DNA from: Gammaproteobacteria bacterium
GTDB lineage: Bacteria; Pseudomonadota; Gammaproteobacteria; Pseudomonadales; CAMLJR01
Length of the DNA stretch: 64,000 nt
Reading direction: 5' to 3'
NCBI GenBank assembly: GCA_029265075.1
Contig: JAJUJZ010000002.1
Location: 207 to 64,206 of the forward strand
In this document: positions 1 through 64,000 of the stretch, piece after piece
Numbering within the stretch: position 1 is the stretch's first letter
Layout: each line of letters begins with the position of its first letter
Program-made: the position numbers and the translations under genes
The notes under the pieces: model-generated
What the model was told of the DNA's origin: nothing
Seen by the model: only the letters and a program-made list of their open reading frames with translations
Database searches by the model: none

Positions 1-840
1 CCAGCCATCTGGCTCGAACAGCAGCTCGTCGGCGTTGCTCAGTCGCACCCGGCCCCTGAGGAAGTTGTCGAAGCCGACAAATTCCGCGACGAAGGCGCTG
101 TTCGGCGACTGGAAGATCTCTTCCGGCGTCCCGAGCTGGGCGATTCCGCCCTCCTTCATTACCGCCACCCGATCCGCCAGGGCCAATGCCTCGCTCTGAT
201 CGTGCGTGACGAAAATGGAGGTGTGGCCAACGCTGTCGTGCACGCGGCGCAGATCGCTGCGCAGGCGGACCCGCAGCTGCGCATCGAGGTTCGACAGCGG
301 CTCATCGAACAGCAGCAGGTCCGGTTTGGCCACGACTGCGCGCGCCAGCGCCACGCGCTGCTGCTGGCCACCGGACAGATCCGAAGGGCTGCGCTGCCCC
401 AGGTTTTCCAGCCCGACCAGCTCCAGCGCAGCGCGCACTTCGCGCTCCGCGTCGGCCCGTCCCAGCGATTTCTGGCGCTGCTTCAGCGGATAGGCGACGT
501 TGTCGAACACCGACATGTGCGGCCACAGCGCGTAGCTCTGGAACACCATGCCGATCGACCGCTTGTTGGGCGGCACTGCAATCCGCTCGGCGGGTGCGGC
601 TACCACCTGTCCGCCGATGGTGATGCTGCCGGCATCGGGCGTCTCCAGCCCCGCCACGCAGCGCAGCGTGGTGGTCTTGCCGCAGCCGCTCGGCCCGAGC
701 AGTACGAAAAATTCCCCTTCCCTGATTTCCAGATCCAGTCCATTGATCGCGCCCTTGCCCTTGATCGACTTCTGTTCGTCGATATCGCGCGGGGCGAAAT
801 ATTTGCGCAACCGACTGATCGTTACACCGCTCACTGTCAT
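1..840 (-). CDS. ABC transporter ATP-binding protein (FbpC/PotA/MalK-like); 3' end lies outside the window
   Basis: Missing from the ORF track because it runs off the left edge. My reverse-strand translation from the ATG at 838-840 reads MTVSGVTISRLRKYF... It has Walker A GPSGCGKTT, ABC signature LSGGQQQRVALARA, Walker B LLLFDEPLSNLD and H-loop FVTHDQ. It starts 39 nt after the permease stop on the same strand. Confidence 0.9.
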   Translation of the reverse strand, partial: MTVSGVTISRLRKYFAPRDIDEQKSIKGKGAINGLDLEIREGEFFVLLGPSGCGKTTTLRCVAGLETPDAGSITIGGQVVAAPAERIAVPPNKRSIGMVFQSYALWPHMSVFDNVAYPLKQRQKSLGRADAEREVRAALELVGLENLGQRSPSDLSGGQQQRVALARAVVAKPDLLLFDEPLSNLDAQLRVRLRSDLRRVHDSVGHTSIFVTHDQSEALALADRVAVMKEGGIAQLGTPEEIFQSPNSAFVAEFVGFDNFLRGRVRLSNADELLFEPDGW

Positions 841-879
841 ATCTCCGTCAAATTCTGTATGTCGCTAACTGGTGTGGCA

Positions 880-2652
880 TCAGACGCCACTGGCGAGCTC
901 GTCCAGCGATTGCTTGCGGTGGAGGTAGAGCCGGCCGAGCAGTTTCCACAAGCCCAGCGCGGTGAGCAGCACGGCCGCTTCAGCCGCCAGCAGCACCACC
1001 AGCAGCGCGGACGCCGCCGAGAAATCAGAGGTCGAGTTGAGGTTGTAGACAACCGTCGCGACCAGGTTGAGGTCCGGCGCCTTCAGCAGCAACGGGATCT
1101 CTAGGTTGCCGCTGACGATCACCGCCGCCATGAACCAGCCCGCAAAAAAGCTCGGCGCCAGCAGCCACAGCGTCACGTCGATAAAGGTGCGGCGTGGCGA
1201 CGCACCACACACCTGCGCCGCCTCCTGCAACTCCGGTGCGATCTGCACCACGGCGGCGTTGGCGACCTGAGTCGCAAATGGGATCACCGCGATGATCAAT
1301 GCCAGCAGCAACAGGATCGACGAGCCATACAGCTGTTGCAGGCCGGGTACGCTGATCACGGCCGACGATATCGCCAGTGCCGTCACCGCGCCCGGCATGG
1401 CCAGCGGGATGTAGGTGACGAACCGCACCACCGAAAACTCCCGCGCGCTTAGCCCGCGTGAAATCTGCGCGATCAGGATCGCCAGGAACATCGCCAGCAG
1501 ACCGACCAGGATCGACATGGTGAAAGTCAGCGCAACGGCGCTGGTCACGCGCGGCAGCTGGAAGATGTTGACGTAGTGGCGCAGGGAGAAGTTTTCGTAG
1601 ACACTGGGGATCGGCTGGAATGAGGTGAACAGCACCGAACCGATCGGGAACAGCACTGCCAGCACCAGGAACAGCGCAATCGCGGTGCCGACCAGGGGAC
1701 GGCTGCGCTGCAGGCCGATGCGGCGCCGCACGCCCGCCTTGCCGACCACGGTGACGTAGTTCTTTTTGCCGAGCAGCCTGGCCTGGCCCCAGCACAGCAC
1801 GCCCACTACCGCGACCAGAGCGATCGACAGCACGCTCGCCTTGGCGTAATCGGGGCCGCTCATGCCGGTCACAAAGAGCAGGATCCGGGTGGCGATGACG
1901 TTGATGCCCTGCGGCCAGCCGAGGATCAGCACCAGGTCGAACGCCTGCAGGCCGCCGACCAGTCCCAGCAACACCGCGCCGCTGATGGCGGGCGTCAGAG
2001 ACGGCAGGCTGATGCTGAAGAAGGTCTTGAACTGGCTGGCGCCCGATACCAGCGACGCATCGTCGTGCGCCGGACTGAGCGAGCGGAACGGCCCGATCAG
2101 AAACAGATAGATGATCGCCACTTTTTTGAAGATGGAGGCCACGATCAGTCCCGACCAGGTTTCAATATCGACCAGATAGTCGATGCCGAACAGCAGCGTA
2201 CCGAGATTGTTCAGCCAGCCGGTGTACTTGTTGCCCAGGAACGAATAACCGAGCGCATAGAACAGCGGCGGCGTGGCGAAGGCGATCAGCAGGCCGGGCA
2301 GAATCCAGCGCCGCAGCGGCGCGTCAGTCCGCTCGGAGAGAAACGCGAGCGCGGCAGCAATCGCGGTGGCGAACAGCGTCGTCACCACCGAGATGATCAT
2401 CGAGTTGTAGACGGCATCGCCGATGCCCGCCCCGGTAAAGGTGGTGCGCCACGCTTCAGTGGTCCACTCGCTCTCGAAGCCGGGCGGCAGCGTGCGGAAG
2501 GAGCCGACGACCAGCATCACCGCCGGCCAGACCATCATCACCAGCAGCAGCCCGTAAAGGAACAGCCGCGGGGTCAGTCGTGGCGACCAGCTCGGCAGGC
2601 CGAGGCCCGGGGACCACTTCTCTGTCTGGGTCAGGGATTGCTCAATCGTCAT
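880..2652 (-). CDS. Fused two-module ABC transporter permease (FbpB/ThiP-like)
   Basis: 590-aa ORF that is very hydrophobic throughout. Two EAA-type loops are visible (DDASLVSGASQFKTFFSISLPSL and LQEAAQVCGASPRRTFIDVTLWLLAP), indicating a duplicated BPD-type permease. It sits directly upstream of the ATPase gene. Confidence 0.85.
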   Translation of the reverse strand: MTIEQSLTQTEKWSPGLGLPSWSPRLTPRLFLYGLLLVMMVWPAVMLVVGSFRTLPPGFESEWTTEAWRTTFTGAGIGDAVYNSMIISVVTTLFATAIAAALAFLSERTDAPLRRWILPGLLIAFATPPLFYALGYSFLGNKYTGWLNNLGTLLFGIDYLVDIETWSGLIVASIFKKVAIIYLFLIGPFRSLSPAHDDASLVSGASQFKTFFSISLPSLTPAISGAVLLGLVGGLQAFDLVLILGWPQGINVIATRILLFVTGMSGPDYAKASVLSIALVAVVGVLCWGQARLLGKKNYVTVVGKAGVRRRIGLQRSRPLVGTAIALFLVLAVLFPIGSVLFTSFQPIPSVYENFSLRHYVNIFQLPRVTSAVALTFTMSILVGLLAMFLAILIAQISRGLSAREFSVVRFVTYIPLAMPGAVTALAISSAVISVPGLQQLYGSSILLLLALIIAVIPFATQVANAAVVQIAPELQEAAQVCGASPRRTFIDVTLWLLAPSFFAGWFMAAVIVSGNLEIPLLLKAPDLNLVATVVYNLNSTSDFSAASALLVVLLAAEAAVLLTALGLWKLLGRLYLHRKQSLDELASGV

Positions 2653-2733
2653 CGCTTTTCTACCAAAATGCCGAAACGGGCGCGTGATGGCGCCCGGTCG
2701 AAAACGTCTGTGGGGGCATCCCTGCCCGGATAA

Positions 2734-3906
2734 TTACTGCTTCTTGGGTGCCAGTACCGGCGGTTCGTGGTCCAGATCGAGCAGCGGCAGCAGCAGCTCG
2801 GCGGTGTATTCCGCCTCCTGCGCCTGCGGCCAGCCAGACAGGATGAAGTTGTCGATACCCACTTCGCTCTGCAGCCACTTGAGGCGGTCGGCCACCTGCT
2901 GTGCGCTGCCGACAATGTATGTGCCTGCACCTTCGCCCGGCAGGTCGAGTAGCGCGCCCCACCCCGTCATGCCCGCGTACATGTTGGGCGCGATCTCAAG
3001 ATCCTCGAGGCGCGGCAGACGGCCGGCGCGCAGTGCATCGATGCGCGCCTGCACTTTCGGGTTGCTGCTGCTGATGCCGTTGAGGCCTTCCTTGTGCACG
3101 CCGCGAGCGATCAGCGCCTCGTGTGCAGAGCGCGCGATCGCTTCGGCGCCGGTGCTCTCCAGCAGCTGCTGGAAGTGACGAATCGCCTCCTCCTCGGTTT
3201 CGCGCACCACCACGCTGGCGAGCGCGCCGAACTCGAGGGTCCGTCCCTGCAGCGCAGCGGCCGCCTTGGCGTCCTGGATCTGCTTGGCAACGTCTGCCGG
3301 ATTGCGCAGAAACGCGAGATAGACGTCCACCACCTGCGCAGCGTGGCCAATACCGGCCGGCGAAGCGCCGGCGCCCCACAGCGGAATGCAGGGCGACTGC
3401 ACAGGGCCGAGCGGCAGGTTGCTGGAGAGCAGCACGTTCGAGTCGCGGCCAGAGATGTTGAAGTACTTGCCGCGGTGCGTGACGTTCTCGCCCTTGTAGA
3501 GGCGCTTGAACAGCTTCCAGTACTCGGCGCTCATCTCGTAGCGCTCGTCGTGCTCGACATCGACGCCGTAACGCGCCAGCGTCTTGTCGGTGCCGTTGAC
3601 GAGATTGAACAGCAGGCGGCCGCCCGAATAGTCGTCGAAGGTCAGCGCCTGCTGCGCAAGCAGCGATGGCGGCGTAACGCCCGGATAGATCGGGATCAGG
3701 AAACGCATCCGTTCGGTGACCGAGATCAGCGACGTCACTGTAATGAAGACATCGTGCGCGTAGGTCCCGAACAGCGCGCCGTAGAAGCCGCCGCGGTCGA
3801 CGGTCTGCGCGGTGCGGCGCAGACGAGCGTGATCCACTGGAAAGCGGCCTTCGGGAACCCACGGACGACGACCGTCTACCGGGCTGATGTACCAGAGCAC
3901 TTTCAT
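2734..3906 (-). CDS. LLM-class flavin-dependent monooxygenase, SsuD (alkanesulfonate monooxygenase) family
   Basis: The 390-aa product is collinear by eye with E. coli SsuD as I remember it: RFPVDH, LLFNLVNGTD, HDERYEMSAEY, VDVYLAF, VVVRETEEEA, LEIAPNMYAG, IDNFILSGWPQAQEAEYTAELLLPLLDL. Confidence 0.8.
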   Translation of the reverse strand: MKVLWYISPVDGRRPWVPEGRFPVDHARLRRTAQTVDRGGFYGALFGTYAHDVFITVTSLISVTERMRFLIPIYPGVTPPSLLAQQALTFDDYSGGRLLFNLVNGTDKTLARYGVDVEHDERYEMSAEYWKLFKRLYKGENVTHRGKYFNISGRDSNVLLSSNLPLGPVQSPCIPLWGAGASPAGIGHAAQVVDVYLAFLRNPADVAKQIQDAKAAAALQGRTLEFGALASVVVRETEEEAIRHFQQLLESTGAEAIARSAHEALIARGVHKEGLNGISSSNPKVQARIDALRAGRLPRLEDLEIAPNMYAGMTGWGALLDLPGEGAGTYIVGSAQQVADRLKWLQSEVGIDNFILSGWPQAQEAEYTAELLLPLLDLDHEPPVLAPKKQ

Positions 3907-3932
3907 GATCGTTTCCTGCCTCGAATCAAGGA

Positions 3933-4607
3933 CTATTTGAAGTGGCTAGTCGCGCCGCTCTTGCGGATGGCGCGCTGGATGTCGTCGTAGGCGTCTTCCG
4001 GCAGCGGACGTGCCCCGCCCAGCTGGTCGGCAAGCAGTTCGATCTGCGCGGCGGCCTCGAAGAATTTGAGGCGGGTTGCCGCTTCGGAAATGGTGTCGCC
4101 GAAAACGAACGCGCCGTGGTTGCCGTGCAGAACGCCGGGGATCTCCGGGTAGTCGCGCAGCGTTTCCAGCAGGGGTGAACCATCGTCACGCGGGCTGTAA
4201 CGGGTGACCGGAAGGACGTCGCGCTGACCGAACCGGGGCTGCGAAATATGGATATTGCGCAGCGGGCGGTAGGCGGTGGAGAACGCCATCAGGTACGGGG
4301 TGTGGGCGTGGAATGCAGCCTTCACGTCGGGGCGTGAGGTAAAAATGCCGATATACAGCGGCGCGTACTCGCGTACCGCGGGATAGGGAGCGCCGTGGAC
4401 CACTTCGCCCTGGAAATTGAACACCACCACGCCACGGTCGGGATGGCGCGCCGCGCTGCCGATCACGAAGAGGTTGTCGTCGCCGGGGAAGCGCCATGCA
4501 CCGTTGGCTGCACCGGGGACCGTGCGCGGCGTGTCAGCCAGCTGGTTCTCGACGATCTGGGCGAAGCGGAAAAGGTCAACGCCTTCGAATTCGTTCTGTT
4601 TGCTCAT
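3933..4607 (-). CDS. Class II aldolase/adducin-domain protein
   Basis: 224 aa with metal-binding His motifs AFHAHTPY and VLHGNHGAFVFG, typical of the class II aldolase fold. Same strand, 26 nt upstream of the monooxygenase gene. Confidence 0.75.
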   Translation of the reverse strand: MSKQNEFEGVDLFRFAQIVENQLADTPRTVPGAANGAWRFPGDDNLFVIGSAARHPDRGVVVFNFQGEVVHGAPYPAVREYAPLYIGIFTSRPDVKAAFHAHTPYLMAFSTAYRPLRNIHISQPRFGQRDVLPVTRYSPRDDGSPLLETLRDYPEIPGVLHGNHGAFVFGDTISEAATRLKFFEAAAQIELLADQLGGARPLPEDAYDDIQRAIRKSGATSHFK

Positions 4608-4652
4608 GACTCAGTTCTCACAGTGAATGAAATGGATGGGTGAATGCTCGGT

Positions 4653-5690
4653 TCAGGCGAGTCCTGCCCTCGCCTCTTCCAGCAGGCTGGTATCGATCCA
4701 GCTGCTGATGTCGAAGTCTTCTTCGATAAAGCCAAGCTGCAGGAGGTAATCCTTCTGGTTTTCCAGCGCGGCGATGGAGGTCTCGGTGAAGTCGACGGCG
4801 ATGCTGTCGACCAGCCCGGCGCCGAAGGCCGATTCGACGATCTGCTCCGCCACGGCCTGCTCGCGCGCGATGAAACGCACAGCTTCCTGGAAGTTGTCGC
4901 GCGCCCACTGTTCCGCCTGCAGGATGCGTTTGAGGATCCGCACCACCACGTCGCGATGCTGGTCGATGAAGGCTTCGTCGACGGTCAGCGTCAGCGGCGT
5001 ACTGTTGTTGGCGCGCTCGCGTTCGTCCGGCAGCGAGGCCAGGTCGAAAACGCGGTTGAGACCGAACAGGAATTCGAGCTGCGGCGCGGGAGAGCCGATA
5101 GTGCGCGAGGTGATCACGTCCACTTCGCCGCGAATCAGCGGCAGCAGGCCGTCGGTGTACCAGGCGCGCTCGATGCGGCCGGTGTTGCTGCGGTTCTTGC
5201 GCGGTACCGCGGTGGTCAGGTCGGGCTCCACCAGCGTGACGTCGTCGAATGTCAGGCCGGCGCTGCGCAGCGCTGCTTCATAGGTGCGGCGCGAGGTCGA
5301 GTACTGGAAGTCGATCGGCGCGCTGGTGTTGCGCTGCAGCAGCAGTCGTTTGCCGCGCAGATCGGACGGCTGGGTGATCCCGGATTCCGGCAGGCTCAGC
5401 ACTGCCTGCGGGCCGCGCACGAAGCTGAGGCCGATAACCTTGGTTTTGGCGCCGCGCGAGCGGGTCCAGATCGCCGGGATGTTGCCGCCGTGGCGGATCA
5501 GGTTGCCGAGCTGGTGCGAGAAGTGGCTTTGCAGCCGCTCCGGATTGGCGTCTGCCTGCAGCAGCTGAAAGTCGACGTCGCCGCCAGCCGGAAACTCTTC
5601 CGCGAACAGGCCGAGGTGCACGCCGATGCCGAGTCCCGTCGGGATCGGGCAGCGGGTGTAGTACACCGGAAGGGCCGAAGCTGTGGTCAT
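4653..5690 (-). CDS. Signal-less NMT1/SsuA-fold protein; DszB-type desulfinase candidate
   Basis: 345 aa with no signal peptide or lipobox (MTTASALPVYYTRCPIPTGLG...). Segments resemble remembered DszB motifs: YTRCPIP, SHF-(10 residues)-IRHGGNIP, QWARDNFQEAV. Only 66 nt separate its start from the stop of the upstream receptor gene. Confidence 0.6.
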   Translation of the reverse strand: MTTASALPVYYTRCPIPTGLGIGVHLGLFAEEFPAGGDVDFQLLQADANPERLQSHFSHQLGNLIRHGGNIPAIWTRSRGAKTKVIGLSFVRGPQAVLSLPESGITQPSDLRGKRLLLQRNTSAPIDFQYSTSRRTYEAALRSAGLTFDDVTLVEPDLTTAVPRKNRSNTGRIERAWYTDGLLPLIRGEVDVITSRTIGSPAPQLEFLFGLNRVFDLASLPDERERANNSTPLTLTVDEAFIDQHRDVVVRILKRILQAEQWARDNFQEAVRFIAREQAVAEQIVESAFGAGLVDSIAVDFTETSIAALENQKDYLLQLGFIEEDFDISSWIDTSLLEEARAGLA

Positions 5691-5756
5691 GTCAGAAATC
5701 CTCGAAACGCACTGACTGAAAAAGCGGCCGGCGGCCGCAGCCGCCGACCCAACGGG

Positions 5757-8213
5757 TCAAAAGTTGTAGCTGGCGTTCACGTAGTAGAACGCGCCGTTGT
5801 AGCCAGCCGGTGAGGCTGCGGAGTAGTAGGTCTGACCCAGCGTGCGCTGCTCGGGAATCTGCTTGTCCGGATGGGTATCGAACAGGTTGCGCGCGCCCAG
5901 GCCGATCCGCAGAGCGTCGGTGAAGCTGTAACCCACTTCCAGATCGGTCACCCACTGGGCGCCGTAGGTCTGGTCGAAGCGGCCATTGCTCGGGTGAGCG
6001 ATGGAGAACTCGCCATAACGCACGACATTGAGTGCGGCATCCCAGCGCGCCTGCTGCCAGCTGGCGCCGACCACCAGTTTGTCTTCGGGTGCGTAGTCTT
6101 CGATGATGGCGCGCGTCTGACGGCCCACCAGCACCACGCCGGAGCCTTGCAGCTGCGAGGGGTTGGCTGCCACACCTTCGATCTCGGTCTTGGCGCGGCT
6201 GTATGCAACTGTCAGGTCGAGGTTGCCAGCGTCCAGATCCCATTCGTACTTGCCGACGATATCGACGCCGCGGGTCTTGGTATCCACGCCATTGATGAAG
6301 AACTGCGCGAACTGGATGTCCGGGAAGCCGGCGCTGGTCAGGATCGAGTTGACCAGCGGGCCGCCGAGTGCGTCTGTCAGAACGATGCGGTCGTCGATAT
6401 CGATCTGGTAGGCATCGATGGTCAGCGAAGCGTTGGCTGTCGGGGTGATAACCAGACCTACCGAGTAGTCCAGCGACTCTTCCGGGGTCAGCGCCTTGGC
6501 ACCGAGCGCGCGCGCTTCGGGGCTGTCGACCGGCAGACCGCGGGTCGAGGTGAAGTTGATGGTGCCGACCTGGGTGCTGAGACCGGTATAGGCATATCCG
6601 CTCTGCGCCAGCGCAGGAGCGCGGAAGCCCGAGCTGACCGACGCGCGCAGCGCCACGGCGTCGCTGAACTCATAACGCGCCGATACCTTGCCGTTGGTGG
6701 TCGAGCCGGCGTCGTTGTAGTCGTCGTAACGGGCGGTCAGACCGATGTCGAGGCGCTCGAAGGGCGAGAATTCGGCGCTGGCATAAGCGCTGACTACTTC
6801 GCGCGACAGATCGACCGCATCCTGCGGGTAGAGGCCCGTGTTGCCACGCGAACCGATCAGCGGCACCTGGCCTGCGTTGGGGCCGTCGGGAATCAGCACG
6901 CCGCCATTGGCCCAGGTTTCATAGGTGCCGGCTTTGGTCTTGTAGTGATCTTTCCGGTAGGCAACGCCAGCGGTAAGCGCCAGCGGGCTGTCCAGTGCCG
7001 GCAGCTCGATCTCGGTCACGTAGTCCAGGTTGGCGCCGACCGAGCTGTTCTTGCGCGAGAAAAGACGGTCGAACGAAGTCGGGCTATCTGCGCCGAAGGT
7101 CGGGTTGACCGACGGGCCAACGCCCTGCCCCAGCTTGTTCCAGCCGTACGAGAGCGAGAAGTCGAGCTTGCCGAACTCATCGTCGATGAAGCGGACGCCG
7201 CCCAGTGCGCTGAAATCGCGGTTCTTGTAGGTGGCCACCGGCTGGTAGCCATCCGGAAACAGCTCGCGGACGTTACCTTTGTCGTTCGGCGGAATGAAAT
7301 TCTGGCGCGACTCGTTCTCGCTGTCCGTATAGGAGAGCGAACCGTAGGTGGTCACGGCATCGGTGATGCCGATTTCCGCATTCGCCAGCAGGTTGTAGGT
7401 GTCGCGGTTCGGCGGCTGGGCCCACTGGACGCGGTCTTTGCGAGCCGTAGCTTCCCGGGCATCGCCATCGAAATACCACTGGCGCGGGTCTGCCGGACCG
7501 GAGAGCGGCGGACGCTCGCTGTAACGGTCGAAAGCCAGCGTCAGGAAGCCGTCGCCCGGCAGCTCGAAGCCCTTCCAGCCGCTGATGCTGGCGCCGAATT
7601 TGTCGCTGTCGGCCTTGAACTGGCCGTACTGGGCGGAGAGGTTGCCGCCCTCGGCTTCACCCTTCAGTACCACGTTGATAACGCCTGCAACAGCGTCCGA
7701 GCCGTACTGTGCCGAAGCGCCGTCACGCAGCACTTCGATGTGATCGATGGCGCTGAGCGGGATGGTGTTCAGGTCAACGGGCTGGGCATTGTTGGCGCTC
7801 AGGCCGGCGATGGTGTGGCGGCGTTTGCCGTTGACCAGTACCAGTACCTGGTCGGCCGACAGGCCGCGCAGGGTGGCTGCCTTCACACCGTTGTTCACAA
7901 AACCGCCAGTGGGCGAGTTGAACGAGGGAGCGAGTTTCTGCAGTGCCTCATTGAGACGGGTCACGCCGCCCTTCTCGATCAGGTCTGATTGCACGACATC
8001 GACCGGCGCGGAGCTGGTCAGCGGGGTAACGTCGCTGCGGCTGGTACCGGTGACGACGATCTCTTCGATCGAACCAGCCCGCGCGTAGTCGGCCAGTGTT
8101 GCAGGCTGGATATCCGTAGCCGCCGCAAAACCATTGGTTGAATTGAAAGCAATGAAGGCGCTCAGCGCCGTCAACTGAAATTTTCTGCTACCGATATATG
8201 AAAAAGCGGACAT
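5757..8213 (-). CDS. TonB-dependent outer-membrane receptor
   Basis: 818 aa. Signal peptide MSAFSYIGSRKFQLTALSAFIAFNSTNGFAAA, TonB-box-like IEEIVVTG, plug motif LRGLSADQVLVLVNGKR, and a long beta-barrel region ending in the aromatic terminus ...NASYNF. Confidence 0.92.
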   Translation of the reverse strand: MSAFSYIGSRKFQLTALSAFIAFNSTNGFAAATDIQPATLADYARAGSIEEIVVTGTSRSDVTPLTSSAPVDVVQSDLIEKGGVTRLNEALQKLAPSFNSPTGGFVNNGVKAATLRGLSADQVLVLVNGKRRHTIAGLSANNAQPVDLNTIPLSAIDHIEVLRDGASAQYGSDAVAGVINVVLKGEAEGGNLSAQYGQFKADSDKFGASISGWKGFELPGDGFLTLAFDRYSERPPLSGPADPRQWYFDGDAREATARKDRVQWAQPPNRDTYNLLANAEIGITDAVTTYGSLSYTDSENESRQNFIPPNDKGNVRELFPDGYQPVATYKNRDFSALGGVRFIDDEFGKLDFSLSYGWNKLGQGVGPSVNPTFGADSPTSFDRLFSRKNSSVGANLDYVTEIELPALDSPLALTAGVAYRKDHYKTKAGTYETWANGGVLIPDGPNAGQVPLIGSRGNTGLYPQDAVDLSREVVSAYASAEFSPFERLDIGLTARYDDYNDAGSTTNGKVSARYEFSDAVALRASVSSGFRAPALAQSGYAYTGLSTQVGTINFTSTRGLPVDSPEARALGAKALTPEESLDYSVGLVITPTANASLTIDAYQIDIDDRIVLTDALGGPLVNSILTSAGFPDIQFAQFFINGVDTKTRGVDIVGKYEWDLDAGNLDLTVAYSRAKTEIEGVAANPSQLQGSGVVLVGRQTRAIIEDYAPEDKLVVGASWQQARWDAALNVVRYGEFSIAHPSNGRFDQTYGAQWVTDLEVGYSFTDALRIGLGARNLFDTHPDKQIPEQRTLGQTYYSAASPAGYNGAFYYVNASYNF

Positions 8214-8348
8214 TTCGACTTACTCGCCTACAGCAAATTTGATGGCGGCGATTAAGCCAGTCGGGATATGGCTGAGTGAAATATTCTTTTTAGGTATGAA
8301 TATCGAAAGATTAGCTAACGAAGCCGTCTATCAAACCAGTGCAGCGCA

Positions 8349-8362
8349 TGATAATGAATTAT
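8349..8362. promoter_or_regulatory. Weak Fur-box-like AT-rich dyad upstream of the TonB-dependent receptor gene
   Basis: TGATAATGAATTAT (bottom strand ATAATTCATTATCA) lies about 140 nt upstream of the receptor ATG in a 246-bp AT-rich gap. The first half matches the Fur consensus GATAATGAT. The second half is offset by one base, so the match is partial. Confidence 0.25.
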
Positions 8363-8413
8363 GGTTCGGCGGGGTCGGATTGGAGCGACGTACCGGAAGG
8401 CCACTCTGAAAGG

Positions 8414-8449
8414 ATAAAAATTGCGGGAGCGGCCCGGTGCCCCGGGCCG
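8414..8449 (-). terminator. Possible intrinsic terminator after the SIMPL gene
   Basis: On the minus strand, the hairpin CGGCCCGG-GGCA-CCGGGCCG (8430-8449) is followed after 9 nt by TTTTT. The U-tract is not adjacent to the stem, so this is weak. Confidence 0.35.
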
Positions 8450-8459
8450 TACATTGCAG

Positions 8460-9182
8460 TCAGTCGACCAGGTAATACTCGAGCGTCGAGACGACGCGAA
8501 CATTCTTGATATGGGGCGTATTGCTGTCACGATCCGAGATGCTGAATTGCCCCTGATTCGCCTGTCTGATCTTGCCCAGTTTGCTGCGTGAATCCTGCGC
8601 AAATTTTTCCGCCACCTCACGCGCTGCCCGGGTCGCCTCCTCGATCATCACCGGCTTGATCTCGTTGAGATTGGTATAGAGATATTCCACCCGCGCCTGG
8701 TAGTCATCACTGGTCACCGCGACGCCCTGGCGGCTCAGATCCAGTAGTGACTCGCGCGTGGTTCGCACGGCATCGACACGTTCCGTAAAGACCGTCACCA
8801 CGTGCGCTGCGACAAAGCGAAACGCCTCACGGCTGGCGTCGCCATAACTTTGCGCCCGCTTGTCAGTGATCGATGGCGCGGTCACGCTGATTTCATCCTC
8901 CTTGAAGCCGTGTCGCTCCAGAAAATCGAGGATGAGCTGGGTTGAGCGCTCCAGCTGACTGGTCAGGTCGGCCAGATCATTGCTCGCCACCGTATAGCGG
9001 ATGGGCCAGATGGCCTGATTCGCGGGCACTTCCCGCTCGGCCAGCCCCTTGACGGTAACGGTGCGCTCCAGCTTTTTGGCGGCCAGTATGGCATTGCCGC
9101 CCCACCAGGCTGCCCCACACAACCCGAACGCCAGCAGCACGCCCAGAACAGCTGCTTCCCCAATCCAACGGCGCTCACGCAT
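8460..9182 (-). CDS. SIMPL-domain (DUF541) periplasmic/membrane-anchored protein
   Basis: The track ORF is 8460-9230. I prefer the internal ATG at 9182 (MRERRWIGEAAVLGVLLAFGLCGAAWW, an N-terminal membrane anchor, with GAGGA 8 nt upstream). The 9230 start would leave only 11 bp to the divergent gloA. The body resembles the SIMPL family (VTVKGLAEREVPANQAIWPIRY...). Confidence 0.7.
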   Translation of the reverse strand: MRERRWIGEAAVLGVLLAFGLCGAAWWGGNAILAAKKLERTVTVKGLAEREVPANQAIWPIRYTVASNDLADLTSQLERSTQLILDFLERHGFKEDEISVTAPSITDKRAQSYGDASREAFRFVAAHVVTVFTERVDAVRTTRESLLDLSRQGVAVTSDDYQARVEYLYTNLNEIKPVMIEEATRAAREVAEKFAQDSRSKLGKIRQANQGQFSISDRDSNTPHIKNVRVVSTLEYYLVD

Positions 9183-9241
9183 AATGTCGTCCTCGAAATT
9201 TGGTAAAGTGAACGGCTGAGTTTCAGGCAAGGAGTATAAAC

Positions 9242-9682
9242 GTGGAATACCTTCATACCATGGTGCGCGTCACCGATCTCGACGAATCTTTGCGTTTCTA
9301 CTGCGACCATCTGGGCATGGTTGAAGTCTCCCGCATGGAAAGCGAGAAAGGTCGGTTCACCCTGGTTTATCTGGCGGCTCCCGGCGACCTGGAACAAGCG
9401 CGGGAAGACAAGCGCCCGACGCTGGAGCTCACCTACAACTGGGACCCCGAGGAGTATACCGGTGGCCGCAACTTCGGGCACGTCGCTTATCGGGTCGAGA
9501 ACATCTACGAGACCTGCCAGCGCCTGATGGATGCCGGCATCACCATCAACCGCCCCCCGCGCGATGGCCATATGGCGTTCATCCGTTCGCCCGATAACAT
9601 CTCGATCGAACTGCTGCAGAAAGGGGATACGCTGCCGCCGCAGGAGCCGTGGGCGTCGATGCCGAATACCGGCACGTGGTAA
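9242..9682 (+). CDS. gloA: Lactoylglutathione lyase (glyoxalase I)
   Basis: 146 aa with a GTG start. [44 protein letters not shown] and IELLQKG are typical of Ni-type GloA. Confidence 0.9.
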
Positions 9683-9689
9683 GCGTGGC

Positions 9690-9717
9690 GCGACACGGGC
9701 CTTCCGGCCAGTGTCGC
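9690..9717. terminator. Strong hairpin between convergent gloA and the tRNA-binding-protein gene
   Basis: GCGACAC-G-GGCC-TTCC-GGCC-A-GTGTCGC is a near-perfect 11-bp interrupted stem. No U-tract on either side, so its role as a bidirectional terminator is inferred only. Confidence 0.4.
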
Positions 9718-9737
9718 GATCTCTCACCAGAACAGGT

Positions 9738-10079
9738 TCAAAGCAGTTTCGTCCCCAGCGGGACCGGCCTGTCGGGCACGCATAATGCCACTTCGCCCGC
9801 CTCGTTGTGAAAACCGGTTACCAGACACTCAGACATGATCGGGCCGATCTGCTTCTTCGGGAAGTTGACCACCGCCACAACCAGTTTGCCGACCAGCTCC
9901 TCAGGCTCATAGAGTCCCGTGATCTGAGCGCTCGATTTCCGGATGCCAATCTCCGGTCCAAAATCGACTCGCAACAGATAGGCCGGCTTGCGCGCCTTCT
10001 CAAATGGCTCGGCTTCGACAATTCGTCCCACGCGCAGCTCGACCTTCAGAAATTCATCCCAGCTGATGGTTTCCACCAC
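9738..10079 (-). CDS. tRNA-binding domain protein (CsaA/YgjH-like)
   Basis: 113 aa. WDEFLKVELRVGRIVEAEPFEKARKPAYLLRVDFG...GKLVVAVVNFPKKQIG matches the OB-fold tRNA-binding domain pattern. Confidence 0.85.
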   Translation of the reverse strand: MVETISWDEFLKVELRVGRIVEAEPFEKARKPAYLLRVDFGPEIGIRKSSAQITGLYEPEELVGKLVVAVVNFPKKQIGPIMSECLVTGFHNEAGEVALCVPDRPVPLGTKLL

Positions 10080-10385
10080 TCTCTCCCAGCGCCGCTCTCA
10101 ACCTGAACTGGCACGAACGTTACCGCCGTGCTGTCAATGAGGAGTGCATGTTATGCGAACTCCCGCTCAGGTGGAATGACGCAGGCATACGGAGCGAGGC
10201 AACGGCTGGCGGCCATTCGCCGACATGCTTCAGCACCGCAACAGCCAGAACAATACGTCCGCCCGTCCAGACCGCAGCGCTGTTATTCGTAACAGAAGAA
10301 GTGTGCCAGCCATGATTCCGCGTCGCTATGGAGTCTCGCTGGCGAAAGCGCTGAGCCAGCACGCCAGAGATGATTTGCGGACTGC

Positions 10386-10520
10386 TCAGGCCGTTAGACC
10401 CGCCCACCCCATCACCTGGCGCAACACCCACGCAACAGCTCCAAGCGCCGCGACACTCGCCACCCATAACCCCGCAAACCACGCCCACCGGCGCCAGGCG
10501 GAGTCAGGTTGCTCGGGCAT
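10386..10520 (-). CDS. Small membrane protein, DUF2474-like, translationally coupled to cydB
   Basis: Below the ORF-track size cutoff. Its ATG overlaps the cydB stop (cacTGATGccc). It encodes 44 aa, MPEQPDSAWRRWAWFAGLWVASVAALGAVAWVLRQVMGWAGLTA, with one hydrophobic helix. As I recall, short proteins of this kind commonly follow cydAB/cioAB. Confidence 0.6.
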   Translation of the reverse strand: MPEQPDSAWRRWAWFAGLWVASVAALGAVAWVLRQVMGWAGLTA

Positions 10521-11524
10521 CAGTGATACCCCTCCCCGTGCCGGACTTTGCCGCGAAATATGTAATAGGCCATTGCTGTGTAGGCGAGTACCAGCGGAAC
10601 AATCAGTGCGGTGCCAATAAGCGCGAAGGTCTGGCTCGATTCGGGGGCGGCGGCGTCCCAGATGGAGATCGATGGCGGCACAGCAAACGGCCAGATGCTG
10701 ATGGCCATGCCGACATAACCGAGCAGTGACAGCACCAGCGCCCAGATGAACGGCCCGGCGTCACGGCCGCCCTTGCGCAGCGACCGAAACAGCAGTACTG
10801 CGACCACCAGCACCAGCGTTGGCACAGGCGACAGAAACAGAAAGTTGGGCATCGCGAACCAGCGCTCCGCCACGTAGGGCAAGGCGATGGGCGTCCAGAT
10901 GCTGATAACGCCAATCACGGCCAGCAAGGCCAACGTCAGGGGGCGAGTGATGCGGATCATGCGCTGCTGCAGCTCACCTTCAGTCTTGATGATCAGCCAG
11001 GTGCTGCCAAGCAGCGTGTAGGCGACAACCACGCCCAGCCCCGTAAACAGGGGGAACGGCGCAAGCCAGTCGAGCGGACCGCCGGCGTAGGTGTGTCCCT
11101 CCAGCGCAATGCCCATCAGGAAAGCGCCGAGCGCGACACCCTGGAAGAACGACGCTACCAGCGAGCCACCGATGAATGCGGCATCCCACAGGCTGCGATC
11201 TTTTTCCGGCGCCTTAAAGCGGAACTCGAAAGCCACGCCACGAAAGATCAGGCCCAGCAGCATGAAGATCAATGGCAGGTAAAGTGCGCTCAGCACCACC
11301 GAGTAGGCGACAGGAAAAGCCGCCAGTAATCCGGCACCGCCCAGCACCAGCCAGGTCTCGTTGCCATCCCATACCGGCGCCACGGTATTCATCATGATGT
11401 CACGATCGTGACGGTCAGGTTCCATCAGGAAGAGCGCGCCAATACCGAGATCGAAACCATCCATCAGCACATACATCATCACCCCGAAAAAGATGATGAC
11501 TGCCCACACCAGTGACAGATCCAT
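10520..11524 (-). CDS. cydB: Cytochrome bd-type ubiquinol oxidase subunit II
   Basis: 334 aa polytopic membrane protein starting MDLSLVWAVIIFFGVMMYVLMDGFDLGIG. It begins 2 nt after the subunit I gene. Confidence 0.92.
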   Translation of the reverse strand: MDLSLVWAVIIFFGVMMYVLMDGFDLGIGALFLMEPDRHDRDIMMNTVAPVWDGNETWLVLGGAGLLAAFPVAYSVVLSALYLPLIFMLLGLIFRGVAFEFRFKAPEKDRSLWDAAFIGGSLVASFFQGVALGAFLMGIALEGHTYAGGPLDWLAPFPLFTGLGVVVAYTLLGSTWLIIKTEGELQQRMIRITRPLTLALLAVIGVISIWTPIALPYVAERWFAMPNFLFLSPVPTLVLVVAVLLFRSLRKGGRDAGPFIWALVLSLLGYVGMAISIWPFAVPPSISIWDAAAPESSQTFALIGTALIVPLVLAYTAMAYYIFRGKVRHGEGYH

Positions 11525-11526
11525 GG

Positions 11527-12966
11527 CTATGCCCTCCCCTCTGGTTCGCTACCATGCTGTGGGTCACCGCTCACCAGTACATCTTCGCCGCTGGCAGAAA
11601 TGGGCCGCATGGCGTGATGCAGCTGTCCGGGTCCGCCGGTGGTGGTATCGGCCATCTCTTCCGGACCACGCGCCACCAGTCTCAGGACGTACCAGATCCC
11701 GACACCAAACACGAAGAAATAGGTGGCGACGAACAGCACGAGCGTAGTGCCCAGCGTGCCCGCGCTGTGCGCAGAGACGCCGTCGGCGGTGCGCATCAGT
11801 CCCTGCACCAGCCACGGCTGACGTCCGATCTCAGTGGTGTACCAGCCGGCGAGTATGGCGATCAGACCAGTGGGGCCCATCGCCACGGCGAAACGCAGCA
11901 ACGGCCGTGACTGATAGAGCCGGTCACCTCGACGCAGAACGAGTGCCCAGATGCCCAGCACAATCATAAGCACGCCCAGCCCGACCATGATGCGAAAACT
12001 CCAGAAGATGATGTGCGCAGGCGGCCGGTCTTCGGGAGCGAACTCACTGAGAGCAGGAATGTGGCCATCCCAGGTGTGCGTCAGGATCAGGCTTCCCAGT
12101 CCCGGAATGCCGACGGCCCAGTCTGTGCGCTCGTCGAGCATATTGGGCCAGCCAAACAGCAACAGCGGCACCGCCTCGCCCTCGACGTTCTCCCAGTGGC
12201 CTTCCATGGCAGCGATTTTTGCGGGCTGATATTCGAGTGTATTTAGCCCATGCAGGTCCCCGATCACCGCCTGCAACGGCGCGACCAGCAATGCCATCCA
12301 CATCGCCATCGAGAACATCTTGCGCACGGCCGGTGTATTGCGTCCGCGCAGCAGATGCCAGGCCGCCGAACCGCCGACGAACAGGGCAGTGGCAAGGAAA
12401 GCTGCCACGGCCATATGAGCAAGGCGGAAAGGAAACGACGGGTTGAAAATGATCAGCCACCAGTCGACCGGAATCACGCGGCCATCGACGATGGCGTGGC
12501 CCTGAGGCGTATGCATCCAGCTGTTGGAAGCGAGAATCCAGAACGTGGAAACCAGGGTGCCAAGCGCGACCATCACCGTGGCGAAGAAATGCAGTTTTGG
12601 ACCAACCCGGTTCCAGCCGAAAAGCATAATGCCGAGAAAGCCGGCCTCAAGAAAAAAGGCGGTCAGCACTTCATAGGCGAGTAACGGACCGGTGATACTG
12701 CCGGCAAATTCGGAAAAGTAGCTCCAGTTGGTGCCGAACTGGTACGCCATTACCAGTCCGGAAACCACCCCCATACCGAAGTTGACTGCGAAAATTTTCG
12801 ACCAGAAATGGTAAAGCTGCTTGTAGAGATCGCGCTGCGTGCGTAGCCAGCATGCTTCGAGTACGGCCAGATAGGCCGCCAGCCCGATGGTGATGGCCGG
12901 AAAGATGATGTGAAAGGAGATCGTGAAGCCGAACTGGATGCGAGCCAGCTCAAGAGCTGTGAACAT
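11527..12966 (-). CDS. cydA: Cytochrome bd-type ubiquinol oxidase subunit I (size suggests the short-Q-loop, CIO-like type)
   Basis: The track ORF extends to 12999. I prefer the ATG at 12966 (MFTALELARIQFGFTISFHIIFP), which is preceded by AAGGAGG. At 479 aa it is shorter than E. coli CydA, consistent with the cyanide-insensitive subgroup. Confidence 0.92.
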   Translation of the reverse strand: MFTALELARIQFGFTISFHIIFPAITIGLAAYLAVLEACWLRTQRDLYKQLYHFWSKIFAVNFGMGVVSGLVMAYQFGTNWSYFSEFAGSITGPLLAYEVLTAFFLEAGFLGIMLFGWNRVGPKLHFFATVMVALGTLVSTFWILASNSWMHTPQGHAIVDGRVIPVDWWLIIFNPSFPFRLAHMAVAAFLATALFVGGSAAWHLLRGRNTPAVRKMFSMAMWMALLVAPLQAVIGDLHGLNTLEYQPAKIAAMEGHWENVEGEAVPLLLFGWPNMLDERTDWAVGIPGLGSLILTHTWDGHIPALSEFAPEDRPPAHIIFWSFRIMVGLGVLMIVLGIWALVLRRGDRLYQSRPLLRFAVAMGPTGLIAILAGWYTTEIGRQPWLVQGLMRTADGVSAHSAGTLGTTLVLFVATYFFVFGVGIWYVLRLVARGPEEMADTTTGGPGQLHHAMRPISASGEDVLVSGDPQHGSEPEGRA

Positions 12967-13088
12967 CCCTGACACCTCCTTGTCCTTGTGGCAGCCCAAC
13001 CGGGGCCCGGTTCAGACTGTGACCATCGTAAGCGCACTCCGCTCACCCTCACAACCGGGCATTTGGTCGCAGCTCAGGAAAGGTGGCG

Positions 13089-15158
<2,070 letters not shown>

Positions 15159-16211
15159 TTACAGGTGCAGCGTGAGCTGACGGCGCTCGAAGTCACGGAT
15201 GCGCTGGCGAGAATGCTCGAGCGTCTGCGCCGTGACCACGCTCTGCGCTTCATCGCGCAGCTCCCCGCCGAGATTCTTCACCAGCACCTGTGCGGTTTCC
15301 ACCATGTAGTTGAAGGCGGTCAACGACTTGGTAGGACCGGGCAGCGTCATGAAGAAGCAGAGCCCCGGTGTGACGAGCTGATCCATGCGGTCGAGATCGA
15401 AAGTGCCAGGTTCCAGCAGGTTGGCCACACTGAACTGCACGGCACCCCGCCCTTTGGCTTCTTCATAACGGTGGAAAATGTTGTTCTTGCCGTAGCGCAC
15501 ATCACAGGCCAGCAGCAGCTGCAGCAGGTCCTGACCCTTGAAACCGCTCTTCTCCTTGCTGAGAACGTAAAGAACGAGAATCTCCTCCGGCTGAGCCGGC
15601 AGTTGCTCGTTGACTTCGCGATGGCGGGTTTCTTCGGCTCTGCGCGCGGGGTAATCCTCGTCGGCGATGACGGGCTGCAGGTTGGGCTCGGGCTCAGGAG
15701 CGGGCTCGGCAATTGCCGCCGGTTCCTGCCAGGGCTCCTCTGCCAGCGGCTCGACGGGGTCGTCCTGCCAGGTGTTCGCTGCAGGCCGCTCGGAGCGGCC
15801 ACTGCCGGTAACGACCTCAGGCGGCTCGCTGTCGTAGCGGGAGAGGTCTTCCTCCTCATCCCACTGCGAAGACATCTCCGGCGGCTGGTCCGACATTGTT
15901 CCGGTCGAAGACTGAGTATGCGTCACCGGCGGTTCGTGCACCTCGATCGGATCCATCAGCACCGGCACGGTGCGGCGACCACTGCGCGGCGCCGGTCGTG
16001 CGCCGCCATTGGGCAGCTCAGGGTTTTCCAGCACCGGGTCATCGTCGACTACGGGTTCGCTGCGTTTGGCTGCACGCTTGACGTGGCGCGACACGGCAAC
16101 CCTGATGCGTCCGCGACGCTCATTGCGCACACGGCGATAGCCATCGAGCACGACTGCCACGATAAGCAGCACGCCGATGATGATCATCCACTCTCTGACG
16201 CCGAGATCCAT
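15159..16211 (-). CDS. zipA: Cell division protein ZipA
   Basis: N-terminal anchor MDLGVREWMIIIGVLLIVAVVLDGY, a long P/E-rich linker and a conserved C-terminal FtsZ-binding-type domain (ILVLYVLSKEKSGFKGQDLL...). The ATG at 16211 is preferred over the GTG at 16232. The ligA-zipA-smc order is classic. Confidence 0.9.
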   Translation of the reverse strand: MDLGVREWMIIIGVLLIVAVVLDGYRRVRNERRGRIRVAVSRHVKRAAKRSEPVVDDDPVLENPELPNGGARPAPRSGRRTVPVLMDPIEVHEPPVTHTQSSTGTMSDQPPEMSSQWDEEEDLSRYDSEPPEVVTGSGRSERPAANTWQDDPVEPLAEEPWQEPAAIAEPAPEPEPNLQPVIADEDYPARRAEETRHREVNEQLPAQPEEILVLYVLSKEKSGFKGQDLLQLLLACDVRYGKNNIFHRYEEAKGRGAVQFSVANLLEPGTFDLDRMDQLVTPGLCFFMTLPGPTKSLTAFNYMVETAQVLVKNLGGELRDEAQSVVTAQTLEHSRQRIRDFERRQLTLHL

Positions 16212-16240
16212 GCTGCTCAGCTTCCCCAACACTGCAGTTC

Positions 16241-16266
16241 AACGAAAATGCGCGCAAAAGCGCGCC
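16241..16266 (-). terminator. Putative intrinsic terminator between smc and zipA
   Basis: On the minus strand, the hairpin GCGCGC-TTTT-GCGCGC is followed immediately by ATTTTCGTT. It lies about 90 nt after the smc stop and about 30 nt upstream of the zipA ATG. Confidence 0.5.
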
Positions 16267-16355
16267 AGATGATCCTGTATGAATGGCCGGTATTGTTCCA
16301 TGCGCTTATTCAAATATCCACAGAACAGAGCCGTCTCCTGACGACTTTTTCCGGC

Positions 16356-19300
16356 TCAGGAAGCGGCCAGTTCCGCTGCCTCCTCGATATTGACGGTGAC
16401 CAGACGCGACACGCCGGGCTCATGCATGGTGACACCCATCAGCTGATCGCCCATCTCCATCGCAATCTTATTGTGCGAAATGTAGATGAACTGCACATGC
16501 TCGGACATCTCTTTCACCATGCGCGCATAGCGGCCGACGTTGACGTCGTCAAGCGGTGCGTCTACCTCATCCAGCATGCAGAATGGCGCTGGATTGAGGC
16601 GGAAAATCGAGAACACCAGCGCGATGGCTGTGAGCGCCTTTTCGCCACCGGAGAGCAGATGAATGGTGCTGTTCCGTTTACCCGGCGGTCGCGCCATGAT
16701 GGTTATGCCAGTGTCGAGCAGATCGTCGCCGGTCATCTCCAGATAGGCATGGCCCCCGCCGAAGACGCGCGGGAACAGCTCGCCCAGGCCCTGATTAACC
16801 TGATCAAAGGTTTCCTTGAAGCGGTTGCGCGTTTCCCGGTCAATGCGGCGGATGGCGTTTTCCAGCGTCGTCAGCGCCTCGACCAGGTCATCATTCTGCG
16901 CATCCAGATAATGCTTCCGCTCCGACTGGATCTTGTATTCATCGATAGCCGCCAGGTTAATCGGGCCGAGCCGCTGGATGCGCCGGCTGACCTGTTCCAG
17001 CTGCTCCTGCCAGGCGTTCTCCGTGGCTTCCTCGGGCAGCGCGGCCAGGACTGTCTCCAGGTCAAACTGGCTCTCGATCAGCTGCTCCTGCAGCGTGCGC
17101 CGGCGTACTGTCAGACCCTGCGCATCGAGCCGCAGGCGCTCGAGATCACTGCGCACGCCTTGCGCGCGCTGCTCCACGCCGTGCCGCGACTGCTCGGCCT
17201 GCCGCAACCCATGTTCCACAGCCTCGAGCGCGCGCCGCGCTTCGGAGAGTTCGTTCTCAACGCCCAGCCGTTTTTCCAGCAGCGCTTCCAGCTCCAGCTT
17301 CAGCTCTTCGACCGGCTCCTCGGAGCCGGCAATGTTTTCCAGCAGCGTCTGCTGCCGTTCACGCAGCTGTGCTACCTGCAGCTCGGTGCGCTCGATGCCG
17401 GACACTGCCGAATCAAGCTGCGCCCGCAGCGACTGCTGACGCACCGCGAGCTGATGCGCTGCATCGCGGTCGGCACGGGCGCGCTGGCGTGCCTGATCAA
17501 GGCGGACCCGGCTCTCATCGCGCACCGCCAGCATGCGCTCCCGCTCACTGGAGTCGGCCTGCATCTGGTCGATCGCTTCCTGCAGCAGCATCCGCGCTTC
17601 ACCGAGATTTTCCTGCTCGATGGCGAACTGCTCGCGTGCCTCGTCGATCTCGCGATTGAGCTGGCTGCGCCGGCTGGCGATCTGTTCCACGCGCACCTGC
17701 CGGGCCGACAGTTCCGAGCGCAGCTCGCCCTGCCGCCGGTTATCCTGTTGCAGGCTGCGCTGTGCTTCGTCGCGCTCCTGCTCAGCCCGCTCGAGCTGTT
17801 CGCGGCTGGTGTGCAGCTGTTCCACGAGGGATTCAACGCGCTCTTCGGCAACATCGACAGCAACCTCCAGTTCGCTCAGTTCCTGCTGGCGAGCCAGCAC
17901 CCCGCTCTGGCTGTCATCGGCACGACGTACACGCAGCCAGTTGGGGCCCACCCAGAGGCCTTCAGGTGTCACTATCGATTCCTGCGGAGCGAGAGTGCTG
18001 CGCTGGCTGAGTGCAGTCTCGAGATCCGCTGCACAGTGGATGCCGGCCAGCAGCGTCGCAACCCGGCTGTCGCCACTGACTTTGTCGGCGAGCCGATCGC
18101 CGTCGCCGGCTGCCTGCCCGACCGGGCTACGGTCAAGCAGCGTTACAGCGCCTTTGCTCAGCTCGGCTGCGGCAGTGGCAACACTGCTTAAATCGTCGAT
18201 ACAGACTGCCTGCAGCTGGCTTCCCAGTACCGTTTCCACGGCTGTCTGCCAGCCATCTTTTACCTTCAGCTGTTCGGCCAGTCGTGGCTGGTCCGCCAGC
18301 CCGTGCTGTCTGAGCCACTCATTGACCACACCCCCGGTCTGCCCCAGGGCCGCCTGCTGCAGCGCTTCCAGGGAAGCGCGCCGGCCACGCATGCGCTGCA
18401 GCTCGCTGCGTTCGCGGTCCAGGTCGGCAGTGAGCTGCTGGGTGCGCTCGCGGTGGGTTTCAATGGCGGCCACGGCTTCGTCAAGCCGCTGCTGACGCTC
18501 TTCCAGCTGCAGTTCCAGTTCAGCGAGCTGCTCGTTGAGCAGCGCGATCTCTTCGTCGACCGGGCCGGCGGCAAGCTCGTTCTTTTCCTGTTCCAGCCGC
18601 GTCACCCGCTCCTGGAAGCGCCGCAGTGCCTGTTCAAGATGCTGAATGCGCGACTGCTGTACCTCAGCGCGCTGACGCGGTTCGCTGGCGCGCTGGTTGA
18701 ACTCGTCCCACTGGTGCTGCCACTCGTTCATCGTCTGCTCAGCTTCGAGCAGCGCCGCAGCAGACTCTTCGCTCTGCGCCTCCAGCAGTTCCAGTTCGGG
18801 CTCGACCTGAGCCAGTTCTTCGCGCCAGCTCTGCTGCTTGCTGGCATCGCTGCGCAGGTGCTCTTCGGCCTGCTGCAGCTGCCGCTCGGTCTGCTGCAGA
18901 TCGTCGCGCAGCTGCCGCGCCCGCTCGCTCTGGTGGTGGATGCCCTGCTCAGCACGTGCAATCTCGGCACCCAGGGCGTAAAAGCGGCCCTGCACTTCGT
19001 TGAACTGTTCGTTGAGCTGCGCATGCCGCTCACGATCCTTCTCGATGCTGGCATCGAGGCTGCGCTGCTCGGCAATGACCGCTTCGAGCTGCACCTCACG
19101 CTGCTGAATCTCCTGCTCGCGGCTGCTGACCTGCTGGTCGAGCTGACGCCACTGCAGGGCCTGCAGCTGCGCCTTGAGCAGCCGCTCCTCCTTCTTGAGC
19201 TCGGTATAGCGTTCGGCCGCCTGTGCCTGGCGCTGCAGATGTGCGAGCTGCCGTTCGAGCTCTTCGCGAATGTCAGTCAGCCGCTCCAGATTTTCCTGGG

Positions 19301-19859
19301 TGCGGCGCATGCGGTTTTCAGTCTCGCGGCGGCGCTCCTTGTATTTGGAGATGCCGGCGGCTTCTTCGATGAATACGCGCAGTTCCTCGGGCTTTGCCTC
19401 GATCAGCTTGGAGATCATTCCCTGCTCGATGATGGCGTAGCTGCGTGGCCCCAGGCCGGTGCCGAGAAAGATGTCGGTGATGTCGCGGCGCCGGCACTTC
19501 TGACCATTGAGAAAATAATCGGATTGCCCGTCCCGCGTTACCCGACGGCGGATCGAGATCTCGCTGAAGGCGGCGTATTCACCACGCAGCCGGCCGTCGC
19601 TATTGTCGAAGATCAGCTCGATTGACGCCTGCCCCACTGGCTTGCGGTTAACTGAGCCGTTGAAGATGACGTCAGTCATCGATTCGCCGCGCAGATTCTT
19701 GGCCGAGCTTTCGCCCATCACCCAGCGCACGGCGTCAATGATGTTGGATTTGCCGCAGCCATTGGGCCCGACAATAGCGGACATATTGGTCGGAAAGCTG
19801 ACGGTGGTCGGATCGACAAACGATTTGAAGCCGGCCAGCTTGATGCTTTTCAATCTCAT
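16356..19859 (-). CDS. smc: Chromosome segregation protein SMC
   Basis: 1167 aa with N-terminal Walker A GPNGCGKSN, long coiled-coil arms and a hinge, C-terminal signature LSGGEKALTAIAL and Walker B FCMLDEVDAPLD. Confidence 0.97.
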   Translation of the reverse strand: MRLKSIKLAGFKSFVDPTTVSFPTNMSAIVGPNGCGKSNIIDAVRWVMGESSAKNLRGESMTDVIFNGSVNRKPVGQASIELIFDNSDGRLRGEYAAFSEISIRRRVTRDGQSDYFLNGQKCRRRDITDIFLGTGLGPRSYAIIEQGMISKLIEAKPEELRVFIEEAAGISKYKERRRETENRMRRTQENLERLTDIREELERQLAHLQRQAQAAERYTELKKEERLLKAQLQALQWRQLDQQVSSREQEIQQREVQLEAVIAEQRSLDASIEKDRERHAQLNEQFNEVQGRFYALGAEIARAEQGIHHQSERARQLRDDLQQTERQLQQAEEHLRSDASKQQSWREELAQVEPELELLEAQSEESAAALLEAEQTMNEWQHQWDEFNQRASEPRQRAEVQQSRIQHLEQALRRFQERVTRLEQEKNELAAGPVDEEIALLNEQLAELELQLEERQQRLDEAVAAIETHRERTQQLTADLDRERSELQRMRGRRASLEALQQAALGQTGGVVNEWLRQHGLADQPRLAEQLKVKDGWQTAVETVLGSQLQAVCIDDLSSVATAAAELSKGAVTLLDRSPVGQAAGDGDRLADKVSGDSRVATLLAGIHCAADLETALSQRSTLAPQESIVTPEGLWVGPNWLRVRRADDSQSGVLARQQELSELEVAVDVAEERVESLVEQLHTSREQLERAEQERDEAQRSLQQDNRRQGELRSELSARQVRVEQIASRRSQLNREIDEAREQFAIEQENLGEARMLLQEAIDQMQADSSERERMLAVRDESRVRLDQARQRARADRDAAHQLAVRQQSLRAQLDSAVSGIERTELQVAQLRERQQTLLENIAGSEEPVEELKLELEALLEKRLGVENELSEARRALEAVEHGLRQAEQSRHGVEQRAQGVRSDLERLRLDAQGLTVRRRTLQEQLIESQFDLETVLAALPEEATENAWQEQLEQVSRRIQRLGPINLAAIDEYKIQSERKHYLDAQNDDLVEALTTLENAIRRIDRETRNRFKETFDQVNQGLGELFPRVFGGGHAYLEMTGDDLLDTGITIMARPPGKRNSTIHLLSGGEKALTAIALVFSIFRLNPAPFCMLDEVDAPLDDVNVGRYARMVKEMSEHVQFIYISHNKIAMEMGDQLMGVTMHEPGVSRLVTVNIEEAAELAAS

Positions 19860-20015
19860 AAATAAGGTCAGATCTCTTCGTTAAGACCTTGTATTTATAG
19901 TTGTTCTGAGTCTCGTAAGAGCCATGCCTATGGGCCAGGCCCGCTGTGGCCGGTAGTGTATCGGTTTTGTGAATTCGACTCTACGCACCTGACGCTGGAG
20001 CGTGACCAGAGACGC

Positions 20016-20042
20016 GGAGACAATAACGGCCGGATGCGGCCG
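20016..20042 (-). terminator. Weak terminator-like hairpin after ccmI
   Basis: On the minus strand, CGGCCG-CATC-CGGCCG is followed by TTATTGTCTCC, about 25 nt after the ccmI stop. The stem is short and the U-tract poor. Confidence 0.3.
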
Positions 20043-20066
20043 GGCCAGCGCTGCTGCTGCCCTCTG

Positions 20067-21314
20067 CTACAGCACCCGGTTGATAGTGAGCTGCAGCGTC
20101 TTTGCCCCTTCCCGGGTCGCAACCGGCTCGCTCTGGCCTTCGAGATCGCCCGGTGATGCCTGCGGCTGGCCAGAGCGGCTCAGCCGGGCTGTAACAATCA
20201 CCTGCTCAGCGCTGCTGAGGCCGGCGCCAGCCATCATGGCACTGTGCTGATCGAGGGTAACAGCTACCGGCCACGCCTCGGGCTGCAGCCGCACGGCAGC
20301 CAGCGGCATAGGCGGCCCGTCGACAGCACGGGCGAACACGAACAGGGTCGCACCGTCAGGCAGCTCCTGTTTCAGCTCGGCGGCAACATCGATAGTGAGC
20401 TCGAGGCGCGGTTCGCTGCCAGCCTCGGTGCCGGGAGTCTCCGGCGCAGTTCCGAGTTCAGCCTGGGCACGCACGATACCCTGCGCGATGATCTGTCGCT
20501 CCGGACTGCCAGCCGGCAGCAGCGTAATCAGCTTCTGCCAGTGCGTCACCGCCTGGCCGTACTGGCCCTGTTCGAAAGCGGCAATCCCCAGCAACCCGAG
20601 AGCAGTGGTCTGGTTGCCGTCCAGGCTGAGCGCCCGTTGCGCCAGACGCTCCACCTCAGGCGTCAGCTGCCGGTTCTCCGCCAGAAACAGCGCCTGTGCG
20701 TATTGGGCCGTCATCACCGCATCATTGGGGAATTGCTCGACCAGCTCGCGGTAATGGTCAGCGGCCTGCCGGAACTGGGCTGTCTCGAGCGACAGCCTCG
20801 CCAGCAGGAAGCGGCGCCGGCCATCGCTGTCGACACCTTCGGCCACCCGCTCTTCCAGCGCTCTGGCCAGCTCTGTGAGGGTCGCGCTGTTATCGACCCC
20901 GTTGCTGCGCTCGCTGAATGCCCGCTCCATCAGCTGCTGCAACCGCAGGTCCGCGGAGCTGCCAAGCTGCTGATAGAGCACGACAGCGACCAGAGGAATG
21001 GCAACCGCAGCCACCAGCAACGCAGTTGCGCCGCGGTGAGAAACGGGTTTCTGCCCGGTTTCCAGTGTTGCCAGCTCACTCAGCAGCTGGCGTTCCTGAG
21101 CCAGCTGCAGCTGTTCGAAGGTCACCTCATCGATGCTGCCCTGATCACGGTCGCGCTGCAGTTCGGCACGGCGAGCGCGTGCCACCTCCAGCATCGCGGC
21201 GCGCCGGTCAACGGCGGTATCGGTCATGACATGACGCCGGCGCAACAGCCAGGGAGCGAGGGCAAATCCGCAGGCAATCAGCGTCAGCACTGCCGCGGCT
21301 ACAACAAAGGTCAT
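20067..21314 (-). CDS. ccmI: Cytochrome c-type biogenesis protein CcmI (CycH), TPR-containing
   Basis: 415 aa with an N-terminal TM, a second TM, and TPR-like repeats (FRQAADHYRELVEQFPNDAVMTAQYAQALF...). It is the last gene of the ccm cluster and overlaps the ccmH stop. Confidence 0.85.
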   Translation of the reverse strand: MTFVVAAAVLTLIACGFALAPWLLRRRHVMTDTAVDRRAAMLEVARARRAELQRDRDQGSIDEVTFEQLQLAQERQLLSELATLETGQKPVSHRGATALLVAAVAIPLVAVVLYQQLGSSADLRLQQLMERAFSERSNGVDNSATLTELARALEERVAEGVDSDGRRRFLLARLSLETAQFRQAADHYRELVEQFPNDAVMTAQYAQALFLAENRQLTPEVERLAQRALSLDGNQTTALGLLGIAAFEQGQYGQAVTHWQKLITLLPAGSPERQIIAQGIVRAQAELGTAPETPGTEAGSEPRLELTIDVAAELKQELPDGATLFVFARAVDGPPMPLAAVRLQPEAWPVAVTLDQHSAMMAGAGLSSAEQVIVTARLSRSGQPQASPGDLEGQSEPVATREGAKTLQLTINRVL

Positions 21315-21823
21315 CGGCTATCTCCGCCGTTTACAGGCTGTCTGGAAGCGGACGACAGCTCATCGCCCCCCTCCAGCAAACGTCGCACGCGCTCCGCCTC
21401 GGCGGCATCGAGGGGCGGCTCGGGGTCCGCTGCTGACCGGCGGCGGCGAATCAGCAGGGTGCCAAGTGCCGCGAAGCCGACCACGCCAAAAGCGACTGGC
21501 GCGGCCCACAGCAGTACGGTATTGCGGTCCAGCGGCGGCCGATAGAGTACGAACTCGCCATAACGCGCCACCATGAAGTCGATGATCTGCTGATCACTGT
21601 ACCCCTCATCGATCAGCCGTCGCAGCTCGCGCCGCAGGTCAGCCGCGATTTCGGCGTCGGATCCGGCCAGATTCTGGTTCTGGCATTTAGGGCAGCGCAG
21701 CTCAGCAGTGAAACGCTGGTACCGCTCCTGCTGCTCGACGGTCTCGAACTGATGCGGATCGATGGCCGCTGTCGCGAGACTGGCAGCCAGCCCCAGCAGC
21801 GCGCTCAGCAGCAGCCGGCTCAT
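21311..21823 (-). CDS. ccmH: Cytochrome c-type biogenesis protein CcmH
   Basis: Signal peptide plus the LRCPKCQNQNLAGS motif, followed by a TM segment. Confidence 0.92.
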   Translation of the reverse strand: MSRLLLSALLGLAASLATAAIDPHQFETVEQQERYQRFTAELRCPKCQNQNLAGSDAEIAADLRRELRRLIDEGYSDQQIIDFMVARYGEFVLYRPPLDRNTVLLWAAPVAFGVVGFAALGTLLIRRRRSAADPEPPLDAAEAERVRRLLEGGDELSSASRQPVNGGDSR

Positions 21824-22389
21824 GCGCCTGCCCCCTGCGCTTCAGCCTGCAGCTGTTCGATAAGAGCAGCAAAGCTTTCCTGCCAGACCCGCTCGTCGAG
21901 CGGACCCTGATAGCGCATCCGTACGGTGCCGCGATGATCGATCACATAGGTCTCCGGCGCGCCGGTGACGCCCAGATCAAGCCCGAGCCGTCCCTGACGG
22001 TCATCCAGCACCAGCGCGTAGGGGTCACCCTTCTCGGCCAGCCACTGCTTCGCCTTCTCGGGCACATCCTTGTAGTTGACCCCGTAAATCACTACGCCCC
22101 GCTCTTCGAGCTGATTGAGGTAGGGATGCTCGTAATAGCAGGAGGGACACCAGGTCGCCCAGACGTTGACCAGCGCCACGCGTCCTTTAAGGTCGTCACT
22201 GGTCACTGGCCGGCCTTCATGCAGATCGGTCAGCTCGAAAGCGGGCAGCGGCTTGTTCAGCAAGGCGGAAGGCAGTGCCTGCGGATCATATTCGCCGCGT
22301 CCCATTTCCCGCTGCATTACGAAGAAGAGCACCACCACGCCGATGAACACCAGCAGTGGCAGAAACAGAATCAAGCGCTGACGGGCCAT
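21820..22389 (-). CDS. ccmG: Thiol:disulfide interchange protein DsbE/CcmG
   Basis: 189 aa with a membrane anchor and the thioredoxin motif WATWCPSC. Confidence 0.93.
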   Translation of the reverse strand: MARQRLILFLPLLVFIGVVVLFFVMQREMGRGEYDPQALPSALLNKPLPAFELTDLHEGRPVTSDDLKGRVALVNVWATWCPSCYYEHPYLNQLEERGVVIYGVNYKDVPEKAKQWLAEKGDPYALVLDDRQGRLGLDLGVTGAPETYVIDHRGTVRMRYQGPLDERVWQESFAALIEQLQAEAQGAGA

Positions 22390-22399
22390 CTTCTTCTCC

Positions 22400-24418
22400 T
22401 CAATGCTGCTCGGCAGGCGTGGACGTTACAACCGGATGGCGCGGACCGGTCTGAGCATCGGCACGGTCGACGGCTTCGCGGCGGGCTGGCCGATAGCGGC
22501 GATCGAGCGCGGCAATCAGTCCGCCAATGGACATCACCAGAGCCCCCAGCCAGATCCAGCGGACGAATGGCTTGTGCTGCAATCGCACTGCCCATGCTTC
22601 GCCCCCCTCCAGCGGCTCCCCGAGTGCAACGAAGATGTCCCGGAACAGGCCGGGATCAATGCCCGCCTCCGTCATCAGCTGGCCAGGACGTGCGTGGTAA
22701 CTGCGCTTTTCCGGATACAGGGTGGCAACCGGCCTGCCGTTGTGCGACACCTCGACCGTGCCGCGCTGAGCGACAAAGTTGGGTCCCTGCCGCACGCTGA
22801 GATCCGTCAGCAGAAACTGGTAGCCGGCCAGCTCGGCATGACTCCCTTCCACCATGCGGACGTCCTGTTCCTCCGAATAGACCGAAGTAAGCCCCACGCC
22901 GACTACGGTAATGGCGAGGCCGATATGAGCGATGACCATGCCGTGATAGGCCGGTGCCAGCCGCCTGAGCCCCTGCCACCACCCTCTGGCGTGCCGCAGC
23001 TTATGACGCAGATCTGCCAGCGTGGCCAGCACGACCCACGCAGCCAGCACCATCGTCACCACGACGCCGATATGGAAGGCGCCGCCATACGCCCATGGGA
23101 AAATAACGCCGATCGCCAGACTGGCGATCGCGGCCGGCAGCACCAGCCGCCGCAGCTCGTTACCGCGGCTCCGCTTCCACTGGGTGTTGATGCCGACACC
23201 GAGGAACGCCAGCAGCACTGCCATCAGCGGAATGAAAACAGCATTGAAGTAAGGCGGGCCCACCGAGTATTTACCCAGCTCAAGCGCATCGGCCAGCAGC
23301 GGGAACAGCGTGCCGGAGAGCACGGTAAGCGTCGCCACCAGCAGCAGCACGTTGTTGACCAGCAACAGCATCTCGCGCGACAGCGCGCTGAAATCACTGC
23401 GCGACGCGACAGCTGGTGCGCGCAACGCGTACAGCGTCAGCGAGCCGCCGACCACGACCCCCAGGAACGCCAGAATGAACAGCCCCCGCGACGGGTCGGC
23501 CGCGAATGAATGCACCGAGGTAAGCACACCGGAGCGGACCAGGAACGCACCCAGCAGCGACAGCGAAAAGGTGAAGATGGCGAGCAGCACCGTCCAGCTC
23601 TTGAACAGGCCACGCTTGTCGGTCACCGCCAGCGAATGCATCAGCGCGGTGCCCGCCAGCCATGGCATGAAGGAGGCGTTTTCGACCGGATCCCAGAACC
23701 ACCAGCCGCCCCAGCCCAGTTCGTAATAGGCCCACCAGCTGCCGAGCGCAATGCCAAGCGTGAGGAAGATCCAGGCTGCGGTCGTCCACGGCCGCGACCA
23801 GCGCGCCCAGGTGGCGTCGAGCCGCCCGCCCCAGAGCGCCGCGATGGCGAACGCGAAGGCGACCGAGAAACCGACATAGCCGAAATAGAGCATCGGTGGG
23901 TGGATCACCATGCCCGGATCCTGCAGCAGCGGGTTGAGATCGGCGCCATCCAGCGGCGGGTTGGGCAACAGCCGCGCAAACGGGTTGGACGTAAAGAGCA
24001 GGAACGCAATGAAGCCGACACCGAGTGCGCCCATGACGGCCAGTACGCGGGCCACCATATCGAGCGGCAGGCGTTTGCTGAATGTCGCCACTGCCAGGGT
24101 CCAGAGTGCCATCACCCAGACCCACAGCAGCATCGAGCCTTCGTGACCGCCCCACACCGCTGTGAACTTGTAGACCGACGGCAGCAGTGTGTTCGACTGC
24201 GCGGCCACAATGGCGACACTGAAGTCATCCGCCAGAAATGCCGCGGTCAGCAATGCCAAAGAGATGGAGACCATGACCAGCTGACCCGCTGCCAGCGGGC
24301 GCGCCGCGCGCATCAGCAGCGCATTGCCGGCAAAGACGCCGGCGGCCGGAATGACCATCAGCGCCAGCGCCAGCAGCAGGGAGAGGATGAGGGCGAAGAA
24401 TCCGAGTTCTGGAATCAT
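22400..24418 (-). CDS. ccmF: Cytochrome c heme lyase subunit CcmF
   Basis: 672 aa polytopic protein with the WWD motif [18 protein letters not shown]. Confidence 0.96.
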
Positions 24419-24855
24419 GGGCGGGCCTGCTCGGCGGAACGATCCAGTGCGTGCTGCACCTCAGGTGGCATATAGGTTTCGTCGTGTTTGGCAAGCACTT
24501 CGCTGGCCTGGAATACACCGTCCTCGGTGAGCACACCGGTCGCCACCACTCCTTCGCCCTCGGCGAACAGATCCGGCAGGATACCGGTGTATTCCACCGG
24601 CAGCTCCGCCTGATAGTCGGTGACCACGAAGCGCACGGTCAGGCTTTCTGGCTGGCGCTGAACGCTGCCGGCCAGCACCATGCCGCCGGCCCGGATCCGC
24701 TTGCCGACGGGTGCCTTGCCCTCGGCAATCTCCGCCGGCGGATAGAACAGGTTGATGTTCTCGCGCAGTGCATAGCTAGCCAGCCCGACAGCGAGGCCAG
24801 CTCCGGCAATTATCAGCAGCACGATGAACAGACGTTGACGGCGAACCGGATGCAT
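24415..24855 (-). CDS. ccmE: Heme chaperone CcmE
   Basis: The track ORF runs to 24936. The ATG at 24855 ([18 protein letters not shown]) is preceded by GGAGGTG. The heme-binding region is [13 protein letters not shown]. Confidence 0.93.
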
Positions 24856-24983
24856 GGCACCTCCGTTACACAGCCCGGCAGCGCGCAGCAGCAGCGCCTC
24901 CCAGGCCGTCAGTAAGGCCCTCTCGGACCCTGGCAATCAAGCAGGCTGGACGCCCCTCCGGACAGAAGGCCGTCCCCTGAACG

Positions 24984-25166
24984 TCACGACGAGCGGGCCG
25001 CGCGGCGGCGCTCGATCTGCGCCTGCTGCGCCAGAAAGCGACGCTGACGGCGCAGCGGCAACCACACCAGCGCGGACAACGTGACGAACCAGATGGTATA
25101 CGCCGCCCAGACATAGGGACCGTGACCGCCCATGGTCCAGACTGCCTGCCAGCTCTCAAAATACAT
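24984..25166 (-). CDS. ccmD: Heme exporter protein CcmD
   Basis: 60 aa with a single TM (GPYVWAAYTIWFVTLSALVWL) and a basic tail. Its position after ccmC fits. Confidence 0.85.
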   Translation of the reverse strand: MYFESWQAVWTMGGHGPYVWAAYTIWFVTLSALVWLPLRRQRRFLAQQAQIERRRAARSS

Positions 25167-25169
25167 CGG

Positions 25170-25910
25170 TTACTTCTCTCCCGTGGCGAGCTCGCGCACC
25201 CATTTGGTGGTGCGCTCGCGCTGCAGGATCTCACTGCGCATATGGATCAGCAGCACCGTCGCAAAGAAGCAGTAGAGCCCGATAATGCTGATCAGCAGCG
25301 GCCGCAGCATGCTGGAATGCATGGTGCTTTCGCTGGTGAACTTGATGGTGGCAGGCTGATGGAGGCTGTACCACCACTCCACCGACCAGTAGATGATCGG
25401 GATATTCACCAGTCCGACCAGGCTGAGCACAGCGCACGCTTTGGCGGCAGCCTGTTTGTTCTCGAATGACTCATACAGCGCGATGACGCCGACATAGAGG
25501 AAGAACAGCACCAGCACCGACGTGATGCGGGCGTCCCATACCCACCAGGCGCCCCAGGTCGGCTTGCCCCACAATGAGCCGGTTACCAGCGCGAGAAACG
25601 TCAGTGCCGCACCGATCGGCGCCGCACAGCGCATCGCCACCTCGGCCAGTTTCATGCGCCAGATAAGAAAGATGGCACCGGCTACCGCCATCGTCACGTA
25701 TCCACCCATCGCAACCATCGAGGTCGGGACGTGGATGTAGACAATCCGGTAGCTGTTGCCCTGACGGAAGTCCGGCGGCGCAAACAGCAGTCCCCAGATC
25801 GCGCCCCAGGCCAGCAGTGCGAGGCTGATCACCATCAGCCATGGCAACCACTGACCACTGATCCGGTAGAACCAGCGCGGCGAGCCGAGCTTGTGAAAAA
25901 AAGACCACAT
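25170..25910 (-). CDS. ccmC: Heme exporter protein CcmC
   Basis: 246 aa with the WWD motif WGAWWVWDARITS. Confidence 0.95.
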   Translation of the reverse strand: MWSFFHKLGSPRWFYRISGQWLPWLMVISLALLAWGAIWGLLFAPPDFRQGNSYRIVYIHVPTSMVAMGGYVTMAVAGAIFLIWRMKLAEVAMRCAAPIGAALTFLALVTGSLWGKPTWGAWWVWDARITSVLVLFFLYVGVIALYESFENKQAAAKACAVLSLVGLVNIPIIYWSVEWWYSLHQPATIKFTSESTMHSSMLRPLLISIIGLYCFFATVLLIHMRSEILQRERTTKWVRELATGEK

Positions 25911-26086
25911 TATCGATGCAAATCCCGGGATACCGCGTTTGCCAGCGCGCGATTATATCTGAAGCGCAACTGCCTCACACATTCGCCGACACTCTCCACA
26001 ATGCTTGCACGTTCGAACGCCATTCCAGCACATGCCGGCGTCGTCGCACATCGGGAAAAATACGGCCTCCGTCACTGGGGCCGGGC

Positions 26087-26791
26087 TTACTGATCGACGC
26101 TGAGGCGCAGCGCGGCGGCTACCGCCAGCGGCGCCAGCGGGACGGCGAGAGCCAGCATGGCCCCCAGCACGGCCAGCTGACCTGAAAACGGCAGTCCTTC
26201 CGCCGCTGCCTTCACAGCGCTGGCGCCAAAAATCAATACTGGCATATAGAGAGGCAGGACGATCAGGGAGAGCAGCAGTCCGCCACGCCGCAACCCCACC
26301 GTGAGCGCGGCACCGATCGCGCCGATCTGACTCAGCACGGCCGTGCCGAGCAGCAGGCTCAGCGCCAGCGCCGGCATCGCGGCAGCGGGCAATTGCAGCA
26401 TCATTGCCAGCAGCGGCGACATCAGCGCCAGCGGCAGGCCGCTGATCAGCCAGTGCGCAAAGGTTTTCGCCAGGGCCAGCAGATAGAGGGAGACGGGGCT
26501 CAGCAGCATCTGTTCCAGGCTGCCGTCATCATAGTCGGTCCGGAAAATGCTCTCGCTGGCCAGCAGGGTCGCAAGCAGCGCCACCACCCACAGTATGCCC
26601 GGCGCCAGCGGCCCCAGCCGCGCCGCCTCGGGACCGATGCCCAGCGGAAACAGCGTGCCAACCATCAGAAAGAAGAGCAGCGGATTGGCCAGCGCCGCTC
26701 GCGAACGGATGGCCACCTGCAGGTCGCGCCGCACCAGGCCAGCCAGCACCCCGCTGAGAGAGAGCTCACGCATTGTCGCTGTACTCCTCAC
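26087..26791 (-). CDS. ccmB: Heme exporter permease CcmB
   Basis: 234 aa, six-TM type, with ALANPLLFFLMVGTLFPLGIGPE resembling the CcmB N-terminus. The start could instead be the internal Met at 26773. Confidence 0.92.
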   Translation of the reverse strand: MRSTATMRELSLSGVLAGLVRRDLQVAIRSRAALANPLLFFLMVGTLFPLGIGPEAARLGPLAPGILWVVALLATLLASESIFRTDYDDGSLEQMLLSPVSLYLLALAKTFAHWLISGLPLALMSPLLAMMLQLPAAAMPALALSLLLGTAVLSQIGAIGAALTVGLRRGGLLLSLIVLPLYMPVLIFGASAVKAAAEGLPFSGQLAVLGAMLALAVPLAPLAVAAALRLSVDQ

Positions 26792-27413
26792 CCTGCGCCG
26801 GACGCAGTCCGACCTGCTGCAGCGGTACGGGCAGCGTCAACGGCTGATGGGTCGTCAGCAGCACTGCTCCGCCCGCTTCGGCATGGGCCAGCAGCCACTC
26901 CTCCAGCTGAGCGACACCTTCGCGGTCGATGGCGGTGAAAGGTTCATCAAGAATCCAGAGTGGCGCCGTCGAGGTAAAGAGCCGCGCCAGCGCCACCCGC
27001 CGCTGCTGTCCCGCAGAAAGCTGGTAACACGGCACATCCTCATAGCCCAGCAGGCCCACCTGCCGCAGCGCTCCGTCGATCTCAGCAGTGCAGTCAAAGC
27101 CACGCAGCACACCCCACCAGCGCAGATTCTCGCGCGGCGACAGCGTCAGCTTCAGACCGGTGGCGTGGCCCAGGAAAATCACCTCGGTCGCGAACGCGGC
27201 ACGATCCAGCGGCTGACCGCGCCATCGCAGCTCCCCCTGGTAGCGACTGGAGAGGCCACAGAGCACGCGCAACAAGGAGGTCTTGCCGACCCCGTTGGGC
27301 CCTTCCAGTTGCATGACCGAGCCGGCAGACAGCGTCAGCGATACCGGCTCGAACAGCGGATAGCCGTCCCGCTCGCAGGTCACGTCGCGCAGTTCGAGCA
27401 GGGGCTGGGACAA
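26766..27413 (-). CDS. ccmA: Heme ABC exporter ATP-binding protein CcmA
   Basis: 215 aa with Walker A GPNGVGKTS, signature LSAGQQRRVALARL and Walker B LWILDEP. Confidence 0.95.
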   Translation of the reverse strand: MSQPLLELRDVTCERDGYPLFEPVSLTLSAGSVMQLEGPNGVGKTSLLRVLCGLSSRYQGELRWRGQPLDRAAFATEVIFLGHATGLKLTLSPRENLRWWGVLRGFDCTAEIDGALRQVGLLGYEDVPCYQLSAGQQRRVALARLFTSTAPLWILDEPFTAIDREGVAQLEEWLLAHAEAGGAVLLTTHQPLTLPVPLQQVGLRPAQGEEYSDNA

Positions 27414-27439
27414 ATCGATGCTTCCCGTTCGTCTGGAAA

Positions 27440-29245
27440 ATGGGTGATGCGCCCGAGCGCGATCAACAATTGGCGAACATGGCCGATAAGCGTCACATGC
27501 ACGCTACCGCCTACCATGCATTGCGTCCGGCTCTTCCGCCGCTGACCGCCTCCGCGCCCGAACCTGCAGCGATGCCGGTCGCCGCACCGCCAGTGCCGGA
27601 TGGAGACGGCGAGCGCCGGACGCCCGCTCCGCTCAGTCGCCTGGCGGCAGAGGCGTTGCGCGAGCTGGCGGCAGAAAACGGCGGCATTATACTCAAGCCT
27701 TCACTGCTACGGAGCCTCGCGGCTGCGCTTATGACCTTGCCCGACGCACTCACCGGCAGACTGCCAGCCTCCGGGAGCCTGCCTGCCAGCGGCTCAGCGG
27801 GCGCCGGCACGCCCGGGTTGTCAGTGGGCACGGGCAGTGCCGGTCCGTCGGTTGTGCTCGCTACCCCGCTTGCCAGTCTGCCCGCCGGGCTGCTGCAAAC
27901 GCCGGTACCACCGGCGGTAGTACTCTCCAGCACGCTGTTGCAGCCGGCGTCAGGCGCAGCCCCGGTGCCTGTCGGCACCGGCCCCGCGCAGCCGGCCACA
28001 GCAACCGCTGGGGCGAAGCCTGCGGCACCAGCGACTGCCGCCACATCACAGTTCCTGATTACCGTCGCTTTGCGCGGCCATTCAGTAACGCTGCGTGCGC
28101 CGCTGCCGCTTTCCGTGGGTCAGCGCGTGCTGCTGGAGCCGGCGGCTGCCGGCAGCGTCCGGCTGGTGCCCGTCAATCATCACACCGGCACACCGCCTCC
28201 GCCTGCAACGGGCGCCGGCACCGCCCAGGCGCTGCAAGCTGCTGTACGTCAGACCCTGCCTCAGCAACAGCCGCTGCACCACATGCTGAACGGGCTGCAG
28301 CGGCTGGTCGAGCGCCAGGCCCCGCCGCTGCCGCCCGCGGCGCTGGCGGCGTTGCAGCGCCTGCTGACCAGCGCACCTCGCGCCGAGTCCCTCATGCAGC
28401 CAGGAGCACTGCGGGATGCCCTGATGCGCAGCGGCAGTTTTACGGAACAACGGCTCATGCAGCTGGCAGCACCGCGTTCGGGCACGGCCGCCGGGTCTCC
28501 TGATGCGCCAAAAGCTGAGGCGCTCATGCGCGGCGCTCAGACACTGCCTGGGCTCTCGCCAGCAGCGTTGGTTGATGCCGTCACTGCCATAGCAGCCGAC
28601 GACCGGCGTGGGCAGCTCGGCATGCTGGCACAGCTGCTACGTCCGCTGCTGCAGCCACGGGCCGGCGCTCACACCGAGCCCCAGCGCCAGGAGCCGGCGC
28701 CGGCTCCCCATCAGCCACCCGCTGCCCGAAGCAGCGACGCCGAAGGTGCCGACGGGGCCAGTCGAGAAGCGCTGCAGCAGCTCAACCGACTGCTGCAAGG
28801 CGCGCTGGCGCGGGTCCAGCTGCATCAGCTTGATAGCGCCGTCACCCGGCAACCGGCCACACCGGAGACGCCGCCGCCCGCGCCGGCATGGATCGCCGAA
28901 CTGCCGATTCAGACTGGTCGCGGTTTCGATCAGTTGCAGCTCCGCATCGAACAGCGCGAACCGCACGGCGAAGCCGCTCGGGACCGGGTCTGGCAGGTGC
29001 AACTCGATTTCGATCTGCACGAGCTGGGCCGCTTCAGCGCAACCCTGCAGCTGCGCGGCAAGCAGGTCGCTGCCACTCTCTGGTCAGAAAAAGCGGAAAC
29101 GCACCGCAAAGTGCGCGCCGCCATCGATGACCTGCGCACAAAGCTGCGCAAAGCAGGCGTGGCGGTGCAGGAGATGCAGTGCCGGCTCGGCCTCCCTGCC
29201 CCGCTGCCGCCTGCTCACCAGCCGCTGGTGGATATACGCACATGA
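27440..29245 (+). CDS. FliK-like (flagellar hook-length control C-terminal domain) Ala/Pro-rich protein
   Basis: 601 aa. About 480 aa are low-complexity A/P/L/G-rich sequence. The C-terminal segment IAELPIQTGRGFDQLQLRIEQRE...VWQVQLDFDLHELGRFSATLQLRGKQVAATLWSEKAETHRKVRAAIDDLRTKLRKAGV fits the Flg_hook/FliK C-terminal pattern. The start codon is uncertain (27440, 27479 or 27497). Confidence 0.6.
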   Translation: MGDAPERDQQLANMADKRHMHATAYHALRPALPPLTASAPEPAAMPVAAPPVPDGDGERRTPAPLSRLAAEALRELAAENGGIILKPSLLRSLAAALMTLPDALTGRLPASGSLPASGSAGAGTPGLSVGTGSAGPSVVLATPLASLPAGLLQTPVPPAVVLSSTLLQPASGAAPVPVGTGPAQPATATAGAKPAAPATAATSQFLITVALRGHSVTLRAPLPLSVGQRVLLEPAAAGSVRLVPVNHHTGTPPPPATGAGTAQALQAAVRQTLPQQQPLHHMLNGLQRLVERQAPPLPPAALAALQRLLTSAPRAESLMQPGALRDALMRSGSFTEQRLMQLAAPRSGTAAGSPDAPKAEALMRGAQTLPGLSPAALVDAVTAIAADDRRGQLGMLAQLLRPLLQPRAGAHTEPQRQEPAPAPHQPPAARSSDAEGADGASREALQQLNRLLQGALARVQLHQLDSAVTRQPATPETPPPAPAWIAELPIQTGRGFDQLQLRIEQREPHGEAARDRVWQVQLDFDLHELGRFSATLQLRGKQVAATLWSEKAETHRKVRAAIDDLRTKLRKAGVAVQEMQCRLGLPAPLPPAHQPLVDIRT

Positions 29246-29538
29246 GTGACGTGCACCTGCTTCCCCGCCAGGCGGTCGCCCTGGTCTACGATGGCGAGCG
29301 CGCGCCTGTCGTTACTGCCGAAGGTCACGGCGAGCTGGCTGAGGAGATCATTCGCATTGCCCGGGAGCATGGTGTCCCCCTGTTCGAAAACCGCCATCTG
29401 CTGACATTGCTCGAACAGGTGGGCCTGGGCGAAGAGATTCCGGAAACACTGTATCTCTGTATTGCGCAGATCATCGCGTTTGCCTATCACATCCAGGGCA
29501 AGACGCCGGCCGGCTGGGATCCCGAAGGCGGCGCCTGA
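29242..29538 (+). CDS. FlhB C-terminal (EscU/YscU/HrcU) domain-only protein
   Basis: The ATG at 29242 overlaps the stop of the upstream gene (ATGA). The 98-aa product, MSDVHLLPRQAVALVYDGERAPVVTAEGHGELAEEIIRIAREHGVPLFENRHLLTLLEQVGLGEEIPETLYLCIAQIIAFAY, matches the post-cleavage FlhB-CC subdomain. There is no NPTH site and no TM domain. Confidence 0.75.
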   Translation: MSDVHLLPRQAVALVYDGERAPVVTAEGHGELAEEIIRIAREHGVPLFENRHLLTLLEQVGLGEEIPETLYLCIAQIIAFAYHIQGKTPAGWDPEGGA

Positions 29539-29544
29539 TCCGCA

Positions 29545-30243
29545 TTACCCCTGCTGCAGCGTATCGGGCGAGCCGTCGCTGCGGACATCGCGGTAGTAGG
29601 GGTAGATGATGTTGAACGCCTCTTCGGCGGTATCGACCACCTGCATCAGACTCAGGTCGCTGGCATGGATGCATTCATGAGCGAGCAAGGTCTCTTCAAG
29701 CCAGCCCAGCAGCCCCTGCCAGTAATCGCGCCCGATCAGCACAATCGGAAACGGTCTGACCTTCTCTGTCTGGACCAGCGTCAGTGCTTCGAACAGTTCA
29801 TCCAGCGTGCCGAAGCCGCCCGGCATGATCACGAACCCTGCCGCGTGTTTAACGAACATCAGCTTGCGCACGAAGAAATAGCGGAAGCTGAGACTGACAT
29901 TCTGATAAGGATTATTACCCTGCTCTTCCGGCAAGGTGATGTTGAGTCCGATCGAGCGCCCGCGCTCCGGAAATGCACCGCGATTAGCGGCCTCCATGAT
30001 GCCGGGGCCACCGCCGGTAATCACCGCGAGGCCCGCCCGCGCAAAGCGCTGCCCCAGCTCATACGCGATCTGATAGTAGGGACTGTCCTCACGCAGACGG
30101 GCGCTGCCGTAGATAGAAACGGCGTGGCCGATTTTGATCAGCTTCTCGATACCATCGACCAGTTCCGACTGAATGCGCATGACGCGCCACGCCTCAGCCA
30201 TTTTCCTCTCATCCATCCGCCTCTCCTCGCAGACCGGTCGCAA
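29545..30243 (-). CDS. LOG-family / TIGR00730 Rossmann-fold protein (putative nucleotide phosphoribohydrolase)
   Basis: Motifs [14 protein letters not shown] and [14 protein letters not shown]. The start is uncertain (30243, 30216 or 30201). Confidence 0.88.
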
Positions 30244-30329
30244 TGACTGCCACAGCGGCGATCACATCCACGCCGGCACCACTGGAATTTCGGCAACCGG
30301 CAGGCCAAATGGTTGCGACGCCCCCAATA

Positions 30330-30345
30330 CTGTATATACTGACAG
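30330..30345. promoter_or_regulatory. SOS (LexA) box 1
   Basis: CTGTATATACTGACAG fits CTGT-N8-ACAG exactly, 29 nt upstream of the lexA ATG. Confidence 0.85.
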
Positions 30346-30348
30346 CTA

Positions 30349-30364
30349 CTGTACAGACAAACAG
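30349..30364. promoter_or_regulatory. SOS (LexA) box 2
   Basis: CTGTACAGACAAACAG fits CTGT-N8-ACAG, 10 nt upstream of the lexA ATG. Tandem boxes are typical of lexA autoregulation. Confidence 0.8.
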
Positions 30365-30373
30365 GTTGGAGCC

Positions 30374-30976
30374 ATGACCCTTACCGCGCGCCAGCAGGAA
30401 GTGCTTGAACTCATCCGCCGCTACATCGATGAAACCGGTTATCCACCGACCCGGGCCGATATCGCCCGTGAACTGGGCTTCCGCTCTGCCAATGCCGCCG
30501 AGGAACACCTCAAGGCCCTGGCACGAAAGGGAGCAATCGAGATCATCGCCGGCGCCTCTCGCGGCATTCGTCTGGCGGAGAAACACACCGGTATTCCGGT
30601 GGTAGGCCGGGTCGCAGCCGGCAGCCCGATCCTCGCCGAAGAGCATATTGAGGAGTACTGCGACGTCAGCGCCTCGTTCTTCCAGCCACGCGCGGATTAC
30701 TTTCTGCGGGTGAAGGGCGACAGCATGATCGAAGCTGGCATCTTCGAAGATGACCTGCTGGCAGTGCATCGCACCAGCGACGTCAGCAATGGCCAGATCG
30801 TGGTGGCGCGCATTGATGATGAAGTAACCGTCAAGCGGTTCCAGCGTGGCCGCAACAAACATCAGCTGCTGCTGCTGCCGGAAAATCGCGACTATGAGCC
30901 GATCGAGGTGGATCTGCGGGAGCGCAGCTGCACCATCGAAGGACTGAGCGTGGGAATTCTGCGTCGGGGAGTTTGA
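30374..30976 (+). CDS. lexA: LexA repressor
   Basis: ATG at 30374 after [61 protein letters not shown], cleavage-site region VAAG, and S24 peptidase motifs GDSMIEAGI and VTVKRF. Confidence 0.97.
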
Positions 30977-30978
30977 GG

Positions 30979-31401
30979 ATGGAAAACGCACTGCAGAACA
31001 GTTTCGACTTCGATAACGAAAACGCCGCTGACACGCGGGCTGAACGTCGAATCATGGAGTTCGTCTGCGCTGACGATCGACGCCAGCAGCTGCCGCTTCT
31101 GCTGTCGCTGATGGGCCATCTCAGCCGCACTGACGACAGTCGCTGGCTCACCTGTATCGGCCCCGCCTTCTTTTCGAAGAACGACTGTCTGGGCTATCAG
31201 GTGCACTGGCAGCGGCTGCTGCAGGTTATCCCAAGGTCGCATGAAAGCAACGTCGAACTGGCCGAGCGGGCGCTGGCGGCCGGTCGCAGTCACACCGTCG
31301 TGTGGCTGATGGCCAGCGCGCCGAACGAACAGACGCTGCGGCGGCTGGAAAAAGCGGCCGCACTGGGCGATTGTCAGGGACTGATCATCCACGGCCGCTG
31401 A
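30979..31401 (+). CDS. sulA: SOS cell-division inhibitor SulA-like
   Basis: 140 aa starting 3 nt after lexA (the lexA-sulA operon as in pseudomonads). LPLLLSLMGHLS...RWLTCIGP...LLQVIP...ALAAGRSHTVVWL resembles SulA. Confidence 0.7.
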   Translation: MENALQNSFDFDNENAADTRAERRIMEFVCADDRRQQLPLLLSLMGHLSRTDDSRWLTCIGPAFFSKNDCLGYQVHWQRLLQVIPRSHESNVELAERALAAGRSHTVVWLMASAPNEQTLRRLEKAAALGDCQGLIIHGR

Positions 31402-31421
31402 GAGCGGCCATTTCACTGCTC

Positions 31422-31817
31422 TCAGAGCAGGATCGCGCCCCACACGGCGGCAATCAGTATCAGCGCCAGCATCTGGGCGGCGCTCCCCATATCCTTAGCC
31501 TGACCGGACAGCGGATGCTCCTCCAGCGAGATGCGATCGACCGCGGCTTCCAGCGCGGAGTTGAGCAGCTCCACAATCAGCGCGAGCAACACCACGGCGA
31601 CCAGCAACGCCCGTTCGGCGCGACTCACTTCCAGCACCATTGCGAGCGGCAGCAGCACCACACTCAGCAGCAGCAATTGTCGGAAGGCAGCTTCGCTCTG
31701 CACCGCAGCACGCAGCCCTGCCAGCGAGTTGCGAGTTGCGAACAGCAGCCGTCCAGCCCCGCCGCGTCGCTTGTACAGCGAGCGCTGTGACGATGTAGCG
31801 GTGTGGTTGTCTCCCAT
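31422..31817 (-). CDS. dgkA: Diacylglycerol kinase
   Basis: ATG at 31817. RLLFATRNSLAGLRAAVQSEAAFRQLLLLSVVLLPLA...VELLNSALEAAVDRIS...AKDMGSAAQ are DgkA hallmarks. Confidence 0.88.
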   Translation of the reverse strand: MGDNHTATSSQRSLYKRRGGAGRLLFATRNSLAGLRAAVQSEAAFRQLLLLSVVLLPLAMVLEVSRAERALLVAVVLLALIVELLNSALEAAVDRISLEEHPLSGQAKDMGSAAQMLALILIAAVWGAILL

Positions 31818-31985
31818 TACCTGCCCCGACCTGTCCGACTGTTCCGGCGATGGTGCCCGCTCGCCGACAGCAGCGCAAATGACAGGGATGTGACACGGCT
31901 GCGGCATCCCGTTATCGGAACTTCATCCGCTGCTGACCGACTCACCACAGACTATCGGAGATCAGGCAGAGGGAGTTTCTGGCGC

Positions 31986-33125
31986 ATGCCTTTCGAGCAA
32001 TATCTGCAGAGCGATTCGGTCTGGGTAAGTGTCACCATCTGCGCGACCATCACCGTCGTGGGGTTCGTGGTGCTCCGCACTCTGATCGGAGTGATTGCTG
32101 GTCGACTGCGACGCTGGAGTGGTCACGCCACCTCGCACTTCTATCGCATCGCTGTCGAAATGCTCAGTCGCACCAGCAACCTGCTGCTAGCCTTCGCGCT
32201 GCTGATTGGGCTGAAAGTCGTCGATCTGCCGCCGCGCTGGGAGGATGCATTGCGGCACGGCTGGTTTATCGTGCTCGCCCTTCAGGTTGCCATGTGGCTG
32301 GATGGCGGCGTGCGATTGTGGATGAGCAGCCTGCTCGACGATCCTGCGAAAGTCCGGAACCCGGTCACCACCACCATCATTGGCATCATGATCCGCATCG
32401 TGATCTGGACCATGATGTTGCTGTCGATCCTCGCCAATCTTGGGGTGGATATTACCGCCCTGGTGGCGAGTCTCGGGGTCGGCGGAATCGCGGTGGCACT
32501 CGCGGTGCAGACGCTGCTCAGCGATGTGTTTGCATCGCTCTCGATCGGGGTCGACAAGCCGTTTGAGCTCGGTGATTTCGTGATTTTCGGGGATGAGCTC
32601 GGCACGATCGAGCACATTGGCCTGAAGACCACGCGTATTCGCGCTCTGAGCGGTGAACAGATTGTCTGTTCCAACGCCCGATTGCTGGATCAGACCATCC
32701 ACAACTACAAACGAATGGCGGAACGGCGGGTAGTATTTACCTTCGGTGTGGTGTACGACACGCCACCACAGAAATTGCGTGCTATCGGCGCACTCGTGAA
32801 AGCCATTATCAGCAGCATCGAGCAGACCCGTTTCGATCGGGCACATTTCGTTTCATTTGATGACTACCGGCTGAAATTCGAAGTGGTCTATTACGTTCTG
32901 AGTCCTGACTACAACGTTTACATGGACATTCAGCAGGAGATCAATCTCCGCATCATGGAGCGGCTGCGCGAAATCGAAGTGGCGTTCGCCCTGCCGATGC
33001 GTCATGTCTGGATGCGCGGCGAACTCGCCACCACCACCCGCGAGGCGGTGGACGATCAGCCCCCCACGCTGCACGTCCCATTTCGCAATGAACTGCCGGA
33101 CGACGATAACGGAGGAAAGGGCTGA
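31986..33125 (+). CDS. Mechanosensitive ion channel family protein (MscS-like)
   Basis: ATG at 31986 (MPFEQYLQSDSVWV...). Several N-terminal TMs, the pore-helix region GVGGIAVALAVQTLLSDVFASL, then the beta domain ELGDFVIFGDELGTIEHIGLKTTRIRALSGEQIVCSN. Confidence 0.88.
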   Translation: MPFEQYLQSDSVWVSVTICATITVVGFVVLRTLIGVIAGRLRRWSGHATSHFYRIAVEMLSRTSNLLLAFALLIGLKVVDLPPRWEDALRHGWFIVLALQVAMWLDGGVRLWMSSLLDDPAKVRNPVTTTIIGIMIRIVIWTMMLLSILANLGVDITALVASLGVGGIAVALAVQTLLSDVFASLSIGVDKPFELGDFVIFGDELGTIEHIGLKTTRIRALSGEQIVCSNARLLDQTIHNYKRMAERRVVFTFGVVYDTPPQKLRAIGALVKAIISSIEQTRFDRAHFVSFDDYRLKFEVVYYVLSPDYNVYMDIQQEINLRIMERLREIEVAFALPMRHVWMRGELATTTREAVDDQPPTLHVPFRNELPDDDNGGKG

Positions 33126-33194
33126 GGCGGGAGCCGGCCCTGCAGACACGCGACGCAAGCATCGGGGCTGATGCGCTGGCCCCGTGTCAGCAGG

Positions 33195-33485
33195 TTAACC
33201 AGCCTGACTGATCAGTTCGAGCGCCTGATCAACCGCGAAATCAATGCCCACTGCTGTGACCTGACAGGTCGCGTCGCCCAGTGGAATCTGCAGTAGAATC
33301 TCAAGCCAGTGATAGTGGTTGTCGACTGCCCGCCGCCGGCAGCTGCCACGCAGCGCCCGGTAGCGATACGTGCCGGCCAGCAAAGCTGCATATTCGTCGT
33401 GAGAGAGTTCCACTTTGGTATCGCCAGACACATCGGCCTCAAGAGGCAGAACATTGCAGTCACGGAGCGCTGGAAACCGGATCAA
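33195..33485 (-). CDS. Hypothetical small protein (very tentative)
   Basis: This is the 3' part of track ORF 33195-33857, whose 5' part overlaps ycjX and cannot all be real. Only non-ATG starts are available (TTG 33485 or GTG 33431). Third-position GC is visibly lower than in neighbouring genes. I recognise no family. Confidence 0.25.
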   Translation of the reverse strand: MIRFPALRDCNVLPLEADVSGDTKVELSHDEYAALLAGTYRYRALRGSCRRRAVDNHYHWLEILLQIPLGDATCQVTAVGIDFAVDQALELISQAG

Positions 33486-33530
33486 TGAGTACCATCCGCC
33501 CAGAACCTGTGTCTGCTCGAGGTGTGGCTG

Positions 33531-34916
33531 ATGGGTATCAGACGCGAGCTGGGGGCGGCTGTTCAGCGCACCCTCGACCGCCATCTGCGTATCGGCGTCA
33601 CCGGGCTGGCCAGGGCAGGCAAGACTGCCTTCATCACATCGCTGGTCAATCAGCTGCACCATGTCGGCGGTCACCTCGAATTTTTCCGTGCCGCGCGTGA
33701 CGGCCGTGTACTGGGCGCGCGCCGGCTGCCACAGACGCGTCTGCAGATTCCCGCTTTTCCTTATGAAGATGCGCTGGAAGCGCTGTATGCTGACGCGCCA
33801 CACTGGCCGGAGCCGACGCGGGGTGTCAGCGAGATGCGACTGGCAATTCGCTTCCATCCGCGGCGCTCACCGCTGCGTTATCTGGGCGACGTGGCAACGC
33901 TCTATCTCGATATCGTTGACTATCCCGGTGAATGGCTGCTCGATCTGCCGCTGCTGTCACTCTCCTACAGCGAATGGTCGCAGCGCGCGCGCCAGTGGTA
34001 CGACGCCGAGCGCCGGGAACTGGCGGCTGGGTGGCTGCAGGAGCTGGAGGGCTTCGACTGGCTGGCACCGGCATCGGACCTGCAGCTGGGGCGTCTGGCA
34101 GACCGCTACACAGCCAGTCTCTATGCCGCGCGGGAACGCGGACTCTCCTATATCCAGCCGGGCCGCTTCGTGATGCCCGGTGAGCTGGCGGGAGCGCCGG
34201 TGCTGCAGTTCTTCCCGGCGCTTACGCTGAACGATGCCGCGTTGGCGCGAATGGCAGATGCGCCGGCCAACTCTGCGTTCCGTACGCTCGAGCGGCGCTT
34301 CGATTACTACCGGCGCCATGTGGCCCGCGCCTTCTACCGCGACCATTTCGCCCGTCTCGACCGCCAGATCGTGCTGGTCGACTGTCTGACGCCGCTCAAT
34401 CACGGTGCGGCTGCGGTACGCGACGCGCAGCTCACGCTGACAGAGATTATGCGCAACTTCCGCTACGGCCAGCGCGACCTGCTGCGCCGGCTGTTCGCGC
34501 CGCGTATCGACCGGTTGCTGTTTGCGGCCACCAAGGCCGATCACATCACCGCCGACCAGCAGCCCAACCTCACCGCGCTGCTCACCGACCTGATGGGGGA
34601 AGCTGACCGGCTGCCACGCTTCGAGTCGGTACCGGTCGAGACGCTCTGTATCGCTTCCGTCCGTGCCAGCGAGCAGGTACAGGTCAGCACTGGCGGCAGT
34701 TACCACCCGGCGCTGCGCGGGGTTTTGCTGAACGGTCAAACAGCGACTTTTTACCCGGGCGATGTGCCCTCCCGGGTGCCGGATGCGACGCTCTGGGAGC
34801 AGCACCGGTTCGACTTCCAGCGGTTGCGTCCGCCGCGCATTCCACCCCGTACCCCCCTGCCCCACCTGCGCATGGATGTGGTGCTCGAGCACCTGCTGGG
34901 AGACAAATTACGATGA
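33531..34916 (+). CDS. ycjX: YcjX-family P-loop NTPase
   Basis: MGIRRELGAAVQRTLDRHLRIGVTGLARAGKTAFITSLVNQL parallels the E. coli YcjX N-terminus as I recall it. An alternative start lies at 33522. It overlaps ycjF by 4 nt. Confidence 0.88.
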   Translation: MGIRRELGAAVQRTLDRHLRIGVTGLARAGKTAFITSLVNQLHHVGGHLEFFRAARDGRVLGARRLPQTRLQIPAFPYEDALEALYADAPHWPEPTRGVSEMRLAIRFHPRRSPLRYLGDVATLYLDIVDYPGEWLLDLPLLSLSYSEWSQRARQWYDAERRELAAGWLQELEGFDWLAPASDLQLGRLADRYTASLYAARERGLSYIQPGRFVMPGELAGAPVLQFFPALTLNDAALARMADAPANSAFRTLERRFDYYRRHVARAFYRDHFARLDRQIVLVDCLTPLNHGAAAVRDAQLTLTEIMRNFRYGQRDLLRRLFAPRIDRLLFAATKADHITADQQPNLTALLTDLMGEADRLPRFESVPVETLCIASVRASEQVQVSTGGSYHPALRGVLLNGQTATFYPGDVPSRVPDATLWEQHRFDFQRLRPPRIPPRTPLPHLRMDVVLEHLLGDKLR

Positions 34917-35965
34917 CGGACCAGCCGCCATTGCGGCCAGCACGCCGCTTCGATGACCTGCCCGAGCCGCCGGCGCCCTCCCTGACGGGACCACGCCAGT
35001 TCGATGCCAGTCAGGTCACACATGAAACCGAGGCCGCCACCGCCGTCGTGGATGCTGCACTGGCGGCGCCGCCCCGTCGCCGCGGACTGGCGCTGCTGTG
35101 CGCAGCGGTGGTGGTGCTGGCCACCGTCGAGCTCGTGCGCCACGCGGCGACCGCCGTCACCAGTGGCGCCTGGTGGTCGCTGGGCTGGCCGCTGGTGGGA
35201 CTGGCTGCGGTCGGACTTGTTGGCAGAACCCTGTGGCGCGAGCTGCGCCGGCTCCGGCATCTGCGCCGCCATGGTGATCTGCGTGATCGCGCTCTGGCGC
35301 TGCAGCGCAGCTCCGGCCAGCGCGACAGCGTGGCGCTGACGGAGGCGCTGCGGCAGGCGGCCCAGATCCCGAAAGATGACCTGCGCTGGCAGACTTTTCT
35401 GCAGGGTGATCAGCCGCATCATACTGATGCCGAACGGCTGCAGCGCTACGGCCACCATGTACTGACACCGGCGGACCGTGAGGCCCGTCAGCTGGTGACC
35501 CGTGCTGCTGCCGATGTGGCGCTGGTAGTGGCGGTCAGTCCGCTGGCGTGGGTGGACATGGCGATGATGGCATGGCGCACGGTGCGGCTGCTGGATCGTC
35601 TGGCCAGACTCTACGGACTACAGCTGGGCTATGCCGCCCGCCTGCGGCTGTTCCGGACGCTGCTGCTCAATCTGGCAATGACCGGCATGGGCGAACTGGC
35701 TTCCGATGCCGCCGCAGATCTGGTGGCACTGGGGATCGCCGGTAAAGTTTCGACCCGGCTAGCCCAGGGTCTGGCGGCTGGCCTGCTCACTGCGCGGCTG
35801 GGGCTGCAGGCCGTAGCGCTCTGCCGGCCCCTGCCATTCCCTGCCGATGAGAAGCCACGGATTGGCGAATTGCGCGCAGAGCTTCTGGAGCAGCTGCGCG
35901 CGCTGGTGGCCAGCGGTCGCGGTGGGACCGTGCCGGAGCCTGCGGAAGTGCCGCGGACTCGCTGA
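34913..35965 (+). CDS. ycjF: YcjF-family (UPF0283/DUF697) membrane protein
   Basis: 350 aa with two central TM helices (LALLCAAVVVLATVELV, WSLGWPLVGLAAVGLVG) and a conserved C-terminal domain. Translationally coupled to ycjX. Confidence 0.82.
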   Translation: MTDQPPLRPARRFDDLPEPPAPSLTGPRQFDASQVTHETEAATAVVDAALAAPPRRRGLALLCAAVVVLATVELVRHAATAVTSGAWWSLGWPLVGLAAVGLVGRTLWRELRRLRHLRRHGDLRDRALALQRSSGQRDSVALTEALRQAAQIPKDDLRWQTFLQGDQPHHTDAERLQRYGHHVLTPADREARQLVTRAAADVALVVAVSPLAWVDMAMMAWRTVRLLDRLARLYGLQLGYAARLRLFRTLLLNLAMTGMGELASDAAADLVALGIAGKVSTRLAQGLAAGLLTARLGLQAVALCRPLPFPADEKPRIGELRAELLEQLRALVASGRGGTVPEPAEVPRTR

Positions 35966-35969
35966 ACGA

Positions 35970-37727
35970 TCAGGAGTCTTCCATGCGATCGTCGAATCCG
36001 GCCTCCTGCTGCTCCGCGTCCGAGCGCGGCGCATTTTGCGGCGGGTCAGTTGGCTCGCTCTGCTCCACAGCCGGCGTTGCGGGTTTCTCTTCCAGGCCAC
36101 TCACCGGCTCCGCGGCGTGCTCTTCGGTGGTCTGAATGCCGATGTGGTAAGCCGCAAACCCCGGCATGACCACCTGATTAAGCGCCATCCCGATGACCCG
36201 GCCAGCCAGCGGTGAACGAAGTTCCGCGCGCGCGTTGGTGATCGGGTCGGTTACCGTCCCCAGCAGCTGATCTGCCTTGACCCGATCGCCCAGCTTCACC
36301 CGGCTGAACAGAATCCCGCCATTGTTGGCGCGCACCCAGAACGATTTGTAGTAGACCGGTTCGCGCTGCCGCCAGCGGCTCATGGTGCCGTGCATGCCCA
36401 TGCCACTCAGCAGTGACTGGATGCTGCGCACGCCGTGGGCCACCTCCTCTTCATTCAGCCGCATCGGTTCGCCCGCTTCCAGGGTCACCGCCGGAATACC
36501 ATGCTCCACCGCTGCGCGCCGGAGCGTGCCCAGGCTGCCCTGGGACTGGAGCACCAGAATATCGCCCATGTGGCGCGCCAGTTCCGCCACCCCCGGATGG
36601 TTCATGTCCGCCCGCACCTGCGGCAGGTTGGTGCGATGGAAGGAGCCCGTATGCAGGTCGACCAGCGCATTGCAGTGCCTGATCACCTCATCGAAAAACG
36701 AATGTGCCACCCGCTCCGCGAGACTGCCCTGGCTATTGCCGGGGAAATAGCGGTTGAGGTCGCGCCGGTCCGGCAGGTAGCGGGAATTGCGCCGGAACCC
36801 TTGCAGGTTGACGATCGGCACCCCCACCACTGTGCCGTTGAGCTTTTGCGGATTGATTCCGAACATCACCCGACGCACGATCTCGATACCGGTCAGCTCA
36901 TCACCGTGCACCGCAGCCGTGAGGCAGAGTGTGGGGCCCGCGCTGGCGCCATGTACCACGAGTACCGGTGTCGGTGCCGAGATACCGGAAAACGTTTCCG
37001 AGGGCGACCAGGCCAGCCGGGTCGAGGTGCCGCGCGGCACTTCCGCCCCCAGCAACCGCAGAGTCTGCCGGTTACTCTCTGCCTCATCCTCACCGGTCTG
37101 GTCCGCGGCTGGCTTACCGGACGCCGTGTCACTGTCAGCGCTGTCTGCTGACGTGCTCTCCGGGGCCGCCTCGCCCGCCTCAGCATCGCTGCCGGCTGCT
37201 GCGGTTCGCTGGTCGCTCTCGTCCTCAGTAACGGCGTTATCGGTTTCTGTGAGACGGGTTACGGAAGTGTCGGGACGCGACACCTCGGCAGCTGAAACGA
37301 CTGCTGCTTCAGCCCTGTGCGTTGCAGGCTGCTCTGAGGCTGCCGTTTCTGCCTCTTCAGCCTGAGGTTGGGCTGTCTGGTGTTCGGGGCGGGTGCTGTC
37401 CTGCTCACTGACAGGCGTGGCAGGCTCCCCGGGCATGGCCTGAGCTGCATCGGCCGCCTCTTCCGGCGGTGCAGGATCACGTTCTGCAGCGGTCGGAGCC
37501 TCCAGTACCTCCGCAGCTCCACTGTTGTCGGTCGCCGCAGTCGCTGACGACTCAGTCTGACCAGGGTCGTCGGGCACATCGGCAGCGGGCACAGAAGTCT
37601 CTGGCGCGGACTCCGAGAGCGGCGCGACCAATTCCTCTGAGGCAATGTCAGCACCGAACGCAGCGGGACCGGCCAGCAAGACAAGCGGTAACAGGACAAC
37701 ACGTAACAGGGACACGATGAATCGCAT
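35970..37727 (-). CDS. Secreted succinylglutamate desuccinylase/aspartoacylase (AstE/AspA, M14-like) family protein with acidic disordered extensions
   Basis: Signal peptide MRFIVSLLRVVLLPLVLLAGPAAFGA. About 220 aa of E/D/A/T/S/P-rich sequence follow. The catalytic core is VLVVHGASAGPTLCLTAAVHGDELTGIEIV...RDLNRYFPG...DLHTGS. Then come a beta-barrel C-domain and an approximately 60-aa acidic tail. Confidence 0.8.
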   Translation of the reverse strand: MRFIVSLLRVVLLPLVLLAGPAAFGADIASEELVAPLSESAPETSVPAADVPDDPGQTESSATAATDNSGAAEVLEAPTAAERDPAPPEEAADAAQAMPGEPATPVSEQDSTRPEHQTAQPQAEEAETAASEQPATHRAEAAVVSAAEVSRPDTSVTRLTETDNAVTEDESDQRTAAAGSDAEAGEAAPESTSADSADSDTASGKPAADQTGEDEAESNRQTLRLLGAEVPRGTSTRLAWSPSETFSGISAPTPVLVVHGASAGPTLCLTAAVHGDELTGIEIVRRVMFGINPQKLNGTVVGVPIVNLQGFRRNSRYLPDRRDLNRYFPGNSQGSLAERVAHSFFDEVIRHCNALVDLHTGSFHRTNLPQVRADMNHPGVAELARHMGDILVLQSQGSLGTLRRAAVEHGIPAVTLEAGEPMRLNEEEVAHGVRSIQSLLSGMGMHGTMSRWRQREPVYYKSFWVRANNGGILFSRVKLGDRVKADQLLGTVTDPITNARAELRSPLAGRVIGMALNQVVMPGFAAYHIGIQTTEEHAAEPVSGLEEKPATPAVEQSEPTDPPQNAPRSDAEQQEAGFDDRMEDS

Positions 37728-37870
37728 GATGCTCCGTCAATAAAACTCGGGGCCTGAAGAAGGGGACCATTCTACGTGGCACCGGGTCATCAGTCAGGTG
37801 GCCATCGCTACAGCCACCGCGACGGCACTGCTAAGATGCAGCTCTCCCTGAATCCGTGATGGAGCGCGCC

Positions 37871-38773
37871 ATGCGTTTCACTCTGCGACAGATCGAAGTG
37901 TTTCTCGAGGTCGCCCGCACCGAAAATATCAGTCGTGCCGCCGAGGCGCTGGCGATGTCACAATCAGCGGCCAGCAGTGCCCTTGGGGATCTCGAGCGCC
38001 ACTTCGATGTGCAGCTGTTCGACCGCATTGGCAAGCGGCTGCAGCTCAACGAGCTCGGTCGCATGCTGTGGCCGAGGGCACAGCTGCTGCTGGAGCAGGC
38101 CCATGATCTGGAACTGGCGCTGCGTCAGCATCGCGAGGTGGGCGAGGTGAAGATCGGTGCCACTCTGACCATCGGCAATTACGTGGCCGTCGACCTGATG
38201 GCAACCTTCATGAATCAGGAGCCGGGCGCCCGCGTCACGCTGGATGTCGGCAACACCGAAACAATCGCCGATAAGGTCGCCCATTTCGAACTCGATCTCG
38301 GCCTGCTGGAGGGCGAAGTGCGTCATCCCGATCTGGAGATGACACCCTGGCGGGATGATGAACTGGTGGTGTTCTGTGCCCCCGACCACCCGCTTGCGAA
38401 CAAAGGCGTACTGACCGACGAGGATCTCACCAGCGCCACCTGGGTGCTGCGCGAACACGGGTCCGGTACCCGCCAGACCTTCGACCGGGCGCTGCATGGG
38501 CTGCATCACCGGCTCAATGTCCTGCTGGAGCTCCAGCACACTGAAGCAATCAAACGCACTGTCGAAGCGGGGCTCGGCATCAGCTGTCTGTCGCGGGTGA
38601 CCGTGGAGGATGCGTTCAGGCGTGGCACGCTGGTGCCCTTGTCGGTTCCTCACCGCAACTTCCGGCGGCAATTTTATTTTGTGCTGCACCGGCATAAATT
38701 CCGCACGGCCGGGATCCAGCGCTGGCTCGACCTCTGCCGTGAAAGTGCGGCGCAGGATACCGCCGTGCGCTGA
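37871..38773 (+). CDS. LysR-family transcriptional regulator
   Basis: MRFTLRQIEVFLEVARTENISRAAEALAMSQSAASSALGDLE is the HTH, followed by a LysR substrate-binding domain. It is divergent from the AstE-like gene and upstream of gspD copy 1. Confidence 0.92.
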   Translation: MRFTLRQIEVFLEVARTENISRAAEALAMSQSAASSALGDLERHFDVQLFDRIGKRLQLNELGRMLWPRAQLLLEQAHDLELALRQHREVGEVKIGATLTIGNYVAVDLMATFMNQEPGARVTLDVGNTETIADKVAHFELDLGLLEGEVRHPDLEMTPWRDDELVVFCAPDHPLANKGVLTDEDLTSATWVLREHGSGTRQTFDRALHGLHHRLNVLLELQHTEAIKRTVEAGLGISCLSRVTVEDAFRRGTLVPLSVPHRNFRRQFYFVLHRHKFRTAGIQRWLDLCRESAAQDTAVR

Positions 38774-38945
38774 GCAGTGCGCACGGCAGTCTGGAACAAT
38801 TTACGCTAAGCTTCGGTCGCTAAAAATAAACCCAGGTGGAACGGGCGCGCAGAAAACGCGGCGCGCACACTGACAGGAACGCACAACCATTACCCTCCTC
38901 GCCGCCCATGCCCGGTTCGGAAAGCCGACGTGTCCACTGGCCGCG

Positions 38946-40862
38946 TTGCTGCTCTGCTGCTGCCTGCTGTTGCTGCCGGTCACAGCATCCGCGCAGGAAG
39001 GGACCGATCAGGCCGACTGGAGTCAGACCGTCACGCTCAACATGCGCGACGCTGATATCCGGGCCGTCATTCAGTGGATCGCGGAGCAGACCGGGCGCCA
39101 GATCGTGATTGATCCGCGCGTCCAGGGCCGCGTTTCGGTGATCTCCGACCGCCCCATGACGGTGGCCCAGGCCTACCGCGTATTCCTCTCCATGCTGGAC
39201 GTCTACGGCTACGCCACGTCCGACCTCGACGGCATTCTGCGAATTTTCCCGGCACCGCTGGCGCGCACGGCGCCGCGCCGGCTGCTGACAGAGCTCGACG
39301 ATGGCGATGCAGCCGGGGGGCAGGTAGTACATGTACTGCGCACCCGCCATCTGCAGCCGCAGGCGCTGGCCGAACTGATGCGTCCGCTGATCGGTCCGGC
39401 CGGTTATGTCGCGGCGGTGCCGGGCAGCGACAGCGTGGTTGTGGCCGATACCCGTACCAACGTGACCCAGCTGGTGACGCTGGCACGGCGGCTCGACAGC
39501 CGCGGCGCGCTGGAGATGGAACTGGTCAGACTTGAACATGCAGCTGCGCCTGAGGTAGCGAAGCTGTTGCTGTCACTGCTGCAGAAGCGGGCCGAAAATA
39601 GCGGTAGCGAAGGCGCGGTGCCGCTCGCGGTGGCTGCCGATGCGCGCTCCAATGCAGTGCTGCTGAGTGGTGATGCGGCCAGCCGGCAGCGCGCCCGCGA
39701 ACTGGTAGGGCAGCTTGACCAGCCTGTGAGCGGGGCCGGCACCACCCGGGTGGTCCACCTCCGGTACCTGGCCGCCGAAGAGCTGGTGCCGGTGCTGCGC
39801 AGCATGAGTCAGACGGTCCAGGAAGAAGCCGGTGACCAGCTGGTCACTGCCACGCCCGTCTCGATCGAGGCCAGCATCAGCACCAACGCGCTGGTGATGA
39901 CCGGTGCCCCGCCGCTGCTTGATCGGATGGCGGCGGTGATCGAGCGCCTCGACGTGCGTCGCGCCCAGGTGCTGGTGGAGGCAGTCATCGTCGAACTCAG
40001 CACCGATCTCACAAAGCGACTCGGCGTTGAATGGCGCTCCGACCTGAGCGGCGATGGCCTGCAGGGCGCCATCAGCTTTGGTCTCGCCGCCCCGCTGGGT
40101 GATCTGCTGGGCTCCGGCCTGTCGCTTGGTTACTACCGGAACGGCAGCCTGCGCGCGCTGCTCAACGCGCTCGCCACGACTCAGGAAGCAAACATCCTCT
40201 CGACCCCGTCGGTGATGACCCTCGACAACCAGCCAGCCGAAATCATGGTGGGCAGCAACATTCCGCTGGTCACTGGCCAGGTCACCAGTGAAGCAGCGGA
40301 TGTCAGCAATCCGTTCACCACGTTCGAGCGCGAAGATATCGGCGTGATGCTGAAAATCACGCCGCAGATCAACCATCGCGATGCGGTAACGCTGGCGATC
40401 GAGCAGAAAGTCGAAACGGTCTCCGAGACTCCGGTGGGCGGCGGCCTCAGCCAGGCGCGCGACATCATCACCGACAAGCGCAGCGTCGCAACCAAGGTGC
40501 TGGTGGAAAGCGGCACGGTTCTCGTGCTGGGCGGGCTCATCTCCGACGAGGACCGGAAGGCTGTCAGCAAGGTTCCCGTACTGGGCGATCTGCCGCTGGT
40601 TGGCCGTCTGTTCCGCAGTACTACCAGCAGCCGGATCAAACGCAACCTGATGGTGTTCATCCATCCGGTCATCGTTGATTCCGGCGAAATTGCCGAGCGC
40701 CTGACCCGTGACGCCTACAATGCAGTGCGCGACCAGCAGCTCGAACACAGAGAGCGGGCCACGGCACCTGCGGTGGAACCAGCCGCACCGGCGATATTGC
40801 CGGAGTTCGAGGAGTTCCGGCCGCGCCAGGGTCCCGCTACCGCCCTTCCAGCAGCGCCGTGA
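38946..40862 (+). CDS. gspD: Type II secretion system secretin GspD, copy 1 (no adjacent gspC)
   Basis: 638 aa with N0-domain signature VTLNMRDADIRAVIQWIAEQTGRQIVIDPRVQGRVSVIS, N1-N3 repeats and secretin domain ...VPVLGDLPLVGRLFRSTTSSRIKRNLMVFIHPVIV. The only in-frame start is TTG, giving a signal peptide with no basic n-region (MLLCCCLLLLPVTASA). An ATG at 38908 lies in another frame. Confidence 0.85.
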   Translation: MLLCCCLLLLPVTASAQEGTDQADWSQTVTLNMRDADIRAVIQWIAEQTGRQIVIDPRVQGRVSVISDRPMTVAQAYRVFLSMLDVYGYATSDLDGILRIFPAPLARTAPRRLLTELDDGDAAGGQVVHVLRTRHLQPQALAELMRPLIGPAGYVAAVPGSDSVVVADTRTNVTQLVTLARRLDSRGALEMELVRLEHAAAPEVAKLLLSLLQKRAENSGSEGAVPLAVAADARSNAVLLSGDAASRQRARELVGQLDQPVSGAGTTRVVHLRYLAAEELVPVLRSMSQTVQEEAGDQLVTATPVSIEASISTNALVMTGAPPLLDRMAAVIERLDVRRAQVLVEAVIVELSTDLTKRLGVEWRSDLSGDGLQGAISFGLAAPLGDLLGSGLSLGYYRNGSLRALLNALATTQEANILSTPSVMTLDNQPAEIMVGSNIPLVTGQVTSEAADVSNPFTTFEREDIGVMLKITPQINHRDAVTLAIEQKVETVSETPVGGGLSQARDIITDKRSVATKVLVESGTVLVLGGLISDEDRKAVSKVPVLGDLPLVGRLFRSTTSSRIKRNLMVFIHPVIVDSGEIAERLTRDAYNAVRDQQLEHRERATAPAVEPAAPAILPEFEEFRPRQGPATALPAAP

Positions 40863-40863
40863 G

Positions 40864-41508
40864 CTACCAATGCTCCAGTACCGGCATATAGATCCGGTGC
40901 TGCGCCAGCCCGACAATGACGCCTTCAGCCGTTATCTCCAGCAGCTCTACGCCGTTGCCGATCGGATCCCCTTCACGCAGCCGGCGGTCATTGATGATGA
41001 TCGAGCGGCGGTCGGGGTTGGCCGAATAGACGTGGAAAGAGAACGTCATCGGCGGCAGCTGATTGCGCACTGCCGCCGGCAGCTCGGCATACGGCCGCAC
41101 CGGCAGTACCGGCCCGATGGCTGTCACGGGGGAACCGGGCGCCTCCTCGTAAGGTAGATCGCGATGGGCAGTGTGCGCCGGCGCGGTGGCAGCAGGTGCC
41201 GCGCCGCGAACCGCCGCTTCGGGTGCCGCTGTTCCGGAAGTCACAGCTGTCACGGCGGCCGGTGTGCCTGTGGCACCAGCACTCGCGAGGGCGCCCGTCT
41301 CAGGCGCCGGCCGGGCCTGTTGCCACCACCATAGCCCGCCCGCCACCAGCGTCAGATTGCTCGCCACCAGCAGGAGCACACCCCAGCGCTGCCAGTTGCG
41401 CTGCCGGGGAACCTGCGCCACGGGCTGGTGGATGGTGCGCAGATCCGGCACGCGCTCCCGCCGTCGCTCCTGCTCGGACTTCTTCAGTGCCTCAAGGATG
41501 AACGACAC
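40864..41508 (-). CDS. gspB: Type II secretion protein GspB (ExeB-like)
   Basis: 214 aa. The N-terminus MSFILEALKKSEQERRRE is typical of GspB/ExeB, followed by a single TM (WGVLLLVASNLTLVAGGLWWW). It lies directly after gspA. Confidence 0.72.
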   Translation of the reverse strand: MSFILEALKKSEQERRRERVPDLRTIHQPVAQVPRQRNWQRWGVLLLVASNLTLVAGGLWWWQQARPAPETGALASAGATGTPAAVTAVTSGTAAPEAAVRGAAPAATAPAHTAHRDLPYEEAPGSPVTAIGPVLPVRPYAELPAAVRNQLPPMTFSFHVYSANPDRRSIIINDRRLREGDPIGNGVELLEITAEGVIVGLAQHRIYMPVLEHW

Positions 41509-41509
41509 G

Positions 41510-43228
41510 TCACCCCTCCTCTTTCACGGCGTCGGTGTCGGTGCCAGTGCCTGCATCCGACACCACCTTACCCGCCGCACGCGTTTCGCGGGCCAGGGCA
41601 ACGACCGTTTCGAGATCGAGCACGCCGTCGTCACTGAGTCCCTGCTCAGCCTGAAACTGACGCACTACGGCTTCCAGCTCAGGACCGTACACGGTCGCGA
41701 GCGGCTGGGGATGGAGTGCCAGAAACTGGCTGCTCAGCCAGGCGGCCTTGCTGGCATTGCTGCCGAGCTTGTCGGAGAGATCCTGCTCCACCTGTTGCCA
41801 GCGGCCACTGCCACCCTGGTAATGCTGATAGAGATGCTGATCCACCCAGCTCACCAGCGGACCTTCGCCGCCGCTGGTCAATGGCAGCTGGGCCAGTGGT
41901 GCCGGGACGGCGATGAGCGCGACGCCGTTCCAGAGTTCATCGACGGCTGCCCAGCTCACCTGCCATTCACGGCTTTCAAACCGGACATGTGCCAGATCGC
42001 CCCGCAGTCGCTGCAGCACCAGATAGCGCGGCGCCGGCCACTCCGGATGCATCAGTGACAGTACCAGCGGCACATCGAACCGCTGCAATGCAGCCCGGTC
42101 GAGGCCCTGCAGCTCAGTACACGGCAGCGCTGCGTCGGTAATATCGCAGCTCACCACGGGCCCGTTGACGCCCCACCAGGCGCGCAGTGATGCCAGTGCC
42201 GCCGGCATCGTCGCAGGAGTGCTGGCAAAGCTTTCCAGCCAGCCTGCGCGAGCGGCGGGCAGTTCACTATCGGACGCTGGAGTCCTCAGCAGCAGATAGC
42301 CCACCAGGGCGCTGACGACAACGAGCACTCCGGCCACATAGGGGAGCGCCCGCCGGCCTTTAAGCCAGCCCCAGCTTCGGCGGAGCGTATCGCGGGCGCT
42401 GGAAGCGCCGCCATTGCGCGGCAGCACTTCGCGAGCCGCCTGTCGGACAAGGAGATGGTCTACCACGGTCAGGTTGCTGGCATAAGCTCCCAGCAGCGCG
42501 CGATCGCAGAGCACATTGATCAGGCGTGGCACGCCCTGGCTGAGACGAGCCACCTGGCGCACCGCTGTATCAGTGAACAGCGTGCCTCGATAGCCGGCAA
42601 CCGCGAGCCGGTGCGTGATGTAATGGCCGACCTCGGGCAGGGTCAGCGGCTGCAGGTGGTAACGCGCCGTGATCCGCTGCGCAAGCTGGCGCAGATCGCT
42701 GCGGGCCAGCATGTCGTTGAGTTCCGGCTGGCCCAGCAAGATCAGCTGCAACAGCTTGCGCTCATTCGTTTCAAGATTGGTCAGCAGCCGCAGCTGCTCG
42801 AGCACCTCGATGGAGAGGTTCTGCGCCTCATCGACGATCAGGATGGCGTTACGGCCGCGCGCATGCGTCTCGAGCAGGAAGTCGTTGAGCGCATCGATCA
42901 GCTGCTTGCTGCTGAGATCGCCCTCCGGCAGCGCGACCCCCAGCTCACTGCAGATGGTTTGCAGTATTTCATCCGGGCTCTGACGCGGATTGACGACTAC
43001 CGCCACATCGACATGATCGGGTACCTGCTGCAGCAGGCAGCGACAGACCGTGGTCTTGCCCGTTCCGACCTCGCCGGTCAGTACCACGAACCCGCCCTGA
43101 TCACCCATGCCGTATACCAGATGGGCCAGCGCCTCACGGTGCTGCTCACTCAGGTAGAGGTAGCGCGGATCCGGCGCAATCGAAAACGGCGCTTCGCTGA
43201 AGCCGAAGTAGACGTTGTACATCGTCAC
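41510..43228 (-). CDS. gspA: Type II secretion ATPase-like protein GspA (ExeA family) with a peptidoglycan-binding C-terminus
   Basis: 572 aa. FGFSEAPFSIAPDPRYLYLSEQHREALAHL, Walker A GEVGTGKTT, Walker B ILIVDEAQNL, a TM, and a C-terminal PG_binding-like VVRQFQAEQGLSDDGVLDLETVVAL. Its start overlaps the gspM stop. Confidence 0.88.
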   Translation of the reverse strand: MTMYNVYFGFSEAPFSIAPDPRYLYLSEQHREALAHLVYGMGDQGGFVVLTGEVGTGKTTVCRCLLQQVPDHVDVAVVVNPRQSPDEILQTICSELGVALPEGDLSSKQLIDALNDFLLETHARGRNAILIVDEAQNLSIEVLEQLRLLTNLETNERKLLQLILLGQPELNDMLARSDLRQLAQRITARYHLQPLTLPEVGHYITHRLAVAGYRGTLFTDTAVRQVARLSQGVPRLINVLCDRALLGAYASNLTVVDHLLVRQAAREVLPRNGGASSARDTLRRSWGWLKGRRALPYVAGVLVVVSALVGYLLLRTPASDSELPAARAGWLESFASTPATMPAALASLRAWWGVNGPVVSCDITDAALPCTELQGLDRAALQRFDVPLVLSLMHPEWPAPRYLVLQRLRGDLAHVRFESREWQVSWAAVDELWNGVALIAVPAPLAQLPLTSGGEGPLVSWVDQHLYQHYQGGSGRWQQVEQDLSDKLGSNASKAAWLSSQFLALHPQPLATVYGPELEAVVRQFQAEQGLSDDGVLDLETVVALARETRAAGKVVSDAGTGTDTDAVKEEG

Positions 43229-43755
43229 CCTTCCAGCACCACGCGGACATCCACCAGGCCGGGCTCGGCCCGTCGGCGCGCCGAAAACTCGGCGGTGGCG
43301 ATGCCGCGCTCGCGTTCGAGGAGCTCCAGCCAGAGCATGGTCTGGGCGAACGGTACCCCTTCCAGCCAGAGATTAAGCCCATTTTCCCCCGCCGGCTCGT
43401 AGCGGCGGATGGTGAGGCTCATCGCCGCGGCAGTCTGCGTGGCGGCGGTCAGCAGCGTCTCGTCGCCCCGCCCGGGCGCCGAACTGCGCGCCGTGGCCAG
43501 GTGCCGGTTCGCCTCCATCCAGGCCAGCGTATCGACCTGTGCACGATAGTCCTGCTGGGCACTGCGGCTGAAGTCATACGCGGGCAATACCAGCAGGAAC
43601 AGCGCGAGCAGCGCTGCCACCGCTGCGCCAAGGGTCAGCACGATGCGCTGATCGCGAGGCGACGCGGCGTCGTACCACGCCCAGATCCGCTGCACCGAGG
43701 GGCTGGCTGCGACCTGTTCTCGCAGCGCGTCGATGACTGCGCTCAATCCTTTCAT
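43225..43755 (-). CDS. gspM: Type II secretion system protein GspM
   Basis: 176 aa with a single TM (IVLTLGAAVAALLALFLLVL). The position after gspL, with overlapping stop/start codons, fits. Confidence 0.8.
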   Translation of the reverse strand: MKGLSAVIDALREQVAASPSVQRIWAWYDAASPRDQRIVLTLGAAVAALLALFLLVLPAYDFSRSAQQDYRAQVDTLAWMEANRHLATARSSAPGRGDETLLTAATQTAAAMSLTIRRYEPAGENGLNLWLEGVPFAQTMLWLELLERERGIATAEFSARRRAEPGLVDVRVVLEG

Positions 43756-45017
43756 GACGCCCCTCCGGTGATCTGCAGGCGCCCGACAGTCTGCTCGCCC
43801 TGTTCGGAGGCAGCGCTGATTTCCGCCTCGAAACCGGCACTCCGCAGCTGCTGCTGCAGCAGACTGAGCGCTTCCAGCGACGGCGTGCGCAACTGCAGCT
43901 CGATACGGTCGCCGGGCCGCACCACGCGCACCTCTTCAACAAACGCGTCGTCCACCGTCAGCGTATCGGCCAGACGCGCAAGCATCGGCAAGGGCGAACC
44001 GCTGGTAATGCCCTGACTCCGCAGGTGGCTCTCCATCTGCCGCTGCGGGCTGAACACCCGCCGATCCTGTGGAAACAGCTCGCGATAGAGCGCCGTAGCC
44101 TGCTGGCGGCGGTTCTCACTCTGCCATGAAAACCAGAAGCCGCTGGTCAGCGCTACCAGCAGGTAGGCCAGCAGCGATACCGCCGCGGCGGTGGCCGCCA
44201 GTCGCCAGCGACGGTGACCGAACCGGGGCTGCTGGACACGATAGCCGCCCTGCCGGAAATTGATCAGGTCCTCCGGCCGGCGCGCAGCCGTCACCGCCAG
44301 AACCTCCGCCGCGGGTTCCTCAAACAGCTGGATGTCGCTCTCGCACTGCCACAATGTGCGCACCTGTTCAGCCAGCCGCTCAACCTCGGCAGCCTGGCCA
44401 CGACTGCCGGCGACGATGCAGCGCGGTGCCAGCGCGTCGCTGCTGCGCTGCTCAGCCAGCAGCTCGAGCTGCAGTTCCAGCTGATCGTTGAAAATCGCGA
44501 AACCGGCAAAGCGGTCGCTGCGGTACAGCACCCGCTCACCGTCGACAAAGAGCAGGCTGCTGTTGAGCTGCCAGGGTGTGGCCAGCAGGTCGGGGACGAT
44601 GGCATCCGCTTCAATGCCATGACTGTAGAGCTGGTCGAGCCACTGAATCAGCAGCTCATGATGAATCACTGCCACCGGCAACGGCTCATCGCCGACAATT
44701 TTCTGGTCTGGCAGCGCGAGATGCACTTCCTCGATATTGTCGGCGATCAGCTCCTCGACCATGTACGGCAGCGCCTGCTTGATATGGCGCAACTGGCGGG
44801 AAGGGATGCGTACCGAGGTGAGCAGTGTGAGTTCGGCCGGCACCAGCAGCGTCAGCCGCGCTGCTCCCAGCCAGGGAGCCAATGCCGCAGCCAGACTCGC
44901 CAGCGGTGCGCTGCCTCCTTCCTGTAACTGGCCCTGCGCGCCGATCAGCCACCAACCCAGCGGGGTGCCGGGATGCAGCGTTTCGGTGGCGAGCTGAACG
45001 ACGATCTGCTGCCTCAT
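43752..45017 (-). CDS. gspL: Type II secretion system protein GspL
   Basis: 421 aa with a cytoplasmic domain, one TM (WRLAATAAAVSLLAYLLVALTSGFWF) and a periplasmic domain. Sits between gspK and gspM. Confidence 0.8.
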   Translation of the reverse strand: MRQQIVVQLATETLHPGTPLGWWLIGAQGQLQEGGSAPLASLAAALAPWLGAARLTLLVPAELTLLTSVRIPSRQLRHIKQALPYMVEELIADNIEEVHLALPDQKIVGDEPLPVAVIHHELLIQWLDQLYSHGIEADAIVPDLLATPWQLNSSLLFVDGERVLYRSDRFAGFAIFNDQLELQLELLAEQRSSDALAPRCIVAGSRGQAAEVERLAEQVRTLWQCESDIQLFEEPAAEVLAVTAARRPEDLINFRQGGYRVQQPRFGHRRWRLAATAAAVSLLAYLLVALTSGFWFSWQSENRRQQATALYRELFPQDRRVFSPQRQMESHLRSQGITSGSPLPMLARLADTLTVDDAFVEEVRVVRPGDRIELQLRTPSLEALSLLQQQLRSAGFEAEISAASEQGEQTVGRLQITGGAS

Positions 45018-45985
45018 GGTCTTATCTCTTCGCTGAGGGAGAGCCGCTCCCGCGCCACGACATGAATGGCGCCGGCATTGTTGTCCCGGCGCAGGACGGT
45101 TCGCAACCGTTGCCAGTAATCGCCGATATTGACCGTTACGGTCACTTCGAAATAGCTCGAGTCCACGCTCACCTGCCCAGCCAGGCCAGTGGCAGCCGCA
45201 CCGACGAAATCGATAAAGGCCTGGGTAGTGGCAAATCCGCCCCGCTGCTGCCGGCTGATGATCCGGGATGCCGTGGAGTCGTCGATTATAGGCGACAGCG
45301 CCCGCAGCACCTCGGCCGGTGCCGTATTGACATTGACCGGCACGAACGCCGGCAGCGTGGTCACAAAAGGTGCCAGCCGGTGATACTGCTCTGCCGACAG
45401 CGACGGCATCTGACGCAGCGCACTGGAGTGGGCCTCAGGGCGATTGGCCGCCAGCAGATCGCTGAAGGCGCCATCTTCGCCGCCCGCCGGCAGCGGTTCG
45501 CGATCGGGGTCGATCCAGTCCTGCCACTGATCGGCCAGCTTCGCGTCCAGTCCCAGCACTGTCAGCAATCGCAAGAGCTGAGCGCGCTGCGCCGCATCCG
45601 GCGCCCCCTCTCCGGTCACCAGATTGTTGAGGTTGAACCGCGCCTGCAAATCGGCAATCTCAATGGTCATCTCCCCAGCGTCGATCTCGAACAGCTGGCT
45701 GGCGTCCACCCGCGCCCACGCTTCGGTCAGCAGATCAACGCCCCGCTCGCCTTCGCGCAAGTCATTAGCCAGCAGTTGCCGCGCGTACGCCTCACCGCCC
45801 AGTGCATAGTGCCAGGCCTGTCGGCTGCCGATCAGATTGGCGGCGCTGCGCTGGCTGAGCTGCGCCCGCTCCAGCATGGCGGCAGCCAGAACCGCCACCA
45901 GAGCGAATACCAGCAGCACGGTAATCAGCGCTACCCCGCGCTGACGATCGCGGCTGCTCGGCACCTGAGCCAGTCCGGACGCCAT
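45014..45985 (-). CDS. gspK: Type II secretion minor pseudopilin GspK
   Basis: 323 aa. QRGVALITVLLVFALVAVLAAAM is a pseudopilin-like helix without Glu5, as expected for GspK. Confidence 0.85.
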   Translation of the reverse strand: MASGLAQVPSSRDRQRGVALITVLLVFALVAVLAAAMLERAQLSQRSAANLIGSRQAWHYALGGEAYARQLLANDLREGERGVDLLTEAWARVDASQLFEIDAGEMTIEIADLQARFNLNNLVTGEGAPDAAQRAQLLRLLTVLGLDAKLADQWQDWIDPDREPLPAGGEDGAFSDLLAANRPEAHSSALRQMPSLSAEQYHRLAPFVTTLPAFVPVNVNTAPAEVLRALSPIIDDSTASRIISRQQRGGFATTQAFIDFVGAAATGLAGQVSVDSSYFEVTVTVNIGDYWQRLRTVLRRDNNAGAIHVVARERLSLSEEIRP

Positions 45986-45988
45986 CAG

Positions 45989-46663
45989 TCAGAACACCCG
46001 GAACAGGCGGCGCAGTTCGCCGAAACGCGGATGCTGCAGCTGTACGATGATGGCGCGCGGCGCGTCGGCCAATGACTCTGCCCGGTCCTGCCGGGACGCG
46101 TCACCCGGAGCCGCTGGCAGGGGCCAGCGTTCGCTGAGACCTTTGGGCCCCTGCACCGCAAAACTCAGCGCCTCGACGTCTTCCAGCAGCACCTGCACCA
46201 GCGCAGTTTCCATGCCTGTACGGTCGACCACGGGCCAGACGTGGCGCAGCAGATGCGTGCGCTCGTCGCCAAACCAGGTACTGTCAGCAACTTCGCGGTC
46301 GGGATGGGGACCGAGGCTGTAGGCTACCCGCTGCAGCGAGCTGCGCGGCAGCTCCAGCGGATTCAGGCGGCCACCGCGGGTAAACCGGAGCGGCTGCCTG
46401 GCCTCGGGGTCGACCAGCAGCCACGCCTCGCTGCTGTCACCGACGCGCACCGGCCGTCGCACCATCATTTCAATATCGCTCTGCAGCTGGGCAAAAGTAC
46501 GGTTGAGCCGGCGCAGCTCCAGAGCGCGCTCACTGAGCCGCTCCTCGGCAGTCATCACGCTGCTGAGCACCTGCCAGGCGGCAGCGCCCAGCAGCGCAAA
46601 GATGGCAAGTGCCACCAGCGTTTCCACCAGCGTAAAGCCGCGGCTGTTCGATCGGCGGTTCAC
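45989..46663 (-). CDS. gspJ: Type II secretion minor pseudopilin GspJ
   Basis: 224 aa with prepilin motif SRGFTLVETLVALAIFALLGAA. Confidence 0.85.
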   Translation of the reverse strand: MNRRSNSRGFTLVETLVALAIFALLGAAAWQVLSSVMTAEERLSERALELRRLNRTFAQLQSDIEMMVRRPVRVGDSSEAWLLVDPEARQPLRFTRGGRLNPLELPRSSLQRVAYSLGPHPDREVADSTWFGDERTHLLRHVWPVVDRTGMETALVQVLLEDVEALSFAVQGPKGLSERWPLPAAPGDASRQDRAESLADAPRAIIVQLQHPRFGELRRLFRVF

Positions 46664-47049
46664 GTCTCCCCCTGAAACGTGACCAGTCGCACCAGCGCAT
46701 AATCGCTGTCGTCACGACCTTCGGACGCCAGCCCGACAGAGACTTCCACTTTCCGCAGCTGCGGCATTGCGGTGGTGCCCACCTCGGTGGCCACGCGCCA
46801 GCGCAGCTCGCCCTCAGTGATCTCCTCGACAGTGCGTCCCAGTGGCAGCGGCTGTCGAGCGGCTGCCAGCGCGGCCAGCCGGTCCTCGGCAAGCCACAGT
46901 GCCGCGGTGCGCTGTTCCAGCGCCAGCTGCTGGGCCAGCCCCTGATGGGTCTGGCGCATGATGGCAGCCGCCGAGACCGCAAATACCGCCAGCGCTACCA
47001 GCACCTCCAGCAGCGTAAAACCGCGCGGGTGACGGCGCCGGCGGATCAT
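46660..47049 (-). CDS. gspI: Type II secretion minor pseudopilin GspI
   Basis: The ATG at 47049 overlaps the gspH stop (ATGA). MIRRRRHPRGFTLLEVLVALAVFAV. Confidence 0.85.
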   Translation of the reverse strand: MIRRRRHPRGFTLLEVLVALAVFAVSAAAIMRQTHQGLAQQLALEQRTAALWLAEDRLAALAAARQPLPLGRTVEEITEGELRWRVATEVGTTAMPQLRKVEVSVGLASEGRDDSDYALVRLVTFQGET

Positions 47050-47588
47050 GGCGCCAGGCTCCACCGGACCGGCCCAGTGCCGTCACTGCTGACGGTCGCC
47101 GACAATTCAGCCAGTGCCAGCGTCAGCTCGAACGGTGTCATCTCGCCACCGGGAAAGAGCAGCAATTGCGGACGCAGCGTGGTCTCACGCTGACGCCGGG
47201 CCTTGATGGCAGCCAGTGTCTCGCCCGACATTCCCTCCTCCGGCAGCGCCACGTCCAGCGTGATCGACGGATCAAATGCATACGGCGTAAACGGTCGTTC
47301 AGTCAGCACCCGCCAGCGCCGCTCGCGCGGCTCAAATACGACAAACTGGTAATCCTGTTCATTGATGACCAGCCCGATATCGCTGCTGCGCACGATGGCT
47401 TCGTCCAGGGCGAGGTTTAGCAGCGTGGCCAGGCGCGACGCTTCCGCCTCCAGCCGGTCGCGATCGCTGCGGCCATAGTTGAGGAGGAGGATGCCGGCCA
47501 CCACGGCCACGATGACCAGGACAACCAGTACTTCGAGCAGGGTGAAGCCTGCGGTATTACTCGTCCGCCCAGTTGCCGATGTCGGCAT
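47046..47588 (-). CDS. gspH: Type II secretion minor pseudopilin GspH
   Basis: The ATG at 47588 gives MPTSATGRTSNTAGFTLLEVLVVLVIVAV. This start lies 32 nt inside the 3' end of gspG. No later start precedes the prepilin motif. Confidence 0.8.
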   Translation of the reverse strand: MPTSATGRTSNTAGFTLLEVLVVLVIVAVVAGILLLNYGRSDRDRLEAEASRLATLLNLALDEAIVRSSDIGLVINEQDYQFVVFEPRERRWRVLTERPFTPYAFDPSITLDVALPEEGMSGETLAAIKARRQRETTLRPQLLLFPGGEMTPFELTLALAELSATVSSDGTGPVRWSLAP

Positions 47589-48027
47589 CGTAGCCCTCCC
47601 CGCCTTCACGTCCGTCTGCGCCGAACGACCAGAGGTCGTAAGGACGGCCATCCTGGCCGGGCGTCATGTAGTTGTAGGGATTGCCCCAGGGATCGAGCGG
47701 CACCCGCTGCCTGAGGTAACCCTCCGGATTCCAGTTGCGCGGTTCCGGTGCCGATGTCGGTCTGGTCACCAGCGCTTCCAGCCCCTGATCGGTGGTCGGG
47801 TAACGGTTGTTATCGAGCCGGTACATTGCCAGTGCCTGCTCCAGCGTACTGATATCCGCTCTCGCAGCCGTGACCCGGGCCTTGTCGACCCGACCCAGGA
47901 TGTTCGGTGCGACCAGTCCGATCAGAATGCCGATGATGACCACGACCACCATGATTTCAATCAGGGTGAAACCACGCTGCTCTCTTGTCAGGCGCGGGCT
48001 GCGAGGTGCGGTGCGGAAATTTGTCAT
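47557..48027 (-). CDS. gspG: Type II secretion major pseudopilin GspG
   Basis: 156 aa. QRGFTLIEIMVVVVIIGILIGLVAPNILG plus the conserved GspG core (LDNNRYPTTDQGLEALV...DPWGNPY...GADGREGGEG). GGAGAG lies upstream of the ATG. Confidence 0.95.
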   Translation of the reverse strand: MTNFRTAPRSPRLTREQRGFTLIEIMVVVVIIGILIGLVAPNILGRVDKARVTAARADISTLEQALAMYRLDNNRYPTTDQGLEALVTRPTSAPEPRNWNPEGYLRQRVPLDPWGNPYNYMTPGQDGRPYDLWSFGADGREGGEGYDADIGNWADE

Positions 48028-48054
48028 AGCTGCTCTCCGGAAATTCAGGCGGCG

Positions 48055-49266
48055 TCAGATCAGTTGGTTGAGACTGAAGATGGGCTGCAGGATCGCGATC
48101 ACGATCAGCAGAACGATGCCACCCATGATCAGCAGCATCACCGGCTCGAAAATTCCCAGCAGGCTGCTGACGATATTGTCGAATTCGTTCTGCTGACTCT
48201 GGGCGACGCGCTCCAGCATGGTGCCCAGCTCGCCGCTGGCCTCGCCACTGGCAATCATCGAAATCATCATTGGCGGAAAATAGCCACTCTGCTCAAGCGC
48301 GCGGTTCAGGCTGCCGCCTTCACGCACTTGCTGCGTCGCCTCGGCGACCACATGGCGCAGCCAGCGATTGGGCAGGACCTCGCCGGCGATCGCCAGCGCT
48401 TCCACCAGGGGTAAACCGCTGCCGGTCAGCGTGCTCAGCGTACTGGCGAAGCGCGCGCTGTTATTGCCGCGACTGAGCCGGCCCAGCAGCGGCAGAGTCA
48501 GCAGCCGCCGATCCCACTGCAGGCGAAAGGCCGGCTGCGCCAGCGCCCGGCGCAACATGAGCCCACCGCCCAGCAACAGCAGCATCACCAGCCAGCCCCA
48601 GTTACTGACGAAGTTGCTGGTCGCAATCAGGGCGCGGGTCAGCAGCGGCAACGCCTGACCCTGACCACTGATGACATCCACCACGCCAGGCACCACGAAT
48701 GCCATCAGCCCGGCAACAATGGCAGTGGCGACGATCACGAGCAGTGCAGGATAAAGCAGCGCCAGCCGTACTTTCTGGCGGGCGGCGTGGCTCGCCTCGG
48801 TGTAATCGGCCAGCCGCGTCAGTACCACATCCAGACGCCCGGCGTGTTCGCCGGCAGCCACCGTGGCGCGATACTGGCTGGGGAACGCAGCGGGAAACTC
48901 AGCCAGACTGGCAGCCAGTGTATGACCTTCCAGCACGCGAGAACGAACGGCGGAAACGGTGGTTCTGATGCGCGGTTTATCGCTCTGACGGCCGACCGCC
49001 GCCAGCGCCTCTTCCAGCGGCATGGCGGCGGCCAGCAGCGTTGCCAGCTGACGCGTGATCAGTGCCAGCTCGGCCACCCGTAGCGCAGGGCCTCTGCCGA
49101 ACACGCGTCCGCGCCCACTGCTGCTGGGCGCTGCGGCTTCGATGCGCAGCGGAGCCAGCCCTCGATCGCGCAGCAGTTGCCGCACCTGGCGCGAGCTGTC
49201 CGCCTCCAGCACACCGCGCTGCTCCCGCCCCCGGTCGTCGAGCGCAGCATAACTGAACGCCGCCAT
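48055..49266 (-). CDS. gspF: Type II secretion inner-membrane platform protein GspF
   Basis: 403 aa with a duplicated GspF domain and three TM segments. Ends ...IVIAILQPIFSLNQLI. Confidence 0.93.
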   Translation of the reverse strand: MAAFSYAALDDRGREQRGVLEADSSRQVRQLLRDRGLAPLRIEAAAPSSSGRGRVFGRGPALRVAELALITRQLATLLAAAMPLEEALAAVGRQSDKPRIRTTVSAVRSRVLEGHTLAASLAEFPAAFPSQYRATVAAGEHAGRLDVVLTRLADYTEASHAARQKVRLALLYPALLVIVATAIVAGLMAFVVPGVVDVISGQGQALPLLTRALIATSNFVSNWGWLVMLLLLGGGLMLRRALAQPAFRLQWDRRLLTLPLLGRLSRGNNSARFASTLSTLTGSGLPLVEALAIAGEVLPNRWLRHVVAEATQQVREGGSLNRALEQSGYFPPMMISMIASGEASGELGTMLERVAQSQQNEFDNIVSSLLGIFEPVMLLIMGGIVLLIVIAILQPIFSLNQLI

Positions 49267-49267
49267 C

Positions 49268-50761
49268 TCACTCCTCCTGGGTCACACGCAGCACCTCTTC
49301 CAGCGTGGTGATGCCCTCGTGCACGCGCTCCAGCCCGCTGTCGCGGATGCTGCGATGCCGCTCGCGTGCAATCCGCAGCATCTGCTCCTCACTCGCCCCG
49401 CTGTGGATCAGCTGGCGCAGCTCATCGTTGACAACGATGAGCTCATAAATCCCGGTGCGACCGCGAAAGCCACTCTGATTACACTCGGCACACCCTGCGG
49501 GCCGCCATACTTGACTGGCGAGCCCGACGATCCGCTCCATCTCGCGGGGCACATCAGGGCGCTTGCAGTGCGGGCAAAGCACCCGCACCAGCCGCTGCGC
49601 CAGCACTCCGATCAGGCTCGATGCCAGCAGGAACGGTTCCACGCCCATATCGCGCAGCCGGGTCACGGCCCCGATCGCGGTATTGGTGTGCAGGGTGGAG
49701 AGCACCAGGTGGCCGGTGAGACTCGCCTGTACAGCGATGTCGGCCGTCTCGCGATCGCGGATTTCACCGACCATGATCACATCCGGGTCCTGGCGCAGAA
49801 TGGCCCGCAGACCCCGGGCGAAAGTCATGTCGGCCTTGGCGTTGACCTGGGTCTGACCGATGCCCTCGATGTTGTATTCGATCGGGTCCTCGACCGTGAG
49901 GATGTTGCGCGTCTGATCGTTGATCTCGGTGAGACCGGCATAGAGCGTGGTGGTTTTACCCGAGCCGGTGGGGCCTGTTACCAGCAGAATCCCGTGCGGT
50001 CGCAGCAGCAGTTCGCGGAACTGTTCATGCAGTCGGCCGGGCATGCCGAGGCTGGAGAGCCGCAGGCGGCCAGCCTCCTTGTCCAGCAATCGCAGCACCA
50101 CCCGCTCGCCCGCACTGGAAGGCAGCGTCGACACCCGGATATCGACATCGCGGCCGCCGACGCGGAGCGAGATACGCCCATCCTGCGGAATACGCTTCTC
50201 GGCGATATCGAGCCGCGCCATTACCTTGATCCGGGAGACCAGCAGCGGTGCCAGCTCACGCTTGGGCTGCACCACTTCGCGCAGCACGCCGTCAACCCGG
50301 TAGCGTACAACCAGCCGGCGTTCGAAGGTCTCCAGATGAATGTCCGAGGCGTTCTGCTTGATCGCCTCTGTCAGCAGTGCATTGATGAGGCGGATGATCG
50401 GCGCGTCGTTCTCTTTCTCCAGCAGATCCTCGGTCTCCGGCACTGCATTGGCGATGGATGCGAGATCCATCTCGCCGCCGAGATCCTCTACCATCTGCAT
50501 GGTTTCGTTGGAGTCGCGCTCGTAAGCCTGCGCCAGCCGGCGGTCGAACTCCGCTTCGGGCACTGCCTCACAGCGGAAGCGCTGACGCAGAATACGCCCA
50601 ACTTCCGCGAGCACCTGCGGCGTGACACTGGGGCGGTGACAGACAACCGCTTCGCCGTCCGCGCCGGAACTGACGAACACGCCGTAGCGGCGCGCGAAGC
50701 TGAACGGCAGAGGTTTCACGCGCGAGGCCGTCATCGTCGCCATGATGTTCGGAGAATCCAT
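49268..50761 (-). CDS. gspE: Type II secretion ATPase GspE
   Basis: 497 aa with Walker [10 protein letters not shown], Asp/His boxes, Walker B, and the tetracysteine CPHC...CAEC. Confidence 0.96.
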
Positions 50762-50848
50762 CCTTTACTCCGGCCACGCCGCCCGGGCGGCGCAACGCTT
50801 CTTTTGCTGAGTGGGACGCACTATTCTGACCACTGTTCCTGGCAACCA

Positions 50849-50938
50849 CTGTCACACAGACGACTCTGTATATAGGTGAACCAGGCGTCCGCGGGTGATG
50901 GGAGCGACCATCTGTGCGCGGGTTCACGCTGTGTGACA
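50849..50938. promoter_or_regulatory. Inverted-repeat pair in the divergent gspE/gspC control region
   Basis: CTGTCACACAG (50849-50859) and CTGTGTGACA (50929-50938) are reverse complements over 10 nt and are separated by 69 nt. A TATAAT hexamer lies at 50999-51004, 40 nt upstream of the proposed gspC start. Confidence 0.3.
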
Positions 50939-51043
50939 ACAGCCAGAGCCGTTTGGACCCGTTTCGCGGATAGCGCCGTAACTATCTGGAAGCGCGGCTA
51001 TAATGGCCGACATAATGACACCTCATCAAGCGGAGCTCCGCAC

Positions 51044-51649
51044 TTGGGACGGATTCAGACATGGCAATGGCGGTTACCGCTCGGCCTGTCGCAGCGCTGG
51101 CTGCCACTGGCAGCAGCGCTTCCGCTGTTCTGCCTGCTCGTTCTCGACAGCTTTTCGATCATCGAGACGCTGAGCTATCAGCCCGCCACACCCCGCCCCA
51201 CCACTCAGTCGATGGCTCAGCCAGGCGAAGTCGCGGGACGTATCGCGGCCGCGGAGTGGTTTGGCGTCGCCCCGGAACAACCGGAATCTTTCTCGACGCT
51301 GCCCGAAACTGACCTGGCGCTGACGCTGCGCGCCGTTTTCGTCGGCGAGCAACAGAGCAGTGCCATCATCGAAAACCGGGACGGGATAGCCCAGGTGATA
51401 CGCGCCGGCAGTGCGATTGCGCCCGGCATTACGCTGACGGAAGTACGGTCAGACCGGGTGGTGGTCACGCGCAATGGCCGCGCCGAACAACTCTTCTTCC
51501 CGAGCGAACCTGCGGCCACGCTGTCCGCTCCCCCTGCCACTGCTGCAGCCACCCCGCCCGCTGCAGCCAGCGCTCCGTTAACCGAAGAACAGAAGCGGGC
51601 CAGCATTCTGCGGCGACTCGAAGCGCTGCGCGCCCGCGGCGCCGGCTAG
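51044..51649 (+). CDS. gspC: Type II secretion protein GspC (XcpP-like, no PDZ domain)
   Basis: The track ORF starts at 50876, but its first approximately 55 codons look non-coding. TTG at 51044 follows GGAG by 8 nt. TM LPLAAALPLFCLLVLDSF, then the HR/T2SS-C domain LALTLRAVFVGEQQSSAIIENRDGIAQVIRAGSAIAPGITLTEVRSDRVVVTRNGRAEQLFF. The short C-terminus (EEQKRASILRRLEALRARG) is helical rather than PDZ. Confidence 0.75.
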   Translation: MGRIQTWQWRLPLGLSQRWLPLAAALPLFCLLVLDSFSIIETLSYQPATPRPTTQSMAQPGEVAGRIAAAEWFGVAPEQPESFSTLPETDLALTLRAVFVGEQQSSAIIENRDGIAQVIRAGSAIAPGITLTEVRSDRVVVTRNGRAEQLFFPSEPAATLSAPPATAAATPPAAASAPLTEEQKRASILRRLEALRARGAG

Positions 51650-51666
51650 ATGGAAGGATCGAAACC

Positions 51667-53610
51667 ATGACCCGATGGAGCCTCATGAACCGCGTCGCGC
51701 CGCCGTCGCGTCACCTGGCGCTTGCCACCTGGCTGGCAGTCGCTGGCGTCTGCACCGCCCTGCCACTGGCGGCACAGCCGGCCAGCGAGGAAACCATCAC
51801 CATGAACCTGCGCGACGCCGATATTCGCAGCGTCATTCAGTGGGTGGCTGATCTCACTGGCCGCAACATGGTGGTACACCGTGACGTGACTGGTCGCGTC
51901 ACCGTGCTTTCAGCCCGCCCCGTCACGGCCGCGGAAGCCTATCGCCTGTTCCTGTCGATGCTGCAGGTGAACGGCTATGCCGCCATCGATACCGGCGATG
52001 CGGTGAAAATCGTGCCCGCCGAGCAAGCCAGTCGCAGCGGCGCGCCGTTTAGCGACAGCGGTGCTGGCGATACCGTGGTTCAGCTCTTTGAAACACGCAA
52101 TGTACCGGCGCGGGAACTGGCGCAGATGCTGCGGCCGCTGGTGAGCGAAAACGGCGTTGTGTCGGCCGATGCCGGCAGCAACCGTCTGGTGGTGGCCGAT
52201 CGTGCCCGCACTGTCGCGGAGCTCGGGCGCCTCATCGAGCAGCTCGACCGTGCCGGTACTGCCGAGGTGGAGATGATCCGTCTGCGGCACGCCAATGCCG
52301 TCAATCTGGTCAAGAGTCTGCAGGGCTTGTTTCCGGAGCAGTCACGTGGCGGCGAAGGTGACCAGGGCCGCCCGCTGACGCTTTCTGCCGATGAGCGATC
52401 GAACAGCCTGCTGGTGGGCGGTGATCCGGTCCGCCGCGCCCAGATTCGCCGCCTTGTGACAGAGATGGATACCGAGATCGTCGGCGGCGGCGCCGCACAA
52501 GTGATCTATCTCCGGTATGCCAAAGCGACCGAGCTGGCCCCTATTCTGAAGGGGCTGGCAACAACCATGCTGGAGGATCAGCGCGAGACGCAGACACCGG
52601 TCAGTATCGAAGCCAGCGAGAGCGCCAACGCGCTGGTGGTCAACGCGCCGCCTGCCCTGATGAGCACCGTACGCGAAGTTGCCGGACAGCTCGACGTCCG
52701 GCGCGCGCAGGTGCTGGTCGAAGCACTGATTGTGGAAGTACGCGGTGTGGTAGACAAAGATCTCGGCGTGCAGTGGATGACGGCCAGTGCGGACGATCTC
52801 AACGACAGCAGCGGCTTCGTCGGCGTCAACACGCGCGGCCGGCTCGGCATGGGCTCGGCACAGGTCGATGATGCCGGCAACATCATCAGCATCACGCCCG
52901 GTGCAGGCATCACGCTGGGCTACTTCGAGAACGGCAACCTGCAGGCAGCGATCCGGGCACTGAGTGAAACGACACAGGCTAACATCCTCTCGACGCCAAC
53001 CATCGTCGCGATTGACAACCAGCCGGCATCGCTGCTGGTCGGTCAGAACGTGCCGCTGGTGACCGGTGAAGTGACCGGCGCGGCTGCCGATGTCGAAAAC
53101 CCCTTCACCACCTACGAACGCAAGGATATCGGAACGTCGCTGGAGATCCTGCCGCGCATCAATCAGGGTGACTCGATCACGCTTGAGATCCGCCAGACCG
53201 TTGAGGATATCGACCCGTCCACCAGCGCCCGCGACATCGTTACCAACAAGCGCGAGATCGTAACGACTGCACTGGTGCGCGATGGCAGCGTGCTCGTGCT
53301 GGGCGGGCTGATCAGTGATGCCGATACGACTATCGAAGAGAAAGTGCCAGTGCTGGGCGACCTGCCGCTGATCGGCCGCCTGTTCAGCAGCCGCGGGACC
53401 ACACGTTCCAAAACCAACCTGATGGTGTTCATCCGGCCGGTGATTCTGAACGACGAAGAGCGCATCAGCGAAGCCAGTCAGCGCCGCTACGAATACATGC
53501 GCAATGAACAGCGCCGCGCCGCCGAGCAGCCGCCCACCACGACCGAAAAGCGGCAGCCGCAGCCGGAACTGGAGCCTTTCGAGCGTTTCGCAGCACCCGA
53601 TCGGCCGTAG
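51667..53610 (+). CDS. gspD: Type II secretion system secretin GspD, copy 2 (canonical, downstream of gspC)
   Basis: 647 aa. Good signal peptide (...LATWLAVAGVCTALPLAAQP), N0 signature ITMNLRDADIRSVIQWVADLTGRNMVVHRDVTGRVTVLS, and secretin domain VPVLGDLPLIGRLFSSRGTTRSKTNLMVFIRPVIL. Confidence 0.93.
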   Translation: MTRWSLMNRVAPPSRHLALATWLAVAGVCTALPLAAQPASEETITMNLRDADIRSVIQWVADLTGRNMVVHRDVTGRVTVLSARPVTAAEAYRLFLSMLQVNGYAAIDTGDAVKIVPAEQASRSGAPFSDSGAGDTVVQLFETRNVPARELAQMLRPLVSENGVVSADAGSNRLVVADRARTVAELGRLIEQLDRAGTAEVEMIRLRHANAVNLVKSLQGLFPEQSRGGEGDQGRPLTLSADERSNSLLVGGDPVRRAQIRRLVTEMDTEIVGGGAAQVIYLRYAKATELAPILKGLATTMLEDQRETQTPVSIEASESANALVVNAPPALMSTVREVAGQLDVRRAQVLVEALIVEVRGVVDKDLGVQWMTASADDLNDSSGFVGVNTRGRLGMGSAQVDDAGNIISITPGAGITLGYFENGNLQAAIRALSETTQANILSTPTIVAIDNQPASLLVGQNVPLVTGEVTGAAADVENPFTTYERKDIGTSLEILPRINQGDSITLEIRQTVEDIDPSTSARDIVTNKREIVTTALVRDGSVLVLGGLISDADTTIEEKVPVLGDLPLIGRLFSSRGTTRSKTNLMVFIRPVILNDEERISEASQRRYEYMRNEQRRAAEQPPTTTEKRQPQPELEPFERFAAPDRP

Positions 53611-53619
53611 CGCGTCCCG

Positions 53620-54663
53620 TTACAGTGGCTGCCGCTGACTGAAGCGCTGCCACCAGCGCAGCAGCAGGCGATCCGCGCTGCCTTCAGCGGCGAGCCCCAT
53701 CCGCTCCTGCCAGGAGCGCTTCTGCTGATACTGCACCAGATACAGCTCGTGGTCCTTGCGCTGCGCCATCAGCCACTCGTCACTGGTCTGAACCTGATCC
53801 ACCAGTTTCAGCGCGAGTGCCTGAGAGCCGTACCAGACCTCGCCGGTAGCGATGCGATCAACATCCACTTGATGACGATGCTCGGCGACATGCACCTTGA
53901 ACAGCTGATGGGTCTCTTCCAGCTCCTCCAGAAATTTGCGGCGTCCCTTCTCGGTGTTTTCCCCGAGTACGGTAAGCGTCCGTTTGAACTCACCGGCGGT
54001 GTGCAGCTCGACATCGACATCGTGCTTTTTGAGCAGCCGATGGAAATTCGGCACCTGCGCCATCACTCCGATGGAGCCAATCAGCGCGAATGGCGCGGCG
54101 ATGATGGTGTTGGCAATACACGCCATCATGTAGCCTCCACTGGCGGCGACCCGATCGACTGCTGCAATCAGCGGCAGCCCGGCATCAACTACACGTTGCA
54201 GCTGTGAGGCCGCCAGCCCGTAACTGTGGACCATGCCGCCACCACTCTCGATGCGCACCAGCACCTGATCGCCGGCCCGGGCCACCGTCAGTACAGCGCT
54301 GATCTCCTCACGCAGGTTGTCGACGGCCGAGGCGCGGATATCACCATCGAATTCAAGGACGAAAACCCGGTTGCGCTGCGGGTGGCCTCCGCCTTTGCGG
54401 CGTGCCTTGTCATCCGCCTTGCGCCGCTTGCGCTCAGCCTTTTCCAGCGCCTTGTACTCATGCTCGTCGAGGATGGCGGCGTTCAGCGTCTCCTGGTAAT
54501 CCTCGAGACGTTCACTCAGGCTGGTGACTTCGATGTGCCCCAGCCGCGGCCGCTGGCGCTGCCGCATCCCCACCGCCACGAGGCCAGCAACGGTGATTAG
54601 AATGGCCAGCACGAGGGTAATGGCCTTGGCCAGAAACAGGCCGTAGTCGTACAGAAATTCCAA
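53620..54663 (-). CDS. sohB: Inner-membrane peptidase SohB (S49 family)
   Basis: 347 aa. N-terminal TM (MEFLYDYGLFLAKAITLVLAILITVAGLVAVG) and an S49/ClpP-fold core (VAASGGYMMACIANTIIAAPFALIGSIGV). Confidence 0.88.
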   Translation of the reverse strand: MEFLYDYGLFLAKAITLVLAILITVAGLVAVGMRQRQRPRLGHIEVTSLSERLEDYQETLNAAILDEHEYKALEKAERKRRKADDKARRKGGGHPQRNRVFVLEFDGDIRASAVDNLREEISAVLTVARAGDQVLVRIESGGGMVHSYGLAASQLQRVVDAGLPLIAAVDRVAASGGYMMACIANTIIAAPFALIGSIGVMAQVPNFHRLLKKHDVDVELHTAGEFKRTLTVLGENTEKGRRKFLEELEETHQLFKVHVAEHRHQVDVDRIATGEVWYGSQALALKLVDQVQTSDEWLMAQRKDHELYLVQYQQKRSWQERMGLAAEGSADRLLLRWWQRFSQRQPL

Positions 54664-54790
54664 GAAATGCTCTCCACCTAGATCGACGAGACGGCTCCGA
54701 CACTGGCAGTGCGCTGGATCCGGGCGGCCATACTTACCGCCACCCGGTCACACGTCAAGGGTGAAAGGCTGGGACAGGTGCTGCGGTTCT

Positions 54791-56491
54791 TCAGGTGCGA
54801 ACGCCAAGCGCGCCGAGACTCTCTTCAGCGACGTTGAGAATGCGCTCGTCGGGGGTACGCTGAGCAGCCAGTTCGCTGAGGTAGTATTCGAGGCTGATCA
54901 GGGCGTCGGCAAGCGTCTCGACCAGCTGCTGACGCTGCTGGTCGGTGTAATCGCGGCTGCGACTGCAGCTTTCGACAAAGCCGACGCAGCCCCGCAGCAA
55001 CCCGGCCGGGCGCTCCTGCCCGAGCATCTGCATGGCACCGCGCACCGTATCGAGAGTGGTACCGACATTGCCAATATGGATCGGGTCGAAGCCCGATTCG
55101 AGGTAGGTGGTGACGGCCCGTTTGGCGAGCGTCAGCCCCGCCTGTGACTCTTCGATGACAATACGCATCGCTTCTGCCAGCTGGCTCTCTGCAATCACCA
55201 GCCGGCGCATGTTTTCCGAGACCTGGCCGAGGTTTTCCGCATCGGGTGACTGGCGGTAGAGACCCAGCAGCGAACTTTCTATAAACAGCAGTGCATCGGC
55301 CACTGCCAGAAACTGCTCCGTCGAAAAGTCGCTGCTCTGGGCAGTCCACTGTTCGATGCGACCGAGCTGGTTGCGCAGAATATCGCTGGCAGCGTTCAGG
55401 TTCAGCACCTGAAGGGTATCGGCGACCCGTTCCAGAATGTCGCGCAGACTGGCAAGCTCTTCGGCCGGCAGGCTCTGGTGGAGCGATCCGACCTCCAGAA
55501 TCTCCTTGGCCTGACGCAGCTCTTCCTTCACAGCCTTCACGATGGAGTCGATCGCCGCGGTGCCCGGACCCCGCATCAGCTCGCGCTGCCGCGCCAGCTC
55601 GCGATCATCAACTGGCCCTGGCGAGAGCCCGAAGGCAGCGGCCACCTGCTCAGCCAGGCCCGGTCTCGGTGTGGACAGGGCCAGCAGGAACTGCAGCTCC
55701 ATGCGCAATGTGGTGTCGTTCCCTGACAGTGCCTGTTCACCCTGGCGGACGTAACGTGCCATTAGTCGTTCGATAGCACCGAGCGTGCGCCGGCGATTCA
55801 GGTTAAGCGTCAGGCCACCATTGGCCAGCCGCTCAGTCACGGCCGCGGCCAGCCACCAGAAGCCGTTACTGGCCTGCGGCTCGGTGAGCGCCGCAAACCG
55901 CTGACAGGCGCGCGCGATGAGCCGCAGGTTGAGTGCTTCGTTCTGCTGCTTGAGGATGGCCAGCAAGCCGACCTGGAACATCTGCTGCAACCGCGCCAGC
56001 TCCTGCGGCCGGCTGGCGACAGCGGGTGCCGGTAACGTGTCGGTGAGCGGCTGCAGCGGCGGCTCGCCAGAGAAGTGGTATTCGGGAATAAGTGGCTGAC
56101 GCCGCGCCACCCGCAGCTCGTTGACGTACGGGATAACCAGCATCGGGTGGCCAGTCTGACGGGTCGCAACCAGTTCGATGTAGCGCGGCAACGCAAAGAA
56201 GGCGTGGCTCAGTGCCCCTGCCAGGGCTTCGGCCGAGGCGCCACCGGCGCTGGCAATATCGGTTGCGGCAGCGCTGATTTCATCGGCCAGCAGGGCGGCG
56301 CCCGGAAACTGGATCATCCGCAATGTGCCGCCGATCTGTGCCATGTCAGTACGGCAGTTCTCCAACGCTTCGGTATTGGCTCCGTCGAGCAGAAACACCT
56401 CGAACTCACCGGCTGCGCGCTGGATGGTCGCCTCCAGCTCCTCCCGAATCAGCGCCAGCGAATTGAGATTCACGTTGGGGTGGTGGGTCAC
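54791..56491 (-). CDS. fimL: FimL-like Hpt-domain scaffold protein (ChpA N-terminus-like)
   Basis: 566 aa. The N-terminus LNSLALIREELEATIQRAAGEFEVFL...LENCRTDMAQIGGTLRMIQFPGAALLADEI follows the pattern I recall for Pseudomonas FimL/ChpA Hpt-like repeats. A second similar module is AKRAVTTYLE...TLDTVRGAMQMLGQERPAGLL. The neighbourhood (dnaQ, rnhA, gloB, mltD) matches P. aeruginosa. No kinase domain. Confidence 0.55.
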   Translation of the reverse strand: MTHHPNVNLNSLALIREELEATIQRAAGEFEVFLLDGANTEALENCRTDMAQIGGTLRMIQFPGAALLADEISAAATDIASAGGASAEALAGALSHAFFALPRYIELVATRQTGHPMLVIPYVNELRVARRQPLIPEYHFSGEPPLQPLTDTLPAPAVASRPQELARLQQMFQVGLLAILKQQNEALNLRLIARACQRFAALTEPQASNGFWWLAAAVTERLANGGLTLNLNRRRTLGAIERLMARYVRQGEQALSGNDTTLRMELQFLLALSTPRPGLAEQVAAAFGLSPGPVDDRELARQRELMRGPGTAAIDSIVKAVKEELRQAKEILEVGSLHQSLPAEELASLRDILERVADTLQVLNLNAASDILRNQLGRIEQWTAQSSDFSTEQFLAVADALLFIESSLLGLYRQSPDAENLGQVSENMRRLVIAESQLAEAMRIVIEESQAGLTLAKRAVTTYLESGFDPIHIGNVGTTLDTVRGAMQMLGQERPAGLLRGCVGFVESCSRSRDYTDQQRQQLVETLADALISLEYYLSELAAQRTPDERILNVAEESLGALGVRT

Positions 56492-56656
56492 GACAACTCC
56501 CTTTCTATCGGTGCCGACGCAGAGCAGAAAACGCTCCCGGGGCAGCTGCCTGTCAGCCGCCAGGCGCTTCTGGAAAAGCCCATGGGTTATAGCACAAAGA
56601 TCGCAACCGTGACGGAGCGGCAGACTGCTTTGCGAGCACGGTCGAAGTAGCGCCGG

Positions 56657-57397
56657 TCAGGCGTTCGCGATCTCGTCCGTTTCGAGCTTCCGAAACAGCG
56701 TGGCGCCGCCACTGGCCTTGTCGATCTCCTGCAGCCGCTGTTCGTGCGCCGCCAGTTCCGCCGCACTGGCCCGGATCACTCGCAGCGGCAGCCGATCGGC
56801 CGGCAGCCGGCGAATCTGATAGCCGCTCTGGCCTCCGTCCTGCGCACCACCGTCCTCACCTGCCAGGGCGAGCGCAGTCTGACCGCCTGTGAGGGCAAGA
56901 TAAACATCTGCGAGAATTTCCGCGTCGAGCAGCGCGCCGTGCAGTTCGCGATGAGAGTTGTCGACGCCGTAGCGCTGACAGAGCGCATCGAGGTTATTGC
57001 GCTGTCCGGGGTGGCGCTGACGTGCCATCGCCAGCGTATCGGTGACACGGCAGATTGACTCTACCGCTGGCAGATCGCGACCCAGCATCTGCAGCTCGGC
57101 GTTGATGAAGCCGATATCGAATGCAGCGTTGTGGATGACCAGTTCGGCGCCGCGGATAAACTCCAGAAACTCGTCGACCACGTCGCCGAAGCGGGGCTTG
57201 TCGCGCAGGAATTCGTCCGTGATGCCGTGGACCTCCATCGCACCCGCCTCGACTTCACGGTCGGGGTTGAGGTAGACGTGGTAGTGGCGGCCGGTCAGCC
57301 GGCGATTGATGATCTCAACACACCCTATTTCAATCAGGCGATGTCCCTGTGTGACTTCCAGCCCAGTGGTTTCGGTATCCAGTACCACCTGACGCAT
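56657..57397 (-). CDS. dnaQ: DNA polymerase III epsilon subunit (3'-5' exonuclease)
   Basis: Exo motifs VVLDTETTGL, VIHNAAFDIGFI and HGALLDAEILADVYL. Confidence 0.96.
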   Translation of the reverse strand: MRQVVLDTETTGLEVTQGHRLIEIGCVEIINRRLTGRHYHVYLNPDREVEAGAMEVHGITDEFLRDKPRFGDVVDEFLEFIRGAELVIHNAAFDIGFINAELQMLGRDLPAVESICRVTDTLAMARQRHPGQRNNLDALCQRYGVDNSHRELHGALLDAEILADVYLALTGGQTALALAGEDGGAQDGGQSGYQIRRLPADRLPLRVIRASAAELAAHEQRLQEIDKASGGATLFRKLETDEIANA

Positions 57398-57855
57398 TAC
57401 TTCACTCCTGTCGCGAGCCCGGCCCGCATTTCATCAATGGCGCGATTGGCCAGCGCGTCCGCCATCTCGTTTTCGCGATGGCCACTGTGCCCCTTGATCC
57501 AGTGCCACTCAATCTTGTGGCGGGCCGCTTCCTGATCGAGCCGCTGCCAGAGATCAACGTTCTTAACAGGCTGTTTGCCGGCCGTCTTCCAGCCGCGCCG
57601 CTTCCAGTTGGCGAGCCACTCCGTGATGCCCTTGCGGACATACTGGGAATCCGTCGTGAGCTTTACGTGACAAGGCTCTCGCAGTGCGGCGAGTGCCTCA
57701 ATTGCAGCCATCAGCTCCATACGATTATTGGTGGTCAGCGGCTCGCTGCCGTATAGACTCTTCTCGACTGTGCCGTAGCGCAAGACCGCGCCCCAGCCGC
57801 CGGGCCCGGGATTACCCTTGCAGGCTCCGTCGGTAAAAATTTCAACCACTTTCAT
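57397..57855 (-). CDS. rnhA: Ribonuclease HI
   Basis: [68 protein letters not shown]. Confidence 0.96.
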
Positions 57856-57933
57856 CGGTATCGCGTCGCGTCCGGCAGAGGCGGCGCCTCGCGGGCCGCG
57901 GTCAGTTCAGGTCAGTTACATGTCGGGCCGGTA

Positions 57934-58698
57934 TCAGCCGGCTGCGCGCCCGGTCGGCTTCGCCACCGGCAGCGCTACCAGCCGTGGCCGCCCTTTGGTC
58001 CAGCGTGGCTTCAGAGGAATGCCTGCGGCCACTTCTTTGCGGGCGGACAGCAGATAAATCCCGCCCAGGGGCCAGTAATCTCGCCACAGCGGCCCCTCAT
58101 CCGCTGCCGGCTGGCGCGCCGTGCGATGCAACGGCAGCTGCGAAAACCCGTACTCCACCCGCTCGCAGCCGAACCCCAGCAGCGCCAGCCAGTCGCGTAG
58201 CCGGGGGACCGTCAGACTATGCCGCTGCCACGCCACACTCCGCCCAAAGTCCGCGGCGAGCCTGAGCCGTGCGCCCAGCAGCGACCAGGGGTTGAAACCC
58301 ATCAGCAGCAGCCGCCCGTGCGGAACGAGCACCCTGTGCAGCTCGCGCAGTACCGCATGAGGGCTGACGCAGAACTCCAGACTGTGGTGCACGATCACAA
58401 CATCCAGACTGTCACAGTCAAAAGGCAAGGACTGGTAGTCGCACTGGATAAAAGGCTGACCATCGGCCCGGAATACCGGTCCCGCCCTGAAGCAGCGCTG
58501 AACCCGGCTGCCGTCAAACAGCGTCAGCGAATCGTCCACGCTCAGCTGCAGCAGGTGGTAGCCGAAACATTCGTCCAGCTGTCGCATCAGCAGCCGCCGC
58601 TCGGCAGCAAGCACAGCAGCACCCAGCGGCGTGGTGAACCAGTCCTGCAGGGCGCGCGCCGAAACCGCGGCGGATGGTACTTTTCTCCAGGCTGACAT
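57934..58698 (-). CDS. Class I SAM-dependent methyltransferase (Methyltransf_11-like)
   Basis: The track ORF extends to 58992, but that part overlaps gloB antisense. The ATG at 58698 follows GGAGGTG. DSLDVVIVHHSLEFCVSPHAVLRELHRVLVPHGRLLLMGFNP is the typical post-motif region. It is divergent from gloB, as in pseudomonads. Confidence 0.75.
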   Translation of the reverse strand: MSAWRKVPSAAVSARALQDWFTTPLGAAVLAAERRLLMRQLDECFGYHLLQLSVDDSLTLFDGSRVQRCFRAGPVFRADGQPFIQCDYQSLPFDCDSLDVVIVHHSLEFCVSPHAVLRELHRVLVPHGRLLLMGFNPWSLLGARLRLAADFGRSVAWQRHSLTVPRLRDWLALLGFGCERVEYGFSQLPLHRTARQPAADEGPLWRDYWPLGGIYLLSARKEVAAGIPLKPRWTKGRPRLVALPVAKPTGRAAG

Positions 58699-58821
58699 AG
58701 CCGACTGATCACCTCCGGCATTGACGGTCGGCAAGGCGGCTATAGTACCCTCTCGCCGGGACATTCCCAACGACCATCCAGTCAAACTACTGCAGCAAGA
58801 TATATGAGGAGAGGCCCGACC

Positions 58822-59586
58822 ATGAATATCGAGCCGATTGCCGCCTTCCGTGACAACTACATCTGGGCCATCAGGGAGGGTGCTCGAGCCATTGTGGTCG
58901 ACCCCGGCGATGCCGAGCCCGTACTCGAATGGTGTCGCCGCAACGGTGTCACGATTGAAGGCATCTGGGTGACGCACCACCACCCCGACCACGTCGGTGG
59001 CGTCGCGCGCCTGCAGGAACTGTTTCCCGAGCTAAGTGTAGCCGGCCCGCAGGGCGGCCGGTTCGAAGGTATCGACCAGGGGCTCGTTGACGGGGACACC
59101 ATTGCCGCCTTTGGTCACCGCTTTCAGGTGCTGAGCGTACCGGGCCATACGCTGGATCACATCGCCTACTTCTGTGACACACTGACGCCACCGGTGCTGT
59201 TCTGTGGTGACACTCTGTTTGCGGGCGGGTGCGGCCGGGTCTTCGAAGGTACGCACGAGCAGATGCAACAGAGTCTGGACCGGCTGCGTTCGCTGCCCGC
59301 GAACACGCTGGTCTACTGCGCTCACGAATATACTGCCGCGAACCTGCGTTTTGCGGCCGCAATCGAGCCGGACAACGCCGCGCTGCAGGCGCGCATCCAG
59401 GAAGTGGCGGCGGCGCGGGCCGCTGGTGAGCCGACGGTGCCGACCACAGTGGAGCGCGAGCTGGCCACCAACCCGTTCCTGCGCTGGGACCAGCCAGCGG
59501 TGGTCGCCGCCGCGGCAGAGCGTGGCGCGGGTCGCGAGCCGGTTGAGGTGTTCGCCACGATTCGGCTCTGGAAAGATCAGTTCTGA
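58822..59586 (+). CDS. gloB: Hydroxyacylglutathione hydrolase (glyoxalase II)
   Basis: ATG at 58822 after GAGGAGAGG. MNIEPIAAFRDNYIW, metallo-beta-lactamase motif THHHPDHVGG, CAHEYT. Confidence 0.95.
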   Translation: MNIEPIAAFRDNYIWAIREGARAIVVDPGDAEPVLEWCRRNGVTIEGIWVTHHHPDHVGGVARLQELFPELSVAGPQGGRFEGIDQGLVDGDTIAAFGHRFQVLSVPGHTLDHIAYFCDTLTPPVLFCGDTLFAGGCGRVFEGTHEQMQQSLDRLRSLPANTLVYCAHEYTAANLRFAAAIEPDNAALQARIQEVAAARAAGEPTVPTTVERELATNPFLRWDQPAVVAAAAERGAGREPVEVFATIRLWKDQF

Positions 59587-59653
59587 TGACTCTGCTTTGA
59601 CGATTCTCGCGCTGGCTCATACACTTGCGCCATTTGAGCCAGCGAGCGGATCG

Positions 59654-61279
59654 ATGCAGCCCTCTTTTCCACCCCGACTGACTCGTCACCGGTGTTCTTT
59701 TTTCTCAGCGCTGCTGCTTCTGTTTGCACTGGTCCTCGCCGGCTGTTCGACTTCCGATGAGCGGCCGCCGGAAAGCGGCGTCAGCACATCGGGCAGCAAC
59801 GGCAGCGCACTTCCGGGCGACACCGACGCCTGGTTCGAAGACGACACCGACAGCACACCGCGCGCGCAGGCCAAAGTGCCCTTTCCCCTGGAACACGACA
59901 CGGTCTGGCCGCGGTTGCGCAACGGCCTGCAGCTGACGCAGTACCGCCACCAGTGGATCGACCAGGAGCTGACCTGGTACCGGCAGCATCCGGCCTATCT
60001 CTACCGCACTACCACGCGCGCCCAGCGCTATCTGCACCATGTGCTCAGCGAGGTTGAGCAGCGCGGCATGCCCAGCGAGCTGGCGCTGCTGCCCCTGGTG
60101 GAAAGTGGTTACAACCCCTTCGCCTATTCACGCAGTGGTGCCGCCGGCGCCTGGCAGTTCATGCCGCCCACCGCCGACCGTTTCAATCTGCGCCGCAACT
60201 GGTGGTATGACGGGCGCAAGGATGTGGTCGCCTCGACCGCTGCCGCGCTCGACTATCTGCAATACCTGCACAACAAGTTCGACGACTGGCTACTTGCCGT
60301 CGCGGCTTACAACTTCGGCGAAGGCAGCATCCAGCGTGCCATCAACGCCAACCGGGAACGCGGGAAGCCAACCGACTTCTGGCATCTCACCCTGCGCGCC
60401 GAGACTCGCGCCTATGTGCCCAAGCTGCTGGCGCTCGGCCGGCTGGTCCAGGAGCCACAGCGCTACGGCGTCAGTTTCTACCCGATTCCTGACCGCCCCT
60501 ACTTCACCATTGTCACGGCGGAAGGTCAGATCGACCTTTCCCGGGCCTCGGCGCTGGCGGGTCTCAGCGCCGACGAAATCTTTCGCCTCAACGCTGGTTA
60601 CACCCACGGGGTAACCGACCCCGGCGCCAGTCATCAGCTGGCGGTGCCGGTCGAAGCAGCAGCCCGCTTCCGGCGCGAGCTGCCTAAAGCGCTCGACACC
60701 ACCATCGCCAGCGCGCAGCGTTATACCGTGGTCAAGGGCGATACGCTGAGCGCCATCGGCCGCCGCTTCAAGGTCCCAGTATCGGCATTGCAGGCTGCCA
60801 ACGGGCTCGATTCAGCGAGTATCCGGATTGGTCAGCAGCTCATTATCCCGGGTGGTACACCCGCCGCGGTAGCGAACCTGACGCCGCCGGCCAACGCGCG
60901 CCAGGTGCTGCATACGGTCAAAGCCGGTGAAGTGCTGTGGCGTATCGCCCGCCAGTACGGCGTCACGCCGCAGGAAATCCAGCGCTGGAATGGTCTGGAT
61001 CCCGACGACGGGCTGCGTGCCGGCGAGCGCCTCAGCATCTGGACCCGGCACGGCACCGCGGTGGCAGCGACTGTCGCGACGAACACGCCGGTAGCAGACA
61101 CCAGTGGCAACCACAAAGTCGGATATACCGTGCGGCCGGGCGATTCGCTCTATGCCATCGCGACCCGCTTCAAGGTGGGTGTGGAAGACATTGTTCGCTG
61201 GAACCGGGTCAACAGTCATATGCTGTTTCCCGGACAGAAGCTGACGCTCTATGTGGCGCCGGGCACTAAGCTCAATTGA
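59654..61279 (+). CDS. mltD: Membrane-bound lytic murein transglycosylase D with three LysM domains
   Basis: The ATG at 59654 gives the lipoprotein signal ...LLLFALVLAGCS. SLT domain LLPLVESGYNPFAYSRSGAAGAWQFMP. Three LysM repeats (YTVVKGDTLSAIGRRF, HTVKAGEVLWRIARQY, YTVRPGDSLYAIATRF). The upstream part of the track ORF overlaps gloB and is discarded. Confidence 0.92.
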   Translation: MQPSFPPRLTRHRCSFFSALLLLFALVLAGCSTSDERPPESGVSTSGSNGSALPGDTDAWFEDDTDSTPRAQAKVPFPLEHDTVWPRLRNGLQLTQYRHQWIDQELTWYRQHPAYLYRTTTRAQRYLHHVLSEVEQRGMPSELALLPLVESGYNPFAYSRSGAAGAWQFMPPTADRFNLRRNWWYDGRKDVVASTAAALDYLQYLHNKFDDWLLAVAAYNFGEGSIQRAINANRERGKPTDFWHLTLRAETRAYVPKLLALGRLVQEPQRYGVSFYPIPDRPYFTIVTAEGQIDLSRASALAGLSADEIFRLNAGYTHGVTDPGASHQLAVPVEAAARFRRELPKALDTTIASAQRYTVVKGDTLSAIGRRFKVPVSALQAANGLDSASIRIGQQLIIPGGTPAAVANLTPPANARQVLHTVKAGEVLWRIARQYGVTPQEIQRWNGLDPDDGLRAGERLSIWTRHGTAVAATVATNTPVADTSGNHKVGYTVRPGDSLYAIATRFKVGVEDIVRWNRVNSHMLFPGQKLTLYVAPGTKLN

Positions 61280-61386
61280 ACGCGTGGCCTGCCGTCACCG
61301 GCCCGGCGCTGCAGCGTCCGCTGCCTCCCCTTTCCGGCATCGCGCCATCTTGCTACCGTAGCCGGTCCTGATCCGGATAGAGCCCG

Positions 61387-62409
61387 ATGACAGCCTATTT
61401 CATACGGCGCCTGCTGCTGGTCATTCCGACATTCATTGGCATCACGCTGCTGGTGTTTGCCGTCACCCGGGTGGTGCCGGGCGGTCCCATCGAGCGACTC
61501 ATTCAGCAGAATGTGATGCAGGCAGCCGGCAGCAGCGCGGCCGCCACGCGCACCGGCCATACGCTTTCGGCCGAACAGCTCGCCCAGCTCGAAGCCTATT
61601 ACGGCTTCGACCAGCCGACGCTGGTGGCTTACGGACGCTGGCTCTGGCGGGTGCTGCAGTTCGATCTGGGCAACTCCAGCCGCTACCAGGACCCGGTCTG
61701 GAATCTGGTCAGGGAACGCTTTCCAATATCGATTTTCTACGGTGCCACCACACTGGTGATCACCTATCTCGTATGCATTCCACTGGGGATTGCGAAGGCG
61801 GTGCGCCATGGCTCAAGGCTGGACCACGTGTCGTCCGCACTCGTGTTTCTGGGCTACGCGGTGCCAAGTTATGTGGTCGGCATCGGGTTGCTGACAGTAT
61901 TTGCCTCCTGGCTGGACTGGGCGCCGCTCGGCGGGTTCATCAGCGATGACTTTGAGCAGCTGTCGACCGGCGGCAAGATCATTGATGTCATTCACCACGC
62001 CACCCTGCCCCTGATTGCCTACCTCTCGGGCGCGTTTGCCCTCACCACGCTGATGATGAAAAACGCGCTGATGGACAACCTGTCCGCCGACTACATGCGC
62101 ACCGCGATGGCCAAAGGCAACAGCTTCCGCAGAGCGGTGCTGCGCCACGGTTTCCGCAACAGCCTGATTCCCATTGCGACCTCGTTTGGCAACAACATCT
62201 CGCTGGTGCTGGGCGGCTCCTTCCTGATCGAGATCATCTTTAACATCGACGGCATCGGGCTGCTCGGCTACGAGTCACTGCTGGAGCGCGACTACCCGGT
62301 CGTCATGGGCATTCTGGTGATCAGCTCACTGCTCTACCTGATCGGCAACATTCTTTCCGATCTCTGCGTGGCGCTGGTCGATCCACGTATCCGGTTCGGG
62401 GCGTCATGA
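61387..62409 (+). CDS. yejB: Peptide/microcin C-type ABC transporter permease (YejB-like)
   Basis: 340 aa. MTAYFIRRLLLVIPTFIGITLLVFAVTR is a typical DppB/OppB/YejB N-terminus. EAA region SADYMRTAMAKGNSFRRAVLRHGFRNSLIP. Confidence 0.85.
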   Translation: MTAYFIRRLLLVIPTFIGITLLVFAVTRVVPGGPIERLIQQNVMQAAGSSAAATRTGHTLSAEQLAQLEAYYGFDQPTLVAYGRWLWRVLQFDLGNSSRYQDPVWNLVRERFPISIFYGATTLVITYLVCIPLGIAKAVRHGSRLDHVSSALVFLGYAVPSYVVGIGLLTVFASWLDWAPLGGFISDDFEQLSTGGKIIDVIHHATLPLIAYLSGAFALTTLMMKNALMDNLSADYMRTAMAKGNSFRRAVLRHGFRNSLIPIATSFGNNISLVLGGSFLIEIIFNIDGIGLLGYESLLERDYPVVMGILVISSLLYLIGNILSDLCVALVDPRIRFGAS

Positions 62410-63464
62410 CCATGGCTCTGCTGCGTCTCAACCCTATCACCCGCCGCCGCTGGCAGCGGTTTCGTGAAATCCGTCGCGGCTACTGTTCCGCCTGGCTGTT
62501 CGGCCTGCTGATCCTGCTCAGTCTGTGCGCGGAGCTGCTGGTCAATCACCGCGCCATCGTGGTCCATTACGAGGGCCAGTGGTTCTTTCCCACCTACACT
62601 CAGGTGCTGCCGGGTACCACCTTTGGCCTCGATTACAGCTACGAGACCGATTACAAGGCGCTGGCGCGGCAGTTTGCCGAGGACGACAGCGGTAACTGGG
62701 TGCTGCTGCCACCGGTGCCGTACAGCCCTTATGAGACCGACCTGGAAAGCGACGAATTTCCGCCTTTGCCACCGTCGCTGAGCAGCGGTCATCTGCTGGG
62801 CACCGACACTACGGGACGCGATGTACTGGCGCGTCTGCTGTATGGTTTCCGCATCGCCATCGCTTTCTCGCTGCTGCTGCTCGCCTTCGAGTACGTCATC
62901 GGCGTCTGCATCGGCTGCCTGATGGGATTTCTCGGTGGTGCCTTCGACCTGATATTGCAGCGCCTGATCGAGATCTGGTCGAACGTACCGTTTCTCTACG
63001 TCATCATGATTGTGGCATCGGTAGTGACGCCCAGCTTCTGGTCACTGCTGCTGATCATGATCGCGTTCGGCTGGACCGGCATGACCTGGTATATGCGTAC
63101 GGCTACCTACAAGGAGAACGCCCGTGACTATGTCACCGCGGCGCGTGCGGTCGGTGCCAGCGGCAGACGCATTGTGTTTCGTCACATCCTGCCCAACACC
63201 GTATCGACCATCGTGACATTCATTCCCTTTTCCATCACGGCCGGCATCACCGCCCTCACCGCGCTCGATTACCTTGGTTTCGGGCTGCCGCCACCCACGC
63301 CGAGCTGGGGCGAGCTGCTCAAGCAAGGTACCGACAACCTCGAATCACCATGGATTGTCGGCAGCGTGGTGATCGCGATGACGACGGTGCTGCTGCTGGC
63401 CACCTTTATCGGTGAAGCGATCCGCGAAGCATTCGACCCAAGGGTTTTCCAGCGCTATGAGTGA
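62406..63464 (+). CDS. yejE: Peptide/microcin C-type ABC transporter permease (YejE-like)
   Basis: 352 aa. HLLGTDTTGRDVLARLLYG and EAA region ARDYVTAARAVGASGRRIVFRHILPN. Overlaps the yejB stop by 4 nt. Confidence 0.85.
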   Translation: MTMALLRLNPITRRRWQRFREIRRGYCSAWLFGLLILLSLCAELLVNHRAIVVHYEGQWFFPTYTQVLPGTTFGLDYSYETDYKALARQFAEDDSGNWVLLPPVPYSPYETDLESDEFPPLPPSLSSGHLLGTDTTGRDVLARLLYGFRIAIAFSLLLLAFEYVIGVCIGCLMGFLGGAFDLILQRLIEIWSNVPFLYVIMIVASVVTPSFWSLLLIMIAFGWTGMTWYMRTATYKENARDYVTAARAVGASGRRIVFRHILPNTVSTIVTFIPFSITAGITALTALDYLGFGLPPPTPSWGELLKQGTDNLESPWIVGSVVIAMTTVLLLATFIGEAIREAFDPRVFQRYE

Positions 63465-64000
63465 CGCTCGACTGCGACTGAACTGGCTTGCCAGCGTGTT
63501 GCTGTGGGCGCTGCTGCCGGCAGCCATGGCAGCAGAGACGCCACTACCGGAGACCGAGCAGGCTGCTGCTGTCACCGGGGATGTGGCCGCACCCGCCCTA
63601 CCGGAAGGACTCGAATGGCAGACCAATCTCACCGATCCGATCTATGGCGATCCCAATGCCAGACGTGGCGGCCGCTTTCGCACCTATGTCACCAGCTTTC
63701 CGCTGACGCTGAGACTGGTCGGACCCGACGCTAACTCCGGATTCGCCAGCTTTCTGCGTGCCAATAATCTCGGGCTGATCAACTTCCATCCCGACACACT
63801 CAATCCGATTCCGGAGCTGGCTACACACTGGGCGTTCGGGCCGGATCGCAAGAGCGTCTACTTCAGACTTGACCCCGATGCCCGCTGGTCGGATGGCACG
63901 CCGGTCACTGCGGACGACTACCTTTTCACCATGGAGTTCATGCAGTCCCGGTACATCCTTGAGCCGTGGTACAACAACTACTACAGCGAAATTGTCACGC
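63457..64000 (+). CDS. Extracellular solute-binding protein, family 5 (YejA-like); 3' end outside the window
   Basis: Missing from the track because it runs off the right edge. The ATG at 63457 overlaps the yejE stop. MSDARLRLNWLASVLLWALLPAAMAAE is a signal peptide. It continues RGGRFRTYVTSFPLTLRLVGPDANS...ATHWAFGPDRKSVYFRLDPDARWSDGTPVTADD, typical of peptide-type SBPs. Confidence 0.75.
   Translation, partial: MSDARLRLNWLASVLLWALLPAAMAAETPLPETEQAAAVTGDVAAPALPEGLEWQTNLTDPIYGDPNARRGGRFRTYVTSFPLTLRLVGPDANSGFASFLRANNLGLINFHPDTLNPIPELATHWAFGPDRKSVYFRLDPDARWSDGTPVTADDYLFTMEFMQSRYILEPWYNNYYSEIVT

Follow-up and report, generated by a model that had tools for sequence, protein, structure and literature searches.

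A probable sulfur-starvation operon joining a TonB-dependent receptor to DszB-like and SsuD-like proteins in a Pseudomonas-like bacterium

In the window studied here, which is the whole stretch of 64,000 nucleotides that was analysed, we note a six-gene operon that, with a probability of roughly 0.6, encodes a sulfur-starvation-induced module which imports a scarce organosulfur compound and releases sulfite from it. Its host, a Pseudomonas-like bacterium, would most likely use it to strip off this sulfite once sulfate has been exhausted. The module most likely represents a real new variant of organosulfur scavenging, with an enzyme set resembling that of the oil-desulfurising '4S' pathway. Much soil sulfur is carbon-bonded and, to our knowledge, few bacterial routes for organosulfur scavenging have been described (ssu, tau, msu/sfn and ats); the module would add a receptor-coupled route via a sulfinate. 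The DszB enzyme type, so far known to us only from fuel desulfurisation, would also gain a natural role in biology. The initial annotation of this DNA had suggested a possible new form of organosulfur scavenging, a suggestion supported by the depletion of cysteine and methionine, the sulfur-gene context and the lack of a Fur box described below. It had not recognised the gene combination as a described pathway, and in the literature open to search we found no published description of this gene set. The features of the region are as follows.

5757..8213, minus strand: TonB-dependent receptor gene, 818 aa (ORF with Pfam Plug and TonB_dep_Rec_b-barrel)
4653..5690, minus strand: DszB-type protein gene, 345 aa (ORF with Pfam NMT1)
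3933..4607, minus strand: class II aldolase-fold gene, 224 aa (ORF with Pfam Aldolase_II)
2734..3906, minus strand: luciferase-like monooxygenase gene, 390 aa (ORF with Pfam Bac_luciferase)
880..2652, minus strand: fused double permease gene of an ABC importer, 590 aa (two BPD_transp_1 stretches)
1..840, minus strand: ABC importer ATPase gene, N-terminal 280 aa, cut by the left window edge (ABC_tran)
5726..5749, minus strand: terminator-like G+C-rich hairpin and T-run in the gap between the receptor and DszB-like genes
8214..8459, minus strand: AT-rich intergenic region upstream of the receptor gene (GC dip to 0.56-0.58)

The six genes had been read as a same-strand series with gaps of 26-81 nt. 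We find the same boundaries, all on the minus strand, with gaps of 66, 45, 26, 81 and 39 nt in the order from receptor to ATPase, and profile searches place all six products in the superfamilies first proposed. The region 8214-8459 contains the terminator of an upstream SIMPL gene and presumably also the operon promoter.

The resemblance of the second product to DszB, noted in the initial annotation, is real. The protein matches DszB (PDB entry 2de2) with an E value of 3.6e-9 (phmmer), and a Foldseek search with its AF2 model (pLDDT 93.6) ranks 2de3 and 2de2 first (TM 0.78, probability 1.0), with SsuA at 0.68. The active-site residues of DszB are Cys27, His60, Arg70 and Gly73 (PMC12168087). 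These align with Cys14, His56, Arg66 and Gly69 of the DszB-like protein, equivalents of which are invariant in sets of 16 and of 80 homologues, and Cys14, aligned with the catalytic Cys27, is the only sulfur residue after the initiator. At about 18-20% identity the protein is not an orthologue of DszB, TdsB or BdsB, and its sequence indicates a distant branch of the DszB fold family. No signal peptide was found at the N-terminus, where the first strand begins at residue 7, and we regard the protein as a cytoplasmic putative sulfinate desulfinase. Public databases label it 'ABC transporter substrate-binding protein'. It belongs to a large family, with members in at least 586 species, whose annotation as transporter binding proteins may need correction. 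We note that the fold also houses a decarboxylase and many binding proteins.

The monooxygenase (150.6 bits against PF00296) had been called collinear with SsuD and of its type. The collinearity stands: the protein aligns with SsuD (PDB entry 1m41) over residues 3-379 (E = 1.5e-58, phmmer) and is 36.8% identical to E. coli SsuD. Its identity as an SsuD-type sulfonate monooxygenase was rejected, since its scores fall below the SsuD equivalog cut-offs (239.9 versus 518.2 bits for TIGR03565 and 249 versus 510 for NF001939) and the Trp/Arg/Arg clamp is lost in the whole clade. Against the SfnG family model it scores 109 bits, the cut-off being 383. In MsuD, sulfonate is bound by W195, R225 and R296, supported by H10 and H227, and the release of sulfite requires each of W195, R225 and R296 (PMC8234197). 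MsuD R225 and R296 correspond to SsuD R226 and R297. The corresponding residues of the window protein are F (W195), L229 (R225), G (R296), P (H10) and S231 (H227), which gives W196F, R226L, R297G and H228S in SsuD numbering, and the protein carries a seven-residue loop insertion. The enzyme belongs to a distinct SsuD-like, FMNH2-dependent clade without the sulfonate clamp, and the clade that it defines would have a non-sulfonate substrate. As the cationic clamp is lost, it probably attacks a non-sulfonate sulfur centre, for example a thioether or sulfone.

These data bear directly on classical sulfonate scavenging, in which the SsuD-like monooxygenase would free sulfite by itself and the DszB-like protein would do no more than assist or bind sulfonates in the cytoplasm. 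Among characterised enzymes, SsuD and MsuD are indeed nearest to the monooxygenase (E 1e-58, about 37% identity), JGI labels members of its clade 'alkanesulfonate monooxygenase' and there is a weak match between the DszB-like protein and the family model of SsuA. Nevertheless, we consider this explanation improbable in view of the score of 240 bits against a cut-off of 518, the replacement of all three clamp residues in the window protein and in its 120 closest homologues (the motif is kept by 0 of 120), their retention in the monooxygenases that adjoin other DszB-like paralogues, and the presence in the DszB-like protein of an invariant catalytic Cys as sole sulfur residue without a signal peptide. 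The earlier view that two C-S chemistries, one for sulfonates and one for sulfinates, lie side by side is probably wrong, because the monooxygenase has neither the SsuD score nor the sulfonate residues. A better analogy is DszA with DszB, the monooxygenase making a sulfinate which the desulfinase hydrolyses.

After the initiator, Cys and Met account for none of the 817 residues of the receptor, one of 344 in the DszB-like protein, one of 223 in the aldolase-fold protein and five of 389 in the monooxygenase, compared with a median of 2.4% in the other genes of the window (Mann-Whitney p = 0.001). The module proteins of Zoogloea, Acinetobacter, Aquipseudomonas and one metagenome variant are likewise depleted; in Zoogloea a neighbouring receptor that is unrelated has 10 such residues in 689. 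Over 80 loci, DszB-like proteins have a median Cys + Met content of 0.57% and receptors one of 0.24%, the background being 2.8%. Such depletion is an established mark of sulfur-starvation proteins. Related loci carry SsuABC-type transporters, sulfatases, sigma-54 activators and LsfA-like peroxiredoxins, a LysR gene closes the cluster in relatives, and the module of the Zoogloea locus is flanked by a sigma-54 activator and has a TGGCAC-N5-CTGCA promoter. From composition and gene context we infer that the operon is regulated by sulfur. Upstream of the operon in the window there is no good sigma-54 promoter, and no regulator site was recognised there.

The receptor has Plug (residues 66-178) and barrel (residues 462-777) domains by Pfam, a signal peptide, an EEIVVTG TonB box and a C-terminal YNF with terminal F, as expected of a TonB-dependent receptor; an N-terminal signalling domain is absent. 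The two BPD_transp_1 stretches indicate that the permease is fused. Its best NCBIfam match is PhnU2, far below the cut-off, and the best matches of the ATPase are PhnT2 and PotA; SsuB and SsuC are not the best for either. This assigns the importer to the Phn/Pot/Fbp class rather than SsuBC, in agreement with the iron/thiamine/polyamine type named at the outset. Full-length relatives of the ATPase have 394 aa, and in three relatives its gene is directly followed by one for an SBP_bac_6 binding protein, so the binding protein of the importer probably lies just left of the window. The initial annotation had seen neither an FMN reductase nor an exported binding protein in the part it described, and we found none within the window. 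A flavin reductase of the SsuE/MsuE type is also absent from the loci of the two closest relatives, and reduced flavin must be supplied by a reductase encoded elsewhere.

A receptor combined with an Fbp-type ABC importer could also be taken for an iron or siderophore uptake system in which tailoring enzymes release the iron. Siderophore and haem receptor families do occur among the weak matches of the receptor, and ferric ABC ATPases are among the many that the ATPase resembles. This possibility is extremely remote in our estimation: all receptor family scores lie far below the cut-offs, no curated substrate-specific subfamily in NCBIfam being reached; the receptor contains no Met or Cys; no Fur box is found upstream, where the best match is 11/19 while chance matches elsewhere in the window reach 13-14/19; and in other variants of the module the permease gives way to an MFS or SsuABC-type importer while the enzymes stay.

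A survey of gene neighbourhoods, which the initial annotation had called for, shows that the trio of receptor, DszB-like protein and monooxygenase recurs in eight genomes, accompanied by ABC, MFS or Ssu-type importers. The module spans alpha-, beta- and gammaproteobacteria, with the receptor orthologous in seven of the eight variants and the inner-membrane transporter swappable. Receptor orthologues (43-73% identity) head the same module in six other genomes. Other DszB-like loci contain DszA-size monooxygenases and DszC-like genes of the acyl-CoA-dehydrogenase fold behind a receptor.

The aldolase-fold protein scores 73.2 bits against PF00596 (cut-off 22.2), and the top structural matches of its AF2 model (pLDDT 93.5) are AraD and FucA (TM 0.71-0.77). 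Residues were compared with a FucA sequence which we take to be the correct reference. The metal ligands H92, H94 and H155 are kept in the protein and its orthologues (FHAHT and GNHG motifs); in paralogues at other loci H155 is replaced by Gly. Among the phosphate residues compared (N29, T43, G44, S71 and S72), S71 and S72 are not kept, and N29 and T43 are possibly kept after a one-residue shift, the Pfam match starting only at profile position 48. A Glu is retained near the position of the catalytic Glu73, with which ordinary aldolase, epimerase or decarboxylase chemistry would be possible. The orthogroup is tiny, and the structural neighbours of the protein in the PDB include iron dioxygenases with the aldolase II fold.

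In three sister variants that lack the aldolase-fold gene, and only in these, there is a cupin of about 300 aa that matches mercaptosuccinate dioxygenase (PDB entry 8vni, E = 3.9e-25); the two genes are mutually exclusive (five versus three genomes). Sulfinates are the products of thiol dioxygenases (PMC8050391, PMC5373536). The aldolase-fold protein, exchangeable with a thiol-dioxygenase homologue across variants, is probably not a sugar-phosphate aldolase; we regard it as a three-His metalloenzyme and a candidate Fe(II) oxygenase. The exchange could, however, reflect different substrates and not an equivalent step. Together with the composition signature, this gene exchange provides concrete and cheaply testable hypotheses.

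The same two folds are compatible with carbon catabolism of an aromatic or heterocyclic acid, unrelated to sulfur, in which the DszB-fold and aldolase-fold proteins would decarboxylate non-oxidatively and the monooxygenase would hydroxylate a ring or side chain. The DszB/NMT1 fold is common to 4,5-dihydroxyphthalate decarboxylase (PDB entry 9jp7), the aldolase II fold includes the 3,4-dihydroxyphthalate, HMPDC and OtnC decarboxylases, and the MFS proteins of sister operons resemble organic-anion symporters. We find this very unlikely, as it is at odds with the extreme Cys/Met depletion of every module protein in five taxa, with a context of sulfatases, SsuABC-type importers and a thiol-dioxygenase homologue, with a Foldseek TM of 0.78 for DszB, far above the 0.53 for 9jp7, and with the invariance of the sulfinate-anchoring His and Arg in the DszB-like protein.

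In the sulfur-scavenging reading that we prefer, the receptor would carry the organosulfur compound over the outer membrane and the Phn/Pot/Fbp-class ABC importer would move it into the cytoplasm. The FMNH2-dependent monooxygenase would then attack a thioether or sulfone (DmoA, SfnG and DszA offer precedents), the three-His aldolase-fold enzyme, standing in for the thiol-dioxygenase homologue, would help to form a sulfinate, and the DszB-type enzyme would cleave the sulfinate by hydrolysis, leaving sulfite and a carbon skeleton stripped of its sulfur. This order, and a route from thioether or thiol through sulfinate to sulfite, is what we infer, but the monooxygenase step could instead come last. 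A DszB-type mechanism would favour an aromatic or heteroaromatic sulfinate.

A bolder reading, which on balance we think somewhat unlikely, takes the aldolase-fold protein as a sulfinate-forming oxygenase, either a novel iron thiol dioxygenase or one of another type, that displaced an Msdo-type cupin. The operon would then encode a previously unknown route from thioether to thiol (monooxygenase), sulfinate (three-His oxygenase) and sulfite (DszB-type enzyme), its sulfur source being one particular aromatic or heteroaromatic thiol or thioether of natural origin, traces of which the dedicated receptor would capture, and hundreds of species would have DszB-type desulfinases mis-annotated as ABC binding proteins. 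If true, it would indicate the natural origin of the 4S pathway.

Comparison with the 4S pathway (DszC, DszA and DszB; dibenzothiophene, Rhodococcus) shows that in both systems a luciferase-like flavin monooxygenase adjoins a DszB-fold enzyme with Cys, His, Arg and Gly, that sulfur is predicted to exit as sulfite via a sulfinate, and that sulfur would either repress the pathway or be spared by it. In contrast, the DszB-like protein of the window is only about 20% identical to DszB, the monooxygenase belongs to the SsuD branch and not to DszA/NtaA, DszC is missing from the window, a receptor, an importer and a three-His metalloenzyme are added, and a natural compound presumably takes the place of dibenzothiophene as substrate. 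The ssuEADCB and msuEDC systems contain the closest characterised relatives of the monooxygenase and share the two-component use of FMNH2, the sulfate-starvation response and sulfur-poor proteins. They differ in that the present module has lost the W195/R225/R296 clamp, has no adjacent reductase, uses an importer that is not SsuABC and adds a desulfinase-type protein and a metalloenzyme.

TonB-dependent uptake has a counterpart by role alone in SftP of the Pseudomonas putida ats/sft cluster, a receptor for organosulfur scavenging under sulfate limitation; unlike the present module, SftP serves sulfate esters and a dioxygenase-type sulfatase. The sfnG and DmoA enzymes (dimethylsulfone and dimethylsulfide) belong to the same superfamily as the monooxygenase and cleave C-S bonds at uncharged sulfur to give a sulfinate or thiol, but they are weak sequence relatives, the monooxygenase scoring well under the cut-offs of these families, and differ in clade and gene context. 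The Msdo route of Variovorax and Advenella likewise runs from thiol through sulfinate to sulfite, and the sister variants carry an Msdo homologue. There the sulfinate decays spontaneously (PMC5373536), whereas the present module has a dedicated, predicted desulfinase and, in the window, an aldolase II-fold protein in place of the cupin. The Msdo route is also catabolic and has neither receptor nor monooxygenase.

The hairpin at 5726-5749 has ten pairs, nine of which are G-C, followed by the T-run, and Pseudomonas sp. LRF_L74 has a weaker counterpart in this position. It is possibly a partial terminator or a stabiliser, so the transcript of the receptor may exceed that of the downstream genes.

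The receptor, importer, flavin monooxygenase, metalloenzyme and DszB-type enzyme encoded at the left end of the window constitute a conserved, sulfur-spared module. The six open reading frames listed in the initial annotation were all confirmed on the minus strand, with gaps of 66, 45, 26, 81 and 39 nt, and every product could be assigned to Pfam families, a check that the annotation had proposed:

5757-8213, minus strand: TonB-dependent receptor (Plug and TonB_dep_Rec_b-barrel)
4653-5690, minus strand: DszB-like protein of binding-protein fold (NMT1)
3933-4607, minus strand: aldolase-fold protein (Aldolase_II)
2734-3906, minus strand: monooxygenase (Bac_luciferase)
880-2652, minus strand: permease (two BPD_transp_1 stretches, and thus fused)
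1-840, minus strand: ATPase (ABC_tran), its gene cut by the window edge

In NCBIfam, PhnU2, PhnT2 and PotA, rather than SsuC or SsuB, are the families that the permease and ATPase match best. The receptor begins with a signal peptide, carries the TonB box EEIVVTG and ends in Phe; it is without a signalling extension. Inside the operon, directly after the receptor stop codon, is a strong terminator-like hairpin, rich in G+C, with 10 base pairs and a T-run behind it (5726-5749, minus strand). As this hairpin separates the receptor gene from the next gene, the receptor may exceed the downstream proteins in amount, and the hairpin may be a partial terminator which sets the receptor:enzyme ratio. 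A weaker hairpin occurs at the equivalent spot in Pseudomonas sp. LRF_L74.

On its 5' side the operon is bounded by a 245-nt AT-rich spacer and then by unrelated housekeeping genes (SIMPL, glyoxalase, cioAB, ligA, zipA, smc and ccm). The reported absence of an FMN reductase and of an exported binding protein extends to the remaining 56 kb of the window, in which neither gene was found and only housekeeping genes were met (cioAB, ligA, zipA, smc, ccm, lexA and type II secretion). No other sulfur-related or flavin-reduction genes are present elsewhere in the 64 kb, and no Rfam match was obtained anywhere in the window. Two long antisense ORFs of 389 and 705 aa (4644-5813 and 5871-7988, plus strand) overlap the DszB-like and receptor genes; they were regarded as fortuitous, a result of the high GC content, and not as genes. 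The window also has two GspD-like genes for type II secretion secretins, which are separate but lie within 13 kb (38946-40862 and 51667-53610), accompanied by GspE, GspF and GspL genes and by an AAA_22 plus peptidoglycan-binding protein. We also note a 566-aa ORF of normal GC3 at 54791-56491 (minus strand) which has no Pfam match at E 1e-5.

A survey of neighbourhood conservation, likewise suggested at the outset, indicates that the gene set is a conserved module and not a chance neighbourhood.

Gene content of the module variants in other genomes and metagenomes
Pseudomonas sp. LRF_L74 and an Aquipseudomonas campi-like contig (71-83% identity): receptor, DszB-like, aldolase-fold, monooxygenase, fused permease, ATPase, SBP_bac_6 binding protein, two ABC-exporter-type genes, LysR regulator
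Metagenome contig L084: ATPase, then directly the binding protein
Zoogloea sp. LCSB751: divergent sigma-54 activator; receptor, DszB-like, MFS, aldolase-fold, monooxygenase, RutE-like nitroreductase
Acinetobacter amyesii: receptor, DszB-like, aldolase-fold, monooxygenase, MFS, then ExbB-ExbD; within IS and ICE-like DNA
Sphingobium MAG and Caulobacter MAG: receptor, DszB-like, MFS, monooxygenase
Metagenome contig L085: receptor, DszB-like, two monooxygenases, SsuABC-type importer, nitroreductase

The binding protein missed in the initial annotation is probably encoded just left of the window. The receptor, the DszB-like protein and this monooxygenase form the constant core, the receptors being orthologous in seven of the eight cases (43-73% identity), and the variants differ in their inner-membrane transporter, which has been swapped at least three times. 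A metagenome scan with the monooxygenase clade returned only four loci. In A. amyesii (locus L092), transposase and ICE-/phage-like genes (YagK_YfjJ_C, DUF932, YqaJ; 4670-5416, 14703-15922 and 17267-20611) flank the module and exbB-exbD, which suggests that this copy moves horizontally. In the closest relatives the binding-protein gene is followed by two ABC-exporter-fold genes (L001 10548-13990; L091 15454-18959), the best matches of which are MsbA-like and CydDC-like but below cut-off, and which are not sulfur-depleted; similar genes are found in 22 of 80 loci with DszB-like relatives. Their products may export a thiol or a product, or may act as importers in the manner of YbtPQ.

The purging of cysteine and methionine is an established mark of proteins made under sulfur limitation, a signature reportedly described by Mazel and Marliere in 1989 and by Baudouin-Cornu et al. 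in 2001. The products of the window operon bear this mark, with a median for the remaining window genes of 2.4% (p = 0.001).

Cys + Met after the initiator in the window proteins
Receptor: 0 in 817 residues counted
DszB-like protein: 1 (a single Cys) in 344 residues
Aldolase-fold protein: 1 in 223 residues
Monooxygenase: 5 in 389 residues

The Zoogloea aldolase-fold protein, monooxygenase and RutE-like protein contain no Cys or Met at all, and the module receptor has 1 in 813 residues compared with 10 in 689 for the unrelated receptor next door. Across the 80 loci, median Cys + Met content is lowest in receptors (0.24%), followed by DszB-like proteins (0.57%), aldolase-fold proteins (0.77%) and monooxygenases (1.04%), against a background of 2.8%. 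These loci are rich in SsuABC-type importers, receiver-less sigma-54 activators, TonB/ExbBD, LsfA-like peroxiredoxins and acyl-CoA-dehydrogenase-fold genes, and one of them contains sulfatases.

DszB is the sole significant solved relative of the DszB-like protein (phmmer, E 3.6e-9). The active site of DszB consists of Cys27, His60, Arg70 and Gly73, with the sulfinate anchored by His60 and Arg70 (PMC12168087). The segment YYTRCPIP aligns with TYSNC27PVP of DszB, and SHF...IRHGGNIP with VH60F...TR70FGG73EIP; C14, H56, R66, G68 and G69 show no variation among homologues as distant as 37% identity, whether 16 or 80 of them are aligned. The one Cys kept in this otherwise sulfur-purged protein is that at the catalytic position. 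A predicted model (pLDDT 93.6) matches DszB best (TM 0.78), followed by SsuA (0.68), ThiY, THI5 and 4,5-dihydroxyphthalate decarboxylase (0.53). We reject a sulfur-independent operon for decarboxylation of aromatic acids of the phthalate type: DszB is the better match, and the Cys/Met composition and the gene context both contradict such a role. The protein lacks a signal peptide and is thus cytoplasmic. It belongs to a large family: in the genome collection, at least 586 species have relatives, many loci have two to four copies, and all of the named matches listed are annotated as an ABC transporter or ABC-type transport-system substrate-binding protein. The module would expose a large, probably mis-annotated family and would give DszB-type enzymes a natural role. 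In two related loci (L094 1482-12329; L093 2846-10170), one or two DszB-like genes accompany a gene for a DszA-size monooxygenase (449 aa) and DszC-like genes of the acyl-CoA-dehydrogenase fold, so that both loci look like complete dszABC analogues; in L094 this set stands behind a TonB-dependent receptor, with a peptide-type importer and an Amidohydro_2 gene.

The monooxygenase had been taken for an SsuD-type sulfonate enzyme, an assignment which failed both tests applied to it. It shares 36.8% identity with Escherichia coli SsuD and its equivalog score is 240 bits against a cut-off of 518 bits. In the MsuD structures sulfonate is bound by W195, R225 and R296 with support from H10 and H227, and sulfite release is abolished in each of the mutants W195A, R225A and R296A (PMC8234197). 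The window enzyme has F, L, G, P and S at the W195, R225, R296, H10 and H227 positions, together with a seven-residue insertion in the 'sulfonate-binding loop' that carries a conserved Trp and Asp. Motif loss and insertion are common to every module orthologue, and none of the 120 best homologues, including proteins from Paenibacillus, Gordonia, Rhodococcus, Bradyrhizobium and Acinetobacter, keeps the sulfonate motif. W, R226 and R297 are kept in monooxygenases beside other DszB-like paralogues. These results contradict a classical Ssu-type sulfonate system, which we reject. Elsewhere, the neighbours of this clade include amino-acid, peptide or Liv-type importers, DszC-like and HpaB-like oxygenases, and sulfatases. 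We conclude from sequence that the monooxygenase belongs to sulfur scavenging and predict that it binds a group other than sulfonate. DszA, SfnG and DmoA provide precedents in the superfamily for attack at an uncharged sulfur, but all are weak relatives of the window enzyme.

The aldolase-fold protein keeps three His metal ligands and a nearby Glu, and the N-terminal region that binds phosphate in sugar-phosphate aldolases appears to be little conserved. Among its structural neighbours are AraD and FucA and also pyruvic oxime dioxygenase, NovR and TqaM, which are non-haem iron dioxygenases sharing this fold. A word-indexed search gave only five homologues, so an exhaustive search was used instead; the orthogroup is tiny, only 2 of 1.84 billion representative proteins reaching E 1e-30. 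Paralogues of this fold beside other DszB-like paralogues (L009, L025, L026 and others) keep the first two His but have the third replaced by Gly; they belong to a separate subfamily, likewise sulfur-depleted. In all three aldolase-free variants (Sphingobium, Caulobacter and L085) a cupin of about 300 aa directly follows the monooxygenase, and it is absent from all aldolase-containing variants and from other loci. It matches mercaptosuccinate dioxygenase (Msdo; 8vni) with E 3.9e-25 and keeps the H-x-H...H site. The Msdo-like cupins are:

L008, 13634-14497 and 14543-15418
L019, 7447-8331
L085, 12448-13380

In Sphingobium the gene is present as two copies in tandem. These cupins extend at the C-terminus by about 110 further residues that match no Pfam family; as a rhodanese-domain gene is found in the clusters of characterised msdo genes (PMC5373536), the extension might correspond to a rhodanese-like domain fused to the cupin. 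Sulfinates are what thiol dioxygenases form from thiols (PMC8050391); in the case of Msdo the product is sulfinosuccinate, which breaks down to succinate and sulfite (PMC5373536). Pairing an enzyme that forms a sulfinate with one that hydrolyses it is chemically sensible, and the five-versus-three exclusivity suggests that the aldolase-fold protein does a step equivalent to that of the cupin.

In our view, the receptor and importer would deliver a scarce organosulfur compound, and the monooxygenase would take FMNH2 from a reductase encoded elsewhere, which in some variants may be the adjacent nitroreductase-family protein. Acting on a sulfur that is not part of a sulfonate, the monooxygenase would cleave or activate a C-S bond; the three-His enzyme would make, or help to make, a sulfinate, and the DszB-type enzyme would free sulfite for assimilation. 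An aromatic or heteroaromatic substrate is favoured because DszB, the sole characterised enzyme of its type, acts on an aryl sulfinate. This logic matches that of the 4S pathway, and other DszB-like loci have DszA-size monooxygenases and DszC-like genes behind a receptor. A full-text literature search found no publication that describes these genes as a set. The evidence supports the broad proposal of a new organosulfur route; the module is built from known families, follows known sulfur-scavenging logic and is not categorically new.

An iron uptake system is rejected, since a Fur box is missing upstream of the operon (the best match, 11/19, is no better than chance), the receptor is sulfur-free and the importer is freely exchanged. 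The window contains no convincing sigma-54 promoter, a sigma-70 scan gave background level only, and alignment of the upstream regions of the window operon and LRF_L74 revealed no clear regulatory footprint. In Zoogloea the module receptor gene is preceded, at a distance of about 117 nt, by a sigma-54 promoter close to the consensus, TGGCACGGGGTCTGCA (L002 7427-7442); as the window has no equivalent, regulation of the module appears to differ between lineages. The Zoogloea promoter adjoins the divergent sigma-54 activator, which is of the type without a receiver domain.

Follow-up and report, generated by a model that had tools for sequence, protein, structure and literature searches.

A putative cytoplasmic relative of the desulfinase DszB encoded in a TonB/ABC uptake operon

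We analysed a window of 64,000 nucleotides from a gammaproteobacterial contig (GenBank JAJUJZ010000002.1, assembly GCA_029265075.1) and found that one gene of a TonB/ABC uptake operon, of a kind that databases label a transporter binding protein, is by its sequence a cytoplasmic relative of DszB, the 2'-hydroxybiphenyl-2-sulfinate desulfinase (EC 3.13.1.3) of Rhodococcus IGTS8. On balance we favour the reading that the product is an enzyme of the DszB (sulfinate desulfinase) lineage acting in the cytoplasm and not a transport binding protein. By analogy with DszB, it would most likely be a desulfinase that frees sulfite from a sulfinate made by neighbouring enzymes out of an imported organosulfur compound, and soil bacteria probably use the family to strip sulfur from imported organic molecules when sulfate is scarce.

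The gene and its operon

The open reading frame singled out in a preliminary description is real and encodes 345 amino acids, but its strand had to be corrected to minus. That description placed the gene in a TonB/ABC uptake operon, which holds: a receptor gene is followed by the DszB-like gene, a class II aldolase-like gene, an SsuD-like monooxygenase gene and an ABC importer. The features are, in order of transcription:

5757..8213, minus strand: TonB-dependent outer-membrane receptor, 818 aa, first gene of the operon (Pfam Plug and TonB_dep_Rec_b-barrel)
5723..5749, minus strand: terminator-like GC-rich hairpin (10-pair stem, nine of the pairs G-C) followed by TTTTT, in the gap that separates the receptor and DszB-like genes
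4653..5690, minus strand: DszB-like cytoplasmic binding-protein-fold protein, 345 aa (ATG at 5690, stop at 4655-4653)
3933..4607, minus strand: class II aldolase/adducin-fold protein, 224 aa, conserved partner (Pfam Aldolase_II, E 3.2e-20)
2734..3906, minus strand: SsuD/MsuD-like FMNH2-dependent luciferase-like monooxygenase (LLM), 390 aa (Pfam Bac_luciferase)
880..2652, minus strand: fused two-domain ABC importer permease, 590 aa (two BPD_transp_1 stretches)
1..840, minus strand: ABC importer ATPase, starting at about 840 and running off the left end of the window (Walker A GPSGCGKTT, signature LSGGQQQR)

Translation of the minus-strand frame at 4653-5690 gives a product that starts MTTASALPVYYTRCPIP. 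The receptor ends in YNF followed by TGA in the same frame as the DszB-like gene, and the 66 nt between them (5691-5756) contain no in-frame ATG, GTG or TTG, as had been pointed out for this gap, so an N-terminal extension of the DszB-like protein is impossible. Inspection of the N-terminus agreed with the earlier statement that signal peptide and lipobox are absent, as there is neither a hydrophobic h-region nor a twin-arginine motif or lipobox, and an AlphaFold model has residues 7-13 as the first strand of its fold. Signal peptides, whose presence in orthologues would have spoken for ordinary binding proteins, were found in none of the 120 closest homologues. We looked for a second DszB-like copy in the window and found none.

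The aldolase-like protein has the decarboxylase NovR as its best PDB match (4e-9), and its family holds H100, H102, R125, N163, G165 and E184 invariant; an AlphaFold model built from a 5-sequence alignment was unusable (pLDDT 48.8). The LLM matches SsuD (1.5e-58) and MsuD (5.4e-55) in the PDB and scores 240 bits against TIGR03565, for which the cutoff is 518. In MsuD, W195, R225 and R296 are each essential for sulfonate binding and sulfite release (PMC8234197), and alignments put Phe, Leu and Gly at these positions in the window LLM. Judged from these alignments, the loss of all three residues is consistent with an enzyme that, like DszA or SfnG, acts on something other than a sulfonate and yields a sulfinate.

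The best NCBIfam match of the permease is of the PhnU2 type, well under the cutoff. In the orthologous operon of Pseudomonas (L001), the ATPase gene is followed by genes for an SBP_bac_6 binding protein, for two ABC half-transporters of the exporter type and for a LysR regulator, and at the orthologous locus of Zoogloea an MFS transporter gene replaces the ABC system. The genes for the TonB-dependent receptor, the DszB-like protein, the aldolase-like protein and the LLM are kept across orthologous loci while the ABC importer is swapped for an MFS transporter.

Homology to DszB and predicted fold

The relationship to DszB, first proposed from sequence motifs, was confirmed by single sequence, family profile and predicted fold. 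DszB was the top match of the DszB-like protein in a single-sequence phmmer search of 177,635 PDB sequences (E 3.6e-9), and BLASTP aligned the two at 24% identity (E 2e-13). A profile built from 44 family sequences matched DszB over its full length (profile 9-348 versus DszB 19-360, E 8.8e-43), whereas its match to SsuA was partial (3.4e-10), and SsuA/TauA-type binding proteins in general were matched only in part, at 1e-5 to 1e-10. The same profile scored the C27S mutant chain of DszB 7 bits below the wild type. In the reciprocal phmmer search with DszB residues 19-360 against the proteins of 80 related loci, proteins with the Cys motif were found down to 1.5e-31 and signal-peptide binding proteins only at 1e-4 to 1e-2, and in an NJ tree DszB and the DszB-like family form a clade that leaves the binding proteins out.

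All four sequence blocks proposed to match DszB line up in a HMMER alignment to PDB 2de2_A. The first, yytrCPiP, is set against tySNCPVP with DszB Cys27; the second, sHF...iRhGGnIP, against vHF...tRfGGeIP with His60, Arg70 and Gly73; the third, qWARDnfqeav, against lWARDhsdav; and the fourth, FGAg...aLEnqkdyLLqlgf, against FGAd...lLErtqqfLLtnnl.

The AlphaFold model of the DszB-like protein (pLDDT 92.7, pTM 0.90) has the binding-protein fold that the preliminary description expected, specifically the type II periplasmic-binding-protein fold, and is closest to DszB. Foldseek ranked DszB chain 2de3_B first (E 9e-20, TM 0.78), with DszB chains at TM 0.76-0.78, and SsuA next (6e-16, TM 0.68), within a range of 0.61-0.68 for SsuA/TauA-type structures. 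As a further likeness, a flexible low-pLDDT loop at residues 165-174 of the model sits where DszB has its lid (187-204).

Catalytic residues

The alignment equates DszB Ser25, Cys27, His60, Arg70, Gly72 and Gly73 with Thr12, Cys14, His56, Arg66, Gly68 and Gly69 of the DszB-like protein, so that the Cys/His/Arg-x-Gly-Gly constellation suspected from the motifs is indeed retained. The corresponding codons, placed by alignments to DszB, are:

5649..5651, minus strand: Cys14, equivalent to catalytic DszB Cys27 and the sole Cys of the protein
5484..5525, minus strand: His56 to Gly69 (SHFSHQLGNLIRHGG), equivalent to DszB His60 and Arg70-x-Gly-Gly73

In DszB, the C27S mutant is inactive and H60Q is about 17-fold less active; Arg70 lies in the conserved RXGG motif, Arg70 and Gly73 bind the sulfinate, and Ser25 is hydrogen-bonded to His60 (PMC6100217). 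Conservation of the Cys, on which the proposed homology partly depended, is complete in an alignment of 44 homologues at 37-78% identity, where Cys14, His56, Arg66, Gly68 and Gly69 are invariant and Thr12 nearly so (at least 90%). Across the wider family, residues of the catalytic set occur in 109-129 of 133 representatives, with Arg at the Arg66 column in 129 and Cys at the Cys14 column in 114. Of the 19 that lack Cys there, two have a truncated N-terminus and eight have Ser, the change that inactivates DszB, and some family members therefore cannot work via a DszB-type Cys.

Sulfur content and regulation

The DszB-like protein contains only two sulfur residues, the initiator Met and Cys14 (Cys+Met 0.58%). 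The receptor has one Met, the initiator, and no Cys in 818 aa (0.12%), and the aldolase-like protein stands at 0.89%, compared with roughly 2-4.5% for most other open reading frames of the window. This economy extends to the DszB-like family, with a mean Cys+Met of 0.76%, and the neighbour families are low too. Exactly one Cys, always that of the motif, occurs in 84 of the 120 closest homologue clusters, and a single Met in 94. Retention of Cys14 in a protein that has otherwise been cleared of sulfur speaks for a requirement for this residue. Cys/Met depletion is the signature of sulfur-starvation proteins, and the operon is probably switched on when sulfur is limiting.

We found no sulfur-responsive regulator and no recognisable promoter in the window. 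Alignment of the receptor upstream region with that of the Pseudomonas orthologue revealed no conserved promoter, and a sigma-70 promoter scan returned none. A GG-N10-GC element at 8259-8245 was considered as a sigma-54 promoter and rejected as too weak.

Family size and conserved neighbours

DszB-type desulfinases had been described as rare, but sequences that carry the constellation occur in at least 416 species-representative genomes. At 50% identity, 134 clusters match at E <= 1e-30, and the family as a whole comprises several hundred sequence clusters, with members in Pseudomonas, Acinetobacter baylyi, Burkholderia, Sphingomonas, methylotrophs and cyanobacteria. Among relatives with a named source, that of Pseudomonas sp. 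LRF_L74 is the closest (76% identity), and named homologues carry the annotation 'ABC transporter substrate-binding protein'. Our literature search found no description of the DszB-like clade, and a paper on DMS in Acinetobacter baylyi mentions neither the DszB-like nor the partner genes.

We counted neighbours of the DszB-like gene in the 80 related loci, taking the receptor and the aldolase-like gene within 10 kb of it:

Class II aldolase-like: 43/80 loci
SsuD-like LLM: 39/80 loci
TonB-dependent receptor: 35/80 loci
Receiver-less sigma-54 activator: 25/80 loci
DszA-like LLM: 21/80 loci
DszC-like ACAD: 12/80 loci

Many of these loci hold 2-4 DszB-like paralogues. The window itself contains no ACAD-like gene.

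Alternative readings

The database label would make the protein an ordinary periplasmic SsuA/TauA-type binding protein of the adjacent ABC transporter. Besides the names given to its homologues and the transporter genes in the same operon, this is supported by a Pfam NMT1 match (2.3e-9) and a partial match to the SsuA_fam model TIGR01728; however, the latter stands at 69.7 bits, below the cutoff of 163.5, and the family profile that covers DszB from end to end reaches SsuA only in part. Neither the protein nor its 120 closest homologues have a signal peptide, there is no space for an upstream start, the adjacent permease is of the fused PhnU2-like type and not SsuC, and the orthologous loci have a separate SBP_bac_6 protein in one case and an MFS transporter in the other. 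We regard the periplasmic reading as effectively refuted, with a negligible chance of being right, and the earlier judgement that this is not a true periplasmic binding protein stands on the same observations.

A cytoplasmic protein of this fold might also bind without catalysing, as a sensor for the receiver-less sigma-54 activator or as a carrier to the monooxygenase. Such an activator is usually encoded directly upstream of the DszB-like gene in the loci that have one, and one database protein (P0198) reads as a fragment of it fused to a DszB-like domain, though that protein lacks part of its N-terminus and could represent two neighbouring genes annotated as a single one. Natural Cys-to-Ser members and multiple paralogues would suit a binder as well. 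No sigma-54 activator adjoins the gene in the window operon or in its closest orthologue, however, and the clade holds invariant the full catalytic set of DszB, beyond the residues for binding; a lone Cys kept in a sulfur-purged protein is also hard to explain for a pure binder, and we consider a non-catalytic role improbable. Somewhat less so, yet still unlikely, is a different reaction in the same Cys/His/Arg pocket, be it hydrolytic aryl-sulfonate protodesulfonation, another C-S cleavage or decarboxylation of an aromatic acid. The DszB reaction has itself been described as reminiscent of aryl protodesulfonation (PMC6100217), P0233, a member of the family, carries a fused FAD aromatic-ring hydroxylase, and decarboxylases appear both as the best solved relative of the aldolase-like neighbour (NovR) and among the Foldseek matches, in the binding-protein-fold 4,5-dihydroxyphthalate decarboxylase 9jp7. 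The last ranks far below DszB, however, the conserved residues are those that hold the sulfinate in DszB, and the sulfur-poor composition and the SsuD/DszA/DszC-like neighbours indicate sulfur acquisition, not carbon catabolism.

Proposed function

For the favoured desulfinase reading, we propose by analogy that an organosulfur compound would pass the outer membrane through the TonB-dependent receptor and then enter the cytoplasm via the ABC importer with a binding protein of its own. The flavin monooxygenase, possibly together with the class II aldolase-fold metalloprotein, would then turn it into a sulfinate. Because neither a DszC-like nor a DszA-like enzyme is encoded in the operon, whose LLM belongs to the SsuD branch, sulfinate production is an assumption of this scheme. 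The sulfinate may lodge between the two lobes, where Arg66, His56 and the backbone of Gly68-Gly69 would hold it in the cleft, and the carbon bearing the sulfur would receive a proton from Cys14, upon which the C-S bond would be cleaved and SO2/sulfite freed for cysteine synthesis. DszB chemistry (ipso-protonation) requires an aryl, vinyl or otherwise stabilised carbon.

More speculatively, and as a possibility that we hold only tentatively, DszB-like proteins could be general desulfinases of bacterial sulfur-starvation regulons and not a xenobiotic speciality. The DszB-like protein, the aldolase-fold metalloprotein and the flavin monooxygenase might then form an undescribed three-enzyme route to sulfite, starting from a natural organosulfur compound that enters via TonB receptors and may be aromatic or heteroaromatic, with dibenzothiophene desulfurization as a late offshoot. 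To our knowledge, the known bacterial routes to organic soil sulfur (Ssu, Tau, Ats, Sfn/Msu) include no desulfinase. Most of the sulfur of aerobic soil is organically bound (PMC3839906), and if DszB-like proteins are active, genome annotation and sulfur-cycling models overlook an entire enzymatic step together with its substrates. Since DszB limits the rate of biodesulfurization and is inhibited by its product (PMC12168087), a large reservoir of natural variants would be of practical use. Close relatives occur in strains amenable to genetic work, which makes the question of function directly testable.

Comparison with known systems

DszB (PDB 2DE2, 2DE3) and the window protein share a type II binding-protein fold without a signal peptide, homology over the full length with Ser/Thr-x-Cys-Pro, His and Arg-x-Gly-Gly in register, a single Cys (in DszB, within residues 19-360) and a flavin-dependent LLM encoded alongside. 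They differ in that identity is only 24% and the host of the window looks proteobacterial, and the window operon opens with a TonB receptor, carries an ABC importer and has a conserved extra partner of the class II aldolase fold. Its LLM is SsuD-like and not DszA-like, DszC is missing, and the substrate is unlikely to be the dibenzothiophene product.

The SsuA/TauA proteins (PDB 2X26, 3E4R, 6SSY) belong to the same fold superfamily (Pfam NMT1) and carry the same database annotation; unlike the window protein, they have signal peptides and SsuC-type permeases and lack the Cys/His/RxGG set. The Sfn/Msu route of Pseudomonas and Acinetobacter is likewise a response to sulfur starvation in which an LLM, SfnG, makes a sulfinate from a sulfone. 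There, SfnG, MsuC and MsuD lead from dimethylsulfone through methanesulfinate and methanesulfonate to sulfite under control of the receiver-less sigma-54 activator SfnR (PMC8234197, PMC13352529), whereby the sulfinate is oxidised to the sulfonate by MsuC and cleaved by MsuD, with no desulfinase, whereas the window LLM lacks the sulfonate-binding residues of MsuD.

The closest functional precedent is bdsABC of Gordonia terrae C-6, in which a low-homology desulfinase, an 'alkanesulfonate monooxygenase' and an FMNH2 monooxygenase turn benzothiophene into o-hydroxystyrene; the operon is induced without sulfate, and the evidence comes from the whole operon in E. coli extracts (PMC3868597). Judged by its published description, BdsA resembles the window protein as a low-similarity DszB homologue in an operon with an 'alkanesulfonate monooxygenase'-type LLM. 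It is actinobacterial, pairs with a DszC-like FMNH2 monooxygenase that the window lacks, and has neither a TonB receptor nor an aldolase-like partner in its operon. At the level of the operon, bdsABC nevertheless sets the precedent of a divergent DszB relative that works with an SsuD-like LLM on a substrate other than dibenzothiophene.

The DszB-like gene lies in an uptake operon

The DszB-like gene is carried on the minus strand in an operon where a TonB-dependent receptor and an ABC permease and ATPase flank the DszB-like, aldolase-like and luciferase-like flavin monooxygenase (LLM) genes, in agreement with the TonB/ABC setting proposed for this DszB homologue in the preliminary description.

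8213-5757, minus: TonB-dependent receptor, Plug and barrel domains, first in the operon
5749-5723, minus: strong terminator-like GC-rich hairpin and T-run (10-pair stem, 9 G-C), between receptor stop and DszB-like start
4653-5690, minus: DszB-like gene, 345 aa, start ATG at 5690
4607-3933, minus: class II aldolase-fold gene, third
3906-2734, minus: SsuD-like LLM, fourth
2652-880, minus: fused two-domain ABC permease, fifth
from about 840, off the window end, minus: ABC ATPase, sixth

The receptor ORF (5757-8213, minus) ends ...YNF-TGA, in frame with the downstream DszB-like ORF, and, as had been noted, the 66 nt separating its stop from the ATG at 5690 are free of in-frame starts (ATG, GTG or TTG), making a longer N-terminus impossible. 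This gap holds a GAGGA ribosome-binding site, and its hairpin could be an attenuator setting the receptor:enzyme transcript ratio. The DszB-like protein begins MTTASALPVYYTRCPIP (translation of ORF 4653-5690, minus) and shows no h-region, twin-arginine motif or lipobox at its N-terminus; in the AlphaFold model, residues 7-13 already form the first strand of the fold, which bears out the earlier claim that signal peptide and lipobox are absent.

No promoter or regulator for the operon could be assigned within the window. The receptor ATG is preceded at 46 nt by a GG-N10-GC element (TGGCTTAATCGCCGC, 8245-8259, minus) that looks like a weak sigma-54 -24/-12 site; the motif carries little information, and the Pseudomonas orthologue does not conserve it. 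The upstream genes (8460-15116, minus) are ordinary: SIMPL/DUF541, cytochrome bd-type oxidase subunits I and II, and NAD-dependent DNA ligase LigA, with a terminator-like hairpin (stem 8443-8426) after the SIMPL/DUF541 gene.

The protein is homologous to DszB

In a single-sequence search, the top match among all PDB sequences was DszB (2de2_A, E 3.6e-9), and the alignment reproduced all four DszB blocks that the preliminary description had named, pairing Cys14 with Cys27, His56 with His60 and Arg66-His-Gly-Gly with Arg70-Phe-Gly-Gly. BLASTP gave 24% identity (E 2e-13). A family profile built from 44 homologues at 37-78% identity to the window protein aligned end to end with DszB (profile 9-348 versus DszB 19-360, E 8.8e-43), compared to 3.4e-10 over about 80 residues for the best transport protein, E. 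coli SsuA; the C27S mutant DszB chain scored 7 bits below wild type. The AlphaFold model is confident (pLDDT 92.7, pTM 0.90), and Foldseek against the PDB placed three DszB entries on top (E 9e-20 to 7e-19, TM 0.76-0.78), with SsuA (6e-16, TM 0.68), TauA, ThiY/THI5 and others behind. Reciprocally, DszB residues 19-360, taken from the profile alignment, gave E-values as low as 1.5e-31 with the Cys-motif proteins encoded in 80 related loci, and only 1e-4 to 1e-2 with the signal-peptide ABC substrate-binding proteins (SBPs) of the same loci. A rough neighbour-joining tree united DszB and the family in one clade without these SBPs. At the sequence level, the window protein resembles a DszB-family member in each respect that could be examined.

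DszB catalytic residues are conserved across a large family

DszB needs C27 (the C27S enzyme is inactive) and loses activity about 17-fold in H60Q; its R70 belongs to an RXGG motif that DszB homologues conserve, its S25 forms a hydrogen bond with H60, and its G73 contacts the sulfinate/Arg (PMC6100217). The S25, C27, H60, R70 and G73 positions correspond to Thr12, Cys14, His56, Arg66 and Gly69 of the window protein. C14, P15, H56, R66, G68, G69 and P72 are invariant among the 44 homologues, and of 133 full-length representatives, 114 retain the Cys, 109 His56 and 129 Arg66, while 123 and 120 keep the two Gly. Each of the 120 closest homologues opens with a short hydrophilic leader and [WY]YTRCP[VI]P after it, and none of the 120 has a signal peptide.

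Related clusters numbered 592 in a word-indexed search; among 1.84 billion representatives searched exhaustively, 700 clusters reached E <= 1e-3, 382 <= 1e-10 and 134 <= 1e-30. In a pattern scan of one genome per species, the matches listed include Pseudomonas, Acinetobacter baylyi, A. guillouiae, Burkholderia/Paraburkholderia, Sphingomonas/Sphingobium, Janthinobacterium, Methylophilus, Nostoc, Pedobacter and Conexibacter. DszB-type desulfinases, described earlier as rare, are so only as characterised enzymes; as sequences, relatives occur in at least 416 genomes of that scan.

Several family members depart from this pattern. Ser replaces Cys in 8/133 representatives (e.g. P0139, P0163, P0192, P0254), the same change that inactivates DszB (example L046:3912-4988, minus), and in Burkholderia/Paraburkholderia loci such variants adjoin Cys-bearing paralogues. 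P0140 (370 aa) retains HHTRCPVPS and RHGG despite a Tat/lipobox-like leader, MVGRRTFLRALLVGTSGLWCGCS, and may be an exported exception. In P0233 (935 aa), an FAD aromatic-ring hydroxylase (PF01494 + Rng_hyd_C) is joined to a DszB-like domain that retains IWYSRCP and REGG, a hint of aromatic substrates. P0198 (618 aa) reads as a sigma-54 activator fragment followed by a DszB-like domain; it may be a genuine fusion, or the gene caller may have run two neighbouring genes together.

The operon proteins are poor in sulfur

Proteins induced by sulfate starvation are known for their low Cys/Met content. Most other ORFs in the window contain about 2-4.5% Cys+Met; against a 2.8% background, the Poisson probability for the DszB-like protein is about 0.004 and that for the receptor about 3e-9.

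Table. Cys and Met content of operon proteins.
DszB-like: 345 aa; Met 1 (initiator), Cys 1 (Cys14); 0.58%
TonB receptor: 818 aa; Met 1 (initiator), Cys 0; 0.12%
Aldolase-like: 224 aa; Met 2, Cys 0; 0.89%
LLM: 390 aa; Met 5, Cys 1; 1.54%

TonB-dependent receptors are expected to have a signal peptide cut off; if that happens here, the mature receptor (5757-8213, minus) would be sulfur-free. Of the 120 closest homologue clusters, 84 have the motif Cys as their sole Cys and 94 have a single Met, and DszB residues 19-360 contain one Cys and no Met. Neighbour families of the 80 loci average similarly low values: 0.45% for TonB-dependent receptors and about 1.1-1.3% for the aldolase-like, SsuD-like, DszA-like, ACAD-like (DszC-like) and nitroreductase families. 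Cys14 is a strong pointer to function because it is retained in an otherwise Cys/Met-poor protein.

Partner enzymes and related loci

The closest solved relatives of the LLM are SsuD (1.5e-58) and MsuD (5.4e-55). MsuD binds sulfonate through W195, R225 and R296 (RGGA loop), and every alanine variant is dead (PMC8234197). Phe, Leu and Gly occupy these positions in the window LLM, where 'GEGA' replaces the RGGA loop, and in its Pseudomonas orthologue, a pattern found only in these two among the LLMs compared; W/R/R is kept in eighteen SsuD-like LLM ORFs of other related loci. Judged by these replacements, the window LLM is unlikely to be a canonical alkanesulfonate monooxygenase, and conversion of a neutral sulfur substrate to a sulfinate product, like DszA and SfnG, would fit. 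The top solved match of the aldolase-like protein (3933-4607, minus) is the decarboxylase NovR (4e-9). Its relatives in the loci have invariant H100-x-H102, R125, N163, G165 and E184, and where class II aldolases have their third metal-binding His (H164 in the window protein), 43/45 have Gly, which suggests an atypical metal site.

In Pseudomonas sp. LRF_L74 (orthologue, 76% identity), the operon goes on with an SBP_bac_6 binding protein, two exporter-type ABC half-transporters and a LysR regulator, so the importer has its own binding protein. In the Zoogloea locus (orthologue, 53%), receptor, DszB-like, aldolase-like and LLM genes are all retained, an MFS transporter stands in for the ABC system, and there is an added RutE-like nitroreductase and a divergent receiver-less sigma-54 activator. 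More distant dsz-like clusters combine two ACAD genes, an MFS transporter, two LLMs and a DszB-like gene or, in Conexibacter, an ACAD, ABC genes, an LLM, a DszB-like gene, an NMT1_2 SBP and a second ACAD. Many of the 80 loci hold 2-4 DszB-like paralogues, and one gene string recurs (s54> B> Ald> LLM> B> ABC> ABC>, B being DszB-like). Exporter-type half-transporter pairs (ABC_membrane + ABC_tran, MsbA/CydDC-like) adjoin receptor and DszB-like genes, e.g. L001:10548-13990 in Pseudomonas sp. LRF_L74.

Table. Neighbours within 10 kb of the DszB-like gene in 80 loci (ORFs called anew, BLAST-clustered, Pfam on cluster representatives).
Class II aldolase-like: 43/80
SsuC-type permease: 43/80
SsuD-like LLM: 39/80
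TonB-dependent receptor: 35/80
Signal-peptide SsuA-like SBP: 34/80
Exporter-type ABC pair: 28/80
Sigma-54 activator: 25/80
DszA-like LLM: 21/80
MFS transporter: 16/80
Nitroreductase: 13/80
ACAD-like: 12/80

Proposed function and alternatives

With homology, predicted fold, conserved residues, cytoplasmic location, composition and neighbourhood established, the window protein is probably a cytoplasmic desulfinase of the DszB lineage. The receptor and importer would bring in a parent compound, neighbouring enzymes would convert it to a sulfinate, and the DszB-like protein would release sulfite from this sulfinate in the cytoplasm, with the operon presumably expressed when sulfur is limiting. Less probable is that this pocket serves another reaction, for instance aryl desulfonation or decarboxylation.

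Natural Cys-to-Ser family members may be non-catalytic binders; that the window protein, which retains Cys14, is itself a non-catalytic cytoplasmic binder or sensor seems quite unlikely. The names given to relatives by their sources are all 'ABC transporter substrate-binding protein' or similar, and an SsuA/TauA binding protein was considered and rejected, as the window protein does not qualify for that group. Consistent with the earlier judgement, a true periplasmic binding protein is extremely improbable for a product whose only available start leaves it leaderless.

Comparison with known systems

Our literature searches found no description of the proteobacterial clade or of the DszB-like/aldolase-like/LLM module. 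Compared to DszB, the desulfinase proposed here is only 24% identical and belongs to another host and uptake context, and its partners differ, with an LLM of another type, no DszC and an added aldolase-like protein in the window. The closest functional precedent is bdsABC of Gordonia terrae, where benzothiophene yields o-hydroxystyrene through the joint action of a desulfinase of low homology, an 'alkanesulfonate monooxygenase' and an FMNH2 monooxygenase (PMC3868597).
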